Source: Limosilactobacillus gorillae (lineage in GTDB: Bacteria > Verrucomicrobiota > Kiritimatiellia > RFP12 > UBA1067). Taken from it: 52,419 nucleotides of DNA. The notes below the pieces were generated by a model. It had not been told where the DNA came from. It was given only the letters and a program-made list of their open reading frames with translations, and did not search any database. The position numbers were made by a program, and so were the translations under genes. Of the stretch, positions 1 to 52,419 are shown piece after piece. Numbering within the stretch: position 1 is the stretch's first letter; every line of letters begins with the position of its first letter. The stretch lies in NCBI GenBank assembly GCA_963653155.1, contig CAVJWR010000002.1, positions 1 to 52,419 on the forward strand. Reading direction: 5' to 3'.

Positions 1-103
1 GTTTGCCGCCCGGCACGTACCTGTCGATCTCACTCTGGACGACAAAGTTCTTCGTGTAGTCCGAAGCATTCCTGAAATGCCTTATATTAAACGCCTTGCC
101 CAT
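1..103 (-). CDS. Partial CDS (first 34 codons only, continues off the left edge); product unknown
   Basis: ATG at 103-101 is preceded by GGTGAGG (revcomp of 108-116). The frame stays open to position 1 and reads MGKAFNIRHFRNASDYTKNFVVQSEIDRYVPGGK. I do not recognise a family. Confidence 0.35.
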   Translation of the reverse strand, partial: MGKAFNIRHFRNASDYTKNFVVQSEIDRYVPGGK

Positions 104-133
104 AGAAAACCTCACCGATAGAAGTTGCACCCC

Positions 134-171
134 TTACAAAAACACGGGCGGTCGCGTAAACGCGTCCGCCC
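134..171 (-). terminator. Rho-independent terminator downstream of rpmB
   Basis: The minus strand reads GGGCGGACGCG-TTTA-CGCGACCGCCC (146-171) followed by GTGTTTTTGT (136-145). This is a GC-rich stem with a U-tract, about 40 nt after the rpmB stop. Confidence 0.7.
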
Positions 172-213
172 GGCGGAACTGCCGCCTCACCGGGCGGCAT
201 TCTCTGATCCGGC

Positions 214-444
214 TTAGGCCTTCGCGACCTTGCCGCTCTTGATGCACTTGGCGCACAGGCACATGCGCTTCGTGTTGCCCTTCCCGTCCGAAACCCGCAC
301 GTCATGCAGGTTCGGAAGGAAACGACGCTTCGAAATGCCTGTCGTGTGCAAGCCGATGCCGCCTTTGTACTTGGGCGAACCCTTACGCACAATCGAGCGC
401 CCGGCTACGGGCTTCTTGCCGCACATTTCACATACTCTGGCCAT
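214..444 (-). CDS. rpmB: 50S ribosomal protein L28
   Basis: 76-aa ORF MARVCEMCGKKP...KRRFLPNLH... matches the L28 N-terminus and the RRFxPNL signature. AAGGAG lies upstream of the ATG. Confidence 0.95.
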   Translation of the reverse strand: MARVCEMCGKKPVAGRSIVRKGSPKYKGGIGLHTTGISKRRFLPNLHDVRVSDGKGNTKRMCLCAKCIKSGKVAKA

Positions 445-469
445 TTTCTTTCACTCCTTAAATAGGTTC

Positions 470-2227
470 TCAGTTTGCTTCGCCAGGCTGCCATTCGACA
501 TTCTGGAACGCCTCGTCAAACGCTGCGCCGAGACCACCGAACGACTCGCTTCCGGCCGCAGACGCCGCAGAGCCGTCAGCGGATTCCGCATCGGCTTCGG
601 CGGAGAGGGCCTTAACTTCGTCCTCCGTCATGTTCACTGCGCGGATCGAAAGGCCGATGCGGCGCTCGTTGCGGTCAACCTTGACCACGCGGGCCTCGAC
701 CTCCTGGCCGACCTGAAGGACATCCTTCACCTTCTCGACGCGGTCATCGGAGATCTGCGAGATGTGCACAAGGCCATCAACGCCATCCTCAAGCTCGATG
801 AACGCACCGAAGGACGCGATCTTGGAGACCTTGCCCTTGACGAGCTGCCCAACCTTGTACTTGGAGGCGATTTCGGACCACGGATCCTGCGAGGCCTGCT
901 TCAGGCCGAGGGAAATGCGCTGCTCCTGAGGATTGACCTCAAGGACAATCGCCTCGACCTCCTTGCCTTTCTCAAGGCACTCCGAAGGATGGTTGATCTT
1001 GCGCGTCCAGCTCATGTCGCTCACGTGGATCATGCCATCGATGCCCTCTTCAAGCTCGATGAATGCGCCGTAGGTCGTGAAGTTGCGAACCTTGCCCTTG
1101 ACGCGCGTACCGACCGGATAGCGTTCCTTGACCGTATCCCACGGATTGGACATGCACTGCTTGAGACCGAGGGAAATCTTCTGCTCCTTGGCGTTGACCT
1201 CAAGGATCTCCACCTCAACCTCGTCGCCGATGTTGAGCATGTCGCTCGCACGGGCAACGCGCTTCGTCCAGCTGAACTCGCTGATGTGGACAAGACCTTC
1301 GATGTTCGGCGCAATCTCGACGAACGCACCGTATGCCGCGAGGTTGACGACCTTGCCCTTGACGTGAGTCCCCTTCGGGAACTGCTCGGCGATCGTATCC
1401 CACGGATTCTCGGAAAGCTGACGGAGACCCAGCGAAATGCGCTCGCGATCCTGATCGACATCGAGCACCATGACATCAAGCTCCTGGCCGACCTTAAGCA
1501 GCTCGGACGGATGCTTGATGCGGCCCCAGCTCATGTCGGTGATGTGCAGAAGGCCATCAATTCCGTCAAGATCAATGAACGCGCCGAAATCGGTGATGTT
1601 CTTGACCTTGCCCTTGCGGACTTCACCCTTCGCGAGGGAAGAGAGCAGCTCCGCCTTCTTCTCGGCCATCGTGCCCTCGATGAGCTCGCGGCGGGAAATG
1701 ATCACATTGCGGCGCTCGGCGGAAATCTTGATAACCTTGAAATCATACGTCTGCCCAATGTACGGGGCGAGGTCGCGGATCGGCACGACATCAAGCTGCG
1801 AACCGGGGAGAAACGCCTCCACGCCATCGACATCCACGATGAGGCCACCATTGACCTTGGAGCGGATCGTGCCCTTGACGACGCATCCCTCGACATAACG
1901 CTCCTGAACCATCTTCCAGCGGATCTGCGCATCGGCGCTGCGCTTGGAGAGCTTGAGCATTCCTGTGCGATCATCCTCAAGAGCGATGATCATCACGTTG
2001 AACTTGTGACCCGGCACCGCCTCGGCGGGATCGGAGAACTCATCAAGGCTCACTTCACCTTCAGACTTGTAGCCAATGTCGGTGAACACTGTGTCGCCCT
2101 TGACTGCGGATACGGTCCCTTCCACGATAGAACCAGTTTTGAACGTGGATTCCTTGCCTGTTCCAGCAAGGAGCTCCGCCATGGCAGCGGACTTCTCACT
2201 TGCCTCAGCGGGTTTGCGAATAGCCAT
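470..2227 (-). CDS. rpsA: 30S ribosomal protein S1
   Basis: 585 aa with six repeated S1 OB-fold modules (GxVxG.V..i..fGaFV.l..g.dGLvHiSe). It has an acidic/Ala-rich C-terminal tail. Confidence 0.97.
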   Translation of the reverse strand: MAIRKPAEASEKSAAMAELLAGTGKESTFKTGSIVEGTVSAVKGDTVFTDIGYKSEGEVSLDEFSDPAEAVPGHKFNVMIIALEDDRTGMLKLSKRSADAQIRWKMVQERYVEGCVVKGTIRSKVNGGLIVDVDGVEAFLPGSQLDVVPIRDLAPYIGQTYDFKVIKISAERRNVIISRRELIEGTMAEKKAELLSSLAKGEVRKGKVKNITDFGAFIDLDGIDGLLHITDMSWGRIKHPSELLKVGQELDVMVLDVDQDRERISLGLRQLSENPWDTIAEQFPKGTHVKGKVVNLAAYGAFVEIAPNIEGLVHISEFSWTKRVARASDMLNIGDEVEVEILEVNAKEQKISLGLKQCMSNPWDTVKERYPVGTRVKGKVRNFTTYGAFIELEEGIDGMIHVSDMSWTRKINHPSECLEKGKEVEAIVLEVNPQEQRISLGLKQASQDPWSEIASKYKVGQLVKGKVSKIASFGAFIELEDGVDGLVHISQISDDRVEKVKDVLQVGQEVEARVVKVDRNERRIGLSIRAVNMTEDEVKALSAEADAESADGSAASAAGSESFGGLGAAFDEAFQNVEWQPGEAN

Positions 2228-2366
2228 TTTGATACTTTTTCTTGTTTGTCGTTAATCGCGGTTTTCAGCCGCGCTCTTCCCGTCTTTGGGCAAGAGGATT
2301 TGTAAGGTATCAAAAAACAGCGGAAAACGCAAGCAAAACTTCACAGTACCGCCAAAATCGCCAGTT

Positions 2367-2375
2367 TGGTATAAT
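2367..2375 (+). promoter_or_regulatory. Extended -10 box TGgTATAAT upstream of the TIGR03905-family gene
   Basis: tttGGTATAATgc at 2365-2377, about 44 nt upstream of the ATG at 2420, with GGAGAGGAA as RBS. The same TGnTATAAT motif recurs upstream of other genes in this window. Confidence 0.4.
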
Positions 2376-2419
2376 GCACTCCGTTTTGTTCGAATGGAAT
2401 CGCGGAGAGGAATGAAACC

Positions 2420-2671
2420 ATGAAGACGTTTGAAACGCACGGCACATGTTCACGCGCAATAAACTACGAGGTGAAGGACGGCATCGTCACGGCATGCCAG
2501 TTCGTCGGCGGATGCCCCGGCAACACCCAAGGCGTCGCCAAACTGGTGGTGGGGCGCAAGGCTCTGGATGTGATCCCACTGCTGAAGGGCATCCAGTGCC
2601 GAAACGGGACATCATGCCCAGACCAGCTGGCAAGGGCACTTGAGGCCGAATGCGCACAGGCTGGGATGTAG
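2420..2671 (+). CDS. TIGR03905-family four-Cys TSCPD-domain protein
   Basis: 83 aa containing GTCSR...FVGGCPGNTQGVAKLVVG...LKGIQC..GTSCPDQLARAL. This is the characteristic pattern of the small TSCPD/TIGR03905 family. Confidence 0.85.
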   Translation: MKTFETHGTCSRAINYEVKDGIVTACQFVGGCPGNTQGVAKLVVGRKALDVIPLLKGIQCRNGTSCPDQLARALEAECAQAGM

Positions 2672-2702
2672 GCGCTAACCTCATCCGGCATCTGCGGCAA
2701 AG

Positions 2703-3797
2703 TCAGCCCTCAAGTATCACGCTCGCGTTGCTGCCGCCAAACGCGAACGAGTTGGACAGTGCACGGCGAATTCCCCCGTTCCGTATCTTGCGCCAGCAGA
2801 TTGCGGCCTCGACAGCGCCAGCCGCCCCAAGGCAGTGTCCGGTGCGGGATTTTGTGGACTCAACGACAAGCGGATTTCCGGCATCGCCGCCCCGCAGACT
2901 TTCGCCGAACACGCGACGCACGGCCTTCATCTCCATGGCATCATTCGCCAACGTGCCGGTGCCATGAAGGTTCACGTAATCAACATCGTCGGGACGGCAT
3001 CCCGCATCTTGCAACGCACAGCGCATGGCCGCCTCCGCGCCATTGCCTTCCGGGTCGGGCGCCGTCGCATGGTATGCGTCCGACGACTCGCCCGCGCCGG
3101 CGAAGAACACGCTGCGTTCCCCCGCATTCGCATTCGGACAGATGTCGCGCTCACGCTCCATCAGAAACAGCGCGACACCTTCTCCGAGGCATATTCCGTC
3201 ACGATCCTCCGCAAGCGGCCTGCATCGCTCCTGCGCCAATGCGCCAAGCGCATTGAAGCCGTTCATGGCGAACCTGCATCGTCCATCCACGCCACCAACG
3301 ATGGCCGCATCGCAAAGTCCGGCCTCTATGAGCCGACGTGCGGCCGGAAAAGCCTTGGCGGACGAGCTACACGCCGTCGATATCGTATAGCACGGACCCG
3401 TTATTCCCGTCGTTCGGGCAAGGTATTCCGATGGTGTGCCAAGCTCCAGCATGGAGAACCTGAATTCATCCGGAAATCCGCACTTGCAGTCTTCTGAGCG
3501 CGAGAGGGCGGCATCGATGTTGGCCTGTGCTTCGTCCACGCCCGTGTTGGACGCGCCAAGGACTATTGCGATCCTGTCGCGGCCATAGCGTGACACGGCC
3601 TGTCCTATCTGCCGGGCCATGTCTTCTGCGGCCCAAGCCAACAGACGGCAGGCGCGGATGTTGAATTCCGGATCGTGGATCTCCGGCAACCGTTCCTCGA
3701 CCTTGCCAAAGTATATGGCGCGACCGGGGATGTCTCCTTCGATCCTTTCAAGGCGTTCGGAGTAGAGCGCAGAACATGCCGACAGGGACAATCGCAT
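2703..3797 (-). CDS. Beta-ketoacyl-ACP synthase family protein (KAS I/II-like, atypical short N-terminus)
   Basis: Active-site Cys context TISTACSSS and His motifs HATAPDPEG and NLHGTGT, with a C-terminal NSFAFGGSNASVILE. I moved the start to Met25 (3797), which leaves 14 nt after the upstream stop at 3812 and avoids overlapping that gene. Confidence 0.8.
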   Translation of the reverse strand: MRLSLSACSALYSERLERIEGDIPGRAIYFGKVEERLPEIHDPEFNIRACRLLAWAAEDMARQIGQAVSRYGRDRIAIVLGASNTGVDEAQANIDAALSRSEDCKCGFPDEFRFSMLELGTPSEYLARTTGITGPCYTISTACSSSAKAFPAARRLIEAGLCDAAIVGGVDGRCRFAMNGFNALGALAQERCRPLAEDRDGICLGEGVALFLMERERDICPNANAGERSVFFAGAGESSDAYHATAPDPEGNGAEAAMRCALQDAGCRPDDVDYVNLHGTGTLANDAMEMKAVRRVFGESLRGGDAGNPLVVESTKSRTGHCLGAAGAVEAAICWRKIRNGGIRRALSNSFAFGGSNASVILEG

Positions 3798-3811
3798 TCT
3801 CAATTGCCCCT

Positions 3812-4924
3812 CTATAGCCGCTTCAGCATTTTGCGGATAGAGCCTTCGCGAGCCTCGATGGACTCGCACAGGCGGAACTGGACGCGTGCGCGATTCAGGT
3901 TTTGGCCCGGCTGCTGCGTCTTGAAATACCGATCCCCCGCAAGGTAGTCCTGGAAGAACCTTAGTCCGAGCTCAAACGGCAGTAGCCGCACAGCATCGTA
4001 CAGGTATTCCTTGTCCGCAGCGGTCATGAACGCCCCGGCCTCCTTCATGTACCCCTTCATGAACGCGAGGAACAGATCCTCGTTGAACGCCACCTTGCCG
4101 AGATTTGGTTCCTCTTCTCCAGCGGGGTTGCAGATCGAGCGGACGGCATCGCCAACATCGATCTGCACCAATCCAGGGCTTACGGTGTCAAGGTCGATCA
4201 TCGCCGTACCCTTGCCGGTGAAATCGTCAATCATTATGTTGTTCACCTTCGGGTCGCCATGGAACATGCGGCGTTTCAGCTCGCCCGATGCCTCAGCCCG
4301 TTCAAGGAAACAGGCGAAATCCCTGCGCTCATCAATGTATTTCGCGAGTCGCTTCGCCTCGACGGATGCGTTGAGCAGGGCCTTCGCCTTCTTCGACTTC
4401 AACGTGCGGTCGTACTGCTTCAGATATCCGCTCGTCACGTGGAAGCCCGGCAACGGGTCTTCGATTGCTGCCGGAGACATGTCGGAGATCAGGTAGTGGA
4501 AATGCCCCAAGGCACTGCCGCATTCAAGCGCATGCTCCGGACTCTGCGCGGTATCGAACGCGTGCGCGGAAAGTATGCGCGTGATGACGCGCCATACGTT
4601 ATTCCGCTCGTCACGTATGAAATCCCCGCCGCCTTTCGTCTTCACTATGCGCGGCATCTGCCACACTCTGTCGTCCCGACCACTTCTGGCATCCGCCTCA
4701 AGCTTCTCATGGCAGTGCAGCGTTATCGCGTGCATATTGGCCATTATCGATTCCGGCTTGGGGAACACGGAACTGTTCACGCGCTGCAACACCACCTGCG
4801 TCTCCGTGAACGTATTGCGGTATACGGCAAGGAACGTGTCGTTTATGTTGCCGTTCCCGAACGGTGCCAGCGTGACAAGCCGCCCCTTGATGTTGAAGCC
4901 CTCGATCAGCAGTGACAAATCCAT
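3812..4924 (-). CDS. Aminoglycoside-phosphotransferase-fold kinase, N-acetylhexosamine 1-kinase (NahK)-like
   Basis: 370 aa with an N-terminal FGNGNINDTF nucleotide loop and the catalytic motif HGDPKVNNIMID...IDLDT typical of APH/NahK-type sugar kinases. The start overlaps the RNase R stop (TGATG). Confidence 0.7.
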   Translation of the reverse strand: MDLSLLIEGFNIKGRLVTLAPFGNGNINDTFLAVYRNTFTETQVVLQRVNSSVFPKPESIMANMHAITLHCHEKLEADARSGRDDRVWQMPRIVKTKGGGDFIRDERNNVWRVITRILSAHAFDTAQSPEHALECGSALGHFHYLISDMSPAAIEDPLPGFHVTSGYLKQYDRTLKSKKAKALLNASVEAKRLAKYIDERRDFACFLERAEASGELKRRMFHGDPKVNNIMIDDFTGKGTAMIDLDTVSPGLVQIDVGDAVRSICNPAGEEEPNLGKVAFNEDLFLAFMKGYMKEAGAFMTAADKEYLYDAVRLLPFELGLRFFQDYLAGDRYFKTQQPGQNLNRARVQFRLCESIEAREGSIRKMLKRL

Positions 4925-6567
4925 CAGCGTCTCCCCTTTTTCCGGCTCCTTGCCCCATTTGCCTTTGCCCCGTCCGGCGTCCGTCCCTTGCGTGTGGCGC
5001 GACAGCCATCCTTGCCGCAGTCGGCAGAGGCGAAGTCTATCCAGCGATTCTTCCAGTCAACCTTTATGGCACGGATACGGATCTTGTCGCCGATGCGCCA
5101 TGTGCGCTCCCCATCCTCCAGCGTCATCTTGCGTTCGTTGAAGTACACGTAGCGACGGGAAAGCGTAGATATGCGAACCAATCCGCCGATCGCAAGCGCA
5201 GGGACATCCACGAACAGTCCAAAGCCCGTGACCCGGCTCACCACTGCGTCAAACACGCCGCCGGACTCCTCTATGAACCTGAATTTCTTCATGTCCTTCA
5301 AGGTCCGTTCGGCTTCGTCTGCGCGTTCCTCCATCTCGGAGCAATGCTTTGCGATCCTGTCCAGCGTCTGCTGCTGGATGCGTCCGTTGCCCGTAACGAG
5401 GAAGTCGGCGAGCTGGCGGTGAAGCACAAGATCCGGATAGCGGCGTATCGGACTTGTGAAATGCGCGTAGAAATCCTTTGCAAGGCCAAAGTGCCCCATG
5501 TGGCGGGCATCGTAGCACGCCCGCTTCATCGAGCGCAGCACCATCACCGCAATGGTACCTTCGAGCGGTTCGCCCTTGATGTGTCCGAGAAATGCCGCCA
5601 CGTTCCTTCCGTGCGAAAGGTCTCCGCATTTCACGCCAATGGACGCGAGGTCGGCACGCAGCTGCTCAAGGCGTTCCGGGTCGGGACGCTCATGCAGACG
5701 CGCCAGTATCTTGATGCCACGCGTCCAAAGCTCCTTGGCCACCGCCTCGTTGGCCGCAACCATGCATTCCTCCACCATCTGGTGGGATTCATCGTAAGGA
5801 CGCTCCACAAGGCCGGTCATGCGGCCTTCACCATCCAGCAAGATCTCGGTTTCCGGGACTTCGAGATCCAGTGCACCTTCCGCGAAACGCCGCCCGCGAA
5901 GCTTCTGGGCAAACGCACTTATCGCCAGAATCGCCTTTGCGCCCTGCGACGAACCGCGTCCCTTGCGAATGATGTCAAGCACCTGTTCGTAAGTGAACCT
6001 GTCCTTTGAGCGGATCACGGACTTCGCGAACCTTCGGGCGACGCATTGCCCCGACTTGTCGAAAGTAAGAAAGACGGAGAACGCAAGCCTATCCTCTCCC
6101 GGCACAAGCGAGCATACGCCGTTCGACAACTCCTCCGGGAGCATCGGCACCACCCTGTTGAGCAGGTATACGCTCGTGGAACGCCTGTATGCCTCACGGT
6201 CAATGGCGGTGCCGGGCTTCACGTAATGCGACACATCGGCGATATGCACGCCAAGCACAATGTTGCCCTTGCGGTCGCGATCCAGCGACAGCGCGTCATC
6301 GAAATCCTTTGCCGTCGCAGGGTCGCAGGTGAATATGTACTTTCTGCGAAGGTCAAGCCGCTTGTCGAAAAACACTGCCCCCGCCGCAGCAATTCGTCTT
6401 GACTCGCGCTGTACGTCCTTGGGGAATTTCCCGGGCAAGTCATACTGGGCAATGACGGCATCGACATCGTCAATCGCCATCCGCCCCTTCACAAAGGGAA
6501 GCTTTCCCTTCTTATTATCCTCGCGTTTCCCTGAAGTTTCTCTTTTCACGGCGCGATTATACCACAT
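4924..6567 (-). CDS. rnr: RNase II/R family 3'-5' exoribonuclease, short form lacking N-terminal cold-shock domains
   Basis: RNB domain motifs (CDPATAKDFDDALS, HIADVSHYV, RRYPDLVLHR), a C-terminal S1 domain (GVFDAVVSRVTGFGLFVDV...) and a basic tail. Only about 70 aa precede the RNB domain. Confidence 0.85.
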   Translation of the reverse strand: MWYNRAVKRETSGKREDNKKGKLPFVKGRMAIDDVDAVIAQYDLPGKFPKDVQRESRRIAAAGAVFFDKRLDLRRKYIFTCDPATAKDFDDALSLDRDRKGNIVLGVHIADVSHYVKPGTAIDREAYRRSTSVYLLNRVVPMLPEELSNGVCSLVPGEDRLAFSVFLTFDKSGQCVARRFAKSVIRSKDRFTYEQVLDIIRKGRGSSQGAKAILAISAFAQKLRGRRFAEGALDLEVPETEILLDGEGRMTGLVERPYDESHQMVEECMVAANEAVAKELWTRGIKILARLHERPDPERLEQLRADLASIGVKCGDLSHGRNVAAFLGHIKGEPLEGTIAVMVLRSMKRACYDARHMGHFGLAKDFYAHFTSPIRRYPDLVLHRQLADFLVTGNGRIQQQTLDRIAKHCSEMEERADEAERTLKDMKKFRFIEESGGVFDAVVSRVTGFGLFVDVPALAIGGLVRISTLSRRYVYFNERKMTLEDGERTWRIGDKIRIRAIKVDWKNRWIDFASADCGKDGCRATRKGRTPDGAKANGARSRKKGRR

Positions 6568-7887
6568 TTACGAGAATCGGGCTTTCTGTCCGAAGTCGGG
6601 CTGCCGTCTTCCGGCCCCCTTGCGACGCCGGATGAACTTGCCGCCATTGGGCTTTCCCTGCGCGAGTTCGCGGAATTTCTTGCCCTTGATCCACGGAGCC
6701 GTGGGCAATCCGCCCTTCTCCTTGCCCTGCACATCCACATGGAACGGATGGTCACGATCCACCGATATCGTCTTCTTGATGAAACGTTCAATGGACTTTA
6801 CGAGCACCCATTCCTCCGGCGCGACGAAGGAGATGGCGACGCCACCCTTCCCTGCCCGTGCCGTACGCCCGATCCTGTGGACATACGACTCCGTCTCAAG
6901 CGGAAGCTCCATCTGCACCACAAGGTCAACCTCCGGCACATCAATGCCACGGCTCGCGATGTCCGTCGCGACAAGGACCCGCACCGTCCCCTTCTTGAAT
7001 CCGTCAAGCGCCCTCGTGCGCTGACATTGGGTCTTGTCGGAGTGAATCGCCGCCGCAGTGATGTCCTTCCTCAGGAGTTTCTTGAGTACGCGATCCGCGC
7101 CGCGCCTTGTCCTGGCGAACACCATGACCTTGCGCCATTCAGGATTGTTCTCAAGGAGCCACATGAGAAGGTTGTCCTTTTCGCCCTTGTCAACGCACAT
7201 CAGCTTTTGGTTGATCGCGTCCACCGTTGGCGTCTCCGGCGAAATCATCACCTGCACCGGATCATGCACAAGCTCCCCGGCAAGCTTGAGTATCGCAGGG
7301 GAAAGCGTCGCGGAAAAGAACATCGACTGCCGCTTCGCCGGCAGTTTCGATATTATGCGGCGGATGTCCGGCAGGAAGCCCATGTCAAGCATCCGATCCG
7401 CCTCGTCAAGCACGAAGTACCTGATTGCGTCAAGGAACACGTGTCCCTGCGTCATCAGATCCATCAGTCTTCCGGGCGTGGCGATCACCACCTCCGCGCC
7501 ACGGTTTATGTCCTTTACCTGGCTGAACTGGCTCACTCCGCCAAACACGCATGCGAAGCGAGTCTTCGTGTGCTTCGCATACTTCGCGAAATTCGCGCCG
7601 ATCTGCGCCGCCAGTTCCCGCGTGGGACTTAGCACAAGCGCAGACGGATGCTTCGTTCTTGGCTTGTCCTTCGACTGGCAGAGCGCATTTATTATCGGCA
7701 GCAGGAACGCCGCCGTCTTGCCGGTGCCGGTCTGCGCACACCCTATGAGATCCCGTCCATCCAGAAGCGGCGGGATGGCCTTCTCCTGAATGGGCGTTGG
7801 GTTCCTGTATCCGATCTCGCCTATCGCGAGACGCAACCGCCCGTCAAGGTTATCGAATGGCGGCTTTTCTGTTTCCGATGTCATCAT
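6568..7887 (-). CDS. DEAD-box ATP-dependent RNA helicase
   Basis: Q motif and AQTGTGKT (motif I), DEAD (VLDEADRMLD), SAT, and ARGIDV/HRIGRTARAG motifs. The start is set at ATG 7887, preceded by GAAGGAG; the longer ORF to 7968 lacks an RBS. Confidence 0.9.
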   Translation of the reverse strand: MMTSETEKPPFDNLDGRLRLAIGEIGYRNPTPIQEKAIPPLLDGRDLIGCAQTGTGKTAAFLLPIINALCQSKDKPRTKHPSALVLSPTRELAAQIGANFAKYAKHTKTRFACVFGGVSQFSQVKDINRGAEVVIATPGRLMDLMTQGHVFLDAIRYFVLDEADRMLDMGFLPDIRRIISKLPAKRQSMFFSATLSPAILKLAGELVHDPVQVMISPETPTVDAINQKLMCVDKGEKDNLLMWLLENNPEWRKVMVFARTRRGADRVLKKLLRKDITAAAIHSDKTQCQRTRALDGFKKGTVRVLVATDIASRGIDVPEVDLVVQMELPLETESYVHRIGRTARAGKGGVAISFVAPEEWVLVKSIERFIKKTISVDRDHPFHVDVQGKEKGGLPTAPWIKGKKFRELAQGKPNGGKFIRRRKGAGRRQPDFGQKARFS

Positions 7888-7957
7888 ACACTCCTTCTGC
7901 GCACCAAGACACAACCGTGCACAGAAGGTCTCCTGCGACAATCGTCCCCATGCATAT

Positions 7958-7977
7958 CGGTCGGACAAGTCCGACCG
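7958..7977 (-). terminator. Perfect hairpin after tatA (terminator-like; same GGxC-NNN-ACAAG-NNN-GxCC shape as the REPIN-like repeats)
   Basis: cggtcggacaagtccgaccg is an 8-9 bp perfect stem 14 nt downstream of the tatA stop. There is no U-tract. Confidence 0.35.
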
Positions 7978-7991
7978 TTCAAACTGTTAAG

Positions 7992-8216
7992 TCAACCGAC
8001 AACCTCAGGCGTCACCGGCTTGTCGGCAGACGGGATCTGCTTCGCCTCTGCGGCCTTCACGACCGGCTCGTCAGGCTTGTCGCCCTCTTCCTTGCCTTTC
8101 TTGAATTCGCCAAGCGACTTGCCGAGCGAATGGGCAAGCTCAGGCAGCTTCTTGCCCCCGAAAAGAAGAAGGATTATCGCCAACAGAAGCAGAATCTGCC
8201 AAGGTCCCCAACTCAT
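7992..8216 (-). CDS. tatA: Twin-arginine translocase subunit TatA/E
   Basis: 74 aa with an N-terminal TM helix followed by LLFGGKKLPELAHSLGKSLGEFKKG, the canonical TatA hinge and amphipathic helix. Confidence 0.9.
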   Translation of the reverse strand: MSWGPWQILLLLAIILLLFGGKKLPELAHSLGKSLGEFKKGKEEGDKPDEPVVKAAEAKQIPSADKPVTPEVVG

Positions 8217-8231
8217 TATCGTGTCTCCTTT

Positions 8232-8678
8232 TTACTTGTCAATGTTAGTGAGTTTCAGTGTATCGAAATCAATGCGCCGGTAGTAGCAGTTGCGTGGCTG
8301 TCCGGCGGAATTCTTCGTGTGGCAGATGCCGCCACGGCACGGACGAACCACGTACAGGAGCGAATTCTGCTCGCAGTTCACATATGCCTCAAGGAGATCG
8401 AACGTCTCGCCGCTCGTCTCGCCCTTGAACCACAGCTTGTTGCGGCTCGTAGACCACAAGATGAGCTTACGCTTCGCGAAGGACTCCTTCATCGCATACT
8501 CGTTGGTGTACGCGACAAGTATCACCTCTTTGGTGTCGGCATTCTGCACGGCTACCGGAATCACACCGGGGTCGCACGGAGCATTGCCGGCAGCACGCGT
8601 CTCGGCGACCTGCTTGCCCACCTTCTCAAGTTTCGTGAAATCGAGCGTCAGCTCAAGAGATTCTTCCAACTGTCCCAT
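8232..8678 (-). CDS. hisI: Phosphoribosyl-AMP cyclohydrolase
   Basis: 148 aa with LWSTSRNKLWFKGETSGETFDLLEAYVNCEQNSLLYVV...GGICHT, the HisI core motif. It is stand-alone (not a HisIE fusion) and away from any his operon. Confidence 0.85.
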   Translation of the reverse strand: MGQLEESLELTLDFTKLEKVGKQVAETRAAGNAPCDPGVIPVAVQNADTKEVILVAYTNEYAMKESFAKRKLILWSTSRNKLWFKGETSGETFDLLEAYVNCEQNSLLYVVRPCRGGICHTKNSAGQPRNCYYRRIDFDTLKLTNIDK

Positions 8679-8710
8679 AATGGCTCCTTATTATAGCATA
8701 ATTCCAACAC

Positions 8711-10594
8711 TCACTTCAGCATGAGCGCGGTCAGCAGTTTCGCGAAGCGCGACGGATTCGGCACGGGGCTTCCCTCGGCCACAAGCGCCTGGTCGAAAAG
8801 CAGCTCGACCGCATCAGAGAAGGCCTCGCCCTCAAGGGCCTTCGCCTTCTCCACAAGCGGATGGGAGGCATTCACCTCAAGGATCCGCTTCTCGTCCGGC
8901 ACATCCTGCTTCATCGCACGCATCATGCGGATCATCGCGGGAGACAGCGCATTTTCCGATGCGACGAGGCAGCACGGGCTCTCCGCCAGACGCGTGGACA
9001 CGCGCACATCCGACACGTAATCCTTGAGCTGTTCCTTCATCTTCTCAAGGAATGGCTTGAGGTCTGCCGAGGCCTTCTCGTTCGCCTCCTTTTCGGCCTT
9101 CTGCTCGGTTTCGCTGCCGAACTGCACGTCCCCACGGGCAATGTCCACAAGCTTCTTCCCCTCAAACTCACGGAAGGAATCCACAAGCCACTCATCCACA
9201 GGGTCGACGAACAGCAATACGTCGAGGCCATGCTTCTCGGCCTGTTCAAGCTGTGGTGCGCGACGGGCCTCGTCCTCCTTCTCCGCGCAGAGATAGTAGA
9301 TGTCCTTTTGGTCCTGAGGCATCTTCTTCACGTAGTCCTCAAGGAAGATCATCTTTCCGGCGGCGGACTGCGAACTCGGATACTTGAGAAGCTTCTTGAT
9401 GCGGTCTGCATTCACGTAATCGGTGTGCAGGCCTTCCTTCAGGATGCGGCCGAAAGCCTTGTAGAACGCATCGTACGACTCCTTGCCCTTCATGTCCTCA
9501 AGCGTGGAGAGTATCTTGGACGTAACCGCGCTCTTTATCTTCGATATCACCTGGTCGTCCTGCAGCATTTCGCGCGAGACGTTGAGGGGCAAGTCCGCAG
9601 AATCCACCACGCCCTTCACAAAGCGGAGGTAGTCCGGCAGGAGGAGATCGAAGTCATTCCCGATGAACACGTTGCGCACGTAGAGGGAGAGGCCGCGCTT
9701 CGTCTGCGGCATGTACATCTCCATGCCTGCGGACTTCGGGATGAAAAGCAGGGCCTTGAACTCCACCTGTCCCTCTCCGGAGAACGGAATCGTCTCCAGA
9801 GGCTCTTCGAAGTCGTGGGTAAGGTGCTTGTAGAACTCGTCGTACTCCTCTTTCTTCACGTCCTTCTTCTGACGCTTCCAGAGGGCAACCATCGTGTTCA
9901 GCGGCTTGGGCGGCTCTGGGGTCTTCTTCTCTTCGCCCTCCTTCGGCTCTTCCTTCTTGCCGATTTCCTCGAAGTATATCGGGTATGCGATGAAATCGGA
10001 ATAGTTCTTGACCAGTTCGCGTATCCTCCACTCGTTCAGGTATTCGTCCTGCCCGTCGCGGAGGTGCAGCGTGATCGTGGTGCCGAACCCGTCACGGGTC
10101 GCATCGGAGATCGTATACGAGCCGATGCCGTCCGACTCCCATGAGAAAGCGGCATCCTCGCCACGCTTCTTGGACACCACCGTCACCTTGTCCGCAACCA
10201 TGAACGCGGCGTAGAATCCGACTCCGAACCTGCCAATCAGTTCCGGCAGGTTGCCGCCGTCCTTCTCCGCTGCGGCCTCCATGAACTTCTTTGTCCCGGA
10301 GGACGCTATCGTGCCAAGATTGTTCTCAAGGTCTTCCTCGTCCATCCCGTAGCCGTTGTCGGAGATGGAAAGCAGCTTCTTGTCCTTGTCCGCAGAAATG
10401 GTTATTTTCCATTCCGGTGCGTCGGCGAGGAGTTCCTTATCAACGAGACCCAGATACTTTGCGCGATCGATGGCATCGGATGCGTTGGAAAGAAGCTCGC
10501 GGAGAAATATTTCCTTCTTCGAATAGAGCGAGTTGACAACGAGATCGAGCATCCGTCCGATCTCTGCCTTGAACTGTTTCGTTTCCGTTTTCAT
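8711..10594 (-). CDS. htpG: Molecular chaperone HtpG (Hsp90)
   Basis: 627 aa with an N-terminal GHKL ATPase signature (LYSKKEIFLRELLSNASDAIDR, DNGYGM, IGRFGVGFYAAFMVADKV) and a full-length Hsp90 layout. Confidence 0.97.
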   Translation of the reverse strand: MKTETKQFKAEIGRMLDLVVNSLYSKKEIFLRELLSNASDAIDRAKYLGLVDKELLADAPEWKITISADKDKKLLSISDNGYGMDEEDLENNLGTIASSGTKKFMEAAAEKDGGNLPELIGRFGVGFYAAFMVADKVTVVSKKRGEDAAFSWESDGIGSYTISDATRDGFGTTITLHLRDGQDEYLNEWRIRELVKNYSDFIAYPIYFEEIGKKEEPKEGEEKKTPEPPKPLNTMVALWKRQKKDVKKEEYDEFYKHLTHDFEEPLETIPFSGEGQVEFKALLFIPKSAGMEMYMPQTKRGLSLYVRNVFIGNDFDLLLPDYLRFVKGVVDSADLPLNVSREMLQDDQVISKIKSAVTSKILSTLEDMKGKESYDAFYKAFGRILKEGLHTDYVNADRIKKLLKYPSSQSAAGKMIFLEDYVKKMPQDQKDIYYLCAEKEDEARRAPQLEQAEKHGLDVLLFVDPVDEWLVDSFREFEGKKLVDIARGDVQFGSETEQKAEKEANEKASADLKPFLEKMKEQLKDYVSDVRVSTRLAESPCCLVASENALSPAMIRMMRAMKQDVPDEKRILEVNASHPLVEKAKALEGEAFSDAVELLFDQALVAEGSPVPNPSRFAKLLTALMLK

Positions 10595-10605
10595 AATGGC
10601 GTGAA

Positions 10606-10614
10606 ATTATACCA
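10606..10614 (-). promoter_or_regulatory. Extended -10 box TGgTATAAT only 11 nt upstream of the htpG ATG
   Basis: The minus strand reads TGGTATAAT-ttcacgccatt-ATG. No Shine-Dalgarno sequence lies between, implying a very short or absent leader. Confidence 0.45.
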
Positions 10615-10628
10615 CAAAGCCTACGTGC

Positions 10629-10697
10629 GGACGCAATGAATTGCGTCCCTCCCGTCGAAGCGGCCAGTATACGGGAGGGTCGCAACTTGTTGCGACC
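10629..10697. repeat. REPIN-like double hairpin (family 2, divergent copy)
   Basis: ggacgcaatgaattgcgtcc-CTCCC-19 nt-GGGAG-ggtcgcaacttgttgcgacc. It has the same hairpin-CTCCC...GGGAG-hairpin layout as 22005-22118 and 45413-45522 but with different, internally compensated stem sequences. Confidence 0.6.
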
Positions 10698-10730
10698 GAA
10701 TGCGAACCAGCATATGCCCCTTGCAGGTCC

Positions 10731-12170
10731 TTAACGGCTCAGCACATTCAGAAGCCGACCACCGATTGTCTCTACGGTGACGTCGCCAACAAGGCGGATC
10801 GCGTACTCGGGACGCAAGCGGATGGATTGCATCTCGTCTGGAAGCCAGAGCGCGAGACGGTCGCCAGCCTTGCGGTTGGGGACAGTCCCTGAAATCACTG
10901 TATCCGATTCGGGAGCCATGCGGCGACAATCGAAACCAGTCGGACACTCCGTAACCGTGCCATCGGCGGCAATGATCACAAACACGGCCTCTCGCGGATT
11001 GATTGGCGCGGCGAACCCGTAGTTGTGGAGCGTCACGTGCGCCGTGCCGTCCGTCCACCGCACGTCCTTCGCGACAAGTCGATATCCGAGGTGGTCACGG
11101 ATGTACTCGTAGGCCGTGCGGTATGGGACTTCCGCGAAATAGGCGGGGTCTGACGGGATGCCGAACGACGCGAGCAGATCGGCCGTGACAGGTGTCTTCT
11201 TCCATGTGTCAATCGGCCCGATGTCCCGTCCGCTGTTCATGTCGAGCTCCGAATTGCCGTGCACGAGGCTGAATGTCGTATAGTGGTGGCGGCGCAGGCG
11301 AATGAGCGCGTCCAGTCCGTTCTGGCGGGCCGGATCGACGTTCCCGATCCAGAAAAGCTCGCCATCAACCGGCACGTGCGCACCGATCTTGCCGAGCAAG
11401 TCGAATTGCGGATTGCCCGGCTCAGAGTACAAAGCGCCGAGGATATCATCCCACGCCATCTTCATGAGGCGGTTGCGGTCGCCCATGAACGTGCCGGCGT
11501 CATGGAAGGTCGCGAGCGTCGCGTCGTTGAAGAGGCCGATCCGGTCGCCGGCGATGCCGAGGTCGGCAAGGACATCCTCGCGCAACTGCATCGTGCGCAG
11601 CATCGTCGAGCGATTCTCCGGCAGCAGACAATCAATCGTGTCCTTCACGACGCGAGCCGTCGCCGCGCGGTCGAACTCGATGCCGCTGGCGGACGAATGG
11701 AACTCGCCCCACGCACCGACCCAGCCGATCTGGAAGGCGTAGATGACATCGGCATTGCGCTTGACGATATCAGAAAGTTCCCGAATGTGCGAAAGGATGC
11801 GCGCGAGGTTCGGCCCTTTCGTCCGAGACATGTCGGTCTCGTAGGCGAAGCGGAAGAGGAACTTTACGCCGTCTCGACGCGCCTTGTCGAAATCGGCCTG
11901 AAGCGCGTCAAGCTTCGACTGTGGGATTTGCGCATCGCAATACCGCGTAAGGTAGCAATACGCCTGCGCAACCCGCACACCGTCCTTCGCGTACGCCGCA
12001 AACGGCCAGTTGTTCCGTACCGAGCGCGGTAGCGGCTCGCCCGCCTCGCGCCCGACCCGAATCTCGAAGCGGAATCCGCGTTCGGGATTCGGCAAGCCAT
12101 CGCGATTCACGGCAAACGCCGACGCGCAAATCATTCCCGCACATAACAGCACAACATTTGACTTGTTCAT
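10731..12170 (-). CDS. Secreted DUF4874/DUF4832-type glycoside-hydrolase-like protein
   Basis: The start is set at MNKSNVVLLCAGMICASAFA (signal peptide) with GGAGGT/GGAGAA upstream. It is followed by NPERGFRFE... and a TIM-barrel-like region (QIGWVGAWGEFH) typical of DUF4874+DUF4832 proteins. The 668-aa ORF extension overlaps the upstream gene and is Arg/Gly junk. Confidence 0.75.
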   Translation of the reverse strand: MNKSNVVLLCAGMICASAFAVNRDGLPNPERGFRFEIRVGREAGEPLPRSVRNNWPFAAYAKDGVRVAQAYCYLTRYCDAQIPQSKLDALQADFDKARRDGVKFLFRFAYETDMSRTKGPNLARILSHIRELSDIVKRNADVIYAFQIGWVGAWGEFHSSASGIEFDRAATARVVKDTIDCLLPENRSTMLRTMQLREDVLADLGIAGDRIGLFNDATLATFHDAGTFMGDRNRLMKMAWDDILGALYSEPGNPQFDLLGKIGAHVPVDGELFWIGNVDPARQNGLDALIRLRRHHYTTFSLVHGNSELDMNSGRDIGPIDTWKKTPVTADLLASFGIPSDPAYFAEVPYRTAYEYIRDHLGYRLVAKDVRWTDGTAHVTLHNYGFAAPINPREAVFVIIAADGTVTECPTGFDCRRMAPESDTVISGTVPNRKAGDRLALWLPDEMQSIRLRPEYAIRLVGDVTVETIGGRLLNVLSR

Positions 12171-12200
12171 TTCTCCGTACCTCCGTGGCTTCGTGTGAAC
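12171..12200. repeat. Half copy (right arm) of the CACGGAG palindromic element (family 1)
   Basis: ttctccgtacctccgtggcttcgtgtgaac resembles the right arms ctccgtggctccgtgtgagt (21266-21285) and ttctccgtgcctccgt..gtgtgag (23016-23045). It fills the 38-nt spacer between two genes and supplies the GGAG of the downstream RBS. Confidence 0.4.
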
Positions 12201-12208
12201 ATCGTGGA

Positions 12209-14452
12209 CTACCTCAGCGGGAAGCTGAACGTCAGGTCTTGGCATGCCGTCGGACGAATCTGCCCCTGCGCATCGCGCCATGCGAACTCGACGCGCTGCT
12301 TGCCGAGATTCGGCGAGAACGTGACGTGCGTCAGCTTGAGATGCGCGTCCGGCGAATCCGCGAGGACGGGATGCCGCCGCACCAGCTGGCTTTCGAACCA
12401 GGCGTAGCCACCCTCCATGTACACGCGGCCCTGCCCGTAGTTGTAGACCGGCGTCGCGCCGCCCCATTCGCCGCCGTAGCGCGTGAAAAGTGAAATGAAG
12501 TCGCCCCGGTTGTCCACCCAGCGGAAGTCGCCGGCCTCGGCTTTCTCGAAGATCGGCACCTTGTCCATCGGGATCATGTCGGCGAAGAACATCGGCACAC
12601 TGAGCGAGTCGCGCAGGACAAAGACGCCGCGATTGTCGTAGGCGACGGCCCCCGTGCGCTTGCCCTTCGCCTCCGGCAGGATCTCCGTCCAGCGGCGGTC
12701 GTCCCACGCCGTGCCGTTGCCGCGATAGATCCGGCAAGTAAAGGCGATGCCGCCGTCCATCATGAGGTCAAAGTCTTTGCGGCCATCCGCGAGTCCGTCC
12801 CCCGACGTCGCCACAACCGCATAGTCGGCCGCGTCGCTGAAGAAGCAGTCCGTGAAGGACGCGAATGGCCTGTTTCTGAAGAATCTATCAAGGAACCCTC
12901 TCTTTGCGCACGACAGGACGACCGAATGCCGCCCGCCCTCGAAGTGGACGTTGCGGAAGCGCACGTCCGAGAATCCATTGACGCGAAAAATGTCCTTGGC
13001 CTCGTCCTTCATGCGGAAGCCGCATGTGCCCTGCCCGACGATCGCCACGCCGTCCGGCACGTCCAGCGTCTCCGAGAGATCCACCCACGTCGCGGGAAAG
13101 ACGAGCGTCGCGTTCGCCTGTTCACGGGCGGCCGCGAAAAGACGGCGTACCGCCTCCGTGTCGTCCGTCGCAAGATTGTCGTCAAGCCCGAAGTCCGTCG
13201 CGTAGAGCGTCGGCCCCGCGTTGCGCGACGGGGCACACGGCGGTGCCGGACGCTTCAGCGGCTTCTCCAGAACCTGCGTCATGAAGCTCGTTTCCAGGGA
13301 GTAGAACTTGAAATAGCGAAGATCCGCCAGCATCTTCTCGTCCCGTCCGCCCACGTAGTGGATGGGTGATGCATGGGCGACGCCACGCTCGACGAGGCCG
13401 GCGACGCGCAGACGGTTCGGACACGTCTTCGGCTCAATCACGACCGGCGCATCGTCATCCGCCGCCCCCGACTCGACCGTGACGTCATTGAGCGAGATCG
13501 CGGAGGCGTAGTAGGTCGGCACCGTGGACGAGCGCACGGTGCACACGCCCGAACTGTCGTCCGTGCGGAACACGGAGCTTTCGACGTCGAGCATCGCGCC
13601 AGACCGCTTCGTCTCGAAGACACTCTGCCGCACGTCCGCCACGCGCCGCACCGTCACATCGAGGTCGTAGGCGTGCAGACGGTTGCCGACGAGGAACACT
13701 CCGCCCGGCGCACCCTTCGCCGTCACGGCCTTTACGCGACGCATCACCGCGCCGTCACAGGCGAAGTCCGTCGTGCGCGCACAGTCCTCGAACACGCAGT
13801 CCTCAATCGTAAGGAGCGTCGAGTTCGGCCAGCCGCCACGCGGCCCCGCGAACAGCGGATTCGGCCGCAGTGTACCGTCCTTCTTGGCGATGTACGGCGA
13901 CAGCCCACGGGACTGCCCGTTCGTCTTGTATGAGTATGACAGGCACTCGATGGCGGCGGCGGACGTACCGACGAAGCGGCAGTCGCGGATCGTCACGTGG
14001 GCCGTGTCGTTGTTCTGCGTCCAGAAGCGCAGTGCCGTCGCGCCGCCCTCGAACGCGAGGCCACTCACGCGACAGCGAAACGCGCTGTAAAAGTAGAGAA
14101 TGTCCCGATCGCGTTCCGTCATCCTGACCGTCGCGTCGTCGCCGCGCAGCACGGTGTCGCGCCAGACGAGCAGCGTCTCGCTCACGCGGTAGACGCCCTT
14201 CGGGAAGAAGACTTCGCGGATGGGGCCGTCACCCACTCCGCCGCCGTCCACACAGCGGTAGCCGACGCGGATGCGCCGCGCCTCATTTTCTTTCGCCGCT
14301 TGGACGAGCGCGGCGCGGATGGCCGCCGTGTCGTCCGCCACGCCGTCGCCTTTCGCGCCAAAGTCCCGTACGTTCAGCGGCAGCGCCGCCGCACCGCACA
14401 TCATTCCTCCGACTGCGGCCACCGCCGCAAAAACAATGATCCTCATGTTCAT
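12209..14452 (-). CDS. Secreted protein with two tandem pectate-lyase-superfamily (right-handed beta-helix, GH28-related) domains
   Basis: The start is at MNMRIIVFAAVAAVGG (AAGGAGG 6 nt upstream). It contains two copies of the Pectate_lyase_3-type opening motif (NVRDFGAKGDGVADDTAAIRAAL and LYATDFGLDDNLATDDTEAVRRLF). Confidence 0.75.
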   Translation of the reverse strand: MNMRIIVFAAVAAVGGMMCGAAALPLNVRDFGAKGDGVADDTAAIRAALVQAAKENEARRIRVGYRCVDGGGVGDGPIREVFFPKGVYRVSETLLVWRDTVLRGDDATVRMTERDRDILYFYSAFRCRVSGLAFEGGATALRFWTQNNDTAHVTIRDCRFVGTSAAAIECLSYSYKTNGQSRGLSPYIAKKDGTLRPNPLFAGPRGGWPNSTLLTIEDCVFEDCARTTDFACDGAVMRRVKAVTAKGAPGGVFLVGNRLHAYDLDVTVRRVADVRQSVFETKRSGAMLDVESSVFRTDDSSGVCTVRSSTVPTYYASAISLNDVTVESGAADDDAPVVIEPKTCPNRLRVAGLVERGVAHASPIHYVGGRDEKMLADLRYFKFYSLETSFMTQVLEKPLKRPAPPCAPSRNAGPTLYATDFGLDDNLATDDTEAVRRLFAAAREQANATLVFPATWVDLSETLDVPDGVAIVGQGTCGFRMKDEAKDIFRVNGFSDVRFRNVHFEGGRHSVVLSCAKRGFLDRFFRNRPFASFTDCFFSDAADYAVVATSGDGLADGRKDFDLMMDGGIAFTCRIYRGNGTAWDDRRWTEILPEAKGKRTGAVAYDNRGVFVLRDSLSVPMFFADMIPMDKVPIFEKAEAGDFRWVDNRGDFISLFTRYGGEWGGATPVYNYGQGRVYMEGGYAWFESQLVRRHPVLADSPDAHLKLTHVTFSPNLGKQRVEFAWRDAQGQIRPTACQDLTFSFPLR

Positions 14453-14466
14453 TCGCCCCTCCTTGC

Positions 14467-16974
14467 CTATTGTATTGTAAGCAACATGCCGACACGCGCC
14501 CAGGAAACGACCGTCCCGGTGCCGCCGAAATGTACGCCATCCGTGCGCTCTGCCGGCGAGTTGAGTGAGCCACATGTCTTGCCGTAACGGACTCTCCGCC
14601 CGTTGATCGCCAGAGACTTGACCGTCGCATCAATGCCGTCCGCGAGCGTCAGCTTGCCCGCCAGCGCGATTGAACAGGTGTTGGCCTCGGCGTCCGCCGC
14701 GCCGAAGACCTCGGAGCCGCAACTCGCGTTGACGACCAGTTCGGCCTCGTTCGCGACGACGACCGTACCTGTCCAGCCCGCCGAATCGAGAATGACCGTG
14801 CCAGAATTGACGGTGAGCGTCCCCGTCGAGGTCGACTTGCCCGTGAGGTGCAGTGTGCCTGTACCGTTCCACGTAAGCGAGGCGGACTCAGTGAAAACCA
14901 TCTTGAGGTCGTTGTCCGTGCCGCCGAGGACAAGCGTGCCCGTGCCACCGAAAGTGACCGCGCCCTTGCTGAAGTCGCCGCAGTTGAACGCTCCGACCGG
15001 CGCAATCACGCCGTCAAGCGGAATTACCGTATCCAGTCCAGCCGCGTTCTTGAAATTCAGCGTCAGGTTCACGTCAGTGAGATTCGGCGCGACGTTCGCG
15101 CCCCAGTTCGCCGGATCGGAGAACGAGGATGACGACCCCTTGCCCGTCCAGATCCAGACGGGATCGTGTTCCGCAACCGTCACCGTGCCCGTCATATCGT
15201 CGCCCGTGTCTGCACTGGCCTTCTTCAGCCAATCGACCTCGGTCGCCCCTTCGATCCCCGCGCCCGTGCGACAGTACGTACCCGCCGGCATATCGACGCC
15301 CTCGACGAATGCGTGCTTCACCGTCAGGCTCACGCCCGTTGCCAAACGAATGCCGTTCCCTATCACGTCATGGACGTCGAGCGTCATGTCCGAATTGAGC
15401 GTCGCCCCATTCTGGATGATGACCGATCCCGCGCCCGTGCATTCGATGCCGCCGAGGTTCGGGTACTTGGCCCCGTCCGTGAAGATGAGCGTGTTCTTTT
15501 CGGTGCCGATCCAGCCCGTGAGATCGTCTTCGTTCGCGAACGTCAGGCTGCCGTTGCTGCCGGAACCGATGTCATAGCCGTAGACGGAAATCTTTCCGCT
15601 CAGGTGCGGCATCATGTGCGTGACGCTCTCGTTGTTGCCGACCTTCAGCGTCGCCGGACGGTCGGAGGACGTGACGACGAAATCATGTGGGCCAGAACCC
15701 CATGTCTGAATCGCCGAAATTGTCTGGTCATTGCCGTGCAGATCCAAGGATACGTTCTCGCTCGTTCCGGCATCGAAGCCGACCATGACAATGCCCTTCG
15801 GCAAGATGTCCGGCGACAAAAGGTAAAACTGCTGATTTGACTTCAGCACCATCTTCCACGGATGCCCGCTGGAAAGCGTTCCGCTCAACCGCACGTCAGC
15901 CTTGCTGTCCGCATGGAAAAGGCCAATCTGGGGCGGGCAGTTTGAAGCCTTCGTCGGACAAAAGCGACCACGCACCTCCAAATGGAATGTTCCCGGCGAA
16001 TACGTGTATATGTTCATGTGGGGATTCTTTTCTTGGGCACCATTCTCGGACGTACACACGAAATCCTTGAGGAACACATAGCCCGAACGGTTGTTCGCAC
16101 TGGCGATGCCGCAGGAAAGCCCCAGCTCGGAATAATCCCCTGCATCCGCCGTATGTGACACACCGCCTCGGAAAGTGACGATGCCATCCTCGCCGGCTGC
16201 GGCATACGTCGTCGAGATGGACGTCTTGTGAAAAAGGCTGACCGTGCCGGCGACCTCCGACGCACCACCAAACCGCAGCAGCCCCTTCTGCGCGGTGTCT
16301 GATGCGTTCGTGCCATAGACTGTGACCGTGCAGTCATCCGCACCGAACGGCAGCTGCGTCACACCGCCAGACGTCGGCAGAACGTAGACATCGGACTCTA
16401 TGTTCCATGTGCCGTGGAAATTCGGATGCGATCGAAGGTTCAGCGTCTTTGCCCCCGTCACAAGCAACTCGCCATTGCCGCGCAACATGTCATTGCCATT
16501 GCTCACCCCGTCAAAGCTCAGGTCGGACGTCTGTTGCCGAAGCGCCAACCGTCCGCCTTCGGCCACTTCAATCGGAACGTAGAGGTAAAGGGTCGTCGGC
16601 TGTGCGGTGACAATCTCCGAATCTCGCCCCGTCACGCGGACAATCCCTCCGCCTTCGGCGCTGATTGTGCCGCCCAACGTGTTGGTATAGTAGAAATTCT
16701 CCAAGGGAAACTTGAACGTGTAGCAGATGTTCGCCACACTTGTCGACGAAATGACGACAGTATCGCCCTCGACAGGCATCTGACCATCCTGCCAGTTTTC
16801 GGGCGCGTTCGTGTAGAGGTAGTCACCGCCCTGCTCGCCTGTCCACACACACGTCTTGGCCTGTACCCCGCATAGCGCACCCACAAACGCGACCGCAGCG
16901 GCCATCGGTCTCGCCCGCCGCATATTAAAGGACATACGCCTAATCGTCAACGCCACTCTTGACTCAGTTGCCAT
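14467..16974 (-). CDS. Large secreted beta-helix protein with autotransporter-associated beta-strand (PATR-like) repeats
   Basis: About 835 aa and Gly/Thr/Asn-rich. It has a signal peptide (RRARPMAAAVAFVGALCGVQA) and repeats such as GGTGTLVLGG and NGTGTLHLTGKSTSTGTLTVNSGTVILD. The start is uncertain: ATG 16974 has GGAAAGGAA upstream, and alternatives are 16935 and 16923. Confidence 0.7.
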   Translation of the reverse strand: MATESRVALTIRRMSFNMRRARPMAAAVAFVGALCGVQAKTCVWTGEQGGDYLYTNAPENWQDGQMPVEGDTVVISSTSVANICYTFKFPLENFYYTNTLGGTISAEGGGIVRVTGRDSEIVTAQPTTLYLYVPIEVAEGGRLALRQQTSDLSFDGVSNGNDMLRGNGELLVTGAKTLNLRSHPNFHGTWNIESDVYVLPTSGGVTQLPFGADDCTVTVYGTNASDTAQKGLLRFGGASEVAGTVSLFHKTSISTTYAAAGEDGIVTFRGGVSHTADAGDYSELGLSCGIASANNRSGYVFLKDFVCTSENGAQEKNPHMNIYTYSPGTFHLEVRGRFCPTKASNCPPQIGLFHADSKADVRLSGTLSSGHPWKMVLKSNQQFYLLSPDILPKGIVMVGFDAGTSENVSLDLHGNDQTISAIQTWGSGPHDFVVTSSDRPATLKVGNNESVTHMMPHLSGKISVYGYDIGSGSNGSLTFANEDDLTGWIGTEKNTLIFTDGAKYPNLGGIECTGAGSVIIQNGATLNSDMTLDVHDVIGNGIRLATGVSLTVKHAFVEGVDMPAGTYCRTGAGIEGATEVDWLKKASADTGDDMTGTVTVAEHDPVWIWTGKGSSSSFSDPANWGANVAPNLTDVNLTLNFKNAAGLDTVIPLDGVIAPVGAFNCGDFSKGAVTFGGTGTLVLGGTDNDLKMVFTESASLTWNGTGTLHLTGKSTSTGTLTVNSGTVILDSAGWTGTVVVANEAELVVNASCGSEVFGAADAEANTCSIALAGKLTLADGIDATVKSLAINGRRVRYGKTCGSLNSPAERTDGVHFGGTGTVVSWARVGMLLTIQ

Positions 16975-17027
16975 GCTCAAGTTCCTTTCCTAAAAGGCCT
17001 TTTTTCTCCCTTCAAAAATATTGCGCC

Positions 17028-17057
17028 ATTATATCGTTTTTTTTTTCTTAAATTCAA
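17028..17057 (-). promoter_or_regulatory. Sigma70-type promoter TTGAAT-N18-TATAAT for the beta-helix operon
   Basis: The minus strand reads TTGAAT (17057-17052), then an 18-nt A-rich spacer, then TATAAT (17033-17028), about 55 nt upstream of ATG 16974. Confidence 0.45.
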
Positions 17058-17060
17058 CCG

Positions 17061-17088
17061 CTACCCACTGCCAACTACCCACTACCAA
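17061..17088. repeat. 14-bp tandem direct repeat x2 immediately after the rnhC stop
   Basis: ctacccactgccaa / ctacccactaccaa directly abutting the stop codon at 17089-17091. Confidence 0.5.
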
Positions 17089-18120
17089 CTATTCCTTACT
17101 CCCCTTGCTTGCAGACACGACCTGGCCTTCAGGTGGAAGGTCGTTGCGCGAAAAGCCGCATGCCGACAGCACCTTGTCGGTCGTCTGGAAATGGGCCTTG
17201 CAGTGATCCATAACCCACTTCGGTCCATTTGCCCGTACGCACTTCTCCGCAAGTTCGCGTATGCGCGGGTCGCTCGATCCTTTCGGTATCGCGCCAATAG
17301 GATTATCCTCCGTAGCGGCGGCAAGCCCATAATCCGGTAATGACGCTATGAGGCTTCTGAGGAACAGTTCACGGGCCACGACCGATGCCGCCGCAACTGC
17401 GACATCGCTTTCTGCCTTGTGCCGCTGATCTACCCTGATCTTTCGTCCACGCTCCTTGAGTGCCCGCCTGATTACGGTCTCTGTCGGCGCGAACTGGTCT
17501 ACGACCACCCTTGGACACGCCGGCTGCTTTTCGAGAAGCGATTCGATACACACGCCATGCGCCCATGCGAGAAGACGATTTATGTTCTTGATCTTCGCGT
17601 AAAGCCTGTTGTATGCGGCCGGGCCGATCTTCACGAATGCCCAGCGGTTCGGGCCAAGCAGATGGCGTATTTTCGAGCCGACCGCAAGTACGGACTTGTC
17701 GGTCATCTGCTTGCAGTCCTTGGCGCCAATCTCCCTCAATTGTGCGGACAACGCCTCGTCCACGTAGCAGCAGGCGACGACAAGCGGGCCGAAGTAGTCA
17801 CCCTTCCCTGATTCGTCGCTTCCGCCATGCGGCTTGTCCCGTTCAGGATCAAGCACCTGTTCGTAGCCAATCGTCGCCGATCCGAGAACTTGGGGTTCAA
17901 GCACAAACAGCACAAAATCCTCAGCCTTGCCGCCCTGAATGCAGCACTTGCGGCGCCCATGCTTGACCTTCTCGTACAGTGTGCAGTTGAACCCGTCACC
18001 CTCTATGGACATCAGCGAGTAAGGAACTTCGCGTTTCCTGTAATTGCCGCGTTCCATTATGAGCAGAAGAAGATTCTGCTGTCCTTCGTCCAATTCGTAT
18101 GTATATGTACTCTGTGCCAT
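17089..18120 (-). CDS. rnhC: Ribonuclease HIII
   Basis: The catalytic motif GSDESGKGDYFGPLVVA sits after an approximately 90-aa N-terminal TBP-like domain, and the length is typical of RNase HIII. The start is set at MAQSTYTYEL (18120) to avoid overlap with comF. Confidence 0.85.
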   Translation of the reverse strand: MAQSTYTYELDEGQQNLLLLIMERGNYRKREVPYSLMSIEGDGFNCTLYEKVKHGRRKCCIQGGKAEDFVLFVLEPQVLGSATIGYEQVLDPERDKPHGGSDESGKGDYFGPLVVACCYVDEALSAQLREIGAKDCKQMTDKSVLAVGSKIRHLLGPNRWAFVKIGPAAYNRLYAKIKNINRLLAWAHGVCIESLLEKQPACPRVVVDQFAPTETVIRRALKERGRKIRVDQRHKAESDVAVAAASVVARELFLRSLIASLPDYGLAAATEDNPIGAIPKGSSDPRIRELAEKCVRANGPKWVMDHCKAHFQTTDKVLSACGFSRNDLPPEGQVVSASKGSKE

Positions 18121-18202
18121 CTGGCCACTGATTCCTTTTGCCGCGCCATCGACTCGCCAAGGGCATTCGCATTCCGCCATAAGCCCAATGCGGCGAATTA
18201 TA

Positions 18203-18868
18203 TCATGTATCGCGGAAATTCTCACCGAGGTCTTCGTCCATCAAGGCTTTGGCGAGGACGAATGGGATCACCCGATACGCCCCTCCCGCGACAAGAGCCT
18301 CCGTGCATTCGTCCAAAGTGCTCCCGGTTGTCATCACGTCATCGATAAGCACCACTGTGCGCCCGCGCACAAGCGAAGGCTCGACCACGCGAAACGCGCC
18401 CTTCAGGTTCTTGCGTCTCTCATCTCCGCTCGACCTGCTCTGGTGTTCCGTATCGCGCAACCTCGCAAGGGACGTTTCATCGCAGACACGTCCGATGCGT
18501 CTGGCGAATGCCTCGGCGATGAGTCCCGCCTGATTGTATCCGCGCTCCACCAGACGGTTCCGGTGCAGCGGAACCGGAATGACCACATCGACGGCGGCGG
18601 CATCGTGCTTTTTCCTGAACGAGGCCTCCATCGCGGCGGCGAAATCCTCCGCAAGATATGTCGCTCCGAAGAACTTGTAGCTGTTGATCAGGTCGGAGAT
18701 CGGCTCCAGATACGCAAACGCGCTTTTGGCGAACTCATCGTACCAAGGCAACGTTTCATAGCAATGCGAACATATGTAGCCGTCTGGCCTGTCCACGCTG
18801 CGTCCGCAGTCGCGCACGGCGCACGTGCGCGGCCAGAGCATATCCTTGATAAATGCCGAGATTTCCAT
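18203..18868 (-). CDS. comF: ComF family phosphoribosyltransferase-like protein
   Basis: N-terminal Cys pairs (CAVRDC...CSHC), an LHRNRLVERGYNQA motif and a C-terminal PRTase loop VVLIDDVMTTGST. Confidence 0.85.
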   Translation of the reverse strand: MEISAFIKDMLWPRTCAVRDCGRSVDRPDGYICSHCYETLPWYDEFAKSAFAYLEPISDLINSYKFFGATYLAEDFAAAMEASFRKKHDAAAVDVVIPVPLHRNRLVERGYNQAGLIAEAFARRIGRVCDETSLARLRDTEHQSRSSGDERRKNLKGAFRVVEPSLVRGRTVVLIDDVMTTGSTLDECTEALVAGGAYRVIPFVLAKALMDEDLGENFRDT

Positions 18869-18897
18869 CTTGAGATTCCACGATGCCCAACCTCAGC

Positions 18898-18906
18898 ATT
18901 ATATCA
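18898..18906 (-). promoter_or_regulatory. Extended -10 box TGaTATAAT upstream of comF
   Basis: The minus strand reads TGATATAAT, 29 nt upstream of the comF ATG (18868) and just after the pyrG hairpin. Confidence 0.35.
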
Positions 18907-18911
18907 AATGT

Positions 18912-18927
18912 GCCGAACGCATTCGGC
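18912..18927 (-). terminator. Short hairpin 2 nt after the pyrG stop
   Basis: gccgaa-cgca-ttcggc is a 6-bp stem followed on the minus strand by ACATTTGA. This is a weak terminator candidate. Confidence 0.35.
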
Positions 18928-18929
18928 GT

Positions 18930-20579
18930 TTAGTGCCGATGCTTCAACGCCGCCACGACAAGTCCATCGAAAAGCGGATGCGGTGATGTCGGACGAGACT
19001 TGAACTCTGGATGGAACTGCCCTGCGATGAAATATGGATGGTCCGGAAGTTCGACAATCTCCACCAGTTTGCCGTCCGGCGATGTGCCGGACACCTTGAG
19101 ACCTGCCGCCTCCAGAGCCTTGCGTCCTTCCGAGTCGTAATTGAGTTCGTAGCGATGGCGATGGCGTTCGGAAATCGTGAAGTCCGATTTCCCCTTCTCG
19201 CCATAGGCTGGCGCGTACAGTTTCGCCGCGAGCGTCCCCTTCTTCACCACGCATGGATATGCGCCGAGCCGCATCGTACCGCCCTTCTGCGTAACGCCCT
19301 TCTGGTCATCCATGAGATCGATTACCGGATGTGCTGTGTTCTCGTCAAATTCCGTAGAGTTCGCGTCCTTCCACCCAACGACATCCCTCGCGTATTCTAT
19401 AGCCGTACACTGCATTCCGAGGCAGATGCCAAGGAACGGTATCTTGTGCTCGCGCGCATACTTGATCGCGAGGCATTTTCCGGGCACGCCTCGGCTTCCG
19501 AATCCACCCGGAACCAGAATGCCGTCCACGCCCTTGAGGAGATTTATGTCCTTCTCAAGCTCTTCCGCCTCAACGCACTTCACGTTCACCTTGCAGTCAT
19601 GCGCCATGCCAGCATGGTGCAGGGCCTCATGCACAGACTTGTATGCATCGCGGATGGCGATGTACTTGCCGACGAGTGCAATCGTGCACGATTTCTTTGG
19701 CTGCGTAGCCTTCTTGACGAGAGTGTCCCATATGGTGTGCTTGATAGGCCAGATATCAAGATGCAGCTGCTTCAGCACCTCTTCGTCGAGTCCCTGCTTG
19801 CGGAGTTCGCGAGGGATCGCGTATACGGAATCCGTCACATCCTTCTCCTCGATGACGCGCTCGGGCCGCACATTGCAGAAGAGCGCGAGTTTTTCGAGGT
19901 GTTCCTTCGGGATCGTCATCTCCGTACGGCAGACGAGGATATCGGGGATGATGCCGATCGCGCGGAGCTGCCCAACCGAATGCTGCGAGGGCTTGGTCTT
20001 CAATTCGCCCGCAGCCTTAAGGTACGGAACGAGCGTAAGGTGCACGAAGCAGGTATTGTCGTACCCATGCTCGAAGCGGAACTGCCGCGCCGCCTCCAGA
20101 AACGGCAGAGACTCGATGTCGCCCGAAACGCCGCCAATTTCGCACAGGACTATGTCGCAGTCGTGTTCGCCAGCGGACTTTATCGCGTCCTTTATCTCAT
20201 TTGTCACATGCGGAACCACCTGCACAGTGCCGCCCAAATAGCCACCGGCCCGTTCACGCGCAAGGACTGCCGAATAGATGCGGCCCGACGTGTAGTTTGA
20301 AGCCTTCGAGCAGGTCACACCCGCAAAACGCTCGTAATGGCCGAGGTCGAGATCCGTCTCCGCGCCGTCATCCGTCACGAACACTTCGCCATGCTGGTAT
20401 GGGCTCATCGTACCGGGGTCTACATTGAGGTACGGATCAAGCTTCTGCATGAACACCTTGTAACCACGACTTTTCAGCAAAAGCGCAAGTGACGCGGATG
20501 TGATCCCCTTGCCGAGAGAACTCACCACGCCGCCAGTTATGAATACGTATTTTGTCGGATTCTTCGTTTGATTTTTCAT
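18930..20579 (-). CDS. pyrG: CTP synthase
   Basis: 549 aa with N-terminal [16 protein letters not shown], a C-terminal GATase with GICLGMQ, and HRHRYE motifs. Confidence 0.97.
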
Positions 20580-20611
20580 GGTTCAAGTGGAAGTTAAAGA
20601 TGGTTGATTTG

Positions 20612-21838
20612 TTACAGCATCTGCCTGAACTGGCCGAAGAGGTAGTCGGAATCGTGTGGTCCCGGACAGCTCTCCGGATGGTACTGCACCGAAAACGCAG
20701 GGAGAGTCCTATGCCGTACCCCCTCGATAGAGCCGTCGTTGAGGTTGATGTGGGTGACCTCAAGGCATGGCGGCACCGAATCCGGCAGAACCGCGAAGTT
20801 GTGGTTTTGGCTCGTGATCTCCACCTTGCCGGTCGCAAGGTTCTTTACTGGGTGGTTGCACCCATGATGTCCGAACGGAAGCCTCCCGGTCTTCGCTCCA
20901 CACGCGAGCGACAGCAACTGGTGTCCGAGACAGATGCCCATGATTGGGATTGGAGCGTGGGTTGCGTCCCTATCCGCATTGTATTTCAGGAGGCTCCTAA
21001 TGTTCTCGATCGCATAGCCGACCGCCGCCGGATCGGCCGGTCCGTTCGAAAGGAACACGCCGTCCGGCTCCATCGCAAGCACATCCTCAGCGGATGTCTT
21101 GGCCGCCACAACCGTCACTCGCGCAAATTTGGCAAGCGACCGAAGTATGTTCATCTTCACGCCGAAATCGTAGCAAACGACGTGGGGGTACTTGATTTTC
21201 TCACACGGAGGCACGGAGGCACGGAGTTTCTGATCTTCCGTCACTGGATTTTCTATTCTTTGCATCTCCGTGGCTCCGTGTGAGTCCACGAATTCATACG
21301 CCTTTTTGCAGCTCACACGACTGGCATAGTCCTGCCCGTCAAGACCTTCCCATGCCCGCGCCTTCTCAATCGCTTCCGACTCCGGCATTGCGCCGCCCGC
21401 CACATGCAGATACGCCTTCTGGTTGCCGAAATCGCGAATGTGGAGCGTCAGTGCCCTTACATCCACGCCATATATGCCAGGAACACCTGCATCTTTCAGA
21501 TACTTGTCAAGCGACGCCTTTGAGCGGAAATTTGACGCCTCCGTCAAATCGTTGACGACAAGCCCATGCAGAAAAAGACCCCGAGATTCCACATCCTCGG
21601 GGTTTGTTCCGTAATTTCCGACCTCTGCGGTGGTGAGGGCGACAATCTGCCCTGCGTATGATGGATCGGTCAAGATTTCCTGATAGCCGCTCATGCCCGT
21701 GTTGAACACGACCTCGCCTACCCGATCCACTTGCGCACCAAATGCCACGCCATGGAACACAGTCCCATCCGCCAACGCCAAGAACGCCGCCCGTTCGCGC
21801 TCCGCCTTCCACTTTGCTCTCAAGACATCATCGTTCAT
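20612..21838 (-). CDS. carA: Carbamoyl-phosphate synthase small (glutamine amidotransferase) subunit
   Basis: LADGTVFHGVAFGA...VVFNTGMSGYQEILTDPSYAGQIV at the N-terminus; the GATase triad context is GICLGHQLL and VQYHPE. The first ATG (21838) has AAGGAA upstream; the ORF-track start at 21856 is a TTG. Confidence 0.93.
   Translation of the reverse strand: MNDDVLRAKWKAERERAAFLALADGTVFHGVAFGAQVDRVGEVVFNTGMSGYQEILTDPSYAGQIVALTTAEVGNYGTNPEDVESRGLFLHGLVVNDLTEASNFRSKASLDKYLKDAGVPGIYGVDVRALTLHIRDFGNQKAYLHVAGGAMPESEAIEKARAWEGLDGQDYASRVSCKKAYEFVDSHGATEMQRIENPVTEDQKLRASVPPCEKIKYPHVVCYDFGVKMNILRSLAKFARVTVVAAKTSAEDVLAMEPDGVFLSNGPADPAAVGYAIENIRSLLKYNADRDATHAPIPIMGICLGHQLLSLACGAKTGRLPFGHHGCNHPVKNLATGKVEITSQNHNFAVLPDSVPPCLEVTHINLNDGSIEGVRHRTLPAFSVQYHPESCPGPHDSDYLFGQFRQML
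21196..21287. repeat. Palindromic CACGGAG element (family 1) lying in-frame inside carA
   Basis: Inverted arms ttttctcacacggaggcacggaggcacggag (21196-21226) and ctccgtggctccgtgtgagt (21266-21285). It is translated as DSHGATEMQRIENPVTEDQKLRASVPPCEKI in the CarA interdomain linker. Confidence 0.6.
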
Positions 21839-21994
21839 ATCAAGTTCCTTAAGCAACTTCCATGCCGTAAAGTAAATGCACCTAAAAAACCAAACAACCT
21901 TACACGTATTGTAAGCAATGGGCTACGACGCTTACACATTCTGCAAGCCACCCACCTCTCATCTAAGGATCAGAGTCTATTGATACACCTAATG

Positions 21995-22840
21995 CTAATG
22001 TAAGTGCAAAACCTTCGCGATTGTGGACGGAACAAGCCCGTCCCTCCCAAAAACGGCGAATCTTGGCAGTTTTGTGAAGATGCGGGAGGGACACGCTTGT
22101 CGTGTCCGAGGTTTTGCAATTGCCTCACACTGTATTGGCAATGCCACATCAGGCTCAAGCCGCTTACTCTTGCTATGGGACATAGTTGCGTGAGGTCGGC
22201 TTCGTTTCTTCTCGATTTTCTTCCGATCCACTACCGTCAGCTCAATCTGCCTGAATTTCGGATTCTCATAGAATACCGTTACCGCTGGGAACTGCGTTCC
22301 GAACTCGGAGTTGGCGCATCGAGCGATGCCAGACGCATCAAATTCAAACAACTGGAAGACCCAATGGTTGTGATCGCTCTTTTCGAACTTCTCGAAGAAG
22401 CTCGACAGGCGAAAATACGTCTTCCCTCCGACTTTTATCAGGTCAGACAGCTCTGCGCCATAACCACTGAAAACATTTTCCTTCCGTCCGCCCTTCCCGT
22501 CCGAGACAATGAAGTGGATAGTGTATCCGTCCGCATTCAGTCCGCAACCCATCCATGGAACGATGAACACGAAGTCTTCGACGCCATCGCCATTCAAGTC
22601 CAATCCTCCGCCTTCAGAATAGGATACACCACTTGGTTCCTCTTTCTCCAATGCGGTGACAAAGATACTCACGCTTTTCGACGGCAGCTTCCTGACAACC
22701 GCCGGCGTTGACTTGAACTCTGGCGCCCACTTTTCCATCCAAGCCTGCGCACATGGCGAGGCAAGAAGCACCGAAACCAGCAATCCACGCCCAAAACTCG
22801 CGAAATGGCCACGAGACCTATCGCTTTTCTCTTGCATCAT
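21995..22840 (-). CDS. Hypothetical secreted protein with an FG-GAP/calcium-loop-like DLNGDGVEDF motif; the C-terminus is encoded by a repeat element
   Basis: 281-aa ORF with AGGAGAAA as RBS and a signal-like N-terminus (GRGLLVSVLLASPCAQA). The last approximately 40-58 codons run through the palindromic repeat at 22005-22118. Confidence 0.55.
   Translation of the reverse strand: MMQEKSDRSRGHFASFGRGLLVSVLLASPCAQAWMEKWAPEFKSTPAVVRKLPSKSVSIFVTALEKEEPSGVSYSEGGGLDLNGDGVEDFVFIVPWMGCGLNADGYTIHFIVSDGKGGRKENVFSGYGAELSDLIKVGGKTYFRLSSFFEKFEKSDHNHWVFQLFEFDASGIARCANSEFGTQFPAVTVFYENPKFRQIELTVVDRKKIEKKRSRPHATMSHSKSKRLEPDVALPIQCEAIAKPRTRQACPSRIFTKLPRFAVFGRDGLVPSTIAKVLHLH
22005..22118. repeat. REPIN-like palindromic element, family 2, copy A
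   Basis: tgcaaaacc...ggacggaacaagcccgtcc-CTCCC-35 nt-GGGAG-ggacacgcttgtcgtgtcc...ggttttgca. It is about 80-90 percent identical by eye to the inverted copy at 45413-45522. Confidence 0.7.
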
Positions 22841-22866
22841 TTTCTCCTATGTGTTTATGACAACAT

Positions 22867-22875
22867 AGTATATCA
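22867..22875 (-). promoter_or_regulatory. Extended -10 box TGaTATACT upstream of the 22840 gene
   Basis: The minus strand reads TGATATACT, about 26 nt upstream of the ATG, followed by AGGAGAAA. Confidence 0.35.
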
Positions 22876-22912
22876 TTTTATGTTCATCCTAAACGCGGCA
22901 GTTGGAACTCGA

Positions 22913-23045
22913 TTTTCTCACACGGAGTGACGGAGATTGCCGACATACGCACAACTCTCGTTGTCTTTAACACAGAGGCACGAAGGCTCAGAGTCACAGA
23001 GCGGCTTTCAACATTCTTCTCCGTGCCTCCGTTTCTCTGTGTGAG
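22913..23045. repeat. Palindromic CACGGAG/CACAGAG element (family 1), intergenic full copy
   Basis: The left arm ttttctcacacggagtgacggag (22913-22935) has its first 15 nt identical to the carA copy. The right arm is cttctccgtgcctccgtttctctgtgtgag (23016-23045). An internal block reads cacagaggcacgaaggctcagagtcacagag. Confidence 0.6.
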
Positions 23046-23126
23046 CCAAAAACCTCGAAACAGACCTGAACACGACAAAGAAAACCTGAAGGTCTCTTTT
23101 CGCCAACCATTTCGCCGAGCATGGCA

Positions 23127-23230
23127 TTGTCGAGCTATTCTGCGAAAGGCACATCGCTGGGCATGCGCCAGTCTCCGCGCGGAGAAAGGTTTATGCTTCC
23201 AATCTTGGGTCCGCCGTCAGTCTGCTGACA
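23127..23230 (-). pseudogene. Relic 3' end of a nadE (NAD+ synthase) gene
   Basis: The minus strand translates to ..[27 protein letters not shown]-stop (stop at 23135-23137). The real NadE C-terminus is ..[26 protein letters not shown]-stop at 41419. The DNA match continues 8 nt past the stop (ttgtcgag vs ttgccgag). Confidence 0.7.
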
Positions 23231-23248
23231 AACGGAACTCCACCACTT

Positions 23249-24805
23249 CTACTCCACAAGCAGGGCCTGTCGCCAACTTGGGCGGACGTAGGGGCGGATG
23301 AGGTCGTTTGCCGCGCGGTCATCGAACGTGCGAGTTGCCGCGTCCCAGACGAGTGATCGATTCAGACGCTGCGACAGACAGCCGACAAGCATGCCTTCGA
23401 GAATCGAGACCGAATAGTCGATGTCGGAGAAGCAGCGGCTACCGCTTGGAAAAACCGGACCCTCGCCCTTGATCGCCGAACACAGCTCTGCGATGTGCGC
23501 CTTGTCCGTGTCGGCATAGAGGTCGGTCGTCGTGCCCTTCACACGCGGCAGATACGGTGTGACGACGCTTTCGCGGCATGCCTCGTGCACCTTCGTGTTC
23601 GTCGGCTCGGTCTCTCCGTTCATCAGCACGACGCAGTCGATGCCGTAGGCGTCGAGTGAGGCCAGCATGCCCTTCGTGCCGCAGATGATGCAGCCGCCTC
23701 GCGGCTCCTTGATCTTCGCGAGCGCGTCAATCATGGGCTTCAGCTTCGGCTCGGTCGGACGAATCCCGCCGTCGTACCACCAGACCGTCGTCTCGGGCAG
23801 CGTCACGCCCGGACGCGCCTTCGACGGACGCGCCGCGTAGACGAGCTTCACGCGACTTTTCATCGGATAAGCCACATCATTCCATTCGCACACCTCATCC
23901 ACCTCCGCCGTCTTCACGGACGCGAGTTCAGCCCCTCTGAACGGCAGATTCAGCGTGTGGCACGCCATGTCGCCGAAGGCCCCCGTTCCGAAATCATAGT
24001 ACGCACGCCAGTTGAACCGATGATAGACGCCGCGCAGGTTGCGCGCGTACTGGCTACGGAACGGCCAAGGCGTGTCAGCCGGACGATCCTGCACATACGG
24101 ACGATTCGAGGCGATGCCGAGCCAAGCGTCCCAGTCGAGCGTTTTCGGTGCCGGGATCATCCGTCCTGCCGCAAACCGCTTCGCCGTCGTGCCCTGAAAC
24201 CAGATCGGACGATCCGTCCAGACATAGACCTCCGAGACGTCGCCGATCACACCCTGCTGAAGGAGCTCGACATGCCGGCGATGCCCGTGCGCCGCCGACC
24301 CCTGATTGCCCATCTGCACGACGCGCCCTGTCTCGTGCGCGACACGACCGACGTAATCGGTCTCCCACAGCGTTCGGGCGAGCGGCTTCTGGATGTAGCA
24401 GTGGACACCCTCCTTCATCGCACGTACGGCCTGTGCGGCGTGCATGTGATCGGGCGTCGAGACGTTCACGACATCAAGACCAAGCTTTGCCTGATCGTCG
24501 AACATCCGGCGGTAGTCCGTGTACGTGCGCACGGACGACACGTCGACACCCGCCTTAACCAGATGCGCAAGCGCCGCGTCGATCATCGTGCGGTCAACGT
24601 CGCAGATCGCCGTCGGGATTTCCCCGTTGGCGAGGAACTTCGTCCAGTCCGTGAAGCCCTTGCCTCCCGCGCCGATGATGCCGAACTTAAGATGCTCGCC
24701 CCGCCACACGGCGCGTCCACAACTGAAGCCGGCGCAGCCGCCCAAGGCCGTTGTCGCGGACAATCCCCCGAATCCCTTGATGAACGTCCTTCTTGATGTC
24801 TTCAT
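23249..24805 (-). CDS. TAT-exported Gfo/Idh/MocA family NAD-dependent oxidoreductase (possibly GH109-like or a glycoside 3-dehydrogenase)
   Basis: Twin-arginine signal MKTSRRTFIKGFGGLSATTALGG, a Rossmann motif KFGIIGAGGKG, and STPDHMHA typical of Gfo/Idh/MocA. Confidence 0.9.
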   Translation of the reverse strand: MKTSRRTFIKGFGGLSATTALGGCAGFSCGRAVWRGEHLKFGIIGAGGKGFTDWTKFLANGEIPTAICDVDRTMIDAALAHLVKAGVDVSSVRTYTDYRRMFDDQAKLGLDVVNVSTPDHMHAAQAVRAMKEGVHCYIQKPLARTLWETDYVGRVAHETGRVVQMGNQGSAAHGHRRHVELLQQGVIGDVSEVYVWTDRPIWFQGTTAKRFAAGRMIPAPKTLDWDAWLGIASNRPYVQDRPADTPWPFRSQYARNLRGVYHRFNWRAYYDFGTGAFGDMACHTLNLPFRGAELASVKTAEVDEVCEWNDVAYPMKSRVKLVYAARPSKARPGVTLPETTVWWYDGGIRPTEPKLKPMIDALAKIKEPRGGCIICGTKGMLASLDAYGIDCVVLMNGETEPTNTKVHEACRESVVTPYLPRVKGTTTDLYADTDKAHIAELCSAIKGEGPVFPSGSRCFSDIDYSVSILEGMLVGCLSQRLNRSLVWDAATRTFDDRAANDLIRPYVRPSWRQALLVE

Positions 24806-24861
24806 CTTTTCTCTTCCTTCCGATTTTTCCGTTTGAAAACTTCTTTTCCGCCACGTTTCGC

Positions 24862-25638
24862 CTATCCGAGCGGGAACTGTTCAAGGAACCGCCGAGAATC
24901 AACTAGTGGCTGAAGCGAATCCGGCACCATTTCGGCCTCGACAAGGCACCACGGGATGCGTTCGGCGGCAACCTGTGCCATGACGGCACGCCAGGGGATG
25001 CACGGCCCACCATCTGTTGGGCGTTCGCCGAGCGTCGCCGTCGCAGACGGCGTGTTTTCCTTCAGGTGGATGGAGAAGTGGCGACCCGGAAATCTCTTCA
25101 GGAGCGCGACAACGTCCGTACCCGTGTGGAAGGTGTTGGAGGTGTCGACCTGCTGCTGCAGCAACGGCGACGTCTCGCGGAAGATGAGGTCCCAAGCAGT
25201 CACGCCGTCGTAGCGCGTCTCGAAATGGTGGTAGGTCGTGTGGACGCCAACCTTGATCCCGTAGGCGGCGGCAACCTCGGCGGCTCGTCCCATGTCCGCG
25301 CCAAATCGCCGATAGCCGTCCGCCGAGTCGCGCTTCGCGTGCGGTGTTGTCACGCTGAGGATGCCTGCCTCGGCGCAGATGTCAAGTGTGCGCTTCAGCT
25401 CGTCGCCGACGAGGAAGAGGTCACCGTTGACGTGTGTGCCGACACCGACCATCCCCGTGTTCGCAAGAATCCGCTTCAGTCCGATCGCCGAATGTCCGCC
25501 ATACTTCGCGAACTCAACACCGTCGTAGCCGACGGCCTTCAGGTCGGCAAGACACCGCTCCGGATCCTTCCAGATTAGGTCTCGAATGGAATAGAGCTGC
25601 ACGGCGAAGCGTGTGCCAGCGTCTTTTTTCTCGTTCAT
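24862..25638 (-). CDS. Sugar phosphate isomerase/epimerase (xylose-isomerase-like TIM barrel) family protein
   Basis: 258 aa with FAVQLYSIRD...GYDGVEF at the N-terminus and HTTYHHFE, HLKE metal-site-like motifs. No signal peptide. The start overlaps the upstream stop (ATGA). Confidence 0.85.
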   Translation of the reverse strand: MNEKKDAGTRFAVQLYSIRDLIWKDPERCLADLKAVGYDGVEFAKYGGHSAIGLKRILANTGMVGVGTHVNGDLFLVGDELKRTLDICAEAGILSVTTPHAKRDSADGYRRFGADMGRAAEVAAAYGIKVGVHTTYHHFETRYDGVTAWDLIFRETSPLLQQQVDTSNTFHTGTDVVALLKRFPGRHFSIHLKENTPSATATLGERPTDGGPCIPWRAVMAQVAAERIPWCLVEAEMVPDSLQPLVDSRRFLEQFPLG

Positions 25639-27038
25639 ATCGTCACATCCTTCTTGATAGGTTTACCAAGCTGTCCATTGAAGCCTCGCGGCCGCACCGC
25701 GAGCGTCGACATCCCCGCCGGGAAATACGATTTCGCGAGCGTCAGCGAGACAGGGCCAAGCGCACGGCGGATCGAGTTGCGGCAGTTGTAGTCTACTAGA
25801 TGCCGCGTGAAGCGCACAACGCCGTTCTGGGCACACGTGATCTCCCAGTCGAACGTACGCACGCCTACAATGCCCGTCGCCGCTGGGAACGTGCAGACAA
25901 CCGTCCCGCCGCGATCTACGACAGACAGCTCCGCACCGTCGGCAAATTCCGGTGCCGCATACGCGCACACGTTGTGTTCGGGCGCATACGGCCTGTCCGA
26001 CGTTGCGACGGGCAGGGGAATCACCCAGTCGTCGCCCAGCGTCTCGGCGTTGCGCAGGAAGTCGCGGCGCTCAAGGACGATCCGGTCGTCGAAGACCTCC
26101 GCCACCATCCCCTGCCGCGCCTCCCAAACGCCCTCGTATTTCGGCATCAGGCTGCCACGGATGTTCTCGTAGCCGTTCGCGCCGGTCGGACACTTGAAGT
26201 CTCCTGCGCAGAACCTGAGCGATGCCGTGCCGACCGACGTGAACGCCCCCTGCCAGATTGCCGACTCGTCCGTAAGTGGCGTGTGCGAGTGTCCCGAAAA
26301 CGCGACAGCGTTCGGAAAGTGTGAAAGGACGCGCGTCGCCGTCCCGTCGTCCGCACCCCAAGCGTGTCCGAGATGGCAGGTGTCCTTCGGATGCTGGTGC
26401 TGGATGTAAAAGAATGGACGCTCCCCCGCGAATTCCGCCGCATGCTCCGCGAAAAACGACTCGATTGCGGCGACGCCTTCCTTGTGGCCTGGCACCCAGT
26501 GCGCACCGACGAAGTGGTAGCCCTTCACGGTCTTTGTCCAGACCGGCGCATACGGCTCACGGAAGAAGTCTTCCCATGCGCTTGCCGGATCATTCGCGAT
26601 CACCTCGCGCGCGAAGGACGCCTTGTGCTCGTGGCGGCGCGCAAAGCCCCAGTTGTTGCAGCCTTCAAGGTCGTGGTTGCCGTAGACAAACAGCTTCTCG
26701 ACTTTTCGCCCGTCCGCCCCACGGTCGTCAGGGAAGACGGAATACCAGGCTTCCGCGACAATCTCCAGCTGATAACGCATGCCCGTGTCGGCCATGTCGC
26801 CCGCGATCACGACGCCATCGACGTTCCGTGCGCGGAAATAGGCGAGTGCCTTGACGAACGTGCGAGCATCGCCGAAGATGCGGAAGTCGCGTCGGGGCGC
26901 GTCGATGTGGAGATCCGAAAGAATGCCGAGACGCAGGTTCGGCGTTCCGGCGGCGAACAGTCCGGCCGGCGCGGCAAACGCGCGTCCCGCCGCGAACGCC
27001 CCGGCCCAGCAGATGAAATCCCGTCGACTTGTCTTCAT
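25635..27038 (-). CDS. TAT-exported calcineurin-like metallophosphoesterase
   Basis: The start is set at MKTSRRDFICWAGAFAAGRAFA (twin-arginine signal). Motifs include ILSDLHID, GDMAD, GNHD and GHSH. Confidence 0.8.
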   Translation of the reverse strand: MKTSRRDFICWAGAFAAGRAFAAPAGLFAAGTPNLRLGILSDLHIDAPRRDFRIFGDARTFVKALAYFRARNVDGVVIAGDMADTGMRYQLEIVAEAWYSVFPDDRGADGRKVEKLFVYGNHDLEGCNNWGFARRHEHKASFAREVIANDPASAWEDFFREPYAPVWTKTVKGYHFVGAHWVPGHKEGVAAIESFFAEHAAEFAGERPFFYIQHQHPKDTCHLGHAWGADDGTATRVLSHFPNAVAFSGHSHTPLTDESAIWQGAFTSVGTASLRFCAGDFKCPTGANGYENIRGSLMPKYEGVWEARQGMVAEVFDDRIVLERRDFLRNAETLGDDWVIPLPVATSDRPYAPEHNVCAYAAPEFADGAELSVVDRGGTVVCTFPAATGIVGVRTFDWEITCAQNGVVRFTRHLVDYNCRNSIRRALGPVSLTLAKSYFPAGMSTLAVRPRGFNGQLGKPIKKDVTI

Positions 27039-27064
27039 GTCTTGACCTTTCCCTTGCCAACGTT

Positions 27065-29233
27065 TCAACGACAAATGAGGAGGAATCCCAGCCGCCCCAT
27101 CGTGAGGGCGGCAGCCGGCGAATCACGCATCACCGTTTCCCCGCCCATACAGAAGCTCGCACGTACGGCCACGGCTACCGGCTCACGCGCATGCCGCCAG
27201 TTCGCAACGAACGCGCAGTTCGTCTCGTCCAGGACGGCTTTGCCGTTCCAGAGCCACTGGTACGCGGTGGCCGCCGGCGCGTAGGCCGAGAGCGTGACCG
27301 CACCATCGACGGACACGGCGGCGTTCGTCGGCGTTTCGAAGAATGGCCGCGCATCGTCGCCCCAACCGCAACCGCCCACGGCGAACGGGACGGTCGCCGC
27401 ACGTCCATCCGTGCGGATATCGCCGGTCACGACGTTCTTCAGGCCGATTCGCGTCGCGTCCCTGTAGGGTAGCCAATGCTGCTTGAGCACATCATCGTCA
27501 TAGACCCGACAGGCATAGAGGCGCATGTCCGCACGGTTGATCGTGCCGCTGAAGTCGGCCGTGTAGGGTTCGCCGAAGAGACCCATCAGCCACGTCGATG
27601 GCTTCGTTGCGCTGTCGATCGCATGCGTGTAGTTCGTGACCGTTCCCGTGATGAAGTGCATCTGCGCACGCTTCATGTCGAGAATCGCCGTGTGCCGCAG
27701 GAGATCGACCGCGACGCCTGTGTCGTAGCCGGGGAAACTGCCCACCATGTAGTCGCCAGCAGCGAAAGCGAAGTTGCCCGCGCCCGCCATCGTGCCGTTG
27801 CAGTAGAGCCCATAGACGAAGTCCGTCGCGCGCGTCGCGCCAAAGATCCGCTCCTGGCAGTTCGTGTGGCTGTTCAGTGCGAAATCGATCTCCACACGCG
27901 TATTGAGTCCCAGCGCACGGCTCGTGTTGATGATCTGGTCGCCGGTCGAGCGAAGGTGCGCACCATCGCTGCCGTCCGTGTCGATGTCGCCGCCGTATCG
28001 GAACGGACGCCCCTTCGGTGCGGGTGTGAGAAAGCCGCCGCCTTTTGCGTCAAGCAGTCCAGCCGCGCCGTGCCGTACTGCCGGACGGTAATCGCGGACG
28101 ATTTCGCCGCCTTCAAGGATGCGGAATGAGTAGACCTTCATCCGCGCGAGCAGGTAGCCGCTTCGCCCGTCCGCACCCAGCTGTCCGAAAAGGCCGAGTG
28201 TACGCGTCGCCTCGGTCGTCAGCGGCGAAAGCCCCTTGCGAACGACGGACACGCCCTGCTCCAGCAGTTCGCCTGTGGCGTTCGCGACGTCAAGGACGAC
28301 CGTCCGGCGCATCGCGTCAAAGCCCGTCCCGGACCAGATGCCCGACCAGGCGTCGCCGCACGAGAACGCGATGTTCGCGTCGCTTCCGTCTGGTGTGCCC
28401 GCGACGTAGACCGTCGTCGACGGCTCCTTGTCCGACTCGGCGGCGGAGAAGAGCCGTGCCTGAACCGTGCCGCTCGCGTTCACATGTGCGTTGACCGGCA
28501 CGAGCGCGTAGTCAAGCTCGAATCGCGAGGTCGGTTTCGCCCGATAGCCCGTATCGATGAACGAGGTACCGTCGGACGCAAGGTAGGCGTCCAGTTCCTC
28601 GACCGCGCCGCCAAACCGTAGCGTTGTCCCCACGATGCCGTTCGCGCAGAAGCCGCCGCCCACCGTATCGCGAAAGCCCGGTCGCCCGTCCTTGATCGCC
28701 GGCACACCCTGCATCACCAGTGTCTCGTCCTCGTAGACCCTGAAGCCGTAGATCCGCACATTGGCGAACAGTCCGAACGCCGTACCCGCCCCGTTCGACG
28801 CATAGCCGAAAGCGGCCAGTGGATAGTCGCTCGCCTCCGTCACGGCGAACGTCGCGACCGAAACGCCATTCGTTACGCCATCCGTAACGAGGTAGCCCTT
28901 CCCCGTTCGCGCGTCGCCAATCGCCAAATGCCGCGCCGTGTCAGCCTTGAGTGCCGTCGCATAGCCGCCAGCCGTCGCGCCGAACGAGAAGAGGCCATCC
29001 CCGTTGATGTACAGAGCCAGCTGTCCCTTGCCTGAGCTGACGCCGAAGACGCGCTGCTGCGTCGTCGTGTCCGTCAGGGCGAAATCGACCTCCCAGCGCG
29101 TCGTCGGCGTCATCTTCCGACCAAGCGAAATCGCCTGCGTGCCTGTTGCCTCGATGAAGCCGTCTTCCGCCAAAGCCGACACTGCCGCCAGCATCAGCAG
29201 CCCGACCGCAAACATGAGTTTTCGTCGCTTCAT
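27065..29233 (-). CDS. Secreted protein with three approximately 190-aa jellyroll-like modules of uncharacterised type plus a C-terminal Ig-like domain
   Basis: Signal peptide MKRRKLMFAVGLLMLAAVSALA. The three modules open with FIEATGTQAISLG..RWEVDFAL, YLASDGTSFIDTGY..RFELDYAL and HLRSTGDQIINTS..RVEIDFAL. They close with R(I/V)Y.FR(V/I)... or RLY.CRV.. followed by ..GG. Confidence 0.75.
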   Translation of the reverse strand: MKRRKLMFAVGLLMLAAVSALAEDGFIEATGTQAISLGRKMTPTTRWEVDFALTDTTTQQRVFGVSSGKGQLALYINGDGLFSFGATAGGYATALKADTARHLAIGDARTGKGYLVTDGVTNGVSVATFAVTEASDYPLAAFGYASNGAGTAFGLFANVRIYGFRVYEDETLVMQGVPAIKDGRPGFRDTVGGGFCANGIVGTTLRFGGAVEELDAYLASDGTSFIDTGYRAKPTSRFELDYALVPVNAHVNASGTVQARLFSAAESDKEPSTTVYVAGTPDGSDANIAFSCGDAWSGIWSGTGFDAMRRTVVLDVANATGELLEQGVSVVRKGLSPLTTEATRTLGLFGQLGADGRSGYLLARMKVYSFRILEGGEIVRDYRPAVRHGAAGLLDAKGGGFLTPAPKGRPFRYGGDIDTDGSDGAHLRSTGDQIINTSRALGLNTRVEIDFALNSHTNCQERIFGATRATDFVYGLYCNGTMAGAGNFAFAAGDYMVGSFPGYDTGVAVDLLRHTAILDMKRAQMHFITGTVTNYTHAIDSATKPSTWLMGLFGEPYTADFSGTINRADMRLYACRVYDDDVLKQHWLPYRDATRIGLKNVVTGDIRTDGRAATVPFAVGGCGWGDDARPFFETPTNAAVSVDGAVTLSAYAPAATAYQWLWNGKAVLDETNCAFVANWRHAREPVAVAVRASFCMGGETVMRDSPAAALTMGRLGFLLICR

Positions 29234-31416
29234 TGTGCTGTCCTTTCCTGTGCGTGTTCCAGTCGTGAAAGTTCAAGCGCGTCCACGCGGACGGCCCGCA
29301 TTCCAGAGAGTCCCGAAAGCGCACCGCGCACGTCGAGCTTGTACCCGACCGCCGGCACGAACGTGCCCAAGTCAATCCAGTCCCACTCCACCGAAACCTC
29401 AGACGCGGCGACTTCGCGCCGAAAGCGCACCTGCGCGTCCTTGACGACAACCGTCAGTACCGCATCGCCGCCGTCAGCCCGCCGTTCGCCCTTCGCATGG
29501 ATGCGGAGACGCAACAGCACGTTCGGATCGAACGCAAGGTCGTCGAGAAAGAACCGAATCGCGTCCTGCCCGTCACGCGGATAGACTTCGACGGCCTGTC
29601 CACCGAATGCCGTCGGATCATCAACGCACCGTGCGTGATAGCCGTGGCGCTCGTTCCACTCGCCGCCCGTGTAGTCTCCATCGCGTACGCAGAAGTCAGC
29701 CGTCTCAATTCGCGCACAGGTCGCGGCTGCGACGGGGCGATGCGTCCGCATACGCGCAAGCCGACGGCGCATCCACGCATCCTGTCCGCGCTGGAGCGCG
29801 AAATGGAGCGGCACGCCACGCGCGGCGGCGGCAGCGCGAATCGACGCCTCTTCCGCCAGCAATGCGTCAAGCCCGTGCGGACGCGCAAAGCGTTTGGGAT
29901 GCGCCGTCACGGAATGCGTCGGAGCAAAGCAGGCGAGGCGATTCAACAACGCGACGACCGTCGGATATTTCGCGAGGCGCACGGCGAAGCGGGCATCGGG
30001 GTCGTCTCGCGTCGCCCGCTCGGCGGCTTCCCACAGACCGAGCGAGACGCGCAGGAAACCGTCAGGGAACGTCTTCGGATCATCTTCGCCGCCATAGGTC
30101 AGCACGGCTTCTGGATTATGCGCGAGCTGCCCTCGCGCGAGATCATAGGCCGCGCGCACATGCGGGGCGCCGGCCCCGTAGGCTCCACGGCAGAAGCGAT
30201 CGACAAGTTCGTCCGTGGACTGGTCGGGATTCCACATCAGCTTCGCGAGCACCCAGCACCGCAGGTCGCCGAAATCGCCACCCGGCAACGGCTGACCGTC
30301 CATGTAGACGTATTTCGCGCCTCGGTCACGGTAGTAGCGCAAGTTCGGGCCGTATACCGTGATGTTCGGATGCGGCAGGAAGAACCAGCGGAAGTTCGGC
30401 GTGTAGTCCCACTGGTAGATCCGCTCCGTTCCCGATGTCCACGCCTCGTAGGCACGCTTCCACGCGACGTTCTTCGGACGCGCCGCCGTCGCAAGCGGCT
30501 CGGCGTAGTCCGCCGCCGTGCAACAGCAGACGATCACGTTACGGCGCGGGCGTACCGTCTTCGGCGGCTTGAAGGTCTCGCCATAGGCGATGGTCTCGAC
30601 GAGCAGATCCGGGCGAACGCGTTCGATGCGTTCGGCGACAGCGTTCACAAACCGCAAGACGGGGCCGGCACGAGAACCTTCATCGGCGAATATCTCGCGA
30701 CACGTGGCACATTCGCAGAAGTTGCCCCAGTCCATCTGCGAGACGCCAACGACACGACAGCCGGGATCGGCCGCCGCCAAGGCCAGTGCATTCGACGCGG
30801 CGACATCCACGACCTCTGGATTCGAGAGGCAGAGCTGCGTCGATTCCGAGATGCGTCGTCCATCGATCTCGCTGAACCATTCGGGATGCGCGGCGAAATG
30901 GCGTTCGGGCGGCACGAGCGTGAGGAAGGTGTGCGACGTGTAGAGGCGACGAGCAAAGCGCAACGGACAGCCCCCATACTTAGGATCGGGATTCGGCACC
31001 GCGCCATCGGGACTCTCGCCGTTCAGGCGGCATCGTGCGGCAAAAAGCTGATTCGTGCGGACGCCATACCACGACGGCTGTCGCAGTTCGAAGGCGGGAC
31101 GCTCTGTAATTGACGTGCCGTCCGGCACGACCAGTTTCGCGCGACGGGGCACGACCGTCCGCCACGGCGCGTACCAGCCGCATCCGCCGAAGCGTTCCAG
31201 CAATTCGTAGACGCCATAAAGTGCACCGCGCGGCGATTCGCCCGCGATGGTGACGATGCCGTTCGTCGCGCGGATCGTGAAGCCGTCGCCCGTGCCATCC
31301 CCGGCCGTGACGACGAACGCACCCGGTTCGGGACGCGCCCCGGTCATCCGCTCGACGTGGCGGTCGAGTTCCTCTTGCGCGAACAGCGCGGCGAAAAGGA
31401 CAAGGGCGGCGATCAT
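29230..31416 (-). CDS. DUF4838 domain-containing glycoside-hydrolase-like protein
   Basis: The N-terminal EELDRHVERMTG...GALYGVYELLERFGGCGWYAPW pattern is typical of DUF4838 proteins. 728 aa. It has a short uncharged hydrophobic N-terminus and ATGA overlaps at both ends. Confidence 0.75.
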   Translation of the reverse strand: MIAALVLFAALFAQEELDRHVERMTGARPEPGAFVVTAGDGTGDGFTIRATNGIVTIAGESPRGALYGVYELLERFGGCGWYAPWRTVVPRRAKLVVPDGTSITERPAFELRQPSWYGVRTNQLFAARCRLNGESPDGAVPNPDPKYGGCPLRFARRLYTSHTFLTLVPPERHFAAHPEWFSEIDGRRISESTQLCLSNPEVVDVAASNALALAAADPGCRVVGVSQMDWGNFCECATCREIFADEGSRAGPVLRFVNAVAERIERVRPDLLVETIAYGETFKPPKTVRPRRNVIVCCCTAADYAEPLATAARPKNVAWKRAYEAWTSGTERIYQWDYTPNFRWFFLPHPNITVYGPNLRYYRDRGAKYVYMDGQPLPGGDFGDLRCWVLAKLMWNPDQSTDELVDRFCRGAYGAGAPHVRAAYDLARGQLAHNPEAVLTYGGEDDPKTFPDGFLRVSLGLWEAAERATRDDPDARFAVRLAKYPTVVALLNRLACFAPTHSVTAHPKRFARPHGLDALLAEEASIRAAAAARGVPLHFALQRGQDAWMRRRLARMRTHRPVAAATCARIETADFCVRDGDYTGGEWNERHGYHARCVDDPTAFGGQAVEVYPRDGQDAIRFFLDDLAFDPNVLLRLRIHAKGERRADGGDAVLTVVVKDAQVRFRREVAASEVSVEWDWIDLGTFVPAVGYKLDVRGALSGLSGMRAVRVDALELSRLEHAQERTAQ

Positions 31417-32195
31417 CGGTCGGTATCGATCTTCGAGAGATCGCCATTGATGGTGATGCCGCCATCCGCGACAAGGATGGCACCGTTCAGGTAGGACGAC
31501 TCGTCCGACGCGAGAAAGAGCGCGATCTTCGCGATTTCCTCAGGCGTGCCATAGCGGCGGAGCGGCGTGCGGAGCTTGAGGAACCGCTCCTCGTCGAAGG
31601 TCGAGTCCGACGGATTCGACTGGCGCATCATCGGCGTCAGGATCGCAGCCGGCGAGATCGCGTTCGTGCGGACATTGTAGCGGCCGTACTCGACGGCCAG
31701 CGACTTCGTGAGCTGAACGATCGCGCCTTTCGTCGCCGTGTAGGCATCACAGTCCGGAATGCCGATCTGCGCGGCGGACGAGCCGGTGTTGATGATCGAT
31801 CCGCCATGTCCCGACGCAATCATCGTCGGAATCGAATACTTCGCGAACAGGTAGACCGACTTCAGGTTGATGTCGATCACGCGATCCCAGTCGGCCACGG
31901 CAATGTCCGTGATGCGCCCATCGTGCCCCGTCCAGAAGATGCCCGCGTTGTTGTAGAGGACGTCCACCGTCCCCGCCGCCTTGACGACGGCCTCCACGTC
32001 CGCCGCCTTCGAGACGTCGCAGGGCACGAACGTCGCACCAATTTCGGCGGCGGCCGCCGCGCCCTTCGTCGCATTGACATCCGCAAGGAACACCCGCGCT
32101 CCCTCGGACGCAAACAGCCGCGCTCCCTCGAAGCCAATGCCCTGGGCACCACCCGTGACAATGGCAGTCTTCCCTTCCAGTCGTTTCATTTTCAT
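31413..32195 (-). CDS. SDR family NAD(P)-dependent oxidoreductase
   Basis: The start is at MKMKRLEGKTAIVTGGAQGIG (AAGGAG upstream) with a YxxxK site (YTATKGA) and NAG motif. The 415-aa ORF extension is Arg-rich junk overlapping the MFS gene. Confidence 0.9.
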   Translation of the reverse strand: MKMKRLEGKTAIVTGGAQGIGFEGARLFASEGARVFLADVNATKGAAAAAEIGATFVPCDVSKAADVEAVVKAAGTVDVLYNNAGIFWTGHDGRITDIAVADWDRVIDINLKSVYLFAKYSIPTMIASGHGGSIINTGSSAAQIGIPDCDAYTATKGAIVQLTKSLAVEYGRYNVRTNAISPAAILTPMMRQSNPSDSTFDEERFLKLRTPLRRYGTPEEIAKIALFLASDESSYLNGAILVADGGITINGDLSKIDTDR

Positions 32196-33526
32196 TTTCT
32201 CCTTCCTTCCGCAAACCAACGTTCGATTTCCTCCAAGGTCTTGCCCTTCGTTTCGGGCATGTAAAGATGGACTGTCAGGTAATAGACAACCGTGCAGGCA
32301 GCGAATCCCAGGAACAGCCAGCCGTAGCCGATGCGCCCGACCAACGGCAACAGCGTAGACTGAAGCCCTGTCGCGACGCCCTGGTTCGCCATGAGGGACA
32401 CGCCCATGCCGACAGCCCGAATGCGGCGCGGCATGAGTTCGGTCAGTGCCAGCCACACACAGACGCCCGGCCCCACGCAGAATGATGAAATGAAAACGAC
32501 GAGCGTGGCGAGCACCGCCCAGCCCGTCATGGGCGAAGCCGTGACAAGTCCACGCTCCAGTGCCATCATGAGAACGCCCGCAACGGCCATCGAGCCAATG
32601 ATGCCGCGCGTACCGAGTTCCAGCAGGAAGACGCGTCCCTTTCGGTCTACCAGTGCGCACGCTACAGCCGTCATCGCGAGCATCGCGACCTTGAGGCAGA
32701 CATCCGCAACGTGGATCGCGTGCAGGGAAAGCCCGGCTTCGCGGAAGATCGTCGTCGTATAGCCGAGGACGACGTTGATGCCTGTCGCCTGATTGCAGGC
32801 GAGAACCGTGAAGGCGATCGCGAACGGCACGAGATATTTGCGCTGCAGCAGAGGCTCATTCACGGGCGGAACAGCGGAGACAACCGTGTCGTGCGCAGGG
32901 CGCGGCCTCCAGGCGGGCGACTCCTTCAGGAACAGGCCCGCAACGAAGACAGCCGCAGAAAGACCTCCTACGAGGCCGAAGACGGTACGCCAGCAACGCG
33001 TCTTCGCCACCGCGTCAAGTGTTGGCGAATCCGCTGGACCGACCACCAGCGCAAGCGCCAGCCCGATCAGTCCGGACGCGAGAATGCCGCCGATCATCAC
33101 GAGCTGAAAAAAGCCCGCGCCACGTCCACGAATCTCCTTGGGCAGCGTTTCGGCAATGTACAGCGGCGTGACGACCGCGATGACGCCCATGCCGCAGCCC
33201 TGTAGCAGGATGCCCGCATAGAGTGCCGCGAAGCTTGCGTCCGACAGCGCCGCGAGAGAGGACCCTGCCGCAAAGAACAGTGTTCCCAGGAGAAATGTTC
33301 GCTTCCGCCCGAACCAGTCGCTCAGCGCTCCGGCGACGAAGTTGACGCAGACCGACCCCAACAGACAGCCGCCGACCAGCAGGGAAAGCCGTGAGGCGCC
33401 GAACGTTGTCGTCGCCTCTATGTAGGGTTTGGCAATCGACATCTCGCCGTTGGCCCCGAGTCCGTAGAGGACTCCTGCCAACCCCGACAACGCGAGGAAA
33501 TAGGCGAGATATCGCTTGTCCATCAT
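32192..33526 (-). CDS. MFS transporter, sugar porter family
   Basis: 444 aa and about 12 TM segments, with GALSDWFGRKR (the MFS loop 2-3 motif), PKEIRGRG, and a C-terminal PETKGKTLEEIE characteristic of sugar porters. Confidence 0.9.
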   Translation of the reverse strand: MMDKRYLAYFLALSGLAGVLYGLGANGEMSIAKPYIEATTTFGASRLSLLVGGCLLGSVCVNFVAGALSDWFGRKRTFLLGTLFFAAGSSLAALSDASFAALYAGILLQGCGMGVIAVVTPLYIAETLPKEIRGRGAGFFQLVMIGGILASGLIGLALALVVGPADSPTLDAVAKTRCWRTVFGLVGGLSAAVFVAGLFLKESPAWRPRPAHDTVVSAVPPVNEPLLQRKYLVPFAIAFTVLACNQATGINVVLGYTTTIFREAGLSLHAIHVADVCLKVAMLAMTAVACALVDRKGRVFLLELGTRGIIGSMAVAGVLMMALERGLVTASPMTGWAVLATLVVFISSFCVGPGVCVWLALTELMPRRIRAVGMGVSLMANQGVATGLQSTLLPLVGRIGYGWLFLGFAACTVVYYLTVHLYMPETKGKTLEEIERWFAEGRRK

Positions 33527-33536
33527 TCGTTCCCCA

Positions 33537-34466
33537 TCAGCCCTTCAGGGCCTCCAAGATTGCCTTCTTGATGCCCGTCGGTCCAATTCCGTACTCTTCG
33601 CAGAGCCACCGTTGGCTACCGATCTTCGTGACGTAGACATCGGGTAGGCCGAGCCGCTTCAGACGGCAGCTGACGCCCGCGTCCATCAGCACTTCGGACA
33701 CCGCCGAGCCGACGCCTCCTGAGAGATTGTGCTCCTCAACGGTGATGATCGTGCCGGTTTCCCGTGCGGCTCGGACGATTGCCTCGCGGTCGATCGGCTT
33801 GATCGAGTAGAGCGAGACGAGACGGCACGAGATGCCCTGTTCGCGCGCAAGCTCCTCGACGGCCCGCTTGGCGTCCACGCCGATCGTGCCGGCGAAGAAC
33901 ACTGTCGCGTCCTTGCCGTCGCGAATCTGCGATGAGCCGCCGATGCGGAAGTCCTCGACTTCGCGTCCATCATGGAGGTCGGGTTCGTTCTTGTAGCCGC
34001 AACGGAAGTAGACCGGCCCTCGGTAGGCCATCATCGCCCGTGTCGCCGCGCGCGTCTCGGCACCGTCGGACGGCACGAGGACGACCATGTTCGGAAGAGC
34101 ACGCATGATGGCGATATCCTCCGTCGAGTGGTGGCTCATTCCGAGCTCGCCGTAGGCGACACCGCCGCCGATGATGACGATCTTCACGTCCGCATCATGG
34201 TAGCAGACATCGTTGCGGATCTGCTCCAGGCAACGCAGGGTCGGGAAGTTCGCGATCGAGTAGGTGATCGCCGTGTTGCCCTCCATCGCGACACCGCACG
34301 CGACGCCCGTCATCTCCTGCTCGGCGACGCCACAGTTGATGAAGCGGTCCGGATAGGCGTTCGCGAACGGCTCGATCTCGCCATAGCCGATGTCCGCAAG
34401 GATCATGTAAACGTTCTTGCGCTCCGCCGCGATCTTGAGGAGTTCCTGGTTGAATATCTTTCTCAT
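33537..34466 (-). CDS. Transketolase, C-terminal (pyrimidine-binding) subunit
   Basis: 309 aa with ADIGYGE...CGVAEQEMTGVA... and the layout of a split transketolase B subunit. Confidence 0.93.
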   Translation of the reverse strand: MRKIFNQELLKIAAERKNVYMILADIGYGEIEPFANAYPDRFINCGVAEQEMTGVACGVAMEGNTAITYSIANFPTLRCLEQIRNDVCYHDADVKIVIIGGGVAYGELGMSHHSTEDIAIMRALPNMVVLVPSDGAETRAATRAMMAYRGPVYFRCGYKNEPDLHDGREVEDFRIGGSSQIRDGKDATVFFAGTIGVDAKRAVEELAREQGISCRLVSLYSIKPIDREAIVRAARETGTIITVEEHNLSGGVGSAVSEVLMDAGVSCRLKRLGLPDVYVTKIGSQRWLCEEYGIGPTGIKKAILEALKG

Positions 34467-34467
34467 G

Positions 34468-35289
34468 TCACATCGCCTCCACTTCTGCCTTGGCCTTCAG
34501 GTACAGATCCTCGACGAGTCCGCCGTAATGCCACTTGTAGTCGTTCTCCATGAACGAGACTCCCTTGCCCTTCACTGTGCGAAAGATGACGGCGCTCGGC
34601 TTGCCCGCCTCTAGCGGCAGGTTCGCGAGAGCCGTCTCGATCGCCTGCGGATCGTGTCCATCGGCCTCGATCGCCTTCCAGCCGAACGCCTCAAGCTTCG
34701 GCCCGAGCGGTTCCAAATCAATGATGTCCTTTGAGTTTCCGAGCGCCTGCAGGCGGTTGTAGTCGACGAGCATCGTCAGGTTGTCGTAATGATGCTGTCC
34801 CGCGAGCATGATCGCCTCCCAGCTCGATCCCTCGTTGAGGTCGCCATCCGAGCTCATCACGAAGACACGATGCTTCGCGCCGTCGCGCTTCGCCGCCATC
34901 GCCATGCCGCACGCGACGGGCAGACCGTGGCCGAGGGAACCCGTCGAAAACTCGACGCCGGGTATGTGGTGCGAGATGTGTCCAGAGAGCTTGCCGTCGT
35001 CGCAGTAGTAGCGGTCAAGCCAGTCCAGCGGAAAGAATCCGCACTCCGCGAGACAGGCGAGCAACGCCGCGCCGCCGTGCCCCTTCGAGAGCAGGAAGCG
35101 GTCTCGTTCGGGCCACTTTGGATTCTTCGGATCGACCTTAAGTATCTTTCGGTAGAGAACCGGATAGATGTCGGCCGTCGAGAGCATCGAACCGATGTGG
35201 CCCGACTTTCCGTGAAACACCATCTTTAGCGTGTGGAGGCGTATCCGCTTGGCGAGCGCCTTCATCTCCGCGATTTCTTGAGCATTCAT
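34468..35289 (-). CDS. Transketolase, N-terminal (TPP-binding) subunit
   Basis: 273 aa with SGHIGSMLS, LSKGHGG and SSDGDLNEGSSWEA (the TPP/Mg site). There is a 1-nt gap to the C-terminal subunit gene. Confidence 0.93.
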   Translation of the reverse strand: MNAQEIAEMKALAKRIRLHTLKMVFHGKSGHIGSMLSTADIYPVLYRKILKVDPKNPKWPERDRFLLSKGHGGAALLACLAECGFFPLDWLDRYYCDDGKLSGHISHHIPGVEFSTGSLGHGLPVACGMAMAAKRDGAKHRVFVMSSDGDLNEGSSWEAIMLAGQHHYDNLTMLVDYNRLQALGNSKDIIDLEPLGPKLEAFGWKAIEADGHDPQAIETALANLPLEAGKPSAVIFRTVKGKGVSFMENDYKWHYGGLVEDLYLKAKAEVEAM

Positions 35290-35379
35290 GTTAGCCTATT
35301 TCCTTTCACGCCGCAAAGCATAGCACATGCATTCGGCATCAAAGTCGTCTCTGCGCGTTTATCTCGAACTTTATGCGCT

Positions 35380-35388
35380 ATTCTACCA
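35380..35388 (-). promoter_or_regulatory. Extended -10 box TGgTAGAAT for the transketolase-led operon
   Basis: The minus strand reads TGGTAGAAT, about 90 nt upstream of ATG 35289. It is divergent from the regulator promoter at 35437. Confidence 0.35.
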
Positions 35389-35436
35389 CAAACAGGCGCT
35401 TCCTGCGTCCATCTGCGAGCGCGGATGGTGTGAATG

Positions 35437-35445
35437 TGGTATAAT
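35437..35445 (+). promoter_or_regulatory. Extended -10 box TGgTATAAT exactly 7 nt upstream of the regulator ATG (leaderless arrangement)
   Basis: tgTGGTATAATgcgcggcATGaaacac. There is no room for an SD, and the predicted TSS coincides with the A of ATG 35453. Confidence 0.45.
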
Positions 35446-35452
35446 GCGCGGC

Positions 35453-36613
35453 ATGAAACACGTTCAGCCCGCCCACAAGGTTCTCGTCATGCTGTCGAAC
35501 GCCTCCGTGACGCACCGAGACCATCTCAGGGGAATTCTCGAATACGTCCGCGAAAACATCTTTCCGCCGTGGGACGTACAGCTCGGCCTGAGCGACATCG
35601 ACGAGGGCTATCCTCAAAGCCTTTCGCGTCAGGGCTACGACGGAATCATCGCCGCCGTCCACCGCGCAGACGACCGGCGGAAAGTATTCGCCTCCGGCAT
35701 CCCTGCCGTCCTCTTCGAGCCGACGCTCTTCTCGCCCGCCCGCCGTACACGCCCAGCGAACACGGTGACGTTCTTCAACGACCACGAGGCCGAGGGCCGC
35801 ACAGCCGCCGACTACTTTCTCGAACGCGGCTACCGAAGCTTCGCCTACGTGGGTACGGCAAGCCGGACGGCCTGGAGCGAGGCCCGCCGGAAAGGATTTG
35901 CATCGCGCCTGTCAAAAAGCGGTTTCGTGCCCATCGTCTACGCGCCACCGCCGCCAATCGAGCGCAAGGACTTCGCACGCGAGGCCAAGCGGCTTGTCGC
36001 CTGGCTGAAGGGGCTTGCCCCTCGCACCGCCGTCTTCGTCGCACATGACGAACGCGCACGAGAAGTCGTGCTGGCCGCCAAGCGCGCGCGACGGACGATT
36101 CCCGGCGATCTCGCCATCCTCGGCGTGGACGATGACGAACTCCTCTGCTCGACCGCTTCGCCGCCCCTTTCGTCCATCGCCGTCGATGCGCGTGAGACGG
36201 GCGCACGTTTCGCCTACGCGCTTGACGCACTGCTGAAGGGGCGCTTCCATGAGCCCATCGTCCGAACCTGCCACACGCAGGTCGTCACGCGCCGTTCGAC
36301 GGATGCCTTCTCGCTTGACGATCCCTTCCTCTCCCGTGCACTCTCGTATGCGGCGGCGAATCTCGCCACCCGTCCGCGCCTCGACGAACTCGCCGCCGCC
36401 GCGCACTGCTCAAAGCGCACACTCCAGCTTCGCGCACGCGCAATCCTCGGCCATTCGCTCAAGGATGAGATCACCGCACTGCAACTCCGCGAAGCGTGCC
36501 GTAGGCTCGCCACACGACACGCCGCCCCCGAAGAAATCGCACGGGAAACCGGCTTCTGTAACGCATCCCACCTCTACCGCCGGATGCGGGAGTGTCCGCC
36601 GTCAGTTCGCTGA
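35453..36613 (+). CDS. XylR-like AraC family transcriptional regulator (periplasmic-binding-protein-like sugar sensor + HTH_AraC)
   Basis: The N-terminal LacI/PBP-like fold (KVLVML...GYDGIIA...) and the C-terminal AraC HTH (..RLDELAAAAHCSKRTLQLR...ETGFCNASHLYRRM). The start was chosen from promoter geometry; an alternative ATG is at 35444. Confidence 0.8.
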   Translation: MKHVQPAHKVLVMLSNASVTHRDHLRGILEYVRENIFPPWDVQLGLSDIDEGYPQSLSRQGYDGIIAAVHRADDRRKVFASGIPAVLFEPTLFSPARRTRPANTVTFFNDHEAEGRTAADYFLERGYRSFAYVGTASRTAWSEARRKGFASRLSKSGFVPIVYAPPPPIERKDFAREAKRLVAWLKGLAPRTAVFVAHDERAREVVLAAKRARRTIPGDLAILGVDDDELLCSTASPPLSSIAVDARETGARFAYALDALLKGRFHEPIVRTCHTQVVTRRSTDAFSLDDPFLSRALSYAAANLATRPRLDELAAAAHCSKRTLQLRARAILGHSLKDEITALQLREACRRLATRHAAPEEIARETGFCNASHLYRRMRECPPSVR

Positions 36614-37464
36614 CCCTCCAGCCAAGCTATGGGAGGACGGCTACCGGGCATTGTGCAGGCGGCAGAGCCGGCCGCGACCGCACGGCGTGGATCGCGCGAG
36701 CAGCACCACTCGGCGAGAAGCGTGTCGCCGGCGGCCGTCGTATCGACGACATCGACCTGCGGAGCCGCGACGAACGTGCCATCGAACCACGCGCCCGCAC
36801 CGCCATCGGAGATGATGACGTGCGCACAGTGCGTGTGGAGGATTTCCGTCGCCCGAAGGAAGTCCTCCGGCGTCTTCGGCACGAAACCGACAAGCGGCTC
36901 GCACTCCTCGGCATTCGGCTTGATCAGGTCGGGACCCGCCGCGACACCCAACTCGAACGGCTTGCCGCTCGCGTCCAGAACGACCTCAAGACCCTTCGCC
37001 TTGAGAAGCTTCACGCAGTCGGCGTAGAACGAGGGCGCACAGCATCTCGGAAGCGATCCAGAGACAATCGCGACATCCGCCCCTTCCGCGCCGACGAGAA
37101 CGTCCGCCGCACTCACGTCCGGCACGTCCGCGAATGCCGTGCGGTTTACCTTGAAGGCACCGCCCGGCCACACGATCATCTCGTTGCGGCGCGTCGAGCC
37201 GGGAACGCGCAGGAAGCGGTCTTCGATGCCGTAGTACGCCAGCTCCCGTTCGAACGGGACGGCATTGTCCGCGCCAAGCAACCCGCCACACACGACCTTC
37301 TCGCCCCGGAGGGCGAGCCAACGTGCGACGTTGATTGCCTTGCCGCCGACGTTTTCCTCGTCCGTGACATCCTTGAAGATCTCGCCCGCACCCTTCGGCG
37401 CGTGCGGAAGCCGCACAAGCGCGTCAATCGCGGGACTCATGCACAGACAGAAGCATTTTTTCAT
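36574..37464 (-). CDS. PfkB-family 1-phosphofructokinase / tagatose-6-phosphate kinase-like hexose-phosphate kinase
   Basis: 296 aa with LCMSPAIDA...GGKAINVAR at the N-terminus and DTTAAGDT as the C-terminal ATP/anion-hole motif. Its 3' end overlaps the convergent regulator gene by 40 nt. Confidence 0.85.
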   Translation of the reverse strand: MKKCFCLCMSPAIDALVRLPHAPKGAGEIFKDVTDEENVGGKAINVARWLALRGEKVVCGGLLGADNAVPFERELAYYGIEDRFLRVPGSTRRNEMIVWPGGAFKVNRTAFADVPDVSAADVLVGAEGADVAIVSGSLPRCCAPSFYADCVKLLKAKGLEVVLDASGKPFELGVAAGPDLIKPNAEECEPLVGFVPKTPEDFLRATEILHTHCAHVIISDGGAGAWFDGTFVAAPQVDVVDTTAAGDTLLAEWCCSRDPRRAVAAGSAACTMPGSRPPIAWLEGQRTDGGHSRIRR

Positions 37465-38822
37465 TGGACGACCTCATAATTGTCAGACTTCGCCCGCCAG
37501 AGCGGCAGGAAGATCGCCATGCCGACGACAATCGTCACGGCAATCGCGCAAACGGGCAGACGCCAACCACCGGAAGACTGGGCGAGCGAGCCGCAGACCT
37601 TGCCGCTCACCGACACGCCGATGTACGAGAAGAGCGAGATGAATCCGATCGACGTGCCCGCGAATCGCTTGCCGCCGAGATTCGTCGCCGCCACGCCCGT
37701 CAGGGCCTGCGGCCCATAGAGAAGAAAGCCGAACGCGCACATCGCCGCGCCGGACGCGAAGCCGGCGGGCAGCGTCCAGAAGCCCAGCAGCGCAAGCGCG
37801 GCCAGCGCCATCATGAAGACGCACACGCGCGGGCTGCGCCCACCCGCCCAGCGATCCGTCGCCCAGCCGGCGAATAGCATGCCGGCGATGCCCGCGAACT
37901 CGAAGAGCATGATGACCGTACCCGTCTCGCCAGACGAAAGGCCCTTCGCCTCCTGAAGCATCGTCGGGCCCCAGTCCGCAACCAGCGCCCGTGCCGCATT
38001 GATCGCAAAGTTGCCGAGGCCCAGCAGCCAGATCGCCGGACTCAGGAAGACGGCCTGGAGAAGCGTCCGCCCACCCGCCCGTTCGGCGGTAGCCCTTGGC
38101 TCGCCTTCCGTCCCTGGGCAAGGGGGCAGCCCCTCTTCCTCCGGAGTTCCGGGGAGCCAGAGCCACATCACGACAAGTCCGAGAAAGCCGAGAATCGCCA
38201 TTGTCCAGAAGCACCACTTCCACATGCCGACACCCTGATTCGCCGCACCGATCACGCCAAGGCCCATGATCACGCCGCAGAGCTTGGCGACGAGTCCGCC
38301 GCCGATCGAGTGCGACGTGTTCCAGATGGACATCTTCGTCGCCAGTTCCTTTGGCGGAATCCAGAACGCGATCAGCTTCGCGCAGGGCGGAAAGCCCGTA
38401 CCCTGAAAGAACTGGTTGAGGACATATAGACCGCCGAGCACGACCGCGAGCGTCGCGACATCAGCCCCTTCGCACGGCTTGCCCGAAATGAGCGCGGCGA
38501 TCTGCGGCGCGAAGCCGAATGCCGCGTTCACCAGTACGCACATCGCCATGCCGAAGCAGAAGAAGCGACGCGCGTTCACGCGGTCGCCGATGAATCCGTT
38601 TACGAACTTCGAGACGCCGTAGACGAGACCACCCGCCATCAGGCAGTTGCCAAGCATCGATTTCGAGACGCCGAGATCCTGTTCGAGACCCGGCATCGCG
38701 AAAGAGAAGTTCTTCCGCATGAAGTAGAAGAGCGTATAGCCGACGATAGTCAGCCCTAGCATCCGCCACTGCCCACGGTGAAATGCGCAGTTGGTCTTCT
38801 CGTCCTCGAACAACCTTGCCAT
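37461..38822 (-). CDS. MFS transporter, organophosphate:Pi antiporter (OPA; UhpT/UhpC/GlpT-like) family
   Basis: The start is at MARLFEDEK (1 nt after the upstream stop). YFMRKNFSFAMPGL...GFIGDRVNARR are typical OPA N-terminal motifs, and there are about 12 TM segments. Confidence 0.85.
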   Translation of the reverse strand: MARLFEDEKTNCAFHRGQWRMLGLTIVGYTLFYFMRKNFSFAMPGLEQDLGVSKSMLGNCLMAGGLVYGVSKFVNGFIGDRVNARRFFCFGMAMCVLVNAAFGFAPQIAALISGKPCEGADVATLAVVLGGLYVLNQFFQGTGFPPCAKLIAFWIPPKELATKMSIWNTSHSIGGGLVAKLCGVIMGLGVIGAANQGVGMWKWCFWTMAILGFLGLVVMWLWLPGTPEEEGLPPCPGTEGEPRATAERAGGRTLLQAVFLSPAIWLLGLGNFAINAARALVADWGPTMLQEAKGLSSGETGTVIMLFEFAGIAGMLFAGWATDRWAGGRSPRVCVFMMALAALALLGFWTLPAGFASGAAMCAFGFLLYGPQALTGVAATNLGGKRFAGTSIGFISLFSYIGVSVSGKVCGSLAQSSGGWRLPVCAIAVTIVVGMAIFLPLWRAKSDNYEVVQ

Positions 38823-38823
38823 G

Positions 38824-40200
38824 TCATGACCCCAAACGAATGACCCGCTCCTTGACGAGTTCCTTCGGCTCGCCGATCTCGACCTTCGGCGCATGCGCAA
38901 GCAGATAGTCCTCGGCTTCCTTGCACCAGAGGCCGGCGTGCGCAGCGCAAATGCGGTCAAGCTCGGCATAGAACGGATCCGATTTGCCCCTCTCGGCGAA
39001 GTCGGCGATCGCGACCATCGGCAGGTTGACGTGCGTGTAGACGAGCCGCTTGCCGCCCGGAATCTTGAGCATGTTCATGGTCGCCTCAAAAGCAGAGTCG
39101 AGTCCGCCAACGTGCGTGATCATCACTTCGGGATGCAGATAGCCCTTGCCGATCCAGTCGACGGAATCAGCCATGTCCTTCACGTCGCCGCCCGAGTTCG
39201 CCACGCAGTGATGCATGAGGTAATGGACGTTGTAGAAGTTGAACGGCGCCATCAGATGCTGGTCCGTTGGACCCGCGAAGAAGTTGAGGCAACCGCCGAA
39301 ACCAAGAAGATCCGAACACTGCGTGATGAGCGTCGGCACGGCCGCCATCAGGAAGATGTCGTCATAGCCGCCACCAGTCGAGGTCGGGTTGTCCGCCCGC
39401 GCATCGTCCGCCAGATTGTAGGCCTTCAGCTCGCTCACCGGATCGGACAGATCCTTCGTGTTGCGGAAGTGGAGTTCCACGCCATTCACGGCGCCATCCG
39501 CCCGCCCGTTCGCATAGACGAGGCCGAATATCTTCGCCGCTCGCGCGAGGCGTACGTCATCGACGTCCGTGACGACGAGACGGCGCGGACGCTTCTCCGG
39601 CGAATGGCAGGCGATGTCGATGCATCCGAGTCCCATCGCGCCGCACCCGGCCATCAGCAGCATCGTGCCGCCGCCCACGATGCCGACCTCAAGGTCGTGC
39701 GAGCAGAAGGCGTTGTGGTAGTTCGTGCGGAACGCCGAGACGATGCAGCTGATCGGCTCGGCAAGCGAGCACTTGAAAAAGGCGTCGCCGTCATACGGCA
39801 GGAGGCACCCCATCTCCATCACGATGGACGGCAGGTACACGTGTGTCGTCTCGCCGCCAATCGTATGCCAGGCGTAACCGACAGTCTCAAGCTCATGTCC
39901 CGGAATGTTAAGGGAGGGCTGGAGGCCGACATGCTGGCCGACCCTGAACTGTCCCCGCCATTTCGTGCCTACTTCGCGGACGATGCCGGAGATCTCGTGT
40001 CCGAACATCGATGGCCGCGTCGCGATGTCGCGCGGTACGCGCTTGTGTCCAGTGCCGAGCGACACGCCCTTGTAGTCGCTCAGGCAAATCGTGTTAGTCA
40101 CGAGCTCGACGACAATGCCCTCGTCGCCCGCGCCTTCGAGTTCGATGTCCTCCAACCGCGCGTCGCCCGCGCCGTATAGCCGCCATGCTTTCGCTTTCAT
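38824..40200 (-). CDS. Zinc-dependent medium-chain dehydrogenase/reductase, long form; tentatively sorbose-1-phosphate-reductase-like
   Basis: The start is at MKAKAWRLYG (AAGGAG 8 nt upstream) with GHEISGIV zinc-site context and a Rossmann motif MAGCGAMGLG. It is unusually long (458 aa). The subfamily assignment is from memory and tentative. Confidence 0.75.
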   Translation of the reverse strand: MKAKAWRLYGAGDARLEDIELEGAGDEGIVVELVTNTICLSDYKGVSLGTGHKRVPRDIATRPSMFGHEISGIVREVGTKWRGQFRVGQHVGLQPSLNIPGHELETVGYAWHTIGGETTHVYLPSIVMEMGCLLPYDGDAFFKCSLAEPISCIVSAFRTNYHNAFCSHDLEVGIVGGGTMLLMAGCGAMGLGCIDIACHSPEKRPRRLVVTDVDDVRLARAAKIFGLVYANGRADGAVNGVELHFRNTKDLSDPVSELKAYNLADDARADNPTSTGGGYDDIFLMAAVPTLITQCSDLLGFGGCLNFFAGPTDQHLMAPFNFYNVHYLMHHCVANSGGDVKDMADSVDWIGKGYLHPEVMITHVGGLDSAFEATMNMLKIPGGKRLVYTHVNLPMVAIADFAERGKSDPFYAELDRICAAHAGLWCKEAEDYLLAHAPKVEIGEPKELVKERVIRLGS

Positions 40201-40227
40201 TAGCCTGTTCTCCTTTTGATGGCCCAT

Positions 40228-40236
40228 ATGATACCA
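40228..40236 (-). promoter_or_regulatory. Extended -10 box TGgTATCAT for the dehydrogenase/antiporter/kinase operon
   Basis: The minus strand reads TGGTATCAT, 27 nt upstream of ATG 40200, followed by AAAAGGAGAA. Confidence 0.35.
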
Positions 40237-40277
40237 TTCCGGCGTGAGAAAGGTCATTGTAAATTTTTCGCGCTTTC

Positions 40278-40307
40278 TTGCATTTTTCATCCGGCCTATG
40301 CTATACT
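40278..40307 (+). promoter_or_regulatory. Sigma70-type promoter TTGCAT-N18-TGcTATACT, 7 nt upstream of the regulator ATG (leaderless arrangement)
   Basis: cTTGCATttttcatccggcctaTGcTATACTttcagccATG. It has the same 7-nt geometry as the paralogous regulator at 35453. Confidence 0.5.
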
Positions 40308-40314
40308 TTCAGCC

Positions 40315-41376
40315 ATGCGAAAAGCCAAGGACGTTCTTGTCATCCTCTCGCCCGTGAGCCAACCACGGCTTGCGGGCATCGCACGCTACGCGAAGGAGTG
40401 TGGCTGGAACCTTATGGTGCAGGACCGCATACGGCACCCGATGCGCGGCTGGTCGCCGGACGGCGTACTTGCGACCGTACGCGCAGGTTCGCCAATCGTC
40501 GCCGAGGCGAGGCGGCTACGGGCGCGTGGCGTACCGCTCGTCGACCTGACCTGCGAAGTGCCGAACCTGCGAGTTACGCGCGTCACCAGCGACCACCGGG
40601 CCATCGGGCGTTTGGCCGCCGAACACTTCGATGCGCGGAACTTCCAGAACCGCGCCTGGTTCTCGAACGGCTGGAGTCCCGTGCACGCGCTCCGCTATGC
40701 GGGCTTCACCGAAACCTGTCCCGCCTTGAAATGGATCGGCACAGAACGGATCGAGAAGGCGCAGAAGCCACTCGCCGTGCTCGCCTACGATGAAACGGAT
40801 GCCGCCCTGCTCCTGCGCACGTGCCTCGCGCACGGCATCGCCGTGCCGGAGGAAGTCGCGATTCTCTCAATCGGCAACGATCCGCTTCTCTCGGAGATGC
40901 AGCCCGTCACGGTCTCGTCCATCGACCAGGATCTCGAACGCGGCGGATATGCGGCGGCCAATGCACTGGACAGACTGATGGCCGATCCGCACGGCGATTT
41001 CTCGGCGCATATCCAGCCAAAGGGAATCGTCGTCCGCCAGTCGACGGACGTGCTGGCCGTCGAGGACGAGGCCGTGCGCAGGGCTGTGCTATTCATTCGC
41101 GACAACCTTGCGAAGCCCCACGGAGCCGAACAGGTCGCCGCCGCCGTCGGGCTGACACGCTCGCAGATTGACAAGCGGTTCGCCGCCGCGCTCGGCCACT
41201 CGATCGGCGCGGAAATTCTCCGCCAGCGCATCGCCCGCATGAAGACGCTTCTCAAAGGCACCGACCTCCCGGCGGCCGATCTCGCGGAGGAAGCCGGTTT
41301 CTGCTCGCCCTCGCATCTCAACAACGTCTTCAAGCGCGCAACCGGCTTCACGCCACGCGCCTGGCGACGGCTTTAG
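40315..41376 (+). CDS. XylR-like AraC family transcriptional regulator (second paralogue)
   Basis: PBP-like N-domain (VLVILSP...GVLATV...GVPLVDL) and a C-terminal AraC HTH (VAAAVGLTRSQIDKRF...EAGFCSPSHLNNVFKR). It is divergent from the dehydrogenase operon. Confidence 0.8.
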   Translation: MRKAKDVLVILSPVSQPRLAGIARYAKECGWNLMVQDRIRHPMRGWSPDGVLATVRAGSPIVAEARRLRARGVPLVDLTCEVPNLRVTRVTSDHRAIGRLAAEHFDARNFQNRAWFSNGWSPVHALRYAGFTETCPALKWIGTERIEKAQKPLAVLAYDETDAALLLRTCLAHGIAVPEEVAILSIGNDPLLSEMQPVTVSSIDQDLERGGYAAANALDRLMADPHGDFSAHIQPKGIVVRQSTDVLAVEDEAVRRAVLFIRDNLAKPHGAEQVAAAVGLTRSQIDKRFAAALGHSIGAEILRQRIARMKTLLKGTDLPAADLAEEAGFCSPSHLNNVFKRATGFTPRAWRRL

Positions 41377-41418
41377 GCGAAAATAAGGAGGCTACGGCTT
41401 GCTACAGTCGTTGCCGAG

Positions 41419-43368
41419 TTATTCTGCGAAATGCACGTCACTTGGCATGCGCCAGTCTCCACGCGGAGAAAGGTTTATGCTTCCGACTTTTGGTCCGTCA
41501 GGCATACAGCTGCGTTTGAACTGCTGAGCATAGAACCGCCTGAAGAACTCATCTAACCATCGCCCTATCGTGGAAGGATCATAGATCCCGGAGAATGCGA
41601 TCTCTGCCAAACGGCGTATCTTTTCCTTCCCCGCCCCTCTTCGCAAGAAATTGTACAGGAAGAAATCATGCAGCTCATATGGCCCTACCTTTGCCTCCGT
41701 CTCCTGGGATATTGAGCCATCCGGATTCGCGGGCAGCAACTCAGGCGAAACTGGTGTTGCAAGTATGTCGATGAGCGCCTTGGAGGCCAATTGCGGATCT
41801 GTAGATGCGAATTTGCCATCACCTTTTGCAAGACGCGATTGGGCATACCATTCGACTATATACCTCACCAAGGTCTTCGGCACTCCGGAATTCACTCCAT
41901 ACATGCTCATGTGGTCGCCATTGTAGGTACACCACCCAAGAGCCAGTTCCGAAAGGTCGCCAGTCCCGATCACGATTCCATTGAGCTGATTGGCCAAGTC
42001 CATGAGCAAATACGTGCGACCTCGCGCCTGTGCATTCTCATACGTGACATCATGGATCGACTCGTCGTGATTGACGTCTTTCAGGTGCTGGCGAGCCATA
42101 GGCCCTATGCCTATCTCCCGAAGCGGCACACCAAGACCTTCGCAAAGGCGCTCGGCGTTAGATTTAGTCCGCACCGTAGTCCCAAATCCCGGCATGGTGA
42201 ACGCATGGACGCCGTCTCGCCTCAGTCCAAGCCGATCAAACGCCTCGACACACACGATGAGAGCAAGGGCACTGTCAAGGCCACCCGAAAGGCCAAGCAC
42301 AACATCCTTGCACCTGATCGCCTCAAGACGTGTCGCAAGTCCCGTAGACTGTATGGCCAGAATCTCCTCGCAACGCGCATCACGGTCGGCCCGCGCGTCC
42401 GGCACAAACGGATGCGGATCAACATGGCGCAGAAGCGCATCTGAAATCCAGTCCTCTTTTCCGCACGGCATCTGAACCCTGACCGTTCGCACATCGTCCA
42501 CAGTACGGGCGGCATTGCGAAACGCGTAGTTCGCCGACCGCTCGAAATTGAGAAATCCAACATCAACATCTGCAACAGTCATTTGAGCCTTGCGCTCAAA
42601 GCGCCGCCCTTCGGCGAGCAATGTGCCATTTTCGGCAATCATCGAATGTCCACCAAAAACAAGATCGGTAGTGGACTCGCCGACCCCGGCTCCGGCATAC
42701 ACATAGGCGGAAAGGCATCTAGCGGATTGTCCGAGGACGAGCGAACGACGATATTCCGTCTTGCCGACAAGCTCGTTCGAGGCACTGAGGTTCAGGATCA
42801 CGTTTGCCCCACGCAAGGAGAGTCGTGTGGAGGGCGGGTTCGCCGTCCACATGTCCTCACACAGCTCAACGCCGATGGCTGCACCGCCATCAAGGTCAAA
42901 CACGAGATCGTTGCCGAACGGCACCCGCATACCCGCCAACTCGATTTCGTCCTCCGTCGCCTCCAGTGCACTCGCGAACCAGCGCGACTCGTAGAACTCG
43001 TGCGTACTGGGCAGATAGGTCTTGGGCACAACGCCAACGAGGCGGCGTCCAGCGATCACGGCGGCACAGTTGAAGATGCGCCCACCCACGCGCACGGGGA
43101 GGCCGACTGCGACGAGGCCGTCACCGCAGTCCGGGATCAAGTCCGCGAGCGCCCGCTCAGCCGACTCAAGGAGATATGGCTGATAAAACAGATCCGCACA
43201 AGTATATCCAGTTAGGCACAATTCAGGAAACACGGCAACTTTGACGTTCCGCTCCGATGCCTCCCGCAGGACACTGCGTATGGCGGCAAGGTTTGCGCCG
43301 GCATCCGCCGGACGCACCACCGGCACAGCCGCCGCGACGCGCATGAACTCTATCTGACTACTTTTCAT
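41419..43368 (-). CDS. nadE: Glutamine-dependent NAD+ synthetase (nitrilase-like + NAD synthase domains)
   Basis: The N-terminal CN-hydrolase domain (VAVFPELCLTGYTCADLF; ELCEDMW) and the C-terminal ATP-PPase motif LGLSGGLDS. The start is probably MKSSQIEFMRVAAA (43368). Confidence 0.93.
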   Translation of the reverse strand: MKSSQIEFMRVAAAVPVVRPADAGANLAAIRSVLREASERNVKVAVFPELCLTGYTCADLFYQPYLLESAERALADLIPDCGDGLVAVGLPVRVGGRIFNCAAVIAGRRLVGVVPKTYLPSTHEFYESRWFASALEATEDEIELAGMRVPFGNDLVFDLDGGAAIGVELCEDMWTANPPSTRLSLRGANVILNLSASNELVGKTEYRRSLVLGQSARCLSAYVYAGAGVGESTTDLVFGGHSMIAENGTLLAEGRRFERKAQMTVADVDVGFLNFERSANYAFRNAARTVDDVRTVRVQMPCGKEDWISDALLRHVDPHPFVPDARADRDARCEEILAIQSTGLATRLEAIRCKDVVLGLSGGLDSALALIVCVEAFDRLGLRRDGVHAFTMPGFGTTVRTKSNAERLCEGLGVPLREIGIGPMARQHLKDVNHDESIHDVTYENAQARGRTYLLMDLANQLNGIVIGTGDLSELALGWCTYNGDHMSMYGVNSGVPKTLVRYIVEWYAQSRLAKGDGKFASTDPQLASKALIDILATPVSPELLPANPDGSISQETEAKVGPYELHDFFLYNFLRRGAGKEKIRRLAEIAFSGIYDPSTIGRWLDEFFRRFYAQQFKRSCMPDGPKVGSINLSPRGDWRMPSDVHFAE

Positions 43369-43428
43369 AAATGCATCACCAGCACTTCCCGTGCCAATCA
43401 AACCACATCGCAAAGCCGCATTGCCATT

Positions 43429-43471
43429 CCGCGACCGTGCCGAACACGTTTAGGGTCCGGCACGGTCGCGG
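43429..43471 (-). terminator. 14-bp perfect hairpin downstream of amtB
   Basis: ccgcgaccgtgccg-15 nt loop-cggcacggtcgcgg, about 35 nt after the amtB stop. There is no clear U-tract. Confidence 0.5.
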
Positions 43472-43504
43472 CAGGCTACAGCCATCAGTTCCGAAACGGC
43501 TACC

Positions 43505-44857
43505 TTACATGTTCGAGAAGAACTGGAAGGATGCGTAGGCGTCTTGCCCGTGTTCGGTCACGTCGAGGCCCTTGAGCTCGGTCTTCTCGTCAACCCGCAG
43601 CACACCGCATTTCTTCAGGATGTAGAAGAGGATGAGGCCAAGGCCGAACGCCCAGAGGCAGGTCATCGCAATGCCGACGCACTGGATGCCGAGAAACTTG
43701 AGGCCACCGCCGTAGAAGAGGCCCGCGAGCTCGTTGCCATAGCCGAGGGAAGTCGGCGCGGCGAAGAGGCCCACCGCGAACGTGCCCCACACGCCGTTTA
43801 CGCAGTGCACCGAGACGGCACCGACCGGATCATCCACATGGATCTTGTCGAAGAAGAACACGCTGAGGACGACGAGCACGCCGCCGATGGCACCAATCAG
43901 GAGCGCCGCGTTGGGCGTCACAAGGTCGCAGGGCGCGGTAATCGCGACAAGACCCGCAAGCGAGCCGTTCAAGGCCATCGTGAGGTCAGGCTTGCCCATG
44001 ACGATCCACGCGGTGATGAGCGCGGTGCAGGTTCCGGCACAGGCCGCGAGGTTCGTGGTCATCGCGACACGGCTGATCGAGCCGATGCCGGCGGTGTAGC
44101 TCGCGGGGTTGAAGCCGAACCAACCGATCCAGAGGAGGAACACGCCGAGCGTGCCGAGCACGAGGCTGTGGCCCGGAATCGGGTTCGCCTTGCCGTCATG
44201 ACGGTACTTGCCGATACGCGGGCCGAGCATGATCGCACCCGCCAGAGCCAGCCAGCCGCCGACCGAGTGGACGACCGTCGAACCGGCGAAGTCGTGGAAG
44301 CCCAGCGCCTCGATCCAGCCGACCGAATCCGCGCCGTGCAGACCGCCCCACATCCAGTGGCCCGTCACCGGGTAGACGAACGCCGAGACGACCGCCGTGT
44401 AGATCAGGTAGCTGCGGAACTGGATGCGCTCGGCCACCGCGCCCGAGACGATCGTCGCGGCCGTCGCGGCGAACATGGTCTGGAAGAAGAAGAACGTCCA
44501 GTCCCAAGTCCCCTCGCCCGCAAAGACGCTCGGCATGCAGATGCCGCCCCAGCCGAGCGCACCGCCGACCTTCGAGGCGCCGAACATGATCGCCGCGCCG
44601 ATGAAGTAGAACACAATCGAGCCGAACGCGAAGTCCATCAGGTTCTTCATCATGATGTTCGCCGCATTCTTAGCCCGCGTGAAGCCCGTCTCGACGAGCG
44701 CGAAGCCCGCCTGCATGACGAACACGAGGATGCCGCCCACGAGCGTCCACACGATGTTCAGGTTCGTCTGGACGTCCGCCGCCGTAGGCGCAGCCTCCTC
44801 CGCCAACGCTCCGCCGGCGCCCAGCGCCAGCAAACCGCACAACAATAGTCTTTTCAT
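43505..44857 (-). CDS. amtB: Ammonium transporter
   Basis: 450 aa with a signal peptide and the Amt signatures FVMQAGFALVE, DFAGSTVVHSVGG and VHCVNGVWG. Confidence 0.95.
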   Translation of the reverse strand: MKRLLLCGLLALGAGGALAEEAAPTAADVQTNLNIVWTLVGGILVFVMQAGFALVETGFTRAKNAANIMMKNLMDFAFGSIVFYFIGAAIMFGASKVGGALGWGGICMPSVFAGEGTWDWTFFFFQTMFAATAATIVSGAVAERIQFRSYLIYTAVVSAFVYPVTGHWMWGGLHGADSVGWIEALGFHDFAGSTVVHSVGGWLALAGAIMLGPRIGKYRHDGKANPIPGHSLVLGTLGVFLLWIGWFGFNPASYTAGIGSISRVAMTTNLAACAGTCTALITAWIVMGKPDLTMALNGSLAGLVAITAPCDLVTPNAALLIGAIGGVLVVLSVFFFDKIHVDDPVGAVSVHCVNGVWGTFAVGLFAAPTSLGYGNELAGLFYGGGLKFLGIQCVGIAMTCLWAFGLGLILFYILKKCGVLRVDEKTELKGLDVTEHGQDAYASFQFFSNM

Positions 44858-44894
44858 TTCCCTACCTTCTCCTTGCTGATTACTTTATGTTTCT

Positions 44895-45236
44895 TTATCC
44901 TATCGCCGCCGGGCCCTTCTCACCGGTACGAATGCGGATGCACTCATCCATCGGCAGAACGAAGATCTTGCCGTCGCCGATGTCGCCCGTTCTGGCACCC
45001 TCTATGATGCCGTCGATCGTCTTCTGGACGAATTCGTCGTTCACCGCGATGGCAAGACGCATCTTCTTCAGGAGCGTCACCTCTTCGATGGCGCCACGAT
45101 ACTGGTGGATGTACCCTTTCTGGCGTCCGCACCCAAGTGCGTTCGATACGGATATCTTGTATATCTCACGTTCGTACAAAGCATGCTTGACGGCATTTAA
45201 CCGCTCAGGCTGAATATAGGCAATTATGAGCTTCAT
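44895..45236 (-). CDS. glnK: P-II family nitrogen regulatory protein (GlnB/GlnK)
   Basis: [20 protein letters not shown]... with T-loop [15 protein letters not shown] and C-terminal [19 protein letters not shown]. The ATG at 45236 is preferred over the upstream GTG. It is linked to amtB but placed upstream of it. Confidence 0.9.
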
Positions 45237-45265
45237 ATGATAGACCTTTCTATGCACGATGATTT

Positions 45266-45281
45266 AGCAATCACCATGCCA
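45266..45281 (-). promoter_or_regulatory. Sigma54 (-24/-12) promoter for glnK-amtB
   Basis: The minus strand reads TGGCATGGTGATTGCT, which matches TGGCAC-N5-TTGCW with exact GG/GC spacing. It lies about 30 nt upstream of the P-II ATG, with GAAAGG as RBS. Confidence 0.55.
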
Positions 45282-45370
45282 AAGCCTACAAGCCCATTTT
45301 TAGCCCATTTTCATTACAGCACACGTAAAGATGTACATATTTCGTTTCAATACATGAACATCCTCGGCAA

Positions 45371-45388
45371 TGCAATATAGAAATTGCA
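45371..45388. promoter_or_regulatory. Perfect palindrome TGCAAT-N6-ATTGCA, candidate enhancer-binding-protein (NtrC-type) site
   Basis: tgcaatatagaaattgca lies about 100 nt upstream of the sigma54 promoter, the usual UAS distance. No bEBP gene is in the window. Confidence 0.3.
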
Positions 45389-45412
45389 TATAATGTAAAA
45401 CAATCTGGGGAC

Positions 45413-45522
45413 AGCAAACTCCAGACGCGACAAGCGCGTCCCTCCCATATCTTTGCAAAGGCAAAAATTCGCCGTTTTCGGGAGGGACGGGCTTGTCCCG
45501 TCCGCAATCACAAAAGTTTTGT
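45413..45522. repeat. REPIN-like palindromic element, family 2, copy B (inverted relative to copy A)
   Basis: agacgcgacaagcgcgtcc-CTCCC-33 nt-GGGAG-ggacgggcttgtcccgtcc. The spacer attcgccgtttt is the reverse complement of aaaacggcgaat in copy A. Confidence 0.7.
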
Positions 45523-45600
45523 AAGTGCCATGCGGCGATTTCATCGAAATCGCCCTACCAAGCCCACGTACAATCCCTAAATGGTTCAATGCCTAAATGC

Positions 45601-45624
45601 AATCGTAAATCGCAAATCGTAAAT
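45601..45624. repeat. 7-bp tandem repeat (aatcgta/aatcgca/aatcgta) just downstream of the RND gene stop
   Basis: aatcgtaaatcgcaaatcgtaaat, preceded by a duplicated cctaaatg (45576, 45592). Confidence 0.4.
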
Positions 45625-45632
45625 TCAACCTC

Positions 45633-48600
45633 TCACCTTCTCACCCCAAAGATCAGCGCATAGTTGACTGGGATCACTATCATGGTAAGAATCGTGGCGA
45701 ACGCAAGCCCGAACATGATCGTGACGGCCATCGAAACATAGAAGGCATCCGTAAGCAATGGAACCATGCCAAGCATCGTCGTCAACGATGCGTTTGCCAC
45801 GGGACGCAACCTTGTGACGCCCGCCTCCACGACAGACCGATATCCATCAATCCCTCGGTCTATGTTCGCCTGTATCTCGTCCATCAGGACAATCGCGTTC
45901 TTGACCTGCATGCCTACAAGCGAAAGGAATCCAAGCAACGCCATGAACCCAAACGGCTGCCCAAACGACAGCAGACCCGCCACTACGCCAATCACGATCA
46001 GCGGCAACGTAAGGAATATCACAAACGCCTTCTTCACGGAATTGAACAGCATCAGCACGACGAACGCCATCGCCGCCGACAGCGGAAGGAAAGACGGGGC
46101 AAGCTTTTCGTTCGCCTCTGTGGAATCCTCGTATTCGCCCCCATACTCCACCCTGTATCCCGCAGGCAAACGCGAGGCAAATGCATCAAGCTCCGGACGA
46201 ACCCGCGAAAACGCCTCCAACGCGGTATCGCCCTCCTGCGGATTGCACATCACAGTAAGGCATGGGGTACGGTCTCGCCGCTTAAACCGCACTTCCTCCG
46301 TAGTCAACTGTTCCTGATCCACAATCTGCGCGAGCGGAACGGCGACACTGTGGCTGGAGCTCCATGCCCATGCGGCATTTACGCCCGAAACGGTGTCACG
46401 CTCTCCTTTCTTGGCGCGAAGGATGATCGGCAAAGACTCGTCCCCAAGCTGGTACTCCCCAACCGACACGCCATCGGTCGCGAGGCGAAACGCCCGTGCA
46501 ACATCGGATCTGCTTAGACCCAACTTCGAGATTCGCGCCTCGGAGATGACTGGGCCAATGAGTTCCGCACGGTTTCGCCAGTCGCTGTGCACATCCTTCA
46601 GACGGCCATCGGCCCGCAGAATCGAAAGCGCCTCATCACCAAAGGCACGGAGCCGTGCGGCATCCGGCCCAAGTATCCGCATCTGTATCTTGTAGGGATC
46701 GCCGGGGCCGAGCACAAAACGCTGGCACGACACCTCCGCATCCGGCACAAGCGACGGAGACATGGACTCGATCTGGCGCATCAGACCCGATATCGCATGT
46801 TCGTCTTTGACATCCACAAGCAACAGGCCATACGCAGGATTCGGCTCTTCCGGCGAATACGTAAGCAGGAAACGGAGCGCCCCACTGCCTGTAAAGGAAG
46901 AAATGCCAGTCACACCATCGAGCTTTTCGACAGACTCCGCAAGACGGGCAACCCGCTCATCCGTCTTTTTGATGAATGTCCCTTCCGGCATCCAAAGATG
47001 CACCATGAACTGCGGACGGGTCGAGTCTGGGAAGAAGTTGCGCTTGACGAAAGCGAAGCCCGCCACGCTCGCTACAAGCAGACATCCAAGGATCAACATG
47101 GTAAAGAGGCGATTGTCGATGCATTTCTCAAGCATGCGGCGATACAGGCGGAAAAACGTTCCGCCATACGGATCCACACCCTTTTCGCCACCACCCTTGA
47201 CCGGACTCCGTTCGCCTTTCAGACCCCATTCGGCAAGCAAAGGCGTTACCGTGACGGCCAACACCCAGCTCAACAGCAGCGAGATTGCGATGACAAGGAA
47301 AAGCGACCTGCAATACTCTCCTGTGGAGTTCTGCGCAGCCCCTATCGGCGCAAAGGAAAGCACCGCTATCACGGTGCCGCCCAAAAGGGCCCATTGGGTA
47401 CTGCGAACGGCCTCAATCGCGGCATCTTTCCGCGACCGCCCCTGCCGCCCCGCGACAAGAACCGACTCTGTTATGACGATTGCGTTGTCCACGAGCATCC
47501 CAAGGGCGATGATGAACGCGCCAAGCGAGATTCGCTCGAACATGATTCCCAGCAAGTCCATGATCCAGATGGTGCCGAGCACCGTCATCACAAGTATTCC
47601 GCCAATAACAAGACCTGACCTCAATCCCATCGTGAACAGCAGTACTGCGATCACAAGAATCACGGACTCGACAAGATTCTCCACAAATCCGCCGATGGCC
47701 ACATCGACACTTGTCGCCTGATGTGAGATGACGTCCGTCTCGATGCCTATCGGCGTAGTCGGCAGAAGTTCCCGCATCCGCTTCTCGACGGAACGTCCCA
47801 TCCGAATCACGTTCCCGCCCTTTGCGGTAGATATGCCGAGGGCAATGCACGGCTTGCCGTTGCGCCGAACGAGAACCGACGGCGGGTCGGCATAGTCGAA
47901 TCGATATGTGCACACATCGCCGAGATAAATACCGTCCGCTATCAGTACGTCTTCCAGTGCGTCAAGCGACTTCATGCTCGAACCGATGTCGAATCGTATG
48001 TACTTGTCGTCGACACGCAGGTTCCCTGCGTCCGTCGGCGTGGTATGTCCGGCAAGGGCTGCGGATATCTTTTCGGGGGTAAGCCCAAGCGCCGCTATCT
48101 TTACCCGGGAGATTTCCAGAAGGACGATCTGGCGCTGATCGCCGAGGATGTCGATCTTGGCGACATCCTCGCACAGCAAAAGTTCCCTGCGGAGCACCTT
48201 CGCGTACTCTTTAAGTTCAGCGGGGGTATAGCCGTCGCCACTGATCGCGTAGAACACGCCATAGACGTCGCCGTAGTCGTCGTTGACAATCGGCGCACCG
48301 CATCCCGGCGGCAGTTCAGACTGTGCATCCCCTACCTTTCGCCGAAGTTCGTCCCATATCTGCGGAAGCTGGCTCCCCGCAATGCTATCCTGCATCTCGA
48401 CCATCACTATCGACCGGCCAGGATAGGATGTGGATGTGACGTGCTTGATGCGCCCAAGCCGCTGAACCGCCGTCTCAATCGGATCTGTGACACGTTCCGC
48501 GACCTCTTCGGCGGATGCGCCAGGATAGGAAGTCACGATTTGCGCGGAACGGATGGTGAATTCGGGATCCTCAAGCCTTCCTATGCCAAAGTAGCTGCGG

Positions 48601-48677
48601 ATGCCCGCGACCGTCAGTGCGGCCGCAAGGCACACGACAATCGTTCTCTTGTTGAAGCAAAGTTCGGCAATGTTCAT
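45633..48677 (-). CDS. RND family efflux transporter permease (AcrB/HAE1-like)
   Basis: 1014 aa with a 12-TM plus two-large-periplasmic-loop layout. N-terminal CFNKRTIVVCLAAALTVAG, and conserved TM4-type GMLVDNAIVI and VGMQVKNAIVLMD motifs. Confidence 0.95.
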   Translation of the reverse strand: MNIAELCFNKRTIVVCLAAALTVAGIRSYFGIGRLEDPEFTIRSAQIVTSYPGASAEEVAERVTDPIETAVQRLGRIKHVTSTSYPGRSIVMVEMQDSIAGSQLPQIWDELRRKVGDAQSELPPGCGAPIVNDDYGDVYGVFYAISGDGYTPAELKEYAKVLRRELLLCEDVAKIDILGDQRQIVLLEISRVKIAALGLTPEKISAALAGHTTPTDAGNLRVDDKYIRFDIGSSMKSLDALEDVLIADGIYLGDVCTYRFDYADPPSVLVRRNGKPCIALGISTAKGGNVIRMGRSVEKRMRELLPTTPIGIETDVISHQATSVDVAIGGFVENLVESVILVIAVLLFTMGLRSGLVIGGILVMTVLGTIWIMDLLGIMFERISLGAFIIALGMLVDNAIVITESVLVAGRQGRSRKDAAIEAVRSTQWALLGGTVIAVLSFAPIGAAQNSTGEYCRSLFLVIAISLLLSWVLAVTVTPLLAEWGLKGERSPVKGGGEKGVDPYGGTFFRLYRRMLEKCIDNRLFTMLILGCLLVASVAGFAFVKRNFFPDSTRPQFMVHLWMPEGTFIKKTDERVARLAESVEKLDGVTGISSFTGSGALRFLLTYSPEEPNPAYGLLLVDVKDEHAISGLMRQIESMSPSLVPDAEVSCQRFVLGPGDPYKIQMRILGPDAARLRAFGDEALSILRADGRLKDVHSDWRNRAELIGPVISEARISKLGLSRSDVARAFRLATDGVSVGEYQLGDESLPIILRAKKGERDTVSGVNAAWAWSSSHSVAVPLAQIVDQEQLTTEEVRFKRRDRTPCLTVMCNPQEGDTALEAFSRVRPELDAFASRLPAGYRVEYGGEYEDSTEANEKLAPSFLPLSAAMAFVVLMLFNSVKKAFVIFLTLPLIVIGVVAGLLSFGQPFGFMALLGFLSLVGMQVKNAIVLMDEIQANIDRGIDGYRSVVEAGVTRLRPVANASLTTMLGMVPLLTDAFYVSMAVTIMFGLAFATILTMIVIPVNYALIFGVRR

Positions 48678-49777
48678 AGGAGTGTCACCTTGCGGCCCTC
48701 GCTGAGGATTGATACGCCAGCCGTAGCGATGCGCTCATCCGATTTAAGCCCCGTAACCACAGTCCCTTCGTCCGTCCGACGAACGACGACCACACCCCTG
48801 CGATTCACCTCGTACACACCTTTTTCCGGCGTCTGACGCAACACCCACACAAAGTGGGAACCGTCCGAAGCGGCTCCAATGCCGCTTTCGGGGATGATCA
48901 TCATGGCATCTGCCGACTCGTCCCCCGTCTTGGCGTACGAAGCCCCCGAAATGGTAAGCGTTGCGGACATTCCCGGCAGAAGCAGCAGGTCTTTAGGCGC
49001 CACCATCGTATAGGTCGCGATAAACGTCTGGTTGTTCTGGTCTGCCGATGCCTGAAACTCCTTGAACGATACGCGGAACGACCTCCCCGGCAGAGAGTCG
49101 AATGAAACCGTACGGCCTTCGTCCGTATCAACGTCTACGAACTGTTTTCTCCTGAGTATGTACTTCTCGGCGACGCCCACATCTATGTTTACGGACGACG
49201 TATCCTGCATCTTCACGATATGGTTGGCGGGGCCGACCATGTCCAGTTCCGTCGCCGGAACCTCCGCGACCGTGCCGTCAAACGGCGCATACAGCACCGT
49301 TTCCTCCAGCGCACGCTTCGCAAGGTCTAGCGCCGCCTCGCTCTGGCGGAGCTGTGCCTCGGATTGCGAGACATCCTCCTGGGATATGGCCTTTTTCCTA
49401 AGTGCGTCGCTCTTGCGCTCATAACTCAATCGATCCCTCTTTTCAACGGCCTCGGCCTTCGCAAGCGAACTCTTGAAATCGAGCGGATCCAGCCACGCAA
49501 GCTTGTCGCCCTTGCGCACCTCCTGTCCCTTCGAGACGACAATGCGCTGGATGCGCCCGGATTGCTTGAACGCAAGCGTCCTTGTCGCAGAGGCCTGCAC
49601 GATGCCCGCGAACGTAAGGTCGGGCATCTTGTCGCACGATTTCGCGACCGCGCTGCGCACCGGGCGCAACGGCTCTGGCGAACCAACCGTACCATCCTTC
49701 CGGGGCCATAGGCAAACCACCACCGCGACACCCACAACCGCAACTCCGCCAACCATCTTGACAATAGACATTCTCAT
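48674..49777 (-). CDS. RND efflux periplasmic adaptor (membrane fusion protein, HlyD-like)
   Basis: An N-terminal anchor (VGGVAVVGVAVVVCLW), a lipoyl/hairpin region (coiled coil SEAQLRQSEAALDLAKRALEETVLYAPFDGTV) and a beta-barrel C-terminus. ATGA overlap with the RND gene. The start is 49777 or 49771. Confidence 0.85.
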   Translation of the reverse strand: MRMSIVKMVGGVAVVGVAVVVCLWPRKDGTVGSPEPLRPVRSAVAKSCDKMPDLTFAGIVQASATRTLAFKQSGRIQRIVVSKGQEVRKGDKLAWLDPLDFKSSLAKAEAVEKRDRLSYERKSDALRKKAISQEDVSQSEAQLRQSEAALDLAKRALEETVLYAPFDGTVAEVPATELDMVGPANHIVKMQDTSSVNIDVGVAEKYILRRKQFVDVDTDEGRTVSFDSLPGRSFRVSFKEFQASADQNNQTFIATYTMVAPKDLLLLPGMSATLTISGASYAKTGDESADAMMIIPESGIGAASDGSHFVWVLRQTPEKGVYEVNRRGVVVVRRTDEGTVVTGLKSDERIATAGVSILSEGRKVTLL

Positions 49778-49839
49778 CCCCCCATGAATGACATTTGGTG
49801 CAATTATATCAGAAATCCGCATGTCGCGCTTGCCGCCTC

Positions 49840-49882
49840 AGCAAAAGAAAAGCTGCGGAAACCGCACTGGCGATTCCGCAGC
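49840..49882 (-). terminator. Rho-independent terminator after the small surface-protein gene
   Basis: gctgcggaa-13 nt-ttccgcagc (49852-49882) followed on the minus strand by TTTTCTTTTG. Confidence 0.65.
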
Positions 49883-49907
49883 CCCAACCGACGCATATCC
49901 GCTCGGT

Positions 49908-50303
49908 TTATTTCTTGGACGGATCCCCGAAGTACGCCTTCGAGAAGTTGAAGAACGGGAAGAACGGCACGAAGCCCTTCGGGTTCCAGTTCAGGAGACC
50001 GATCTGAAGCGCAGCGCCCTCTTCTGCAACGTTTACGATGGCGGCCTGTACGCCGTTGATCATCTTTTTCGTCCGGCAATAGCCAATCGCGCCCTGATAG
50101 CCAAATGCACGATCACCGACAAGCCCCATTATAAGCGAAACCTGTGCGCCCTTCACCTGCTTGCACTCGCTCGCGATGCCGAGCTGACAACCTTGGATCT
50201 TGGCATCCTTGTCCGGACCGCCGAGCCACCAGCTCCACTTGCACTCCGCCTGTGCCGCGACAGCCATCATAAGTGCCGCCACAGCTATCATGATTCTTTT
50301 CAT
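49908..50303 (-). CDS. Small secreted G-x-Q-x-G repeat protein (LA_2272-like surface repeat type, tentative)
   Basis: The start is at MKRIMIAVAALMMAVAAQA (signal peptide). It has repeats IQGCQLGI / KGAQVSLI / YQGAIGY / NGVQAAIV / AALQIGLL and a C-terminal NWNPKGFVPFFPFFNFS. Confidence 0.55.
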   Translation of the reverse strand: MKRIMIAVAALMMAVAAQAECKWSWWLGGPDKDAKIQGCQLGIASECKQVKGAQVSLIMGLVGDRAFGYQGAIGYCRTKKMINGVQAAIVNVAEEGAALQIGLLNWNPKGFVPFFPFFNFSKAYFGDPSKK

Positions 50304-50420
50304 TAATTGCCCTTTCTTATGAATGAAACAGATGCGCGAATTATACCAAAAAACGGGTGGCAAGACGATATGCAGTTCGGAAAGCGCCTTTGCGGTAGCC
50401 ATCGCGTCAATCGCGCAGGA

Positions 50421-51068
50421 TCAGGCCCAAGTCACATGGCCATCGTCTTTCACCGTGATATATCCACGGCTTTTCAATGCGTCCATGACCTCCAAGACAT
50501 CCGCATCCGACATCGTCTTGTGTGAACTCTTTATGAAATTCATGAGACGCTTCTCGGTACGGCACTTGTGCGCTTTCAGTTTCTCGATGATCTGTCCAAC
50601 TGGATCTTCCTGCGGCACGGTCTGCGCGGCCTCATCTGCGACGCTATCGACAACAGTCTGCTCCTTATCCTGCACTTCGGCAGGGGTCTCGACCTTGGCC
50701 TCATCCTTTGGCTTCTTTGCTGAACCTGCAGATGCCGACTTCTTCGTCTTCGCCGAAGCCTTCGTCGCCTTCTTTGGCGCTGATGCCTTCTGTTCGTGAG
50801 CCATTTCGTTCGCCTCCAGGTTTCCAGGGGCGACGTCCTTAGACGTTGGCGCAAGGGATTTTGGCGGCGGCACCGGCACGACCGCCGCACACGGGGCCTC
50901 TTTGAGTAGACCGAGCACGGCATCTGCCGACTCCTTTACCTCGTAGTCCAGACCATCACCGATCGGCACTACGATTGATCCGCCATTCTTCGTCGGCTCT
51001 ATCGTCACGATGAAACTGGCGTTTAGCCATATCGGACTCCCATCGATTCGCGTGAGTTGTATATACAT
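50421..51068 (-). CDS. Hypothetical protein: FlbD-like N-terminal domain + Lys/Ala/Ser-rich linker + C-terminal winged-helix-like domain
   Basis: MYIQLTRIDGSPIWLNASFIVTIEPT....YEVKESADAVLGLL resembles the flagellar FlbD family (MIxLTRLNG..fxLN..lIe.IE.tPDT.I.L.nG.k..VkEs.eEv). The middle reads KASAPKKATKASAKTKKSASAGSAKKPK. The C-terminus reads IIEKLKAHK...VLEVMDALKSRGYITVKDDGHVTW. Confidence 0.55.
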   Translation of the reverse strand: MYIQLTRIDGSPIWLNASFIVTIEPTKNGGSIVVPIGDGLDYEVKESADAVLGLLKEAPCAAVVPVPPPKSLAPTSKDVAPGNLEANEMAHEQKASAPKKATKASAKTKKSASAGSAKKPKDEAKVETPAEVQDKEQTVVDSVADEAAQTVPQEDPVGQIIEKLKAHKCRTEKRLMNFIKSSHKTMSDADVLEVMDALKSRGYITVKDDGHVTWA

Positions 51069-51116
51069 TGAACAAATCCTTTCCTTATGTCGCCAAGAGC
51101 GGCACGCTACGCACCG

Positions 51117-52403
51117 TCACTTTGCGTTCTTCACATCCATCACATAGACCTGCCGCGATCCTTCATGCACGGAGTTGAACCCTATCATCTTCCCGTCTGG
51201 CCTCCATCTCGGATGCAGGTCGCATCTGCAATAGATGTCGCGATACCCTTCCGGGACGAAAAAGTCCCCGACCTTCTGCACCTTGTTGTCCGCAAGGCGC
51301 ACCATCTTCCAGTGCCGGTAGAAATTCTTGTCCCAATATCCGTCGCCCGATATGAAATTGCCGTCTGGCGAATAGATGCAGTGCCCATCGAAATGCATTT
51401 CGCTACCTCCCACCTGATGGGCCTTTTCCTCTTCCCCAACCGTGAACTCCACGTGCGTGTACACGCGATTCTGCCAATTGCAGGTCACGATCATCGTACG
51501 GGCATCCCGTTCCGACAGGGCCGGCTTCCAGTTGAAATGAGAGGATCCCCATCCATCCGGGAAGCAACGGCGAATGCCTGAGCCGTCGGCATTGCACGTG
51601 AACGCGGTGGTGTGCCAGTTCACGCCCTTGAACTTCTTCACTCCCTCCATGGACTGCTCCACGGAACGCGACAGGAAGTATATCCGCTTGTCGTCCTTCG
51701 AGATGACCGTATGGCAGATGTAGCTCATGCCGTCTGCGGACTTCACCTCCGGAACCATGCCCTTCACGGCGGCGCACGACACGATAAGCTTGATCTCGCC
51801 GGTCTTTAAGTTGATCCGGAAAAGCCCGTCGTCTTCAGGGAACACTACGCCCTGCTTCGGATCCTGCCCGTTGCCGAAGTATCCGTAGTCGGGACGGGTG
51901 AGGAACAGTCTCGCGTAGTTGATTCCGAGAGCCCACGTACCATCCTCGGAAACCGCGCTGATCGGATATGGGATGACGCGCTCTTCCTTGGTCTTCCAGT
52001 TCATGACGACAGACACGAACTTCCCGTCGCGCATGTCGTTGAAGATAACCGTATCCTTTGCCCAAGGCAGCCAAAACGCCATCGCCGCCTCCTGAAAATT
52101 CCATGTGCGCGTGGTAGAGAATGGTATGAACCTGTTTCCGTCCTCGGTGTCCACCACTCCAATCGTGCATGGCCTGCCGTCCGGGAGCTTGTCCTTGATG
52201 TCCGTCTCAAGCACAAGCACATATCGGTTGTCTGGACTCCACGAGTTTATCGCGAAATAGCTCGCGAAGAAATGGTCGTGTGGTCCGGACGTAATCGCGC
52301 GTGGCGCAGAAAACTCCGGAAACGGCTTCAGTTCAACATCCGATGAGGCAAGCGCCGACATCGCAAGAAGCGGAGCGCACGCATAAAACATCATTTTCTT
52401 CAT
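51117..52403 (-). CDS. Secreted TolB-like beta-propeller protein, oligogalacturonate-lyase (PL22)-like
   Basis: Signal peptide MKKMMFYACAPLLAMSALA. WSPDNRYVL, SPDGNFI and a C-terminal CDLHPRWRPDGKMIGFNSVHEGSRQVYVMD are typical of TolB/PL22-type propellers. The family call is tentative. Confidence 0.6.
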   Translation of the reverse strand: MKKMMFYACAPLLAMSALASSDVELKPFPEFSAPRAITSGPHDHFFASYFAINSWSPDNRYVLVLETDIKDKLPDGRPCTIGVVDTEDGNRFIPFSTTRTWNFQEAAMAFWLPWAKDTVIFNDMRDGKFVSVVMNWKTKEERVIPYPISAVSEDGTWALGINYARLFLTRPDYGYFGNGQDPKQGVVFPEDDGLFRINLKTGEIKLIVSCAAVKGMVPEVKSADGMSYICHTVISKDDKRIYFLSRSVEQSMEGVKKFKGVNWHTTAFTCNADGSGIRRCFPDGWGSSHFNWKPALSERDARTMIVTCNWQNRVYTHVEFTVGEEEKAHQVGGSEMHFDGHCIYSPDGNFISGDGYWDKNFYRHWKMVRLADNKVQKVGDFFVPEGYRDIYCRCDLHPRWRPDGKMIGFNSVHEGSRQVYVMDVKNAK

Positions 52404-52419
52404 TGTCAGAATTCCTCTC

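What the first reader, a model, noticed from the sequence alone, without database searches (positions are those of the whole stretch)
21196..21287. Dispersed palindromic element inserted in-frame inside the essential gene carA
On the + strand, 21196-21226 (ttttctcacacggaggcacggaggcacggag) and 21266-21285 (ctccgtggctccgtgtgagt) are inverted repeats built from CACGGAG heptamers, giving a potential stem of about 20 bp. The unit of about 90 nt (30 codons) lies wholly inside the carA frame and is translated as DSHGATEMQRIENPVTEDQKLRASVPPCEKI. It sits in the linker between the N-terminal domain and the amidotransferase domain, just before the conserved HVVCYDFG strand. The same termini bound an intergenic copy at 22913-23045, where the first 15 nt are identical, and a half copy at 12171-12200. 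This therefore looks like a mobile or recombinogenic palindrome tolerated in-frame in a housekeeping protein, analogous to Rickettsia palindromic elements. From memory, the E. coli CarA linker is about 13 aa shorter here.
Basis: partly seen in the sequence, partly recalled or inferred. Interest (0 to 1): 0.7.

Follow-up and report, generated by a model that had tools for sequence, protein, structure and literature searches.

The report
Octamer-hairpin repeat translated inside carA
A roughly 90-base hairpin-forming repeat, built from inverted runs of the 8-base unit CACGGAGN and found in genomes assigned to many bacterial phyla, sits in-frame in the linker of the enzyme subunit CarA of this Kiritimatiellia bacterium, where it is old, variable between strains and kept far more constant than the gene around it.

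Summary
Window 21190-21284 holds two inverted arms (CTCA plus CACGGAGN units, period 8, not 7). They lie in-frame in carA (minus strand) and encode residues 191-222, between the two Pfam domains. The window has two more copies: 22911-23049, and a solo arm at 12171-12198.

It is not a clean, recent indel. Orthologous carA genes of Kiritimatiellia carry full, half or vestigial versions at the same codon position and in the same frame, and all ten alleles read stay in-frame. Short alleles look like deletion derivatives. Near-identical strains differ only in the linker allele.

The arms are 45/46 identical between lineages whose carA is 74% identical (four-fold sites 49%). Variant lineages change both arms together. 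Something therefore keeps the arms constant: selection or copy correction.

The same termini occur in MAGs labelled as more than ten phyla, mostly as compact intergenic hairpins. I found no target-site duplication, no transposase, no Rfam family and no published description.

The element behaves like Rickettsia palindromic elements and intragenic REP dimers but fails their defining features. I class it as a new variant of a known kind. How it spreads is unknown.

The parts
20612..21856 (-). carA, the glutamine-hydrolysing small subunit of carbamoyl-phosphate synthase. The ORF is listed from TTG at 21856. The likely true start is the ATG at 21838 (MNDDV...), as in the orthologues.
   Evidence: ORF list. 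Pfam PF00988 at residues 26-149 and PF00117 at 228-412. E = 3e-101 to E. coli CarA chains 1cs0_B/1bxr_B. The orthologues begin at MNDDV/MNDEV.
21190..21284 (-). The whole element-derived segment inside carA. It encodes about residues 191-222 (DSHGATEMQRIENPVTEDQKLRASVPPCEKIK).
   Evidence: Inverted repeat. Folds. Codon-by-codon reading. Compared with the shortest close allele (L005) the window has 75 extra bases, in-frame.
21200..21226 (+). Arm A as written on the + strand: CTCA plus three CACGGAGN units. On the carA sense strand this arm is the 3' arm and reads LRASVPPCE.
   Evidence: TRF period 8, 2.9 copies. nhmmer E = 4e-10. 26 of 27 bases identical to the L133 and L135 carA arms.
21190..21199 (+). 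Conserved extension of one end, ACTTGATTTT. The consensus in Kiritimatiellia copies is GCAGTTGGAACTCGATTTT. GATTTT plus the terminus is also present at five other sites in metagenome contigs of 42-72% G+C.
   Evidence: Identical GATTTTCTCACACGGAG at 22911-22927. Extended ends in L006 and L048. Metagenome hits L126-L129 and L131.
21227..21265 (.). Loop. It is lineage-specific and includes a decayed third unit at 21258-21265. It encodes MQRIENPVTEDQK.
   Evidence: The loops of L133 (16 nt) and L137 (13 nt) are unrelated in sequence.
21266..21284 (+). Arm B as written on the + strand: CTCCGTGGCTCCGTGTGAG. On the carA sense strand this is the 5' arm and reads SHGATE.
   Evidence: E = 3e-4. Identical 19-mer in L133 carA.
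22911..23049 (.). Intergenic composite copy with outer arms at 22917-22935 and 23019-23045. An extra inner arm at 22971-23001 forms a compact hairpin with the right-hand arm.
   Evidence: Orthologous copies sit at L006 1-160, L005 3618-3697 and L002 8987-9051.
12171..12198 (-). Solo arm (TCACACGAAGCCACGGAGGTACGGAGAA) in the 38-nt spacer between two genes on the same strand. Its last GGAG lies 3 nt before the ATG at 12170 of the downstream signal-peptide protein.
   Evidence: Sequence. nhmmer. Orthologous arm plus start codon in L006 8444-8475, where the gene is called from that ATG and has DUF4874/DUF4832 hits.

Best explanation
Window 21190-21284 is a resident copy of a dispersed, non-coding foldback element. 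Each end of the element is an array of two to four 8-base units, CAC(G/A)GAGN, capped by CTCA...TGAG. The two arrays are inverted, and the interior is free to vary from 8 to about 130 nt.

The copy entered the carA linker in an early ancestor of this Kiritimatiellia group. It is transcribed and translated with the gene. It is tolerated for two reasons: it lies in a linker whose length varies naturally, and two of the three reading frames of the CTCC arm, and all three of the GGAG arm, lack stop codons.

Since then the site has behaved as a recombination and deletion hot spot. Some lineages keep a full hairpin, others only one arm or a single unit, and alleles are exchanged between near-identical strains.

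Shown:
- The anatomy of the element.
- In-frame residence in carA.
- Shared position and frame across lineages.
- Arms far more conserved than the gene around them, and changing in step.
- Presence of the termini in MAGs labelled as many phyla.

Inferred:
- The arms are kept constant by an active process. This could be correction against the other arm or against other genomic copies, or selection on the hairpin.
- The family spreads as a hairpin through some machinery supplied in trans (REPIN-like), or by recombination and template switching at existing arms.
- The peptide is a neutral linker extension.
For: 1. Anatomy and significance.
2. Family consensus from 231 arms is gGg-CTCA-(CACRGAGn)x3. 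Compact 61-67 nt hairpins are found in Gemmatimonadota and 160-170 nt forms in Kiritimatiellia, Thiotrichales and Acidobacteriota, with unrelated interiors.
3. All ten linker alleles read are multiples of three with no stop codon (60, 66, 81, 81, 111, 141, 141, 141, 156, 177 nt). The CTCC arm is always read in the same frame: LRASVPPCE, LCDSVPLCD, LRASAPLRE.
4. L133 and L135 are syntenic and 93% identical in DNA over the aligned locus (89% within carA). They differ by a 60-nt in-frame block, so that L135 keeps only the 3' arm.
5. The 381-residue clade keeps only GCTCCGTGCGGGGAAAACC, a probable vestige of the terminus.
6. P0001 and P0009 carA differ at 8 of about 1100 bases outside the linker, yet carry the full hairpin and a short allele respectively, and have 4 further differences in the 15 nt just downstream. 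The short alleles (L005, L001, L162) share one deletion junction.
7. Window against L133: carA is 74% identical in DNA and four-fold sites are 49% identical, but the arms are 45/46 identical. Within the close clade the element differs at 7-11% of sites, against 20-23% at four-fold sites.
8. On seven carA lineages, 27 pairs are 90% paired and 8 pairs change on both sides. No shuffle of 500 reaches this, and sliding the partners by 1-3 columns drops pairing to 28-53%.
Nearly every hit carries a third unit or an inverted partner, in contigs of 36-72% G+C.
Against: - No mechanism of movement was seen. There is no target-site duplication, no transposase between arm pairs 0.6-4.5 kb apart, and no recurrent ORF family next to arms in about 1 Mb.
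- There is no clean filled-versus-empty pair for carA. Every 'short' allele still contains element-derived bases, so the original insertion event is inferred rather than observed.
- Conservation and co-variation of the arms could equally reflect independent re-insertion of lineage-specific variants at the same site.
- Translation of the block is inferred from frame conservation only.
- The phylum labels come from MAG bins and may include mis-binned contigs.
- In L006 the arms carry three uncompensated changes, so maintenance is not absolute.
Confidence: 0.7

Rival explanations
1. The hairpin is a selected cis-acting signal of carA itself. It could be an RNase III or decay site, a translational pause between the two domains, or an internal start that yields a free amidotransferase domain. 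On this view the copies elsewhere are incidental.
For: The arms are conserved well beyond four-fold sites. Both arms change together across lineages. The RNA stem is strong. In the window allele, GGAGCCACGGAGATG gives a Shine-Dalgarno-like GGAG 8 nt before an in-frame ATG.
Against: Many lineages do without it. The 395-, 394- and 381-residue alleles have lost one or both arms. Near-identical strains carry either allele. The internal ATG is ATA or ACA in L002, L130 and L006. The same arms are conserved at intergenic sites and in other phyla, where carA is not involved. No terminator-like or Rfam signal lies on the element.
Confidence: 0.12
2. The structure arose in place and is not mobile. Slippage expanded an octamer in the linker, and template switching then copied the array in inverted orientation. 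Similarity to other loci would reflect the same local processes, or copying outwards from carA.
For: Unit number varies from 1 to 4 between alleles. L135 has a solo arm where L133 has a perfectly complementary 27/27 hairpin. Unrelated octamer arrays also sit in-frame in relatives: AATGGTCG in carA and RGTGGAAA in pyrG.
Against: The same 17-27 nt termini, including the non-repetitive cap CTCA and the flank GATTTT, occur at hundreds of unrelated sites in contigs of 36-72% G+C. Independent local origin cannot produce that.
Confidence: 0.08
3. [quoted passage not shown] This is the first reader's picture of a clean, lineage-specific indel.
For: Terminal inverted repeats, small size, no coding capacity and several copies in the window.
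Against: The site is occupied in lineages whose carA is only about 79% identical in protein. The short alleles retain element ends. No target-site duplication in 90 hairpins. No parent element found.
Confidence: 0.05
4. Assembly or binning artefact.
For: None specific.
Against: The same carA allele appears in independent assemblies from NCBI, ENA, Logan and JGI: L002, L003, L004, L006, L130, L132, L161.
Confidence: 0.01

Closest known systems
Rickettsia palindromic elements (RPE; Ogata et al. 2000, as summarised in PMC10969869)
   Same: A short palindromic repeat that lies in-frame inside conserved, unrelated metabolic genes. It is translated with the host protein and apparently tolerated there. 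Other copies of the same family are intergenic.
   Different: RPEs are about 100-150 bp, belong to ten Rickettsia families and interrupt dozens of genes per genome. Here the arms are tandem octamer arrays. The family occurs in MAGs labelled as many phyla. Coding-region copies are rare (carA and carB). No conserved element-encoded peptide family was found outside CarA.
Intragenic REP dimers (GTAG- and CGTC-tagged REPs; Di Nocera et al. 2013, PMC3733652), most numerous in the PVC bacterium Opitutus terrae and in R. conorii
   Same: Inverted pairs of short repeats that add 20-30 residues to known proteins. This precedent exists within the same superphylum as this organism. The family is otherwise mostly intergenic, lying downstream of genes.
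   Different: REP units are themselves 20-40 bp stem-loops with an unpaired GTAG or CGTC tag. Here each arm is a direct array of 8-mers that does not fold on its own, and the ends are CTCAC/GTGAG.
REPINs mobilised by RAYT transposases (Bertels and Rainey 2011, PMC3116915)
   Same: A hairpin-forming doublet is the replicative unit. The element is non-autonomous, solo units look like decay products, and compact intergenic copies are abundant (in Gemmatimonadota).
   Different: REPIN families are specific to a genome and its RAYT. No RAYT link was found here. The arm sequence is shared by very distant hosts.
Bacterial MITEs (Correia/NEMIS, ERIC, Nezha and others; PMC10969869, PMC3184786)
   Same: Terminal inverted repeats, 60-170 nt, a variable interior, occasional in-frame fusions, and the ability to donate regulatory signals. 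Here a solo arm supplies the ribosome-binding site at 12171-12198.
   Different: No target-site duplication and no parent insertion sequence were found. The inverted repeats are made of tandem sub-repeats, which recalls eukaryotic foldback elements (my own knowledge).
Short tandem heptamer arrays: cyanobacterial STRR sequences (my own knowledge) and TAACTGA repeats of Beggiatoaceae (PMC4679880)
   Same: Arrays of a 7-8 nt unit at many intergenic sites. One unit is shared by distantly related lineages.
   Different: Those have period 7 and are described as direct arrays, not as inverted pairs forming hairpins. They are not reported in-frame in housekeeping enzymes.

Membership tests
CarA (carbamoyl-phosphate synthase small subunit), the host gene | An N-terminal CPSase_sm_chain domain followed by a class-I glutamine amidotransferase domain, with full-length similarity to solved CarA structures. 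| tested here: met
   PF00988 at 159 bits and PF00117 at 166 bits. E = 3e-101 to E. coli CarA over residues 22-413.
Rickettsia palindromic elements | Sequence membership in one of the RPE families of Rickettsia. | not testable with these tools
   No RPE consensus library was available. From my own knowledge, RPEs are restricted to Rickettsia and lack octamer arrays. The host here is Kiritimatiellia.
Rickettsia palindromic elements | Frequent in-frame insertion into many unrelated protein genes of one genome (44 in R. conorii, per PMC10969869). | tested here: not met
   In about 205 kb of Kiritimatiellia DNA only carA and carB have in-frame internal copies. The 34-residue block found no other real protein family among 1.84 billion representatives.
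REP / REPIN | The unit is a 20-40 bp stem-loop with an unpaired GTAG or CGTC tag at one end (PMC3733652). | tested here: not met
   The arms are direct octamer arrays and the ends are CTCAC/GTGAG. The flank consensus gGg/aCc carries no GTAG or CGTC.
REP / REPIN | Two units in inverted orientation form a hairpin that is the replicative unit, and singlets decay (PMC3116915). | tested here: inconclusive
   Inverted arms and solo arms both exist. No replication or excision intermediate could be examined.
REP / REPIN | Association with a RAYT (Y1 HUH) transposase gene. | tested here: inconclusive
   Arm pairs 0.6-4.5 kb apart enclose ordinary genes. No recurrent ORF family other than kinases, ABC transporters and permeases lies near arms in about 1 Mb. 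Whole genomes were not available.
MITE | Terminal inverted repeats, length under about 300 bp, no transposase gene. | tested here: met
MITE | Target-site duplication of fixed length flanking the element. | tested here: not met
   Among 90 hairpins, allowing boundary shifts of -2 to +5 on each side, the best case for k = 3 was 6 of 90 and for k = 4 was 3 of 90.
MITE | A parent insertion sequence with the same inverted repeats. | tested here: inconclusive
   None was found in the fetched loci. No collection-wide search for one was possible.
Intrinsic terminator or Rfam RNA family | A G+C-rich stem followed by a T run, or a match to a curated covariance model. | tested here: not met
   No terminator-like site lies on the element arms, and the count in the region is at the shuffle level. 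No Rfam match at gathering score or at E <= 1.

The most novel reading that the evidence does not exclude
The CTCA-(CACRGAGN)n foldback is an undescribed family of selfish or functional hairpins present in many phyla. On this reading its arms are recognised by a widely conserved but unknown machinery, or propagate through a hairpin-templated copying process. That would explain why the arms stay nearly identical at sites where even four-fold sites of an essential gene are saturated. It would also explain how the element repeatedly regenerates at old insertion sites and seeds new surface loops in housekeeping enzymes (CarA, CarB) and new ribosome-binding sites.
Probability: 0.3. Interest if true: 0.8.

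Novelty: new variant of a known kind. Interest (0 to 1): 0.55.

Why it matters
This is a documented case, outside Rickettsia, of a palindromic repeat living for a long time inside an essential biosynthetic enzyme. It has a readable series of states: full hairpin, one arm, and a single unit.

It shows that a linker can serve as a lasting landing pad where selfish DNA becomes protein sequence. It also shows that such sites stay polymorphic within populations.

The wider point is the arm sequence itself. It is 98% conserved where the host gene is 74% identical, and it is shared by contigs of 36-72% G+C labelled as more than ten phyla. That pattern needs an explanation: an unknown binding or mobilising factor, or a self-correcting hairpin mechanism.

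For annotation, these arrays produce recognisable peptide strings (SHGATE..., LRASVPPCE...). Those strings mark both spurious ORFs and genuine insertions.

Tried and rejected
- Structure prediction of the window CarA from the 27-sequence alignment gave mean pLDDT 48. It is unusable, so the position of the block in three dimensions rests on the alignment to E. coli CarA only.
- Rfam gave nothing, either at gathering scores on five sources or at E <= 1 on 21100-23150.
- Literature searches by sequence string and by topic found no description of the family.
- A metagenome scan with the long terminus GATTTTCTCACACGGAGNNACGGAG gave only 7 hits. Two were carA orthologues.
- A viral-contig scan found 23 stretches, some with several copies. 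This was not informative about spread.
- I tested whether solo arms generally act as ribosome-binding sites. 29 of 169 solo arms are followed by an ORF of at least 80 residues, against 21% at random positions, so there is no enrichment. Individual cases are convincing.
- I looked for an autonomous element between distant arm pairs and by clustering ORFs near arms. Only ordinary genes and common paralogous families turned up.
- The target-site duplication test was negative.
- A crude test of coding context in high-G+C loci (spanning ORF plus a GC3 signal) suggested most Gemmatimonadota hairpins are intergenic. The candidates it flagged were spurious ORFs.
- The peptide search of the representative library returned three unrelated repetitive proteins and one spurious ORF running across tandem elements.
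Full report
**What is there**

carA occupies 20612-21856 on the minus strand. It has the two expected Pfam domains, CPSase_sm_chain at residues 26-149 and GATase at 228-412. It aligns over its full length with E. coli CarA at E = 3e-101.

On the + strand it reads ACTTGATTTT-CTCACACGGAGGCACGGAGGCACGGAG-(39 nt)-CTCCGTGGCTCCGTGTGAG.

- The arms 21200-21218 and 21266-21284 are 95% complementary.
- The stretch folds at -38 kcal/mol as RNA (z = -5.0) and at -25.8 kcal/mol as DNA (z = -6.6).
- The unit is an octamer, CACGGAGN (TRF period 8), not a heptamer.
- On the coding strand the block is read as VDSHGATEMQRIENPVTEDQKLRASVPPCEKIKY.
- The E. coli linker is 13 residues shorter.

The window holds two further copies. 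One is a composite intergenic element at 22911-23049, which shares 17 identical terminal bases. The other is a solo arm at 12171-12198. A profile built from 178 arms finds nothing else in the window.

**The carA site in relatives**

The closest CarA proteins in public data are from Kiritimatiellia and range from 376 to 448 residues. The alignment shows three places where length varies: after KAYLHV, in the linker, and after IENIRxLL.

I fetched the DNA of ten lineages and read the linker codon by codon. Element-derived sequence is present at the same position in all of them:

| Lineage(s) | State of the linker |
|---|---|
| window, L002-4, L006, L130/L132, L161 | full hairpin with CACGGAG arms |
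| L133 | full hairpin with 27/27 complementary arms and a 16-nt loop |
| L137 | full hairpin with CACAGAG/CTCTGTG arms |
| L134 | CGCAGAG/CTCYGCG arms, with a different repeat array (AATCCTGTN) nested in the loop |
| L135 | only the 3' arm |
| 381-residue clade (L136) | a single terminal unit, GCTCCGTGCGGGGAAAACC, a probable vestige |
| L005, L001, L162 | about one and a half units of the 5' arm |

All ten alleles are multiples of three (60 to 177 nt) without stop codons. The CTCC arm is always read in the same frame. This frame conservation is the evidence that the block is translated.

**Recent dynamics**

L133 and L135 are syntenic and 93% identical in DNA over the aligned locus. Within carA (89% identical) they differ by a 60-nt in-frame block, the 5' arm plus the loop.

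P0001 and P0009 are identical in protein outside the linker except for one residue. Their genes differ at 8 of about 1100 bases outside the linker. Yet one carries the full hairpin and the other a short allele, and there are 4 more differences in the 15 nt immediately downstream. That pattern points to exchange of linker alleles by recombination between co-circulating strains. The two alleles came from runs of one study.

The short alleles L005, L001 and L162 share one junction (…CAC|AT(A/G)TTCCCC…). They therefore descend from a single 75-nt deletion of a full element. The element is dispensable for CarA.

**The arms are actively kept constant**

Among the close clade (window, L002, L006) the element differs at 7-11% of sites, while four-fold degenerate sites of the same gene differ at 20-23%.

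Between the window and L133, carA is 74% identical in DNA and four-fold sites are 49% identical, which is close to saturation. The arms are nevertheless 19/19 and 26/27 identical.

Across seven lineages the 27 proposed pairs are 90% paired and 8 pairs change on both sides. No shuffle of 500 reaches this, and sliding the partners by one to three columns drops pairing to 28-53%.

An old insertion decaying neutrally cannot give this pattern. Three processes could: selection on the hairpin, correction of the arms against each other or against other genomic copies, or renewed insertion of each lineage's own variant at the old site. I cannot separate these. The unrelated loops of the window, L133 and L137 fit either renewal or fast loop turnover. 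L006 shows three uncompensated changes, so maintenance is not absolute.

**The family**

- Most hits are in Gemmatimonadota (Longimicrobium and a complete 5.8-Mb Gemmatimonadales chromosome). There the element is a compact 61-67 nt hairpin with three units per arm and an 8-nt loop.
- Other hits carry labels from Kiritimatiellota, Verrucomicrobiota, Planctomycetota, Chloroflexota, Acidobacteriota, Nitrospirota, several proteobacterial classes, Bacteroidota and more. Their contigs range from 36 to 72% G+C.
- Nearly every hit has a third unit or an inverted partner, so these are not chance matches.
- Even the flank GATTTT is shared by contigs of 42-72% G+C.
- The consensus of 231 arms is gGg-CTCA-(CACRGAGn)x3.
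- Longer forms of 160-170 nt exist in several phyla, but their interiors are unrelated. Only the arms are conserved.

In about 205 kb of Kiritimatiellia DNA, period-8 arrays are dominated by this family. Most copies are intergenic.

Besides carA, one solo arm lies in-frame in the interdomain linker of carB in L136. It reads CTCCGTGCCTCCGTGTCTCCGGGCGAG, giving SLRASVSPGE. One copy forms the C-terminal tail of an ORF in L020.

**How it spreads is not resolved**

Ninety hairpins show no target-site duplication. Their flanks are only weakly A-rich upstream and T-rich downstream.

Arm pairs 0.6-4.5 kb apart enclose ordinary genes. Clustering 2765 ORFs from about 1 Mb around arms yields only kinases, ABC ATPases and permeases as recurrent families.

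There is no Rfam match and no terminator-like signal on the element. I found no paper that describes it.

**Comparison with what is known**

The behaviour matches Rickettsia palindromic elements, which are palindromic repeats fused in-frame to metabolic genes (PMC10969869). It also matches the intragenic REP dimers that add 20-30 residues to proteins. Those are most numerous in Opitutus terrae, a PVC bacterium, and in R. conorii (PMC3733652).

It is not a member of either:

- There is no GTAG or CGTC tag.
- The arms are not stem-loops on their own.
- Coding copies are rare rather than frequent. The 34-residue block finds no other real protein family among 1.84 billion representatives.

It has the form of a MITE but lacks target-site duplications and a parent element. 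Its inverted repeats made of tandem sub-units recall eukaryotic foldback elements, and its short unit recalls heptamer arrays such as TAACTGA repeats (PMC4679880). I therefore class it as a new variant of a known kind.

**Verdict**

The history is different from what was proposed. The insertion is old, is shared across a wide clade, has been repeatedly trimmed and exchanged, and has arms held constant by a process not yet identified. The most interesting open point is that conservation of the arms across very distant hosts.

Noticed in passing
window 10628-10698, 22025-22107, 45424-45502: A second, unrelated dispersed inverted-repeat family. Each arm is a small stem-loop (GGACG-N8-CGTCC) followed by CTCCC, and the two arms are inverted 15-37 nt apart, which looks like a REPIN. 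All three copies are intergenic.
   Followed up: partly
window 21857-22200, compared with L006 903-1315, L002 9702-10000 and L005 5867-6000: The spacer upstream of carA is a hot spot for hairpin elements. The window has the GGGAGGGACG hairpin, L006 has a 162-nt CACGGAG element with an extra outer inverted repeat (AAAAATCGCAGTTGA), L002 has a third kind of hairpin, and L005 has none.
   Followed up: partly
window 12168-12198 (minus strand); L006 8444-8475: The solo arm ends ...CACGGAGGTACGGAGAA followed by ATG. Its last GGAG serves as the Shine-Dalgarno sequence of a signal-peptide protein (MNKSNVVLL..., DUF4874/DUF4832). The arrangement is conserved in L006. This is an element arm reused as a ribosome-binding site.
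   Followed up: partly
window 21263-21277 (carA sense strand: GGAGCCACGGAGATG): In this allele only, the element creates a GGAG 8 nt before an in-frame ATG (Met198). That could start a free amidotransferase domain. The ATG is ATA or ACA in L002, L130 and L006, so it is probably not functional.
   Followed up: partly
L133 10433-10469, 10895-10966 and 12705-12737: Other short arrays lie in-frame in a relative but are absent from its 93%-identical neighbour L135. They are AATGGTCG x4.6 after KAYLHV in carA, a 72-nt block after IENIRxLL in carA, and RGTGGAAA x3.8 (30 nt) in pyrG. Octamer arrays of several sequences enter coding regions in this group.
   Followed up: partly
L136 16773-16799 (carB): A three-unit 3' arm matching the consensus at 25 of 27 bases lies in-frame in the linker before the second synthetase half of CarB, reading SLRASVSPGE. 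This is a second subunit of the same enzyme carrying the same element.
   Followed up: partly
L005 7233-7272; L136 11191-11214: Arrays of the octamer CCATTTAA lie in the spacer between carA and pyrG in two lineages. The window has only a degenerate trace at 20580-20611.
   Followed up: no
L006 951-1112 and 1-160; L048 7549-7718: The 160-170 nt Kiritimatiellia form has GGAG(A/G)AATG directly after one arm and an open frame of about 50 codons running into the other arm (M[SI]GF...CDIL.KLRVSV.PC). Too few copies are available to tell whether it is a small gene or only DNA conservation.
   Followed up: no
Gemmatimonadota loci, for example L023 4950, L045 (minus strand) 5097, L040 (minus strand) 5641, L043 3245: Several arms abut real-looking start codons (GAGaATG...) of ordinary genes such as deoxyhypusine synthase-like and threonine synthase-like ORFs. 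Across all solo arms this is not more frequent than at random positions.
   Followed up: yes
window 45572-45628 and 17061-17091: Intergenic low-complexity arrays: AATGCCTA x3.6 followed by AATCGTA x3.4, and CTACCAA x4.4.
   Followed up: no

What the first reader, a model, noticed from the sequence alone, without database searches (positions are those of the whole stretch)
22005..22118. REPIN-like 110-114 bp palindromic element present in two inverted, closely similar copies (22005-22118 and 45413-45522)
Each copy has the layout outer inverted repeat (tgcaaaacc / ggttttgca), hairpin 1 (ggacggaACAAGcccgtcc), CTCCC, a spacer of about 34 nt, GGGAG, then hairpin 2 (ggacacgCTTGTcgtgtcc). The second copy is the reverse complement: its spacer attcgccgtttt corresponds to aaaacggcgaat. 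By eye the two are about 80-90 percent identical across the element. Two inverted REP-like hairpins around a short spacer is the REPIN architecture that RAYT (TnpA-REP) transposases mobilise in proteobacteria. No RAYT gene is in this window.
Basis: partly seen in the sequence, partly recalled or inferred. Interest (0 to 1): 0.6.

Follow-up and report, generated by a model that had tools for sequence, protein, structure and literature searches.

The report
IS-derived MITE carrying two REP hairpins
The two inverted copies are decayed copies of a roughly 130-base miniature transposable element whose ends come from an IS5/IS1182-type insertion sequence and whose interior is a pair of REP hairpins; the genome does encode a REP-type tyrosine transposase for that hairpin family, so this is a new variant of two known kinds of bacterial repeat.

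Summary
Window 22005-22118 and 45413-45522 are reverse-complement copies, 81% identical. They belong to a family with 4 full and about 8 partial copies in this rumen Kiritimatiellae genome and at least 14 in a sister species.

The REPIN reading is half right. The two hairpins are genuine REPs. About 150 hairpins genome-wide carry an unpaired 5' GGGAG tag, against 0 for permuted tags. A divergent RAYT gene on contig C19 is flanked by these hairpins and interrupted by them in frame. Its orthologues across the PVC group are flanked by GGGAG-, NGGAG- or GTAG-tagged hairpins, depending on how distant the protein is.

The unit itself is not bounded by REPs. It runs about 128-131 nt between 17-nt terminal inverted repeats, GAGGCARTTGCAAAACC and GGTTTTGCAAYTGCCTC. 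These are the ends of a 1.62-1.66 kb IS with a DUF772 plus DDE transposase. The same ends enclose other cargo in other genera. 10 of 23 copies have exact 4-bp target duplications.

So the unit spread as a MITE, moved by a DDE transposase, with a REP dimer as cargo. This genome has no cognate DDE gene, and the window copies are relics.

The parts
21997..22126 (.). Copy 1 of the element, whole unit (130 nt) from outer end to outer end of the terminal inverted repeats
   Evidence: Column conservation across 17 copies rises at the left repeat and falls after the right repeat.
21997..22013 (+). Left terminal inverted repeat, decayed (AATGTAAGTGCAAAACC, 12 of 17 positions match the consensus GAGGCARTTGCAAAACC)
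22025..22048 (-). REP 1: on the minus strand, the GGGAG tag followed by hairpin GGACGGGCTTGTTCCGTCC
22049..22083 (.). 35-nt spacer, conserved between copies (consensus GAAAACGGCGAATCTTTGCGGTTTTGCGAAGATAC)
22084..22107 (+). REP 2: GGGAG tag followed by hairpin GGACACGCTTGTCGTGTCC. The stem covaries between copies.
22110..22126 (+). Right terminal inverted repeat GGTTTTGCAATTGCCTC, identical (17 of 17) to the right end of the internally deleted IS copy in G131 (locus L200)
45406..45531 (.). Copy 2, whole unit, in reverse-complement orientation. Both terminal repeats are decayed.
45423..45446 (-). REP of copy 2 (tag CTCCC at 45442-45446 on the plus strand; one stem mismatch)
45480..45503 (+). REP of copy 2: GGGAG followed by GGACGGGCTTGTCCCGTCC
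10629..10697 (.). Another dimer of the same GGGAG-tagged REP superfamily in the window. Tags face inward, the spacer is 19 nt, and there are no IS-type ends.
21995..22840 (-). ORF that reads through copy 1. Homologues align only to residues 20-216, so the last 60 or so residues, about 45 of them encoded by the element, are a non-conserved extension.

Best explanation
[quoted passage not shown] Its 17-nt ends are the terminal inverted repeats of a 1.62-1.66 kb IS5/IS1182-like insertion sequence. Its interior is a dimer of two REP hairpins with their GGGAG tags facing inward (a 'TT dimer' in the terms of Di Nocera et al. 2013) around a conserved 35-nt spacer.

What is shown: the ends equal the IS ends; unit boundaries lie at those ends; copies have 4-bp target duplications; sister species differ in presence and absence; the REP tag and stem design belong to a superfamily of about 150 copies that flanks a RAYT-type HUH/Y1 gene here and in many relatives.

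What is inferred: the whole unit was spread by the IS's DDE transposase supplied in trans. The REP cargo came from the GGAG-tagged REP/RAYT system, and either that system or selection for self-folding hairpins keeps it conserved.

In this genome no cognate DDE transposase is present. Copies are 68-81% alike and their ends and duplications have decayed. The two window copies are therefore most likely immobile relics. Their remaining effects are structural: a hairpin-forming insert at a gene's 3' end, which lengthens one ORF, and an insert in the spacer upstream of the P-II/amtB genes.
For: The family and its boundaries are shown.

The terminal repeat is found in 63 of 121 genomes of the taxonomic family, with at most one control match in any genome. 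The same ends enclose four kinds of cargo: GGGAG REP dimers (G000, G007, G080, G055), TGGAG REP dimers (G067, G073), GTAG REP pairs (G117, G014) and non-REP palindromes (G109, G088).

The ends bound IS copies in other genomes. One is a 1.2-kb internally deleted copy (L200). Full copies of 1,619-1,663 bp are L209, L214, L215, L208 and L207. They encode a 371-385 aa protein with DUF772 plus DDE_Tnp_1, and the best NCBIfam matches are IS1182 and IS5.

Target duplications: 10 of 23 TIR-bounded copies have exact 4-bp duplications, where about 0.1 is expected by chance. These include REP-carrying copies in G007 (TATT, ATTG) and all five sampled in G067/G073.

G007 copies correspond to empty or differently filled sites in G000, for example C22:23114|23115. 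The site of window copy 2 holds other REPs in G007.

REP identity: 150 hairpins with an exact GGGAG tag against 0 for permuted tags; 38% lie deep inside long open frames against 90% of random positions; the RAYT is on C19; its orthologues are flanked by the same tag.

Covariation supports each REP folding on its own (8 double changes, 0 of 500 shuffles reach this). It does not support the long inter-arm hairpin.

No cognate DDE gene is found in G000.
Against: The two window copies themselves show no recognisable 4-bp duplication, and one end of each has decayed.

The cleanest empty-site comparison, G007 C58 against G000 C22, shows no duplication. Only 1 of 5 full-length IS copies shows one.

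G000, G007 and G009 carry the element but no cognate DDE transposase was found in their assemblies. These are 85-94% complete fragmented MAGs, so mobilisation in this genus is inferred from relatives.

The REP hairpins are more conserved (90-100% per column) than the ends (70-80%). A pure MITE model does not explain that.

REP-plus-spacer modules also occur without the IS ends (C93, C22), so the REP part has dynamics of its own.
Confidence: 0.7

Rival explanations
1. It is a true REPIN. The whole doublet, including its outer inverted repeat, is copied by the GGAG-type RAYT on C19. The similarity of its ends to an IS arose because a REPIN landed in, or captured, a MITE shell once. After that the RAYT drove all spread.
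For: It has two inverted REPs around a spacer conserved between copies. A RAYT flanked by REPs with the same tag is present as a single copy. The REP hairpins are the best-conserved part. The cognate DDE gene is missing from all three genomes of the genus that hold the GGGAG version. The single-stranded unit folds well, z = -4.7 to -5.9.
Against: Similarity between copies ends exactly at the IS-type ends, not at the REPs. REP-carrying copies have 4-bp target duplications, which HUH/Y1 transposition (IS200/IS605 type) does not make (the mechanism is from established knowledge of that family). The RAYT loci lack these ends. The same ends carry non-REP cargo elsewhere. The exact 'cttgt' stems of the element do not flank this genome's RAYT. 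The C19-type RAYT was not found in G007, which has the most copies.
Confidence: 0.15
2. It is a host-function palindrome: a protein-binding site, an mRNA-stabilising hairpin or a transcription barrier. Under this view selection maintains its copy number and it is not currently mobile.
For: It lies between genes. Hairpin stems are kept paired by compensatory changes.
Against: Sister species differ in presence and absence at orthologous sites, and the same site is filled with different repeats. There is no terminator-like tail. Copy 1 is read through by an ORF. Copies are only 68-86% alike, with no fixed position relative to genes.
Confidence: 0.07
3. It is a fragment or gene of a conserved structured RNA.
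For: It folds stably, and one hairpin shows covariation.
Against: No Rfam family reaches its threshold anywhere in the window. Both orientations occur. The copies are dispersed, with unrelated flanks and insertion polymorphism. The long fold has no covariation support.
Confidence: 0.03

Closest known systems
REPINs / REP dimers with RAYT (Bertels & Rainey 2011, PMC3116915; Nunvar et al. 2010, PMC2817692; Di Nocera et al. 2013, PMC3733652)
   Same: It has two short GC-rich hairpins in inverted orientation around a spacer, each with an unpaired conserved tag immediately 5' of the stem. There are about 150 mostly extragenic copies. A single-copy HUH/Y1 gene is flanked by the same hairpins. Most copies form dimers with the tags outward and short spacers (44 pairs).
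   Different: The tag is GGAG/GGGAG instead of GTAG; PMC3733652 does not contain 'GGAG' at all. This particular dimer sits inside IS-type terminal repeats with 4-bp target duplications, so the unit was most likely not moved by the RAYT. The RAYT scores below NCBIfam's own cut-off (67 against 80 bits) and carries REPs in frame inside its coding sequence.
Bacterial MITEs derived from DDE insertion sequences (such as RUP, Correia/NEMIS and ERIC, as summarised in PMC3733652)
   Same: It is 70-300 bp with no coding capacity. Its 17-nt terminal inverted repeats are identical to those of a full-length IS found in related genomes. It has short target duplications, insertion polymorphism and a long stem-loop fold.
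   Different: The interior is not a deleted remnant of the IS. It is a REP dimer belonging to a different (tyrosine) transposase system. The same shell holds different REP types, or other palindromes, in different genera.
[quoted passage not shown]
   Same: REP dimers are regularly enclosed by a conserved outer palindrome.
   Different: In those cases the outer palindromes were not traced to any transposon. Here the outer palindrome is identified as the ends of an IS5/IS1182-like element, and it also occurs without REPs.
E. coli BIME-1 / RIP elements (Y and Z1 REPs around the L linker)
   Same: It is an inverted pair of non-identical REPs around a conserved linker of about 33-35 nt.
   Different: No IHF-site match was tested or seen. 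The REP ends are IS-type repeats, the tag differs, and so does the phylum. This comparison rests on my own knowledge, not on a tool result.

Membership tests
REPIN | [quoted passage not shown] | tested here: met
   The hairpins at 22025-22048 (minus strand) and 22084-22107 (plus strand) have a 35-nt spacer. Copy 2 has the same layout.
REPIN | The REPs belong to the family that flanks a RAYT gene in the same genome | tested here: inconclusive
   This is met at the level of the tag and stem base: GGGAG plus GGAC/GGTC hairpins flank and interrupt the C19 gene. The element's own 'cttgt' stems do not flank this genome's RAYT. They do flank its orthologues in G106, G135 and G099.
REPIN | The doublet replicates as a unit whose limits are set by the REPs | tested here: not met
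   The unit does recur as a whole, but its limits are the IS-type terminal repeats, 10-20 nt outside the REPs, and it has 4-bp target duplications.
REPIN | Mobilised by the RAYT | not testable with these tools
   This needs biochemistry or strain-level insertion data.
RAYT (REP-associated tyrosine transposase), for the C19 gene | HUH motif and catalytic tyrosine of the Y1 fold, with similarity to TnpAREP | tested here: met
   The LPDHIHFF and WEYVRNNPV motifs are conserved in 16 orthologues. PDB 4ER8 matches at E 9.7e-7 over residues 15-132. NF047646 matches at E 2e-18 over the full model length, but at 66.8-68.5 bits, below the curated 80.
RAYT (REP-associated tyrosine transposase), for the C19 gene | Gene flanked by the REPs it is associated with; single copy | tested here: met
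   There are REPs at C19:24-48, 382-481 and 738-972. tblastn finds one full copy. Of the 25 genome-search loci scanned, 18 relatives' loci plus G000's own carry GGGAG- or TGGAG-tagged hairpins.
MITE of an IS5/IS1182-like IS | Terminal inverted repeats matching those of an autonomous IS | tested here: met
   GGTTTTGCAATTGCCTC at 22110-22126 equals the right end of L200. Full IS copies are bounded by GAGGCTCTTGCAAAACC and GGTTTTGCAAGAGCCTC.
MITE of an IS5/IS1182-like IS | Target-site duplication of fixed length | tested here: met
   10 of 23 TIR-bounded copies have an exact 4-bp duplication. The two window copies have none (decayed). 1 of 5 full IS copies has one.
MITE of an IS5/IS1182-like IS | Cognate transposase available in the same genome | tested here: not met
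   tblastn with two full transposases gives no hit at E <= 0.01 in G000. None is found in G007 or G009. It is present in G001 and G003 (same genus), G020, G014 and G015. The assemblies are incomplete.
MITE of an IS5/IS1182-like IS | Small, non-coding, with insertion polymorphism | tested here: met
   The units are 73-149 nt and occasionally up to 322 nt. Empty sites are shown.

The most novel reading that the evidence does not exclude
IS-derived MITE shells and RAYT-type REPs form two-enzyme chimeras. In this reading the REP dimers repeatedly colonise, or are kept homogeneous inside, the same IS5/IS1182-type shell in different Kiritimatiellae genera. The cargo is GGGAG, TGGAG or GTAG type depending on the genome, and in G067 it is identical to the REPs flanking the resident RAYT. 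This would let REPs hitch-hike on a DDE transposase. A second part of the reading concerns the RAYT clade. It recognises a GGAG tag instead of GTAG, and it tolerates arrays of its own REPs translated in frame in a surface loop. Six orthologues have inserts of 28-62 residues, all open.
Probability: 0.3. Interest if true: 0.65.

Novelty: new variant of a known kind. Interest (0 to 1): 0.45.

Why it matters
REP/RAYT systems have been characterised mainly in Proteobacteria, and the tag is reported as GTAG or CGTC. This case adds a PVC-group clade with three features:
- The tag has shifted to GGAG in step with the divergence of the transposase. That makes the tag-enzyme recognition question directly testable with natural variants.
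- The outer palindrome around a REP dimer can be traced to a specific IS. This offers a concrete origin for the 'REP dimers inside longer palindromes' that were noted earlier but left unexplained.
- The RAYT gene itself carries in-frame REPs.

For annotating rumen MAGs, it explains a class of contig breaks and spurious ORF extensions.

Tried and rejected
- Rfam over the whole window gave no match. The structured-RNA reading was dropped.
- Terminator and promoter scans of both loci found no terminator-like site.
- Pfam Y1_Tnp alone found only the C137 RAYT. That gene is flanked by a different, classical GT[AG]G-CGACGGCG REP family of about 28 copies. For a while this looked like evidence against a cognate RAYT. 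A weak hit in G020 led to the C19 gene.
- My first inspection of four empty-site comparisons for target duplications was equivocal: none, 5 bp, or an imperfect 8 bp. Only the systematic scan at the repeat ends showed the 4-bp rule.
- I looked for TIR pairs at IS-scale spacing. Most pairs are 72-132 bp apart. G133's roughly 180 hits lie at contig ends with varied interiors. The IS was finally found through one 1.2-kb pair in G131.
- The RAYT loci do not carry the IS-type ends, so the 'TIR-associated tyrosine transposase' idea was rejected.
- The long inter-arm hairpin has no covariation support.
- Two align_proteins calls failed on stop codons. The alignment was redone in Python.

Full report
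**1. The observation**

Reading the window confirms the layout at 22005-22118 and, as the reverse complement, at 45413-45522. blastn gives 81.5% identity over 108 nt, E = 7e-23 against the 3.2-Mb genome.

More copies exist in the same genome (G000, 183 contigs, 57.7% G+C). Full copies lie on C33 and C68 and a variant on C93. Half copies lie on C37, C12, C67, C4, C58 and C41. A sister species (G007) has at least 14 copies, and another relative (G009) has at least two near-full copies.

Aligned copies are 68-86% alike, mean 77%, both within and between genomes. The single strand folds far better than shuffles, z = -4.7 to -5.9 for the window copies.

**2. The hairpins are REPs of a large family with a GGGAG tag**

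A scan for GGGAG followed directly by a GG[ATG]C-based hairpin finds 150 sites, or 178 if one mismatch is allowed in the tag. Five permutations of the tag each find 0.
- Stems differ between subfamilies but stay paired. Examples are GGACGCAAT-tc-ATTGCGTCC, GGTCGCAAC-tt-GTTGCGACC and GGACGCGC-tccc-GCGCGTCC.
- The tag itself is unpaired.
- 44 adjacent pairs are dimers with the tags outward and 5-23 nt spacers (more in a few). 8 have the tags inward, as in the finding.
- Only 38% of hairpins lie deep inside a stop-free frame of at least 150 codons, against 90% of random positions. This is a crude proxy for an extragenic location.

A second, classical family, GT[AG]G-CGACGGCG..CGCCGTCG, has about 28 copies.

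**3. The genome does encode a matching RAYT**

The Pfam Y1_Tnp model finds one gene, on C137. It is flanked by the GTAG family, not the GGGAG family.

A weak hit in relative G020 lay between two GGGAG dimers. Used as a query, it found G000 C19:119-663 at 51% identity, E = 4e-52. That gene has these properties:
- It carries the HUH motif (LPDHIHFF) and the tyrosine motif (WEYVRNNPV).
- It matches NCBIfam REP_Tyr_transpos over the whole model at E 2e-18. The score, 67-68 bits, is below the curated 80.
- It matches the E. coli TnpAREP structure 4ER8 at E 1e-6.
- It is flanked by GGGAG hairpins at C19:24-48 and 738-972, and it contains three more at 382-481, in frame.

Orthologues occur in 50 of 121 genomes of the taxonomic family and widely in Kiritimatiellota, Verrucomicrobiota and Lentisphaerota.

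The tag tracks the divergence of the protein:

| Identity of orthologue to C19 | Tag on flanking hairpins |
|---|---|
| roughly 46-68% | GGGAG |
| mostly 32-45% | TGGAG, CGGAG or AGGAG (a few GGGAG) |
| mostly 30-35% | TGTAG |

This pattern fits the tag being what the enzyme recognises. That remains an inference.

Di Nocera et al. 2013 describe GTAG and CGTC tags, including GTAG repeats in PVC bacteria. Their paper never mentions GGAG.

**4. The unit is bounded by IS ends, not by REPs**

Conservation across copies begins at GAGGCAATTGCAAAACC and ends after GGTTTTGCAACTGCCTC.
- This 17-mer occurs in 63 of 121 family genomes, up to about 175 times in one genome. The reversed control gives at most one match in any genome.
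- Pairs of the motif are typically 72-132 nt apart.
- The interior varies. It is a GGGAG REP dimer in G000, G007, G080 and G055. It is a TGGAG REP dimer in G067 and G073, identical there to the REPs that flank the G067 RAYT. It is a pair of GTAG REPs in G117 and G014, and an unrelated palindrome in G109 and G088.
- The RAYT loci do not contain the motif.

One pair, 1.2 kb apart in G131, encloses an internally deleted transposase gene with DUF772 plus the C-terminal end of a DDE domain. Full copies of 1,619-1,663 bp, bounded by the same ends, occur in G015 (about 12 copies), G014, G035 and G039. They encode a 371-385 aa protein with DUF772 and DDE_Tnp_1, and the best NCBIfam matches are IS1182 and IS5, both below their cut-offs.

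At the outer ends of the repeats, 10 of 23 small elements have exact 4-bp direct repeats, where about 0.1 is expected. These include two REP-carrying copies in G007 and all five sampled in G067/G073. HUH/Y1 transposition of the IS200/IS605 type makes no duplication (established knowledge), whereas DDE elements do. So the unit spread as a MITE.

**5. Mobility and age**

Several G007 copies map to empty or differently filled sites in G000:

| G007 copy | Corresponding G000 site |
|---|---|
| C58 | C22:23114\|23115, a clean 133-bp difference |
| C2 | C13 |
| C61 | C66 |
| C3 | C1 |

The G000 C68 copy is orthologous to G007 C1:224191. It is only 77% identical there, while one flank is 95% identical.

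At the site of window copy 2, G007 has 355 bp of other REPs between conserved flanks. At copy 1, the neighbouring gene differs in the closest relatives.

G000 has no cognate DDE gene: tblastn gives no hit at E <= 0.01. None was found in G007 or G009. G001 and G003, in the same genus, have fragments. The window copies have decayed ends and no duplication. They are most likely relics.

**6. What is conserved inside**

The REP hairpins and tags are the most conserved columns (90-100%). The ends and the spacer are at 70-90%.
- Hairpin 2 shows compensatory changes: A-U, C-G and U-A at one pair, and G-C and A-U at another. That is 8 double-changed cells, and 0 of 500 shuffles reach the observed score.
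- The long pairing between the two arms gains nothing from these changes and is broken by them.

So each REP is kept as its own hairpin. A pure MITE model does not explain this. It points to continuing influence of the REP system, for example conversion from the large REP pool, or to selection for self-folding. This is inference.

**7. Local consequences**
- The ORF at 21995-22840 (minus strand) has no stop before it has read through the whole of copy 1. Homologues align only to residues 20-216. The last 60 or so residues are therefore a non-conserved extension, about 45 of them encoded by the element.
- Copy 2 lies between the 3' end of an RND transporter gene and the upstream region of the P-II/amtB genes.
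- Neither locus has a terminator-like site.
- No Rfam family matches.

**8. Verdict**

The REPIN/RAYT interpretation is half right. The hairpins are REPs with a resident RAYT, but the 130-nt unit is an IS5/IS1182-type MITE carrying a REP dimer. It is a new variant built from two known kinds of repeat. The most interesting by-products are the GGAG-tag RAYT clade and the in-frame REP arrays inside the RAYT gene.

**Limits**
- All genomes are fragmented MAGs, so absences are absences from assemblies.
- Related genomes are not independent samples.

Noticed in passing
G000 contig C19:119-663 (locus L033), outside the window; orthologues L104-L108: The RAYT-type gene carries arrays of its own REPs translated in frame in the loop between the HUH and tyrosine motifs. 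Six orthologues have inserts of about 28-62 residues at the same site, all open, while ten others have none. A partial duplicate of the insert plus the 3' part of the gene lies just downstream, at C19:792-944.
   Followed up: partly
window 45531-45626: Directly next to copy 2 lies another dispersed repeat of about 95 nt. It contains the hairpin GGCGATTTCATCGAAATCGCC. There are at least 15 copies in G000 (C49 three times, C88, C11, C31, C12, C66, C104 and others) and more in G007 and G009, at 75-90% identity. It was not classified.
   Followed up: no
window 23127-23213 and 41411-41497: An 87-nt stretch is repeated within the window at 87% identity. It is also present next to the orthologous regions in G007 and G009. 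It may belong to the CACGGAG-type palindrome family noted earlier by the scan.
   Followed up: no
G000 contig C137:387-1031 (locus L001), outside the window: This is a second, classical RAYT (Pfam Y1_Tnp E 2e-11). It is flanked by five copies of a GT[AG]G-tagged hairpin, GCGACGGCG..CGCCGTCGC, which has about 28 copies genome-wide and often lies next to GGGAG REPs in mixed clusters.
   Followed up: partly
window 21995-22840, minus strand: This ORF has no stop codon until it has read through the whole of copy 1. Homologues in G014, G032 and G003 end their similarity at about residue 211-216 of 281.
   Followed up: yes
G007:C61:9900-10470 (locus L092): Inside one shell the REP-plus-spacer module is amplified three times in tandem, with hybrid hairpins GGGAGGGAC-GGGCTT-GTCCCTCCC in which the tag pairs with its complement. 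This suggests recombination between the two REPs.
   Followed up: no
G133 (same taxonomic family), many contig ends: About 180 matches to the IS end lie some 35 nt from contig ends, with varied interiors. This element family is a major cause of assembly breaks in that MAG.
   Followed up: partly
G000 C68:9603-9726 compared with G007 C1:224191-224301: These orthologous copies of the element are only 77% identical, while one adjoining flank is 95% identical. The element changes much faster than its surroundings, or it is overwritten.
   Followed up: no

Follow-up and report, generated by a model that had tools for sequence, protein, structure and literature searches.

Insertion of the element e14 into icd of E. 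coli leaves an intact gene that is completed by the copy on the element side and, at the far end, a C-terminal pseudogene, icdC, whereby the icd and icdC copies differ by few, mainly synonymous changes and a deletion between them gives rise to a chimeric functional gene (PMC13626634). The term CIME (cis-mobilizable element) denotes an island whose genes for integration and transfer are gone but whose attL and attR persist (PMC6323972). For displaced 3′ ends in T6SS arrays of V. cholerae and in Rhs arrays, homology-facilitated illegitimate recombination (HFIR, as defined in PMC3240628) has been proposed (PMC5361080). Here, we analyzed a 52,419-nt stretch of DNA (referred to as the window), in which two copies of the 3′ end of nadE, the gene for glutamine-dependent NAD+ synthetase, bracket a block of sugar-utilisation genes. 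According to the NadE homologues, of which the named ones are “Kiritimatiellia bacterium” and which show 94, 92, 91, 90, 87, 82, and 80% identity to the window protein, the source lineage belongs to the uncultured Kiritimatiellia; the nearest relatives of the block come from ruminal MAGs. The features of the window are the following:

20612–21856, minus strand: carA, the conserved neighbour across the empty site (Pfam)
21857–23120, minus strand: ancestral nadE–carA spacer, now 18 kb away from nadE, with palindromic repeat copies and a 281-aa ORF without Pfam domain (21995–22840); pieces of it are homologous to the DNA downstream of nadE in L005, L006, L007, L008, and L098
23121–23220, minus strand: relic copy of the nadE-end unit (coding relic 23135–23218, stop codon 23135–23137; repeat search and BLAST)
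23221–41404, no strand assigned: putative inserted block of 18,184 nt with sugar-utilisation genes, absent from L005, L006, L007, L008/L009, and L098
23221–23272, minus strand: left junction filler of 52 nt, which replaces the last two codons and the stop codon of the GFO gene by a new seven-codon tail, RQALLVE-stop (23249; comparison with GFO orthologues)
23249–35289, minus strand: nine-gene operon for TktN, TktC, an MFS sugar transporter, an SDR protein, a DUF4838 protein, a 722-aa unknown protein, a metallophosphoesterase, a xylose-isomerase-like TIM barrel protein, and a TAT-signal GFO/IDH/MocA oxidoreductase (GFO) (Pfam)
35327–36613, plus strand: AraC-type regulator 1 (AraC1; Peripla_BP_3 and HTH_18, Pfam)
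36574–40200, minus strand: second operon, for an alcohol-dehydrogenase-like protein (ADH), an MFS transporter, and a PfkB sugar kinase (Pfam)
40315–41376, plus strand: AraC-type regulator 2 (AraC2), 353 aa (P0121, the window’s own product), convergent with nadE (Pfam)
41377–41404, plus strand: right junction filler of 28 nt with AAGGAGG (41385–41391) and a TTG 7 nt later (sequence reading)
41405–41501, minus strand: functional copy of the duplicated unit, consisting of the last 26 nadE codons, the stop codon (41419–41421), and 14 nt beyond (repeat search and BLAST)
41419–43413, minus strand: nadE, intact, 664-codon ORF (Pfam CN_hydrolase and NAD_synthase)

The locus resembles e14 in icd in that a gene for a housekeeping enzyme has received the insertion at its 3′ end, with a replacement 3′ end and a short displaced pseudogene in direct orientation. 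However, e14 has its own integrase and undergoes SOS-induced excision, whereas the nadE block contains no recombinase, has a purely metabolic cargo, and cuts a cargo gene at one of its ends. It also has the form of a CIME, that is, an island between direct repeats from a gene 3′ end that are kept while integration and transfer genes are absent, although the repeats are only putative recombinase substrates. CIMEs are recognised via a cognate ICE or IME at the same att site, whereas neither the 12 relative loci nor the viral contigs contained one at nadE, and the nadE repeats comprise ~100 nt at 87% identity versus the short identical cores of CIMEs. With HFIR and the “C-terminal displacement” of Rhs, CdiA, and T6SS effector-immunity arrays, the locus would share a homology-anchored cargo, an illegitimate far join, and an orphan 3′ fragment that is pushed downstream (PMC5361080; PMC3240628). 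As in such a displacement, the relic is contiguous with spacer that is homologous to the DNA downstream of nadE in the relatives. In the Rhs, CdiA, and T6SS cases, however, the duplicated segment is the toxin gene being tip-swapped, whereas nadE would be an anchor only, the cargo is an 18-kb catabolic block, and the donor arrangement was not found. The variable content between nadE and carA and the mosaicism of the flanking core gene are reminiscent of core-gene integration hotspots. Hotspots between core genes are turned over by homologous recombination, and when their content is replaced in the ordinary way, through a double crossover in the flanking genes, no segment is duplicated. Since a relic is present, the event was not a simple double crossover.

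The repeat search of the window identified the nadE end as a direct repeat in the same orientation (23127–23213 and 41411–41497, 87 nt, 87% identical), which is the sole long-range repeat of such size in the window. In BLAST, the relic aligned gap-free over 87 nt with 11 mismatches (87.4% identity, E = 2.5e-26), and all remaining matches of the relic within the window had E values above 0.005. Reading the sequence and the alignments base by base, the repeat units, including a 3-nt indel, extend from 23121 to 23220 for the relic and from 41405 to 41501 for the real copy (~97–100 nt), and the BLAST alignment of the relic with L005 likewise extends as far as 23220. On the 5′ side (in nadE sense), CTGAC followed by GG occurs in both copies, with three extra nucleotides (GGC) inserted in the relic. 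On the 3′ side, the real copy is homologous to the relatives through 14 nt beyond the stop codon, and the homology of L006 and L007 to the nadE side of the window stops at 41405. The relic encodes 27 residues and a stop on the minus strand (23135–23218), the NadE terminus 26 residues and a stop at 41419; a degenerate pattern of the encoded peptide has two matches in the window, with 0 expected by chance. Within the peptide, the relic shows the changes V>I and H>P as well as the 3-nt insertion. With the nadE 3′ ends of L005 and L006 it shares 90% identity, and the homology to these two loci runs on leftward into the spacer. The duplication is genuine, which we regard as practically certain, and the relic is very probably without function. 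The window NadE is 100% identical to P0001, which is the window’s own product in a shorter recorded form, and has the same C-terminus as P0002–P0005; the public record probably places its start at 43344 or 43368.

The original prediction, which had been made from the sequence alone, is confirmed with regard to the duplication in the same orientation and to a match that continues for 8 nt past the stop codon (7/8), whereby the full unit turned out to be slightly longer than noted (~97–100 nt). Repeat searches agreed that the left border bears other repeat families, and Pfam analysis of every block ORF reproduced the content given for the interval between the repeats (the nine-gene operon, the PfkB/MFS/ADH operon, and two AraC-type regulators) as well as the absence of an integrase, recombinase, or transfer gene. 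In the Pfam search, no integrase, recombinase, transposase, relaxase, or phage domain was found in any ORF of the block or of the rest of the window. The block’s only large protein without Pfam domain, of 722 aa, yielded a weak Ig-like PDB match and nothing else. By coordinates, the largest non-coding gap of the insert has ~115 nt and corresponds to the divergent ADH/AraC2 promoter region, which is too little space for a decayed integrase gene. The idea that the repeated unit is an RNA gene was rejected, since searches of the window with ARAGORN and Rfam detected neither a tRNA or tmRNA nor any Rfam family. A transposon or IS insertion was dismissed as well, with no transposase, no significant terminal inverted repeat, and a duplication of ~100 nt rather than a short one.

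In five independent relatives with NadE identities of 80–94% (L005, L098, L006, L007, and L008/L009), the site is empty, and nadE adjoins sequence that is found left of the relic in the window, as a synteny comparison would show for the island proposed in the original prediction. L005 (91% NadE identity) has the order nadE, ParE/RelB, two small ORFs, carA, pyrG, phosphoribosyltransferase, and RNase HII; L098, which came from the metagenome scan, shows the same pattern. In L007 (92%), nadE is followed by a 170-aa ORF and carA, and in L008/L009 (80%) the order is P-II, Amt, nadE, small ORFs with RelB, carA, pyrG, and carB. The distance from nadE to the downstream carA is 1–2.3 kb in L005, L007, and L008/L009. 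L006 (94%) has MFP, AcrB, P-II, Amt, and nadE in common with the window at 92–97% DNA identity, and beyond its nadE stop it matches the window at 23112 and then at 22979–22909, which is the DNA left of the relic. In BLAST, the nadE 3′ end of the relatives matches both window copies, and their downstream spacer matches the relic-side DNA only. The relic is the copy that retains continuity with the old downstream flank. The content of the nadE–carA interval differs in every relative examined (ParE/RelB, a 170-aa lipoprotein ORF, or small ORFs) and is the block in the window. L100 begins with an ORF of 170 aa that resembled the ORF of equal length downstream of nadE in L007/L008, but the two proved unrelated on comparison. 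By parsimony across the empty-site lineages (NadE 80–94% identical), the block is in all likelihood an insertion that is specific to the lineage of the window. The segment is not multicopy, which had been the other concern of the original prediction: the window has two copies, and each of the 12 relative loci has a single one, which is invariably the nadE end. Within this limited sampling, the nadE 3′ end of these loci was neither repeated nor occupied by an element. The search of viral contigs with the encoded peptide gave 0 matches, and the metagenome scan with a 37-nt core returned two ordinary nadE ends and nothing else.

At the left junction, the orthologues of GFO all end in ..PY[VI]RxGWEF-stop, whereas the window GFO ends in ..SWRQALLVE-stop. 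It fits the orthologue pattern up to the Trp codon (23273) and loses it thereafter; therefore, the operon-derived DNA ends two codons before the native end. Aligning the new tail remotely with the native ..GWEF-stop end of GFO gave too weak a correspondence to be used. At the right junction, the stop codons of AraC2 and nadE are 42 nt apart. The AAGGAGG motif and the TTG in the filler may represent the start of a donor gene that was cut by the junction. The origin of both fillers was searched for in the window and in 101 fetched loci without any match, and at the position of the right filler L096 has unrelated sequence. No significant terminal inverted or direct repeats were detected at the ends of the insert (11% of shuffles score equally). 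The CTGAC common to both nadE copies sits at the left joint, beside the 52-nt filler, and is not a clean microhomology. Since GFO is cut by two codons and unmatched filler is present at both sides, both junctions look like illegitimate joints and not like a defined element end.

The modules of the block also occur in other Kiritimatiellia, where they have different flanks, where the homology stops at gene ends, and where no nadE fragment is present. In L091, all nine operon genes are found in the same order (GFO 84% identical), and the next gene is an AAA_14/DUF4143 gene, with no nadE relic. The nine-gene operon is also present in L094 (GFO 86%), which continues into a GH20 and an MFS gene. 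L011 carries AraC1, TktN, TktC, and MFS, whereby the AraC1 orthologue is 53% identical and adjoins TktN-TktC-MFS. ADH and AraC2 are present in L096 at 88% DNA identity; the homology stops at 41382, 6 nt past the AraC2 stop codon, and the next 42 nt are not nadE. In L099 and L100, ADH and AraC2 are located beside an alanyl-tRNA-synthetase-like gene. A scan of genome contigs with the MFS transporter of the block led to L011 as the single close relative (74%), which is truncated at the end of its contig; the remaining 79 loci were distant paralogues. Among the loci carrying block modules, the same element with the same ends was not found in another genome. Because the modules sit elsewhere in differing contexts without a nadE fragment, the block is a composite of at least two ordinary chromosomal modules and not a recurring element with fixed ends. 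As for composition, the insert has a GC content of 63.2% compared to 54.8% in the left flank (17.0–23.2 kb) and 57.0% in the right flank (41.4–52.4 kb). Per gene, all insert genes have 60–66% GC, compared to 56–57% for nadE, carA, and pyrG. This contrast is supportive but not conclusive, since the GC3 ranges overlap. In L091, the nine-gene operon has 63.2% GC versus 55.2% in the DNA that follows it; thus, the operon is GC-rich relative to its surroundings in a second genome too.

Compared with the relatives, the two copies of the nadE end differ at 12 sites. The real copy has the private changes CGT and AGT and has AAA in common only with L008; all three are synonymous, as is every difference of its coding part from the relatives. 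The relic has the private changes CCC, ATT (two changes, V>I), and CCT (H>P), has GAT and AAT in common with L008, and contains the 3-nt insertion. Three of the sites are polymorphic among close relatives (n = 3), namely CCA/CCC, the stop codon TAA/TAG, and G/A after the stop. For the stop and post-stop haplotype, the real copy has the L006/L001 pattern, TAAC.CGGCAACG, and the relic the L008/L007 pattern, TAGCTCGACAATGCC, with 15/15 positions in agreement with L008. This is suggestive of a descent of the copies from different alleles, one of which would have come with the incoming DNA. The haplotype reading is only suggestive because it concerns 3–5 unconstrained sites with easy homoplasy and because the spacer has been exchanged separately: the spacer region 22147–22527 is 90.7% identical to L008, while nadE is only 65–79% identical to L008, so this stretch seems to have been exchanged with an L008-like lineage on its own. 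Relative to L006, nadE shows 95–99% identity in columns 600–1125, 77–81% in columns 1500–1650, and ~90% at the end. This mosaic implies that homologous recombination within nadE is frequent in the population. As a test for the breakpoint of a donor tract, window-private substitutions were examined toward the nadE 3′ end; there was no enrichment, and therefore no donor tract can be delimited. By a rough clock, the 3–4 private changes at ~33 free sites of the real copy predict ~10 changes in a neutral relic of 87 nt, and by our own count there are 7–8 changes and one indel. These numbers are consistent with a neutral relic that is about as old as the split between the lineages of the window and L006, and with an old event.

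On this basis, we suggest that the block entered 14 nt past the nadE stop codon, in the lineage of the window only, and that this insertion left the ~97–100-nt direct duplication of the nadE terminus (26 codons and the stop) together with the 14 nt that follow. The copy attached to the nadE body would have been kept under selection, and the copy on the old spacer would have become a dead relic that decays neutrally. The incoming DNA might have derived from a related member of the Kiritimatiellia in which a nadE 3′ end already lay beside the block, so that recombination could proceed via this homology. It could have been a linear fragment that entered by HFIR, with a homologous crossover in nadE on one side and, on the other, an illegitimate joint located ~80 nt upstream of the resident stop codon. 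Alternatively, a circular fragment with a nadE 3′ segment could have integrated by a RecA-type single (Campbell) crossover. Both routes would yield the structure A-B-block-B′-C, and both would require a donor in which the block is already adjacent to nadE. Such a donor arrangement (nadE followed by AraC2, without relic) was not found, the nearest AraC2 and GFO orthologues being located in other contexts. The joints of classical HFIR usually show microhomology and not 52 nt of filler. The presence of such a filler where microhomology is usual weakens the HFIR reading. No dedicated integrase would have taken part in either route, and the present island would be immobile, save for a rare deletion by recombination between the repeats that would restore a single nadE. 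An integrase-independent entry of the block that was anchored on nadE homology is the most likely of the mechanisms considered, although in our assessment it has only about as much in its favour as against it. We conclude that the block is an old and fixed island, and we read it as a horizontally acquired one for carbohydrate utilisation.

As a footprint, the duplication is explained by recombination anchored on homology no less well than by the action of an integrase. An old att duplication of the e14/icd type would also look like this repeat, whose 87 nt are 87% identical and whose longest runs of identity comprise 23 nt (the core) and 17 nt; the run lengths fit an old att pair but are not specific for it. 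It might therefore be that the block is a decayed site-specific integrative element, either e14/icd type or CIME-like, whose attP carried a replacement nadE 3′ end, whose tyrosine or serine recombinase directed it into nadE, leaving attL and attR, and whose integrase was later lost or had been supplied in trans. The geometry is exactly that of e14 in icd, the relatives provide empty sites, both copies contain the perfectly identical 23-nt core, the nadE–carA interval varies among relatives as at an integration hotspot, and CIMEs by definition lack integration and transfer genes yet keep attL and attR (PMC6323972). Nevertheless, 18.2 kb with gaps of at most ~115 nt hold no integrase, excisionase, relaxase, or pseudogene remnant, the block ends inside or at most 28 nt from cargo genes and truncates GFO at one end, the same operons exist elsewhere without a nadE fragment, and neither the 12 relative nadE loci, which have no second copy or element, nor the viral contigs, with 0 matches for the peptide, point to such an element. 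We consider this origin rather unlikely, yet it is the main rival and a serious one. Distinctly less probable is a duplication of the target in situ, in which illegitimate repair associated with replication, acting on a staggered break or fork within the nadE terminus, attached a foreign linear fragment at both of its ends, whereby ~100 nt of the recipient’s own sequence were doubled and both copies then diverged in place. Such an event would account for the illegitimate look of both junctions (filler, truncated GFO), no donor with nadE beside the block was found, and the rough clock is self-consistent with it (~10 changes predicted, 7–8 and an indel observed). However, a target duplication of ~100 nt is far above what is usual for break repair or transposition, the three polymorphic sites carry different population alleles and not private mutations, and the real copy and the relic have no derived change relative to L006 in common.

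That the relic stems from an ancient nadE paralogue or from a tandem duplication unrelated to the block, with the relatives having lost both the block and the extra copy, is very improbable. Recombination between two nadE copies would indeed restore the single-copy arrangement of the relatives, but independent losses would be needed in at least four lineages (80–94% NadE identity), a mere ~100 nt survives with sharp ends that coincide with the block borders, and the block is unlike its flanks in composition and has its parts elsewhere. That the match arose by chance or belongs to a dispersed multicopy repeat without relation to the island borders is refuted by the E value of 2.5e-26, by a match that is in frame and collinear with the NadE C-terminus, and by the copy number (two in the window, one in each of the 12 relative loci, always the nadE end), even though the left border does bear other repeat families. 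A broader speculation is that the nadE terminus serves in rumen Kiritimatiellia as a dedicated, recurrent attachment site for integrase-less islands that are moved in trans by an unrecognised recombinase or ICE. We consider this improbable; if it were true, the nadE–carA interval would be a site of cassette exchange, of which the block would be one captured example. Altogether, the island acquisition of the original prediction stands as a lineage-specific, old insertion with the expected difference in GC content, while the part in which the repeats act as att sites of an integrative element is not established, given ordinary operons, a truncated GFO gene, and no room for an integrase.

The footprint itself is a textbook one, namely a duplicated gene 3′ end that brackets an island, and both integrase-less islands and homology-anchored acquisitions have already been described; no new class of element is revealed. 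Specific to this case are the target nadE, the uncultured Kiritimatiellia host, the clean anatomy of the junctions, and the set of empty sites. The duplication of a gene 3′ end, which is often read as an att footprint, can occur without a mobility gene, which calls for caution with automated callers of islands and att sites. The nadE locus offers a concrete place to study integrase-independent acquisition by means of long-read metagenomes. For the biology of the group, it represents an example of how uncultured gut or rumen Kiritimatiellia may gain a glycan-catabolic module that comprises two operons together with two regulators.

The nadE-carA interval of the window, that is, the ancestral nadE-downstream DNA left of the relic (the second copy of the nadE 3' end), was compared with the nadE loci of relatives (L005–L009), together with further repeats and variable regions. 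The features concerned are the following.

764-1616: direct repeat families D1-D5, period 261 nt
10625-17103: second variable block with three glycan-related genes, from GC content and comparison with L005
21189-21289: palindromic element of ~63 nt inside carA (20612-21856, minus strand), from its repeat arms and comparison with relatives
22007-22100 and 45420-45521: second repeat family, made up of two GC-rich hairpins (GGACGGGACAAGCCCGTCCCTCCC ... GGGAGGGACGCGCTTGTCGCGTC)
22147-22527, minus strand: accessory segment within ORF 21995-22840, from its identity to L008/L009
12181-12199, 22917-22935 and 23027-23045: copies of the 19-mer family that also forms the arms of the carA element
23135-23251, minus strand: relic frame continuing the frame of GFO, the oxidoreductase gene that ends the nine-gene operon
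41419-43368: nadE, aligned to L006 6649-8583 for identity by column

The nadE-carA interval is a variable hotspot. Its accessory segment matches L008/L009 at 90.7% identity, and the counterpart there is a 103-aa ORF; the flanking genes of these loci are more distant from those of the window, with nadE DNA only 65-79% identical and the CarA protein 79%. Absent from L005 and L007, the segment probably represents a small accessory gene that has been exchanged between lineages. Within the same interval, the relatives carry toxin-antitoxin genes, either ParE/RelB or RelB alone (L005 2535-3256; L008 9711-10016), as well as a predicted lipoprotein of 170 aa, which is ~90% identical between L007 and L008 although their NadE proteins are 92% and 80% identical, respectively, to that of the window.

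Repeats are found in and around this interval. The arms of the carA element (CTCACACGGAGGCACGGAG) lie at 21200-21218 (plus strand) and 21266-21284 (minus strand), and the element is inserted in frame at the linker joining the two CarA domains, whereby it adds the residues ..TEMQRIENPVTEDQKLRASVPPC.. to the protein. L007 shares the element with the window, whereas L005 and L008 lack it. Its predicted RNA fold has a free energy of -41.7 kcal/mol (z = -5.1), and the element is reminiscent of the palindromic elements that Rickettsia carries in frame. Two of the 19-mer copies are located in the spacer immediately left of the relic, and part of the palindromic element also occurs downstream of nadE in L006 and L008. 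The hairpin-pair family is REP- or MITE-like. Its two copies are mutually inverted; the P-II/AcrB intergenic region contains one of them and the 3' end of ORF 21995-22840 the other. D1-D5 reflect nothing more than ribosomal protein S1, whose S1 domains are arranged in tandem (Pfam finds six S1 stretches).

The region 10625-17103 is a second variable block. It encodes a DUF4874/DUF4832 protein, a pectate-lyase-like protein and an 837-aa unknown protein at a raised GC content of 60-65%. No DNA-level counterpart of the three genes was found in L005, where just one gene, of 572 aa, separates RNase HII from htpG. The nadE gene itself is strongly mosaic relative to its closest relative L006, with 95-99% identity in alignment columns 600-1125 and down to 77-81% in columns 1500-1650; such swings in sequence identity indicate intragenic recombination among co-occurring lineages.

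GFO and the relic share one reading frame, for which the random chance is one in three, and a single TAG (23249-23251) is the sole break between them. Beyond this stop the relic frame continues for 114 nt (38 codons), so that readthrough would add a NadE-derived tail to the GFO protein.

What the first reader, a model, noticed from the sequence alone, without database searches (positions are those of the whole stretch)
23249..35289. Nine-gene, translationally coupled operon mixing a split transketolase with exported glycan-active proteins of unknown function
On the minus strand the order is transketolase N, transketolase C, sugar-porter MFS, SDR, DUF4838, triple-module secreted protein, TAT metallophosphoesterase, TIM-barrel isomerase/lyase-like protein, and TAT Gfo/Idh/MocA. 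The junctions are 1 nt, 10 nt, ATGA, ATGA, ATGA, 26 nt, ATGA and 56 nt. It is unusual for cytoplasmic pentose-phosphate-type enzymes to be coupled to surface or periplasmic proteins, and four of the products have no characterised function. The arrangement suggests an undescribed route from an extracellular glycan to a ketose or ketose phosphate split by the dedicated transketolase. A XylR-like regulator is divergently transcribed.
Basis: inference. Interest (0 to 1): 0.6.

Follow-up and report, generated by a model that had tools for sequence, protein, structure and literature searches.

The report
Modular glycoside operon with odd transketolase
A rumen-type Kiritimatiellia bacterium has a real, conserved nine-gene sugar operon that joins a largely recognisable glycoside-cleaving gene set to a sugar importer, a reductase and a two-piece transketolase with a remodelled substrate pocket, whose chemistry is still unknown.

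Summary
Nine minus-strand genes at 23249-35289 have the stated domains and junctions (1, 10, ATGA x3, 26, ATGA, 56 nt) and face a XylR-like regulator.

The adjacency is not strain-unique. The same nine-gene order recurs in independent rumen-type assemblies. It consists of two separable modules:
- **Core, always together:** DUF4838, a tandem-LamG protein, a TAT metallophosphoesterase, a TIM barrel and a TAT Gfo/Idh/MocA enzyme.
- **Facultative:** split transketolase, MFS porter and SDR. This part is absent from two loci and occurs elsewhere without the core.

"Unknown function" is outdated for three products:
- DUF4838 is the catalytic domain of GH163 and GH185.
- The oxidoreductase resembles BT2158-type glycoside 3-dehydrogenases.
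- The TIM barrel keeps every catalytic residue of the 3-keto-glycoside beta-eliminase AtOGE.

DUF4838 and the TIM barrel lack signal peptides.

The new part is the transketolase. Its C-subunit lacks three of four phosphate-binding residues and the sugar-hydroxyl-binding Asp. The same positions are altered in E. coli AptB, the apulose-4-phosphate transketolase subunit. The operon has no kinase. The transketolase-SDR pair also sits beside a second DUF4838 subfamily in other genomes.

Its substrate is unidentified. Earlier notes in this scan describe similar non-canonical split transketolases on other DNA.

The parts
35453..36613 (+). XylR-like regulator (periplasmic-binding-protein-like sensor domain + AraC-type HTH), divergent from the operon
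   Evidence: Pfam Peripla_BP_3 2.7e-33 and HTH_18 3.8e-11. A homologous regulator sits in the same divergent position in L019/L020, L017 and L021.
35290..35452 (.). Divergent intergenic control region between regulator and tktN
   Evidence: Sequence read. No consensus promoter was called in it by the simple scan.
34468..35289 (-). Split transketolase, N (PP-domain) subunit; catalytic His residues and the Mg/ThDP motif are retained
   Evidence: Pfam Transketolase_N 4.2e-47. Best PDB match is 6YAK split transketolase, 4e-71. The alignment shows the SGH, SKGH, GH, DGD...N and WH motifs kept.
33537..34466 (-). Split transketolase, C (Pyr + C-terminal domain) subunit with a remodelled substrate pocket
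   Evidence: Pfam Transket_pyr and Transketolase_C. Alignments to human TK, the C. hydrogenoformans split TK, the genome's own full-length TK and E. coli AptB give (human numbering) S345->G, H416->G, D424->L, R474->Y(K), with R318 and the AEQ Glu kept.
32192..33526 (-). MFS sugar-porter family transporter
   Evidence: Pfam Sugar_tr 1.2e-57. NCBIfam sugar porter subfamily.
31413..32195 (-). Classical SDR oxidoreductase; specificity not assignable
   Evidence: Pfam adh_short_C2 1.9e-65. PDB and NCBIfam hits are generic. An orthologue follows tktC in 7 of 10 related Kiritimatiellia loci.
29230..31416 (-). DUF4838 protein (the domain that is catalytic in GH163/GH185 glycoside hydrolases), N-terminally shortened, probably cytoplasmic
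   Evidence: Pfam DUF4838 2e-83. PMC10570127. The orthologue alignment shows that the signal peptide present in distant orthologues is missing here.
27065..29233 (-). Secreted protein with three LamG/ConA-like jelly-roll modules, an Ig-like domain and a short hydrophobic C-terminal tail
   Evidence: Sec-type signal peptide. AF2 model pLDDT 82.9. Foldseek best matches are neurexin LNS and laminin LG tandem domains. No profile similarity to DUF1080. Two-module and three-module orthologues exist.
25635..27038 (-). TAT-exported dinuclear metallophosphoesterase (class-III phosphodiesterase/GpdQ-like core) with an extra C-terminal beta-sandwich domain
   Evidence: Pfam Metallophos. All canonical metal motifs are invariant in 38 homologues. 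AF2 pLDDT 86.5. Foldseek best matches are Rv0805 and GpdQ.
24862..25638 (-). Xylose-isomerase-like TIM barrel; predicted Mn-dependent 3-keto-glycoside beta-eliminase; no signal peptide
   Evidence: PDB 8BVK (AtOGE) 1.4e-16 over the full length. AtOGE H132, H134, D163, H189 and E233 are all conserved (PMC10628242).
23249..24805 (-). TAT-exported (possibly lipidated) Gfo/Idh/MocA oxidoreductase; predicted glycoside 3-dehydrogenase
   Evidence: NCBIfam BT_2158_fam 5.1e-82, 276 bits, below the 750-bit equivalog cut-off. PDB 8TDF/8TDH about 3e-54. SRRTF motif and an LGGC lipobox-like site.
23127..23213 (.). Relic copy of the nadE 3' end; direct repeat with 41411-41497 that brackets the 18-kb sugar block holding this operon
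Evidence: blastn 87% identity over 87 nt.

Best explanation
This is a XylR-type-regulated catabolic operon carried on an 18-kb island in a rumen-type Kiritimatiellia genome. It is built from two separable modules.

Module A is the conserved core: DUF4838, tandem-LamG protein, TAT metallophosphoesterase, TIM barrel and TAT Gfo/Idh/MocA. It processes a glycoside or oligosaccharide as follows (all steps inferred from homology):
- The secreted LamG protein binds the substrate.
- The periplasmic phosphodiesterase-type enzyme removes a phosphoester decoration or linkage.
- The periplasmic BT2158-like dehydrogenase oxidises a sugar at C3.
- The AtOGE-like Mn enzyme breaks the glycosidic bond by beta-elimination. 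This is non-hydrolytic 3-keto cleavage.
- The GH163/GH185-like DUF4838 enzyme, which has lost its signal peptide, hydrolyses a further (probably HexNAc-type) linkage inside the cell.

Module B is facultative: MFS porter, SDR and split transketolase. It imports a released sugar and feeds it into central metabolism without a kinase. The SDR sets up a ketose, and the remodelled transketolase removes a two-carbon unit from a substrate that is not a canonical phosphosugar (inferred).

Shown here: gene order, coupling and conservation; modularity; homology and residue conservation. Inferred: substrate identities, compartments and order of steps.
For: - **Operon anatomy:**
- **Conserved nine-gene order with the regulator:** L019/L020/L037 and, up to the contig end, L040.
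- **Five-gene core in every orthologous locus that is long enough:** L017/L117, L022, L023, L118.
- **Core without transketolase:** L017/L117 and L021, where the regulator lies directly upstream.
- **Transketolase fused directly to DUF4838, without MFS or SDR:** L023.
- **Mosaic identities:** transketolase 88-92% against DUF4838, LamG and phosphoesterase about 60% in L019/L023. L022 shows the reverse, with SDR 62% but DUF4838 and phosphoesterase 78-80%.
- **tktN-tktC-SDR trio without the core:** seven other Kiritimatiellia genomes.
- **Second DUF4838 subfamily beside the trio:** in two of those genomes, from different families, the trio sits beside a DUF4838 subfamily that is 79% identical between them and 22% identical to the window's.
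- **Oxidoreductase:** BT2158 family and 8TDF/8TDH.
- **TIM barrel:** AtOGE with all five catalytic or metal residues.
- **Recurring pairs:** TIM + Gfo pairs recur on C58 and C59 of the same genome, on C58 next to a DUF1080 protein.
- **DUF4838 is a glycoside hydrolase domain:** PMC10570127.
- **Phosphoesterase motifs and fold:**
- **Transketolase pocket substitutions and the AptB parallel:**
- **No kinase in the operon:**
- **Separate full-length transketolase gene on C15:**
Against: - No transcript data and no biochemistry.
- The oxidoreductase scores far below the BT2158 equivalog cut-off (276 against 750 bits).
- The operon lacks the DUF1080 partner of the Bacteroides system, and the LamG protein shows no profile similarity to DUF1080.
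- The TIM barrel has no signal peptide while its presumed partner is TAT-exported. So either 3-keto-glycosides are imported or the barrel is co-exported; neither is shown.
- A Lys next to the replaced Arg is shared with AptB, which acts on a phosphorylated substrate, so phosphate binding is not excluded.
- A PfkB kinase lies in the neighbouring operon of the same island.
- The SDR is not diagnostic.
- The transketolase is absent from two of the seven informative core loci, so the core does not need it.
Confidence: 0.5

Rival explanations
1. Branched-sugar (D-apiose-type) route. The transketolase pair is a functional equivalent of apulose-4-phosphate transketolase AptAB. The SDR and/or the TIM barrel convert a plant-derived branched sugar to its ketose, and the transketolase cleaves it. 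The core releases that sugar from plant glycosides or pectin fragments.
For: E. coli SE15 AptA/AptB are a split pair that sits with two SDR genes, as in several Kiritimatiellia loci. AptB is altered at the same pocket positions (His->Asn against Gly; Asp->Leu in both; canonical Arg lost with a Lys one residue later in both). The habitat is the rumen, and GH106- and GH88-like neighbours occur in L021/L024.
Against: Identity to AptA/AptB is only 39% and 35%, lower in bit score than to the canonical-type C. hydrogenoformans split transketolase. There is no AplK-like FGGY kinase in the operon, and only a 25% match anywhere in the genome. The window has one SDR, not two. The phosphate-binding Ser kept in AptB is Gly here.
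Confidence: 0.12
2. Cyclitol-type pathway by analogy with myo-inositol catabolism. The Gfo/Idh/MocA enzyme acts like IolG, the TIM barrel like the IolE dehydratase and the ThDP enzyme as the carbon-carbon-cleaving step. The sugar porter acts like IolT. The phosphoesterase would free the cyclitol from a phospho-linked head group such as plant inositol-phosphoceramide glycans or phytate.
For: Weak NCBIfam hits of the TIM barrel to IolE (4.8e-11), of the oxidoreductase to IolG (9.5e-9) and of the neighbouring MDR to IolM. A PfkB kinase lies in the adjacent operon. The phosphodiesterase-like enzyme is exported.
Against: The oxidoreductase is far closer to BT2158-type glycoside dehydrogenases (276 bits against about 35 bits). 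The TIM barrel keeps the AtOGE catalytic His. The IolD role is normally played by an acetolactate-synthase-type ThDP enzyme, not a transketolase. The hits to Iol families are far below their cut-offs.
Confidence: 0.08
3. Nothing special. This is an ordinary polysaccharide-utilisation operon in which the split transketolase simply adds pentose-phosphate capacity, or replaces a damaged housekeeping gene, and has no dedicated substrate.
For: Split transketolase-like pairs are common in the class: 119 of 401 genomes at E<=1e-40. The full-length gene on C15 is interrupted by a frame break in this assembly.
Against: Four substrate-contacting residues that are canonical in the genome's own full-length enzyme are replaced, and the replacements are conserved in orthologues down to 62% identity. 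The pair travels with a specific SDR and, in three different arrangements, with DUF4838 genes.
Confidence: 0.12
4. Sulfosugar route of the sulfo-transketolase type (SqwGH-like), fed by a 6-sulfo-sugar-releasing DUF4838 enzyme.
For: SqwGH is a split transketolase, and the pathway is active in cow rumen (PMC13219744). One DUF4838 family (GH185) releases 6-sulfo-GlcNAc.
Against: No sulfoquinovose isomerase, SqwI-type isomerase, sulfoquinovosidase or isethionate exporter lies in or near the operon. Kiritimatiellia are not mentioned in that study. A sulfonate-binding pocket would be expected to keep cationic residues, but they are lost here.
Confidence: 0.04

Closest known systems
Bacteroides thetaiotaomicron BT2156-BT2160 3-keto-glycoside locus (Liu et al. 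2021, PMC8121099; enzymology by Nasseri et al. 2024, cited from memory because the paper is not held)
   Same: Both have a TAT-exported Gfo/Idh/MocA glycoside 3-dehydrogenase next to a xylose-isomerase-like TIM barrel, under a dedicated sugar regulator. The oxidoreductase matches the BT_2158 family model and the 8TDF/8TDH structures.
   Different: The score is well below the equivalog cut-off. The operon has no DUF1080 protein and no second oxidoreductase. It adds DUF4838, a LamG protein, a phosphoesterase and a transketolase module. The phylum is different and there is no SusC/D.
AtOGE, the Mn-dependent 3-keto-O-glycoside beta-eliminase of Agrobacterium tumefaciens (PDB 8BVK, PMC10628242)
   Same: Same length and fold family, aligned end to end (1.4e-16). 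Metal ligands H132, D163, H189 and E233 and the catalytic H134 are all conserved.
   Different: A two-residue insertion lies between the two His residues. Its partner dehydrogenase is a Gfo/Idh/MocA enzyme, not the Agrobacterium flavoenzyme. Activity is untested.
GH163 (BT1035) and GH185 (Sp_0475) glycoside hydrolases, which share the DUF4838 catalytic domain (PMC10570127)
   Same: Strong PF16126 match (280 bits). Like the GH185 cluster, the close orthologues lack a signal peptide.
   Different: The subfamily is unassigned. Catalytic residues were not mapped. The protein has a long C-terminal extension. Substrate is unknown.
AptA/AptB apulose-4-phosphate transketolase of the D-apiose pathway (E. 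coli SE15 ECSF_RS02710/02715; PMC13001218)
   Same: Split architecture and association with SDR genes. The Pyr-domain Asp is replaced by Leu in both. The His and Arg of the phosphate site are replaced, with a Lys one residue after the Arg position in both.
   Different: Identity is only 35-39%. There is no FGGY kinase partner. The phosphate-site Ser is also lost here. The transporter is of a different type.
Non-canonical split transketolases noted earlier in this scan (e1-762611, e1-4659030, e1-1348614, e1-2223004)
   Same: Remodelled two-piece transketolases that travel with SDRs in sugar clusters without kinases. The URO-D/MttB/aminotransferase context of e1-762611 is the one seen here in L027, L028 and L030.
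   Different: Those are unverified AI notes on other DNA. None couples the pair to the oxidative glycoside-cleavage core.

Membership tests
Canonical transketolase (EC 2.2.1.1) | ThDP/Mg-binding PP domain with catalytic His residues (E. coli H26, H66, H100, H261 equivalents) and the GDG...N motif | tested here: met
   The alignment to 6YAK_A and human transketolase shows SGH, SKGH, GH, SDGD...N and WH retained.
Canonical transketolase (EC 2.2.1.1) | Cofactor-activating Glu of the Pyr domain (AEQ motif) | tested here: met
   GVAEQ is conserved in the window and in all orthologues.
Canonical transketolase (EC 2.2.1.1) | Phosphate-binding set Arg/Ser/His/Arg (human R318, S345, H416, R474; E. coli R358, S385, H461, R520) | tested here: not met
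   Only the first Arg is kept. The others are Ser->Gly, His->Gly and Arg->Tyr (a Lys follows). The genome's own full-length enzyme keeps all four.
Canonical transketolase (EC 2.2.1.1) | Asp that binds the substrate hydroxyl and sets D-threo specificity (E. coli D469, human D424) | tested here: not met
   GELG in place of GEDG. Leu is conserved in orthologues (GPLG) and also in AptB.
AptAB apulose-4-phosphate transketolase | Clustering with apulose kinase (FGGY AplK) and an apiose isomerase or two SDRs | tested here: not met
   No FGGY kinase lies in the operon or island, and the best genome-wide match is 25%. Only one SDR is present.
AptAB apulose-4-phosphate transketolase | Close sequence relationship to AptA/AptB | tested here: inconclusive
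   39% and 35% identity, 194 and 195 bits. This is no closer than to a canonical-type split transketolase at 243 and 205 bits. No phylogeny was made.
BT2158-type glycoside 3-dehydrogenase (NCBIfam NF058561) | Score at or above the curated equivalog cut-off | tested here: not met
   276 bits against a cut-off of 750. It is nevertheless by far the best family hit.
BT2158-type glycoside 3-dehydrogenase (NCBIfam NF058561) | Twin-arginine export signal and a Gfo/Idh/MocA Rossmann domain, adjacent to a xylose-isomerase-like TIM barrel | tested here: met
   SRRTFIK motif. Pfam GFO_IDH_MocA and a sub-threshold TAT_signal hit. The TIM barrel lies 56 nt upstream. PDB 8TDF/8TDH about 3e-54.
AtOGE-type 3-keto-O-glycoside beta-eliminase | Mn ligands (H132, D163, H189, E233) and catalytic His134 | tested here: met
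   All five are conserved in the HMMER alignment to 8BVK. Their roles are taken from PMC10628242.
AtOGE-type 3-keto-O-glycoside beta-eliminase | Beta-elimination activity on C3-oxidised glycosides | not testable with these tools
   This needs an enzyme assay.
GH163 / GH185 (DUF4838 glycoside hydrolases) | PF16126 catalytic domain | tested here: met
   2e-83, 280.7 bits, residues 81-422.
GH163 / GH185 (DUF4838 glycoside hydrolases) | Membership of either CAZy family and conservation of the mutagenesis-defined residues (for example Sp_0475 D309) | not tested
   No reference sequence or solved structure was available. PDB profile hits cover only the N-terminal domain of GH115 enzymes.
Calcineurin-like dinuclear metallophosphoesterase, class-III phosphodiesterase/GpdQ type | Motifs DxH, GD, GNH(D/E), H, GHxH, and the fold | tested here: met
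   D42, H44, D81, N121, H122, H214 and H250/H252 are invariant in 38 homologues. Foldseek best matches are Rv0805 and GpdQ, target TM-score 0.61-0.75.

The most novel reading that the evidence does not exclude
The remodelled split transketolase and its SDR define an undescribed, kinase-independent catabolic route for a sugar set free by DUF4838-type glycosidases. The ThDP enzyme would remove a two-carbon unit from a non-phosphorylated, branched or otherwise bulky ketose. In this operon that route is coupled to non-hydrolytic (3-keto/elimination) glycoside cleavage.
Probability: 0.3. Interest if true: 0.7.

Novelty: new variant of a known kind. Interest (0 to 1): 0.5.

Why it matters
Kiritimatiellia are common but almost unstudied glycan degraders of the rumen and gut. 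This operon gives a concrete, conserved test case for three things:
- It shows that the recently discovered oxidative (3-keto) way of breaking glycosidic bonds is used outside Bacteroidota and Alphaproteobacteria, here combined with a phosphodiesterase and a GH163/GH185-like enzyme.
- It gives the large, uncharacterised family of 'odd' two-piece transketolases a catabolic context with a defined partner set: transporter, SDR and DUF4838 glycosidase.
- It narrows the biochemical search. Express the pair and screen non-phosphorylated and branched ketoses.

If the transketolase turns out to be ordinary, the locus is just another sugar-utilisation operon.

Tried and rejected
- **Promoter/terminator scan:** it found no more sites than shuffled controls and is uninformative.
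- **Is the tandem-LamG protein a divergent DUF1080 (3-keto-glycoside hydrolase)?** hhalign probability is 0.6%. Foldseek gives only generic LamG/LNS folds. Rejected for lack of evidence.
- **SDR specificity:** PDB and NCBIfam hits are generic.
- **Sulfo-transketolase idea:** the accessory genes are absent.
- **Apiose idea:** no AplK-like kinase. Kept only as a low-probability rival.
- **Association of DUF4838 paralogues in general with the other genes:** among 160 loci, the full set of core genes accompanies only the orthologous group (at least about 60% identity). L122 and L125 show a weaker DUF4838-Gfo-phosphoesterase grouping.
- **Species in the genus:** in the twelve other genomes of the same genus searched, the best matches to the LamG protein were only distant paralogues.
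- **Nasseri et al. 2024:** it could not be read. Statements about it rest on my own knowledge.
- **Metallophosphoesterase sequence search against PDB:** nothing found. Only the fold comparison worked.

Full report
**Observation**

The ORF lists and a direct read-out of the junctions confirm nine co-directional minus-strand genes between 23249 and 35289. The SDR begins at the ATG at 32195, which overlaps the MFS stop. The metallophosphoesterase begins at the ATG at 27038, 36 nt inside the TTG-started ORF, where the twin-arginine motif starts.

Pfam gives these assignments:

| Gene | Pfam family |
|---|---|
| tktN | Transketolase_N |
| tktC | Transket_pyr + Transketolase_C |
| MFS | Sugar_tr |
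| SDR | adh_short_C2 |
| DUF4838 | DUF4838 |
| tandem-module protein | weak Laminin_G_3 |
| phosphoesterase | Metallophos |
| TIM barrel | AP_endonuc_2 (xylose-isomerase-like) |
| oxidoreductase | GFO_IDH_MocA |
| divergent regulator | Peripla_BP_3 + AraC HTH |

A simple promoter/terminator scan found nothing above shuffled controls inside the unit.

**Setting**

The window is contig C2 of a 3.2-Mb, 183-contig MAG that is 93.5% complete. Named relatives of its proteins are Kiritimatiellia/Kiritimatiellae MAGs, mostly from ruminants.

The operon shares an 18-kb block with a second XylR-regulated operon: an MDR dehydrogenase, an organophosphate:phosphate antiporter and a 1-phosphofructokinase-like PfkB kinase. 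The block is bracketed by an 87-nt direct repeat of the nadE 3' end, 23127-23213 against 41411-41497 at 87% identity. The block is therefore island-like.

**Conservation and modularity**

Orthologues of the DUF4838 protein form a distinct group at 49-78% identity. Below that, identity drops to 39% or less for paralogues. I read their neighbourhoods in metagenome and genome contigs and scored them with the nine window proteins.

| Locus | Arrangement |
|---|---|
| L019/L020/L037 (two JGI samples) | All nine genes in the same order, with the divergent regulator |
| L040 | tktN-tktC-MFS-SDR-DUF4838, then the contig ends |
| L022 | Starts inside the SDR, continues through the five core genes, then a GH20 gene |
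| L023 | tktN-tktC directly followed by DUF4838 and the rest of the core; no MFS or SDR |
| L017/L117 (MAG UBA3841) | Regulator directly upstream of DUF4838; five core genes, then GH20 and a second oxidoreductase; no transketolase |
| L021 | Regulator directly upstream of DUF4838; no transketolase |
| L118 (ruminal_MAG_92) | The five core genes; upstream unknown |

The five genes DUF4838, LamG, phosphoesterase, TIM and Gfo are together in every orthologous locus that is long enough. The transketolase part is present in four or five of seven informative loci and absent from two.

Identities are mosaic:

| Locus | tktN / tktC | SDR | DUF4838 | LamG | Phosphoesterase | TIM / Gfo |
|---|---|---|---|---|---|---|
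| L019/L020 | 88 / 91% | 89% | 63% | 59% | 61% | 84 / 87% |
| L023 | 92 / 91% | absent | 63% | 58% | 59% | 86 / 85% |
| L022 | contig starts after | 62% | 78% | 52% | 80% | 79 / 83% |

The two modules therefore have different histories. The picture of one indivisible nine-gene pathway needs revising.

**The transketolase module elsewhere**

Among 401 genomes of the class, 119 have a match to tktN at E<=1e-40. Ten are close, at 57-72% identity. In seven of these ten loci tktC is followed by an orthologue of the window's SDR at 49-60% identity, and none carries the core.

Neighbours in those loci are a ROK-type regulator, a second SDR, transporters and, in one family, URO-D-like, MttB-like, class-III aminotransferase and amidohydrolase genes.

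In two genomes from different families (G021 and G263) the trio lies beside a second DUF4838 subfamily. That subfamily is 79% identical between the two genomes and only 22% identical to the window's DUF4838. The transketolase-SDR pair thus meets DUF4838 genes in three different arrangements. This is the strongest comparative hint that it consumes something a DUF4838 enzyme releases.

**What the core genes are**

- **DUF4838.** It is not functionless. It is the catalytic domain of GH163 (BT1035, an endo-beta-N-acetylglucosaminidase acting on complex N-glycans) and of GH185 (Sp_0475, an exo 6-sulfo-beta-GlcNAcase). Both are thought to use substrate-assisted catalysis (PMC10570127). Distant orthologues (P0014-P0019) have a signal peptide and an extra N-terminal strand. 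The close group, including the window, starts just before the first helix; one starts MATALFAQEEL. The enzyme is therefore probably cytoplasmic, like the GH185 cluster.
- **Oxidoreductase.** It has an SRRTFIK twin-arginine motif and a lipobox-like LGGC. Its best family is NCBIfam 'BT_2158_fam glycoside 3-dehydrogenase' at 5e-82. The 276-bit score is well below the 750-bit equivalog cut-off. It matches PDB 8TDF/8TDH at about 3e-54. BT2158 is the TAT-exported enzyme proposed to make 3-keto-disaccharides in Bacteroides thetaiotaomicron (PMC8121099).
- **TIM barrel.** It aligns end to end with AtOGE (PDB 8BVK, 1.4e-16). AtOGE is the Mn-dependent beta-eliminase that cleaves C3-oxidised O-glycosides. 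The Mn ligands H132, D163, H189 and E233 and the catalytic H134 are all conserved. It has no signal peptide, and the ORF cannot be extended upstream. TIM + Gfo pairs recur on contigs C58 and C59. On C58 a DUF1080 gene lies next to the oxidoreductase, which is the canonical Bacteroides-type trio.
- **Metallophosphoesterase.** It has an SRRDF motif and all canonical metal motifs, which are invariant in 38 homologues. A confident model (pLDDT 86.5) is closest to the phosphodiesterases Rv0805 and GpdQ and to purple acid phosphatases. It carries an extra C-terminal beta-sandwich.
- **Tandem-module protein.** It has a Sec signal peptide. Its model (pLDDT 82.9) is three LamG/LNS jelly rolls plus an Ig-like domain, matching neurexin and laminin LG tandems. 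Orthologues have two or three modules and distant relatives more. It shows no profile similarity to DUF1080. I read it as a secreted or surface carbohydrate-binding protein; this is an inference.

**The transketolase**

The genome has a separate full-length transketolase gene on C15, so the split pair is an extra copy. The N subunit keeps the catalytic His residues and the Mg/ThDP motif. The C subunit keeps the first phosphate-site Arg and the cofactor-activating Glu but differs at the substrate-contacting positions. I aligned it to human transketolase, the C. hydrogenoformans split enzyme, the genome's own full-length enzyme and E. coli AptB.

| Position (human / E. coli) | Canonical motif (own C15 enzyme unless noted) | Window and its 62-91% orthologues | E. 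coli AptB |
|---|---|---|---|
| S345 / S385 | Ser (ADLEPSNKT) | Gly (ADIGYGEIE) | Ser/Thr kept (ADSTSTAKI) |
| H416 / H461 | His (SHDS) | Gly (IGGG) | Asn (LNAG) |
| D424 / D469 | Asp (GEDG) | Leu (GELG in window, GPLG in orthologues) | Leu (GPLA) |
| R474 / R520 | Arg (IRLGRS in the C. hydrogenoformans enzyme) | Tyr-Lys (FRCGYK) | Gly-Lys (IRMDGK) |

AptB comes from the D-apiose cluster of E. coli SE15, which also holds two SDR genes and a FGGY kinase (PMC13001218).

From my own knowledge of the pathway (Carter et al. 2018, not held), AptAB cleaves a branched ketose phosphate to give a ketone product. This would make loss of the Asp understandable.

Also from memory, substitutions at E. coli S385, D469 and R520 are the ones used in protein engineering to make the enzyme accept non-phosphorylated, non-hydroxylated or aromatic aldehydes.

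Overall identity to AptA/AptB is only 39% and 35%, no closer than to a canonical-type split enzyme. No AplK-like kinase exists in the genome. I therefore do not file the pair as AptAB.

Other split pairs in the class at 41-48% identity also lack the His and Asp but keep a basic residue at the Arg position. The window's enzyme thus belongs to a broad non-canonical group. Earlier notes of this scan describe similar 'odd' split transketolases in many other clusters. I treat these as leads only.

**Most likely mechanism**

*Shown:*
- a tightly coupled, regulator-linked, conserved but modular operon;
- three clearly exported products (LamG, phosphoesterase, oxidoreductase);
- homology with catalytic-residue conservation for the eliminase and the phosphoesterase;
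- a remodelled transketolase pocket;
- no kinase in the operon.

*Inferred:*
1. Outside the cytoplasm, the LamG protein binds a glycoside or oligosaccharide.
2. The phosphodiesterase-type enzyme removes a phosphoester.
3. The oxidoreductase oxidises a sugar at C3.
4. The eliminase then breaks the glycosidic bond. This happens either after import of the 3-keto-glycoside or after co-export of the barrel with its TAT partner.
5. The cytoplasmic DUF4838 enzyme removes a further, probably HexNAc-type, residue.
6. The MFS porter, the SDR and the transketolase convert one released sugar into central metabolites without phosphorylating it first.

I put about 0.85 on 'real, conserved, modular operon'. 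I put about 0.65 on the 3-keto-cleavage reading of the Gfo/TIM pair. I put about 0.4 on the kinase-free, non-canonical role of the transketolase. For the whole statement I give 0.5.

Four rivals are listed with their tests: an apiose-type route, a cyclitol-type route, an ordinary pentose-phosphate supplement and a sulfosugar route.

**Comparison and novelty**

The Gfo/TIM pair is a new member of a known kind. The DUF4838 enzyme and the phosphoesterase are members of known superfamilies with unknown specificity. Neither the papers I could search nor the family libraries describe either of the following:
- the coupling of this core to a remodelled split transketolase and its SDR;
- the recurrent pairing of that transketolase module with two DUF4838 subfamilies.

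I rate the locus a new variant of a known kind, with moderate interest. The interest lies mainly in giving a widespread, uncharacterised transketolase family a tractable catabolic context.

Noticed in passing
G000 contig C15, about 10356-12300 (outside the window): The genome's full-length transketolase gene is broken in this assembly. The first ~60 residues are in one frame and the rest in another. About 20 nt that should encode the conserved 'xGHxS' segment after RDRLVFS appear to be missing. This could be a MAG assembly error or a real pseudogene. If real, the split pair would be the only intact transketolase-like enzyme.
   Followed up: partly
window 23127-23213 and 41411-41497: An 87-nt direct repeat (87% identity) of the nadE 3' end brackets the 18-kb block holding this operon and the neighbouring MDR/antiporter/PfkB operon. 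No integrase is present. This was already noted by an earlier report of this scan.
   Followed up: partly
window 29230-31416 and orthologues P0002-P0019: Close orthologues of the DUF4838 protein have lost the signal peptide and first beta-strand that the more distant orthologues (P0014-P0019) still carry. This implies a move from the outside to the inside of the cell within one orthologous group.
   Followed up: partly
window 27065-29233 and P0122-P0136: The LamG protein exists in three-module (~725 aa) and two-module (~520 aa, middle module missing) forms in otherwise syntenic loci. Distant relatives have four or five modules. All end in a conserved short hydrophobic tail with a terminal Arg or Lys, possibly a sorting or anchoring signal.
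   Followed up: no
L019, L022, L023, L017 compared with the window: Divergence along the operon is strongly uneven. Transketolase, TIM and Gfo are 79-92% identical, while DUF4838, LamG and phosphoesterase are 52-80%, and the ranking differs between loci. This suggests recombination between modules or fast evolution of the substrate-contacting proteins.
   Followed up: partly
L122 and L125 (Kiritimatiellae MAGs RGIG2765, RGIG2632): A paralogous cluster joins a 34-36% DUF4838, a 37-38% TAT Gfo/Idh/MocA and a 41-46% phosphoesterase domain. The phosphoesterase sits inside a much longer (about 1100 aa) protein with a twin-arginine motif. The DUF4838/Gfo/phosphoesterase grouping is therefore not limited to one orthologous group.
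   Followed up: no
L027, L028, L030 (Kiritimatiellia genomes G132, G301, G161): The transketolase orthologues sit with two URO-D-like genes, an MttB-like gene, a class-III aminotransferase and an Amidohydro_2 gene.
   Followed up: no
G000 contig C58, 8-3672 (outside the window): A canonical Bacteroides-type set lies together on one strand: DUF1080 3-keto-disaccharide hydrolase, TAT Gfo/Idh/MocA and a TIM barrel. The genome holds at least nine DUF1080 genes, so oxidative glycoside cleavage seems to be used widely by this organism.
   Followed up: no
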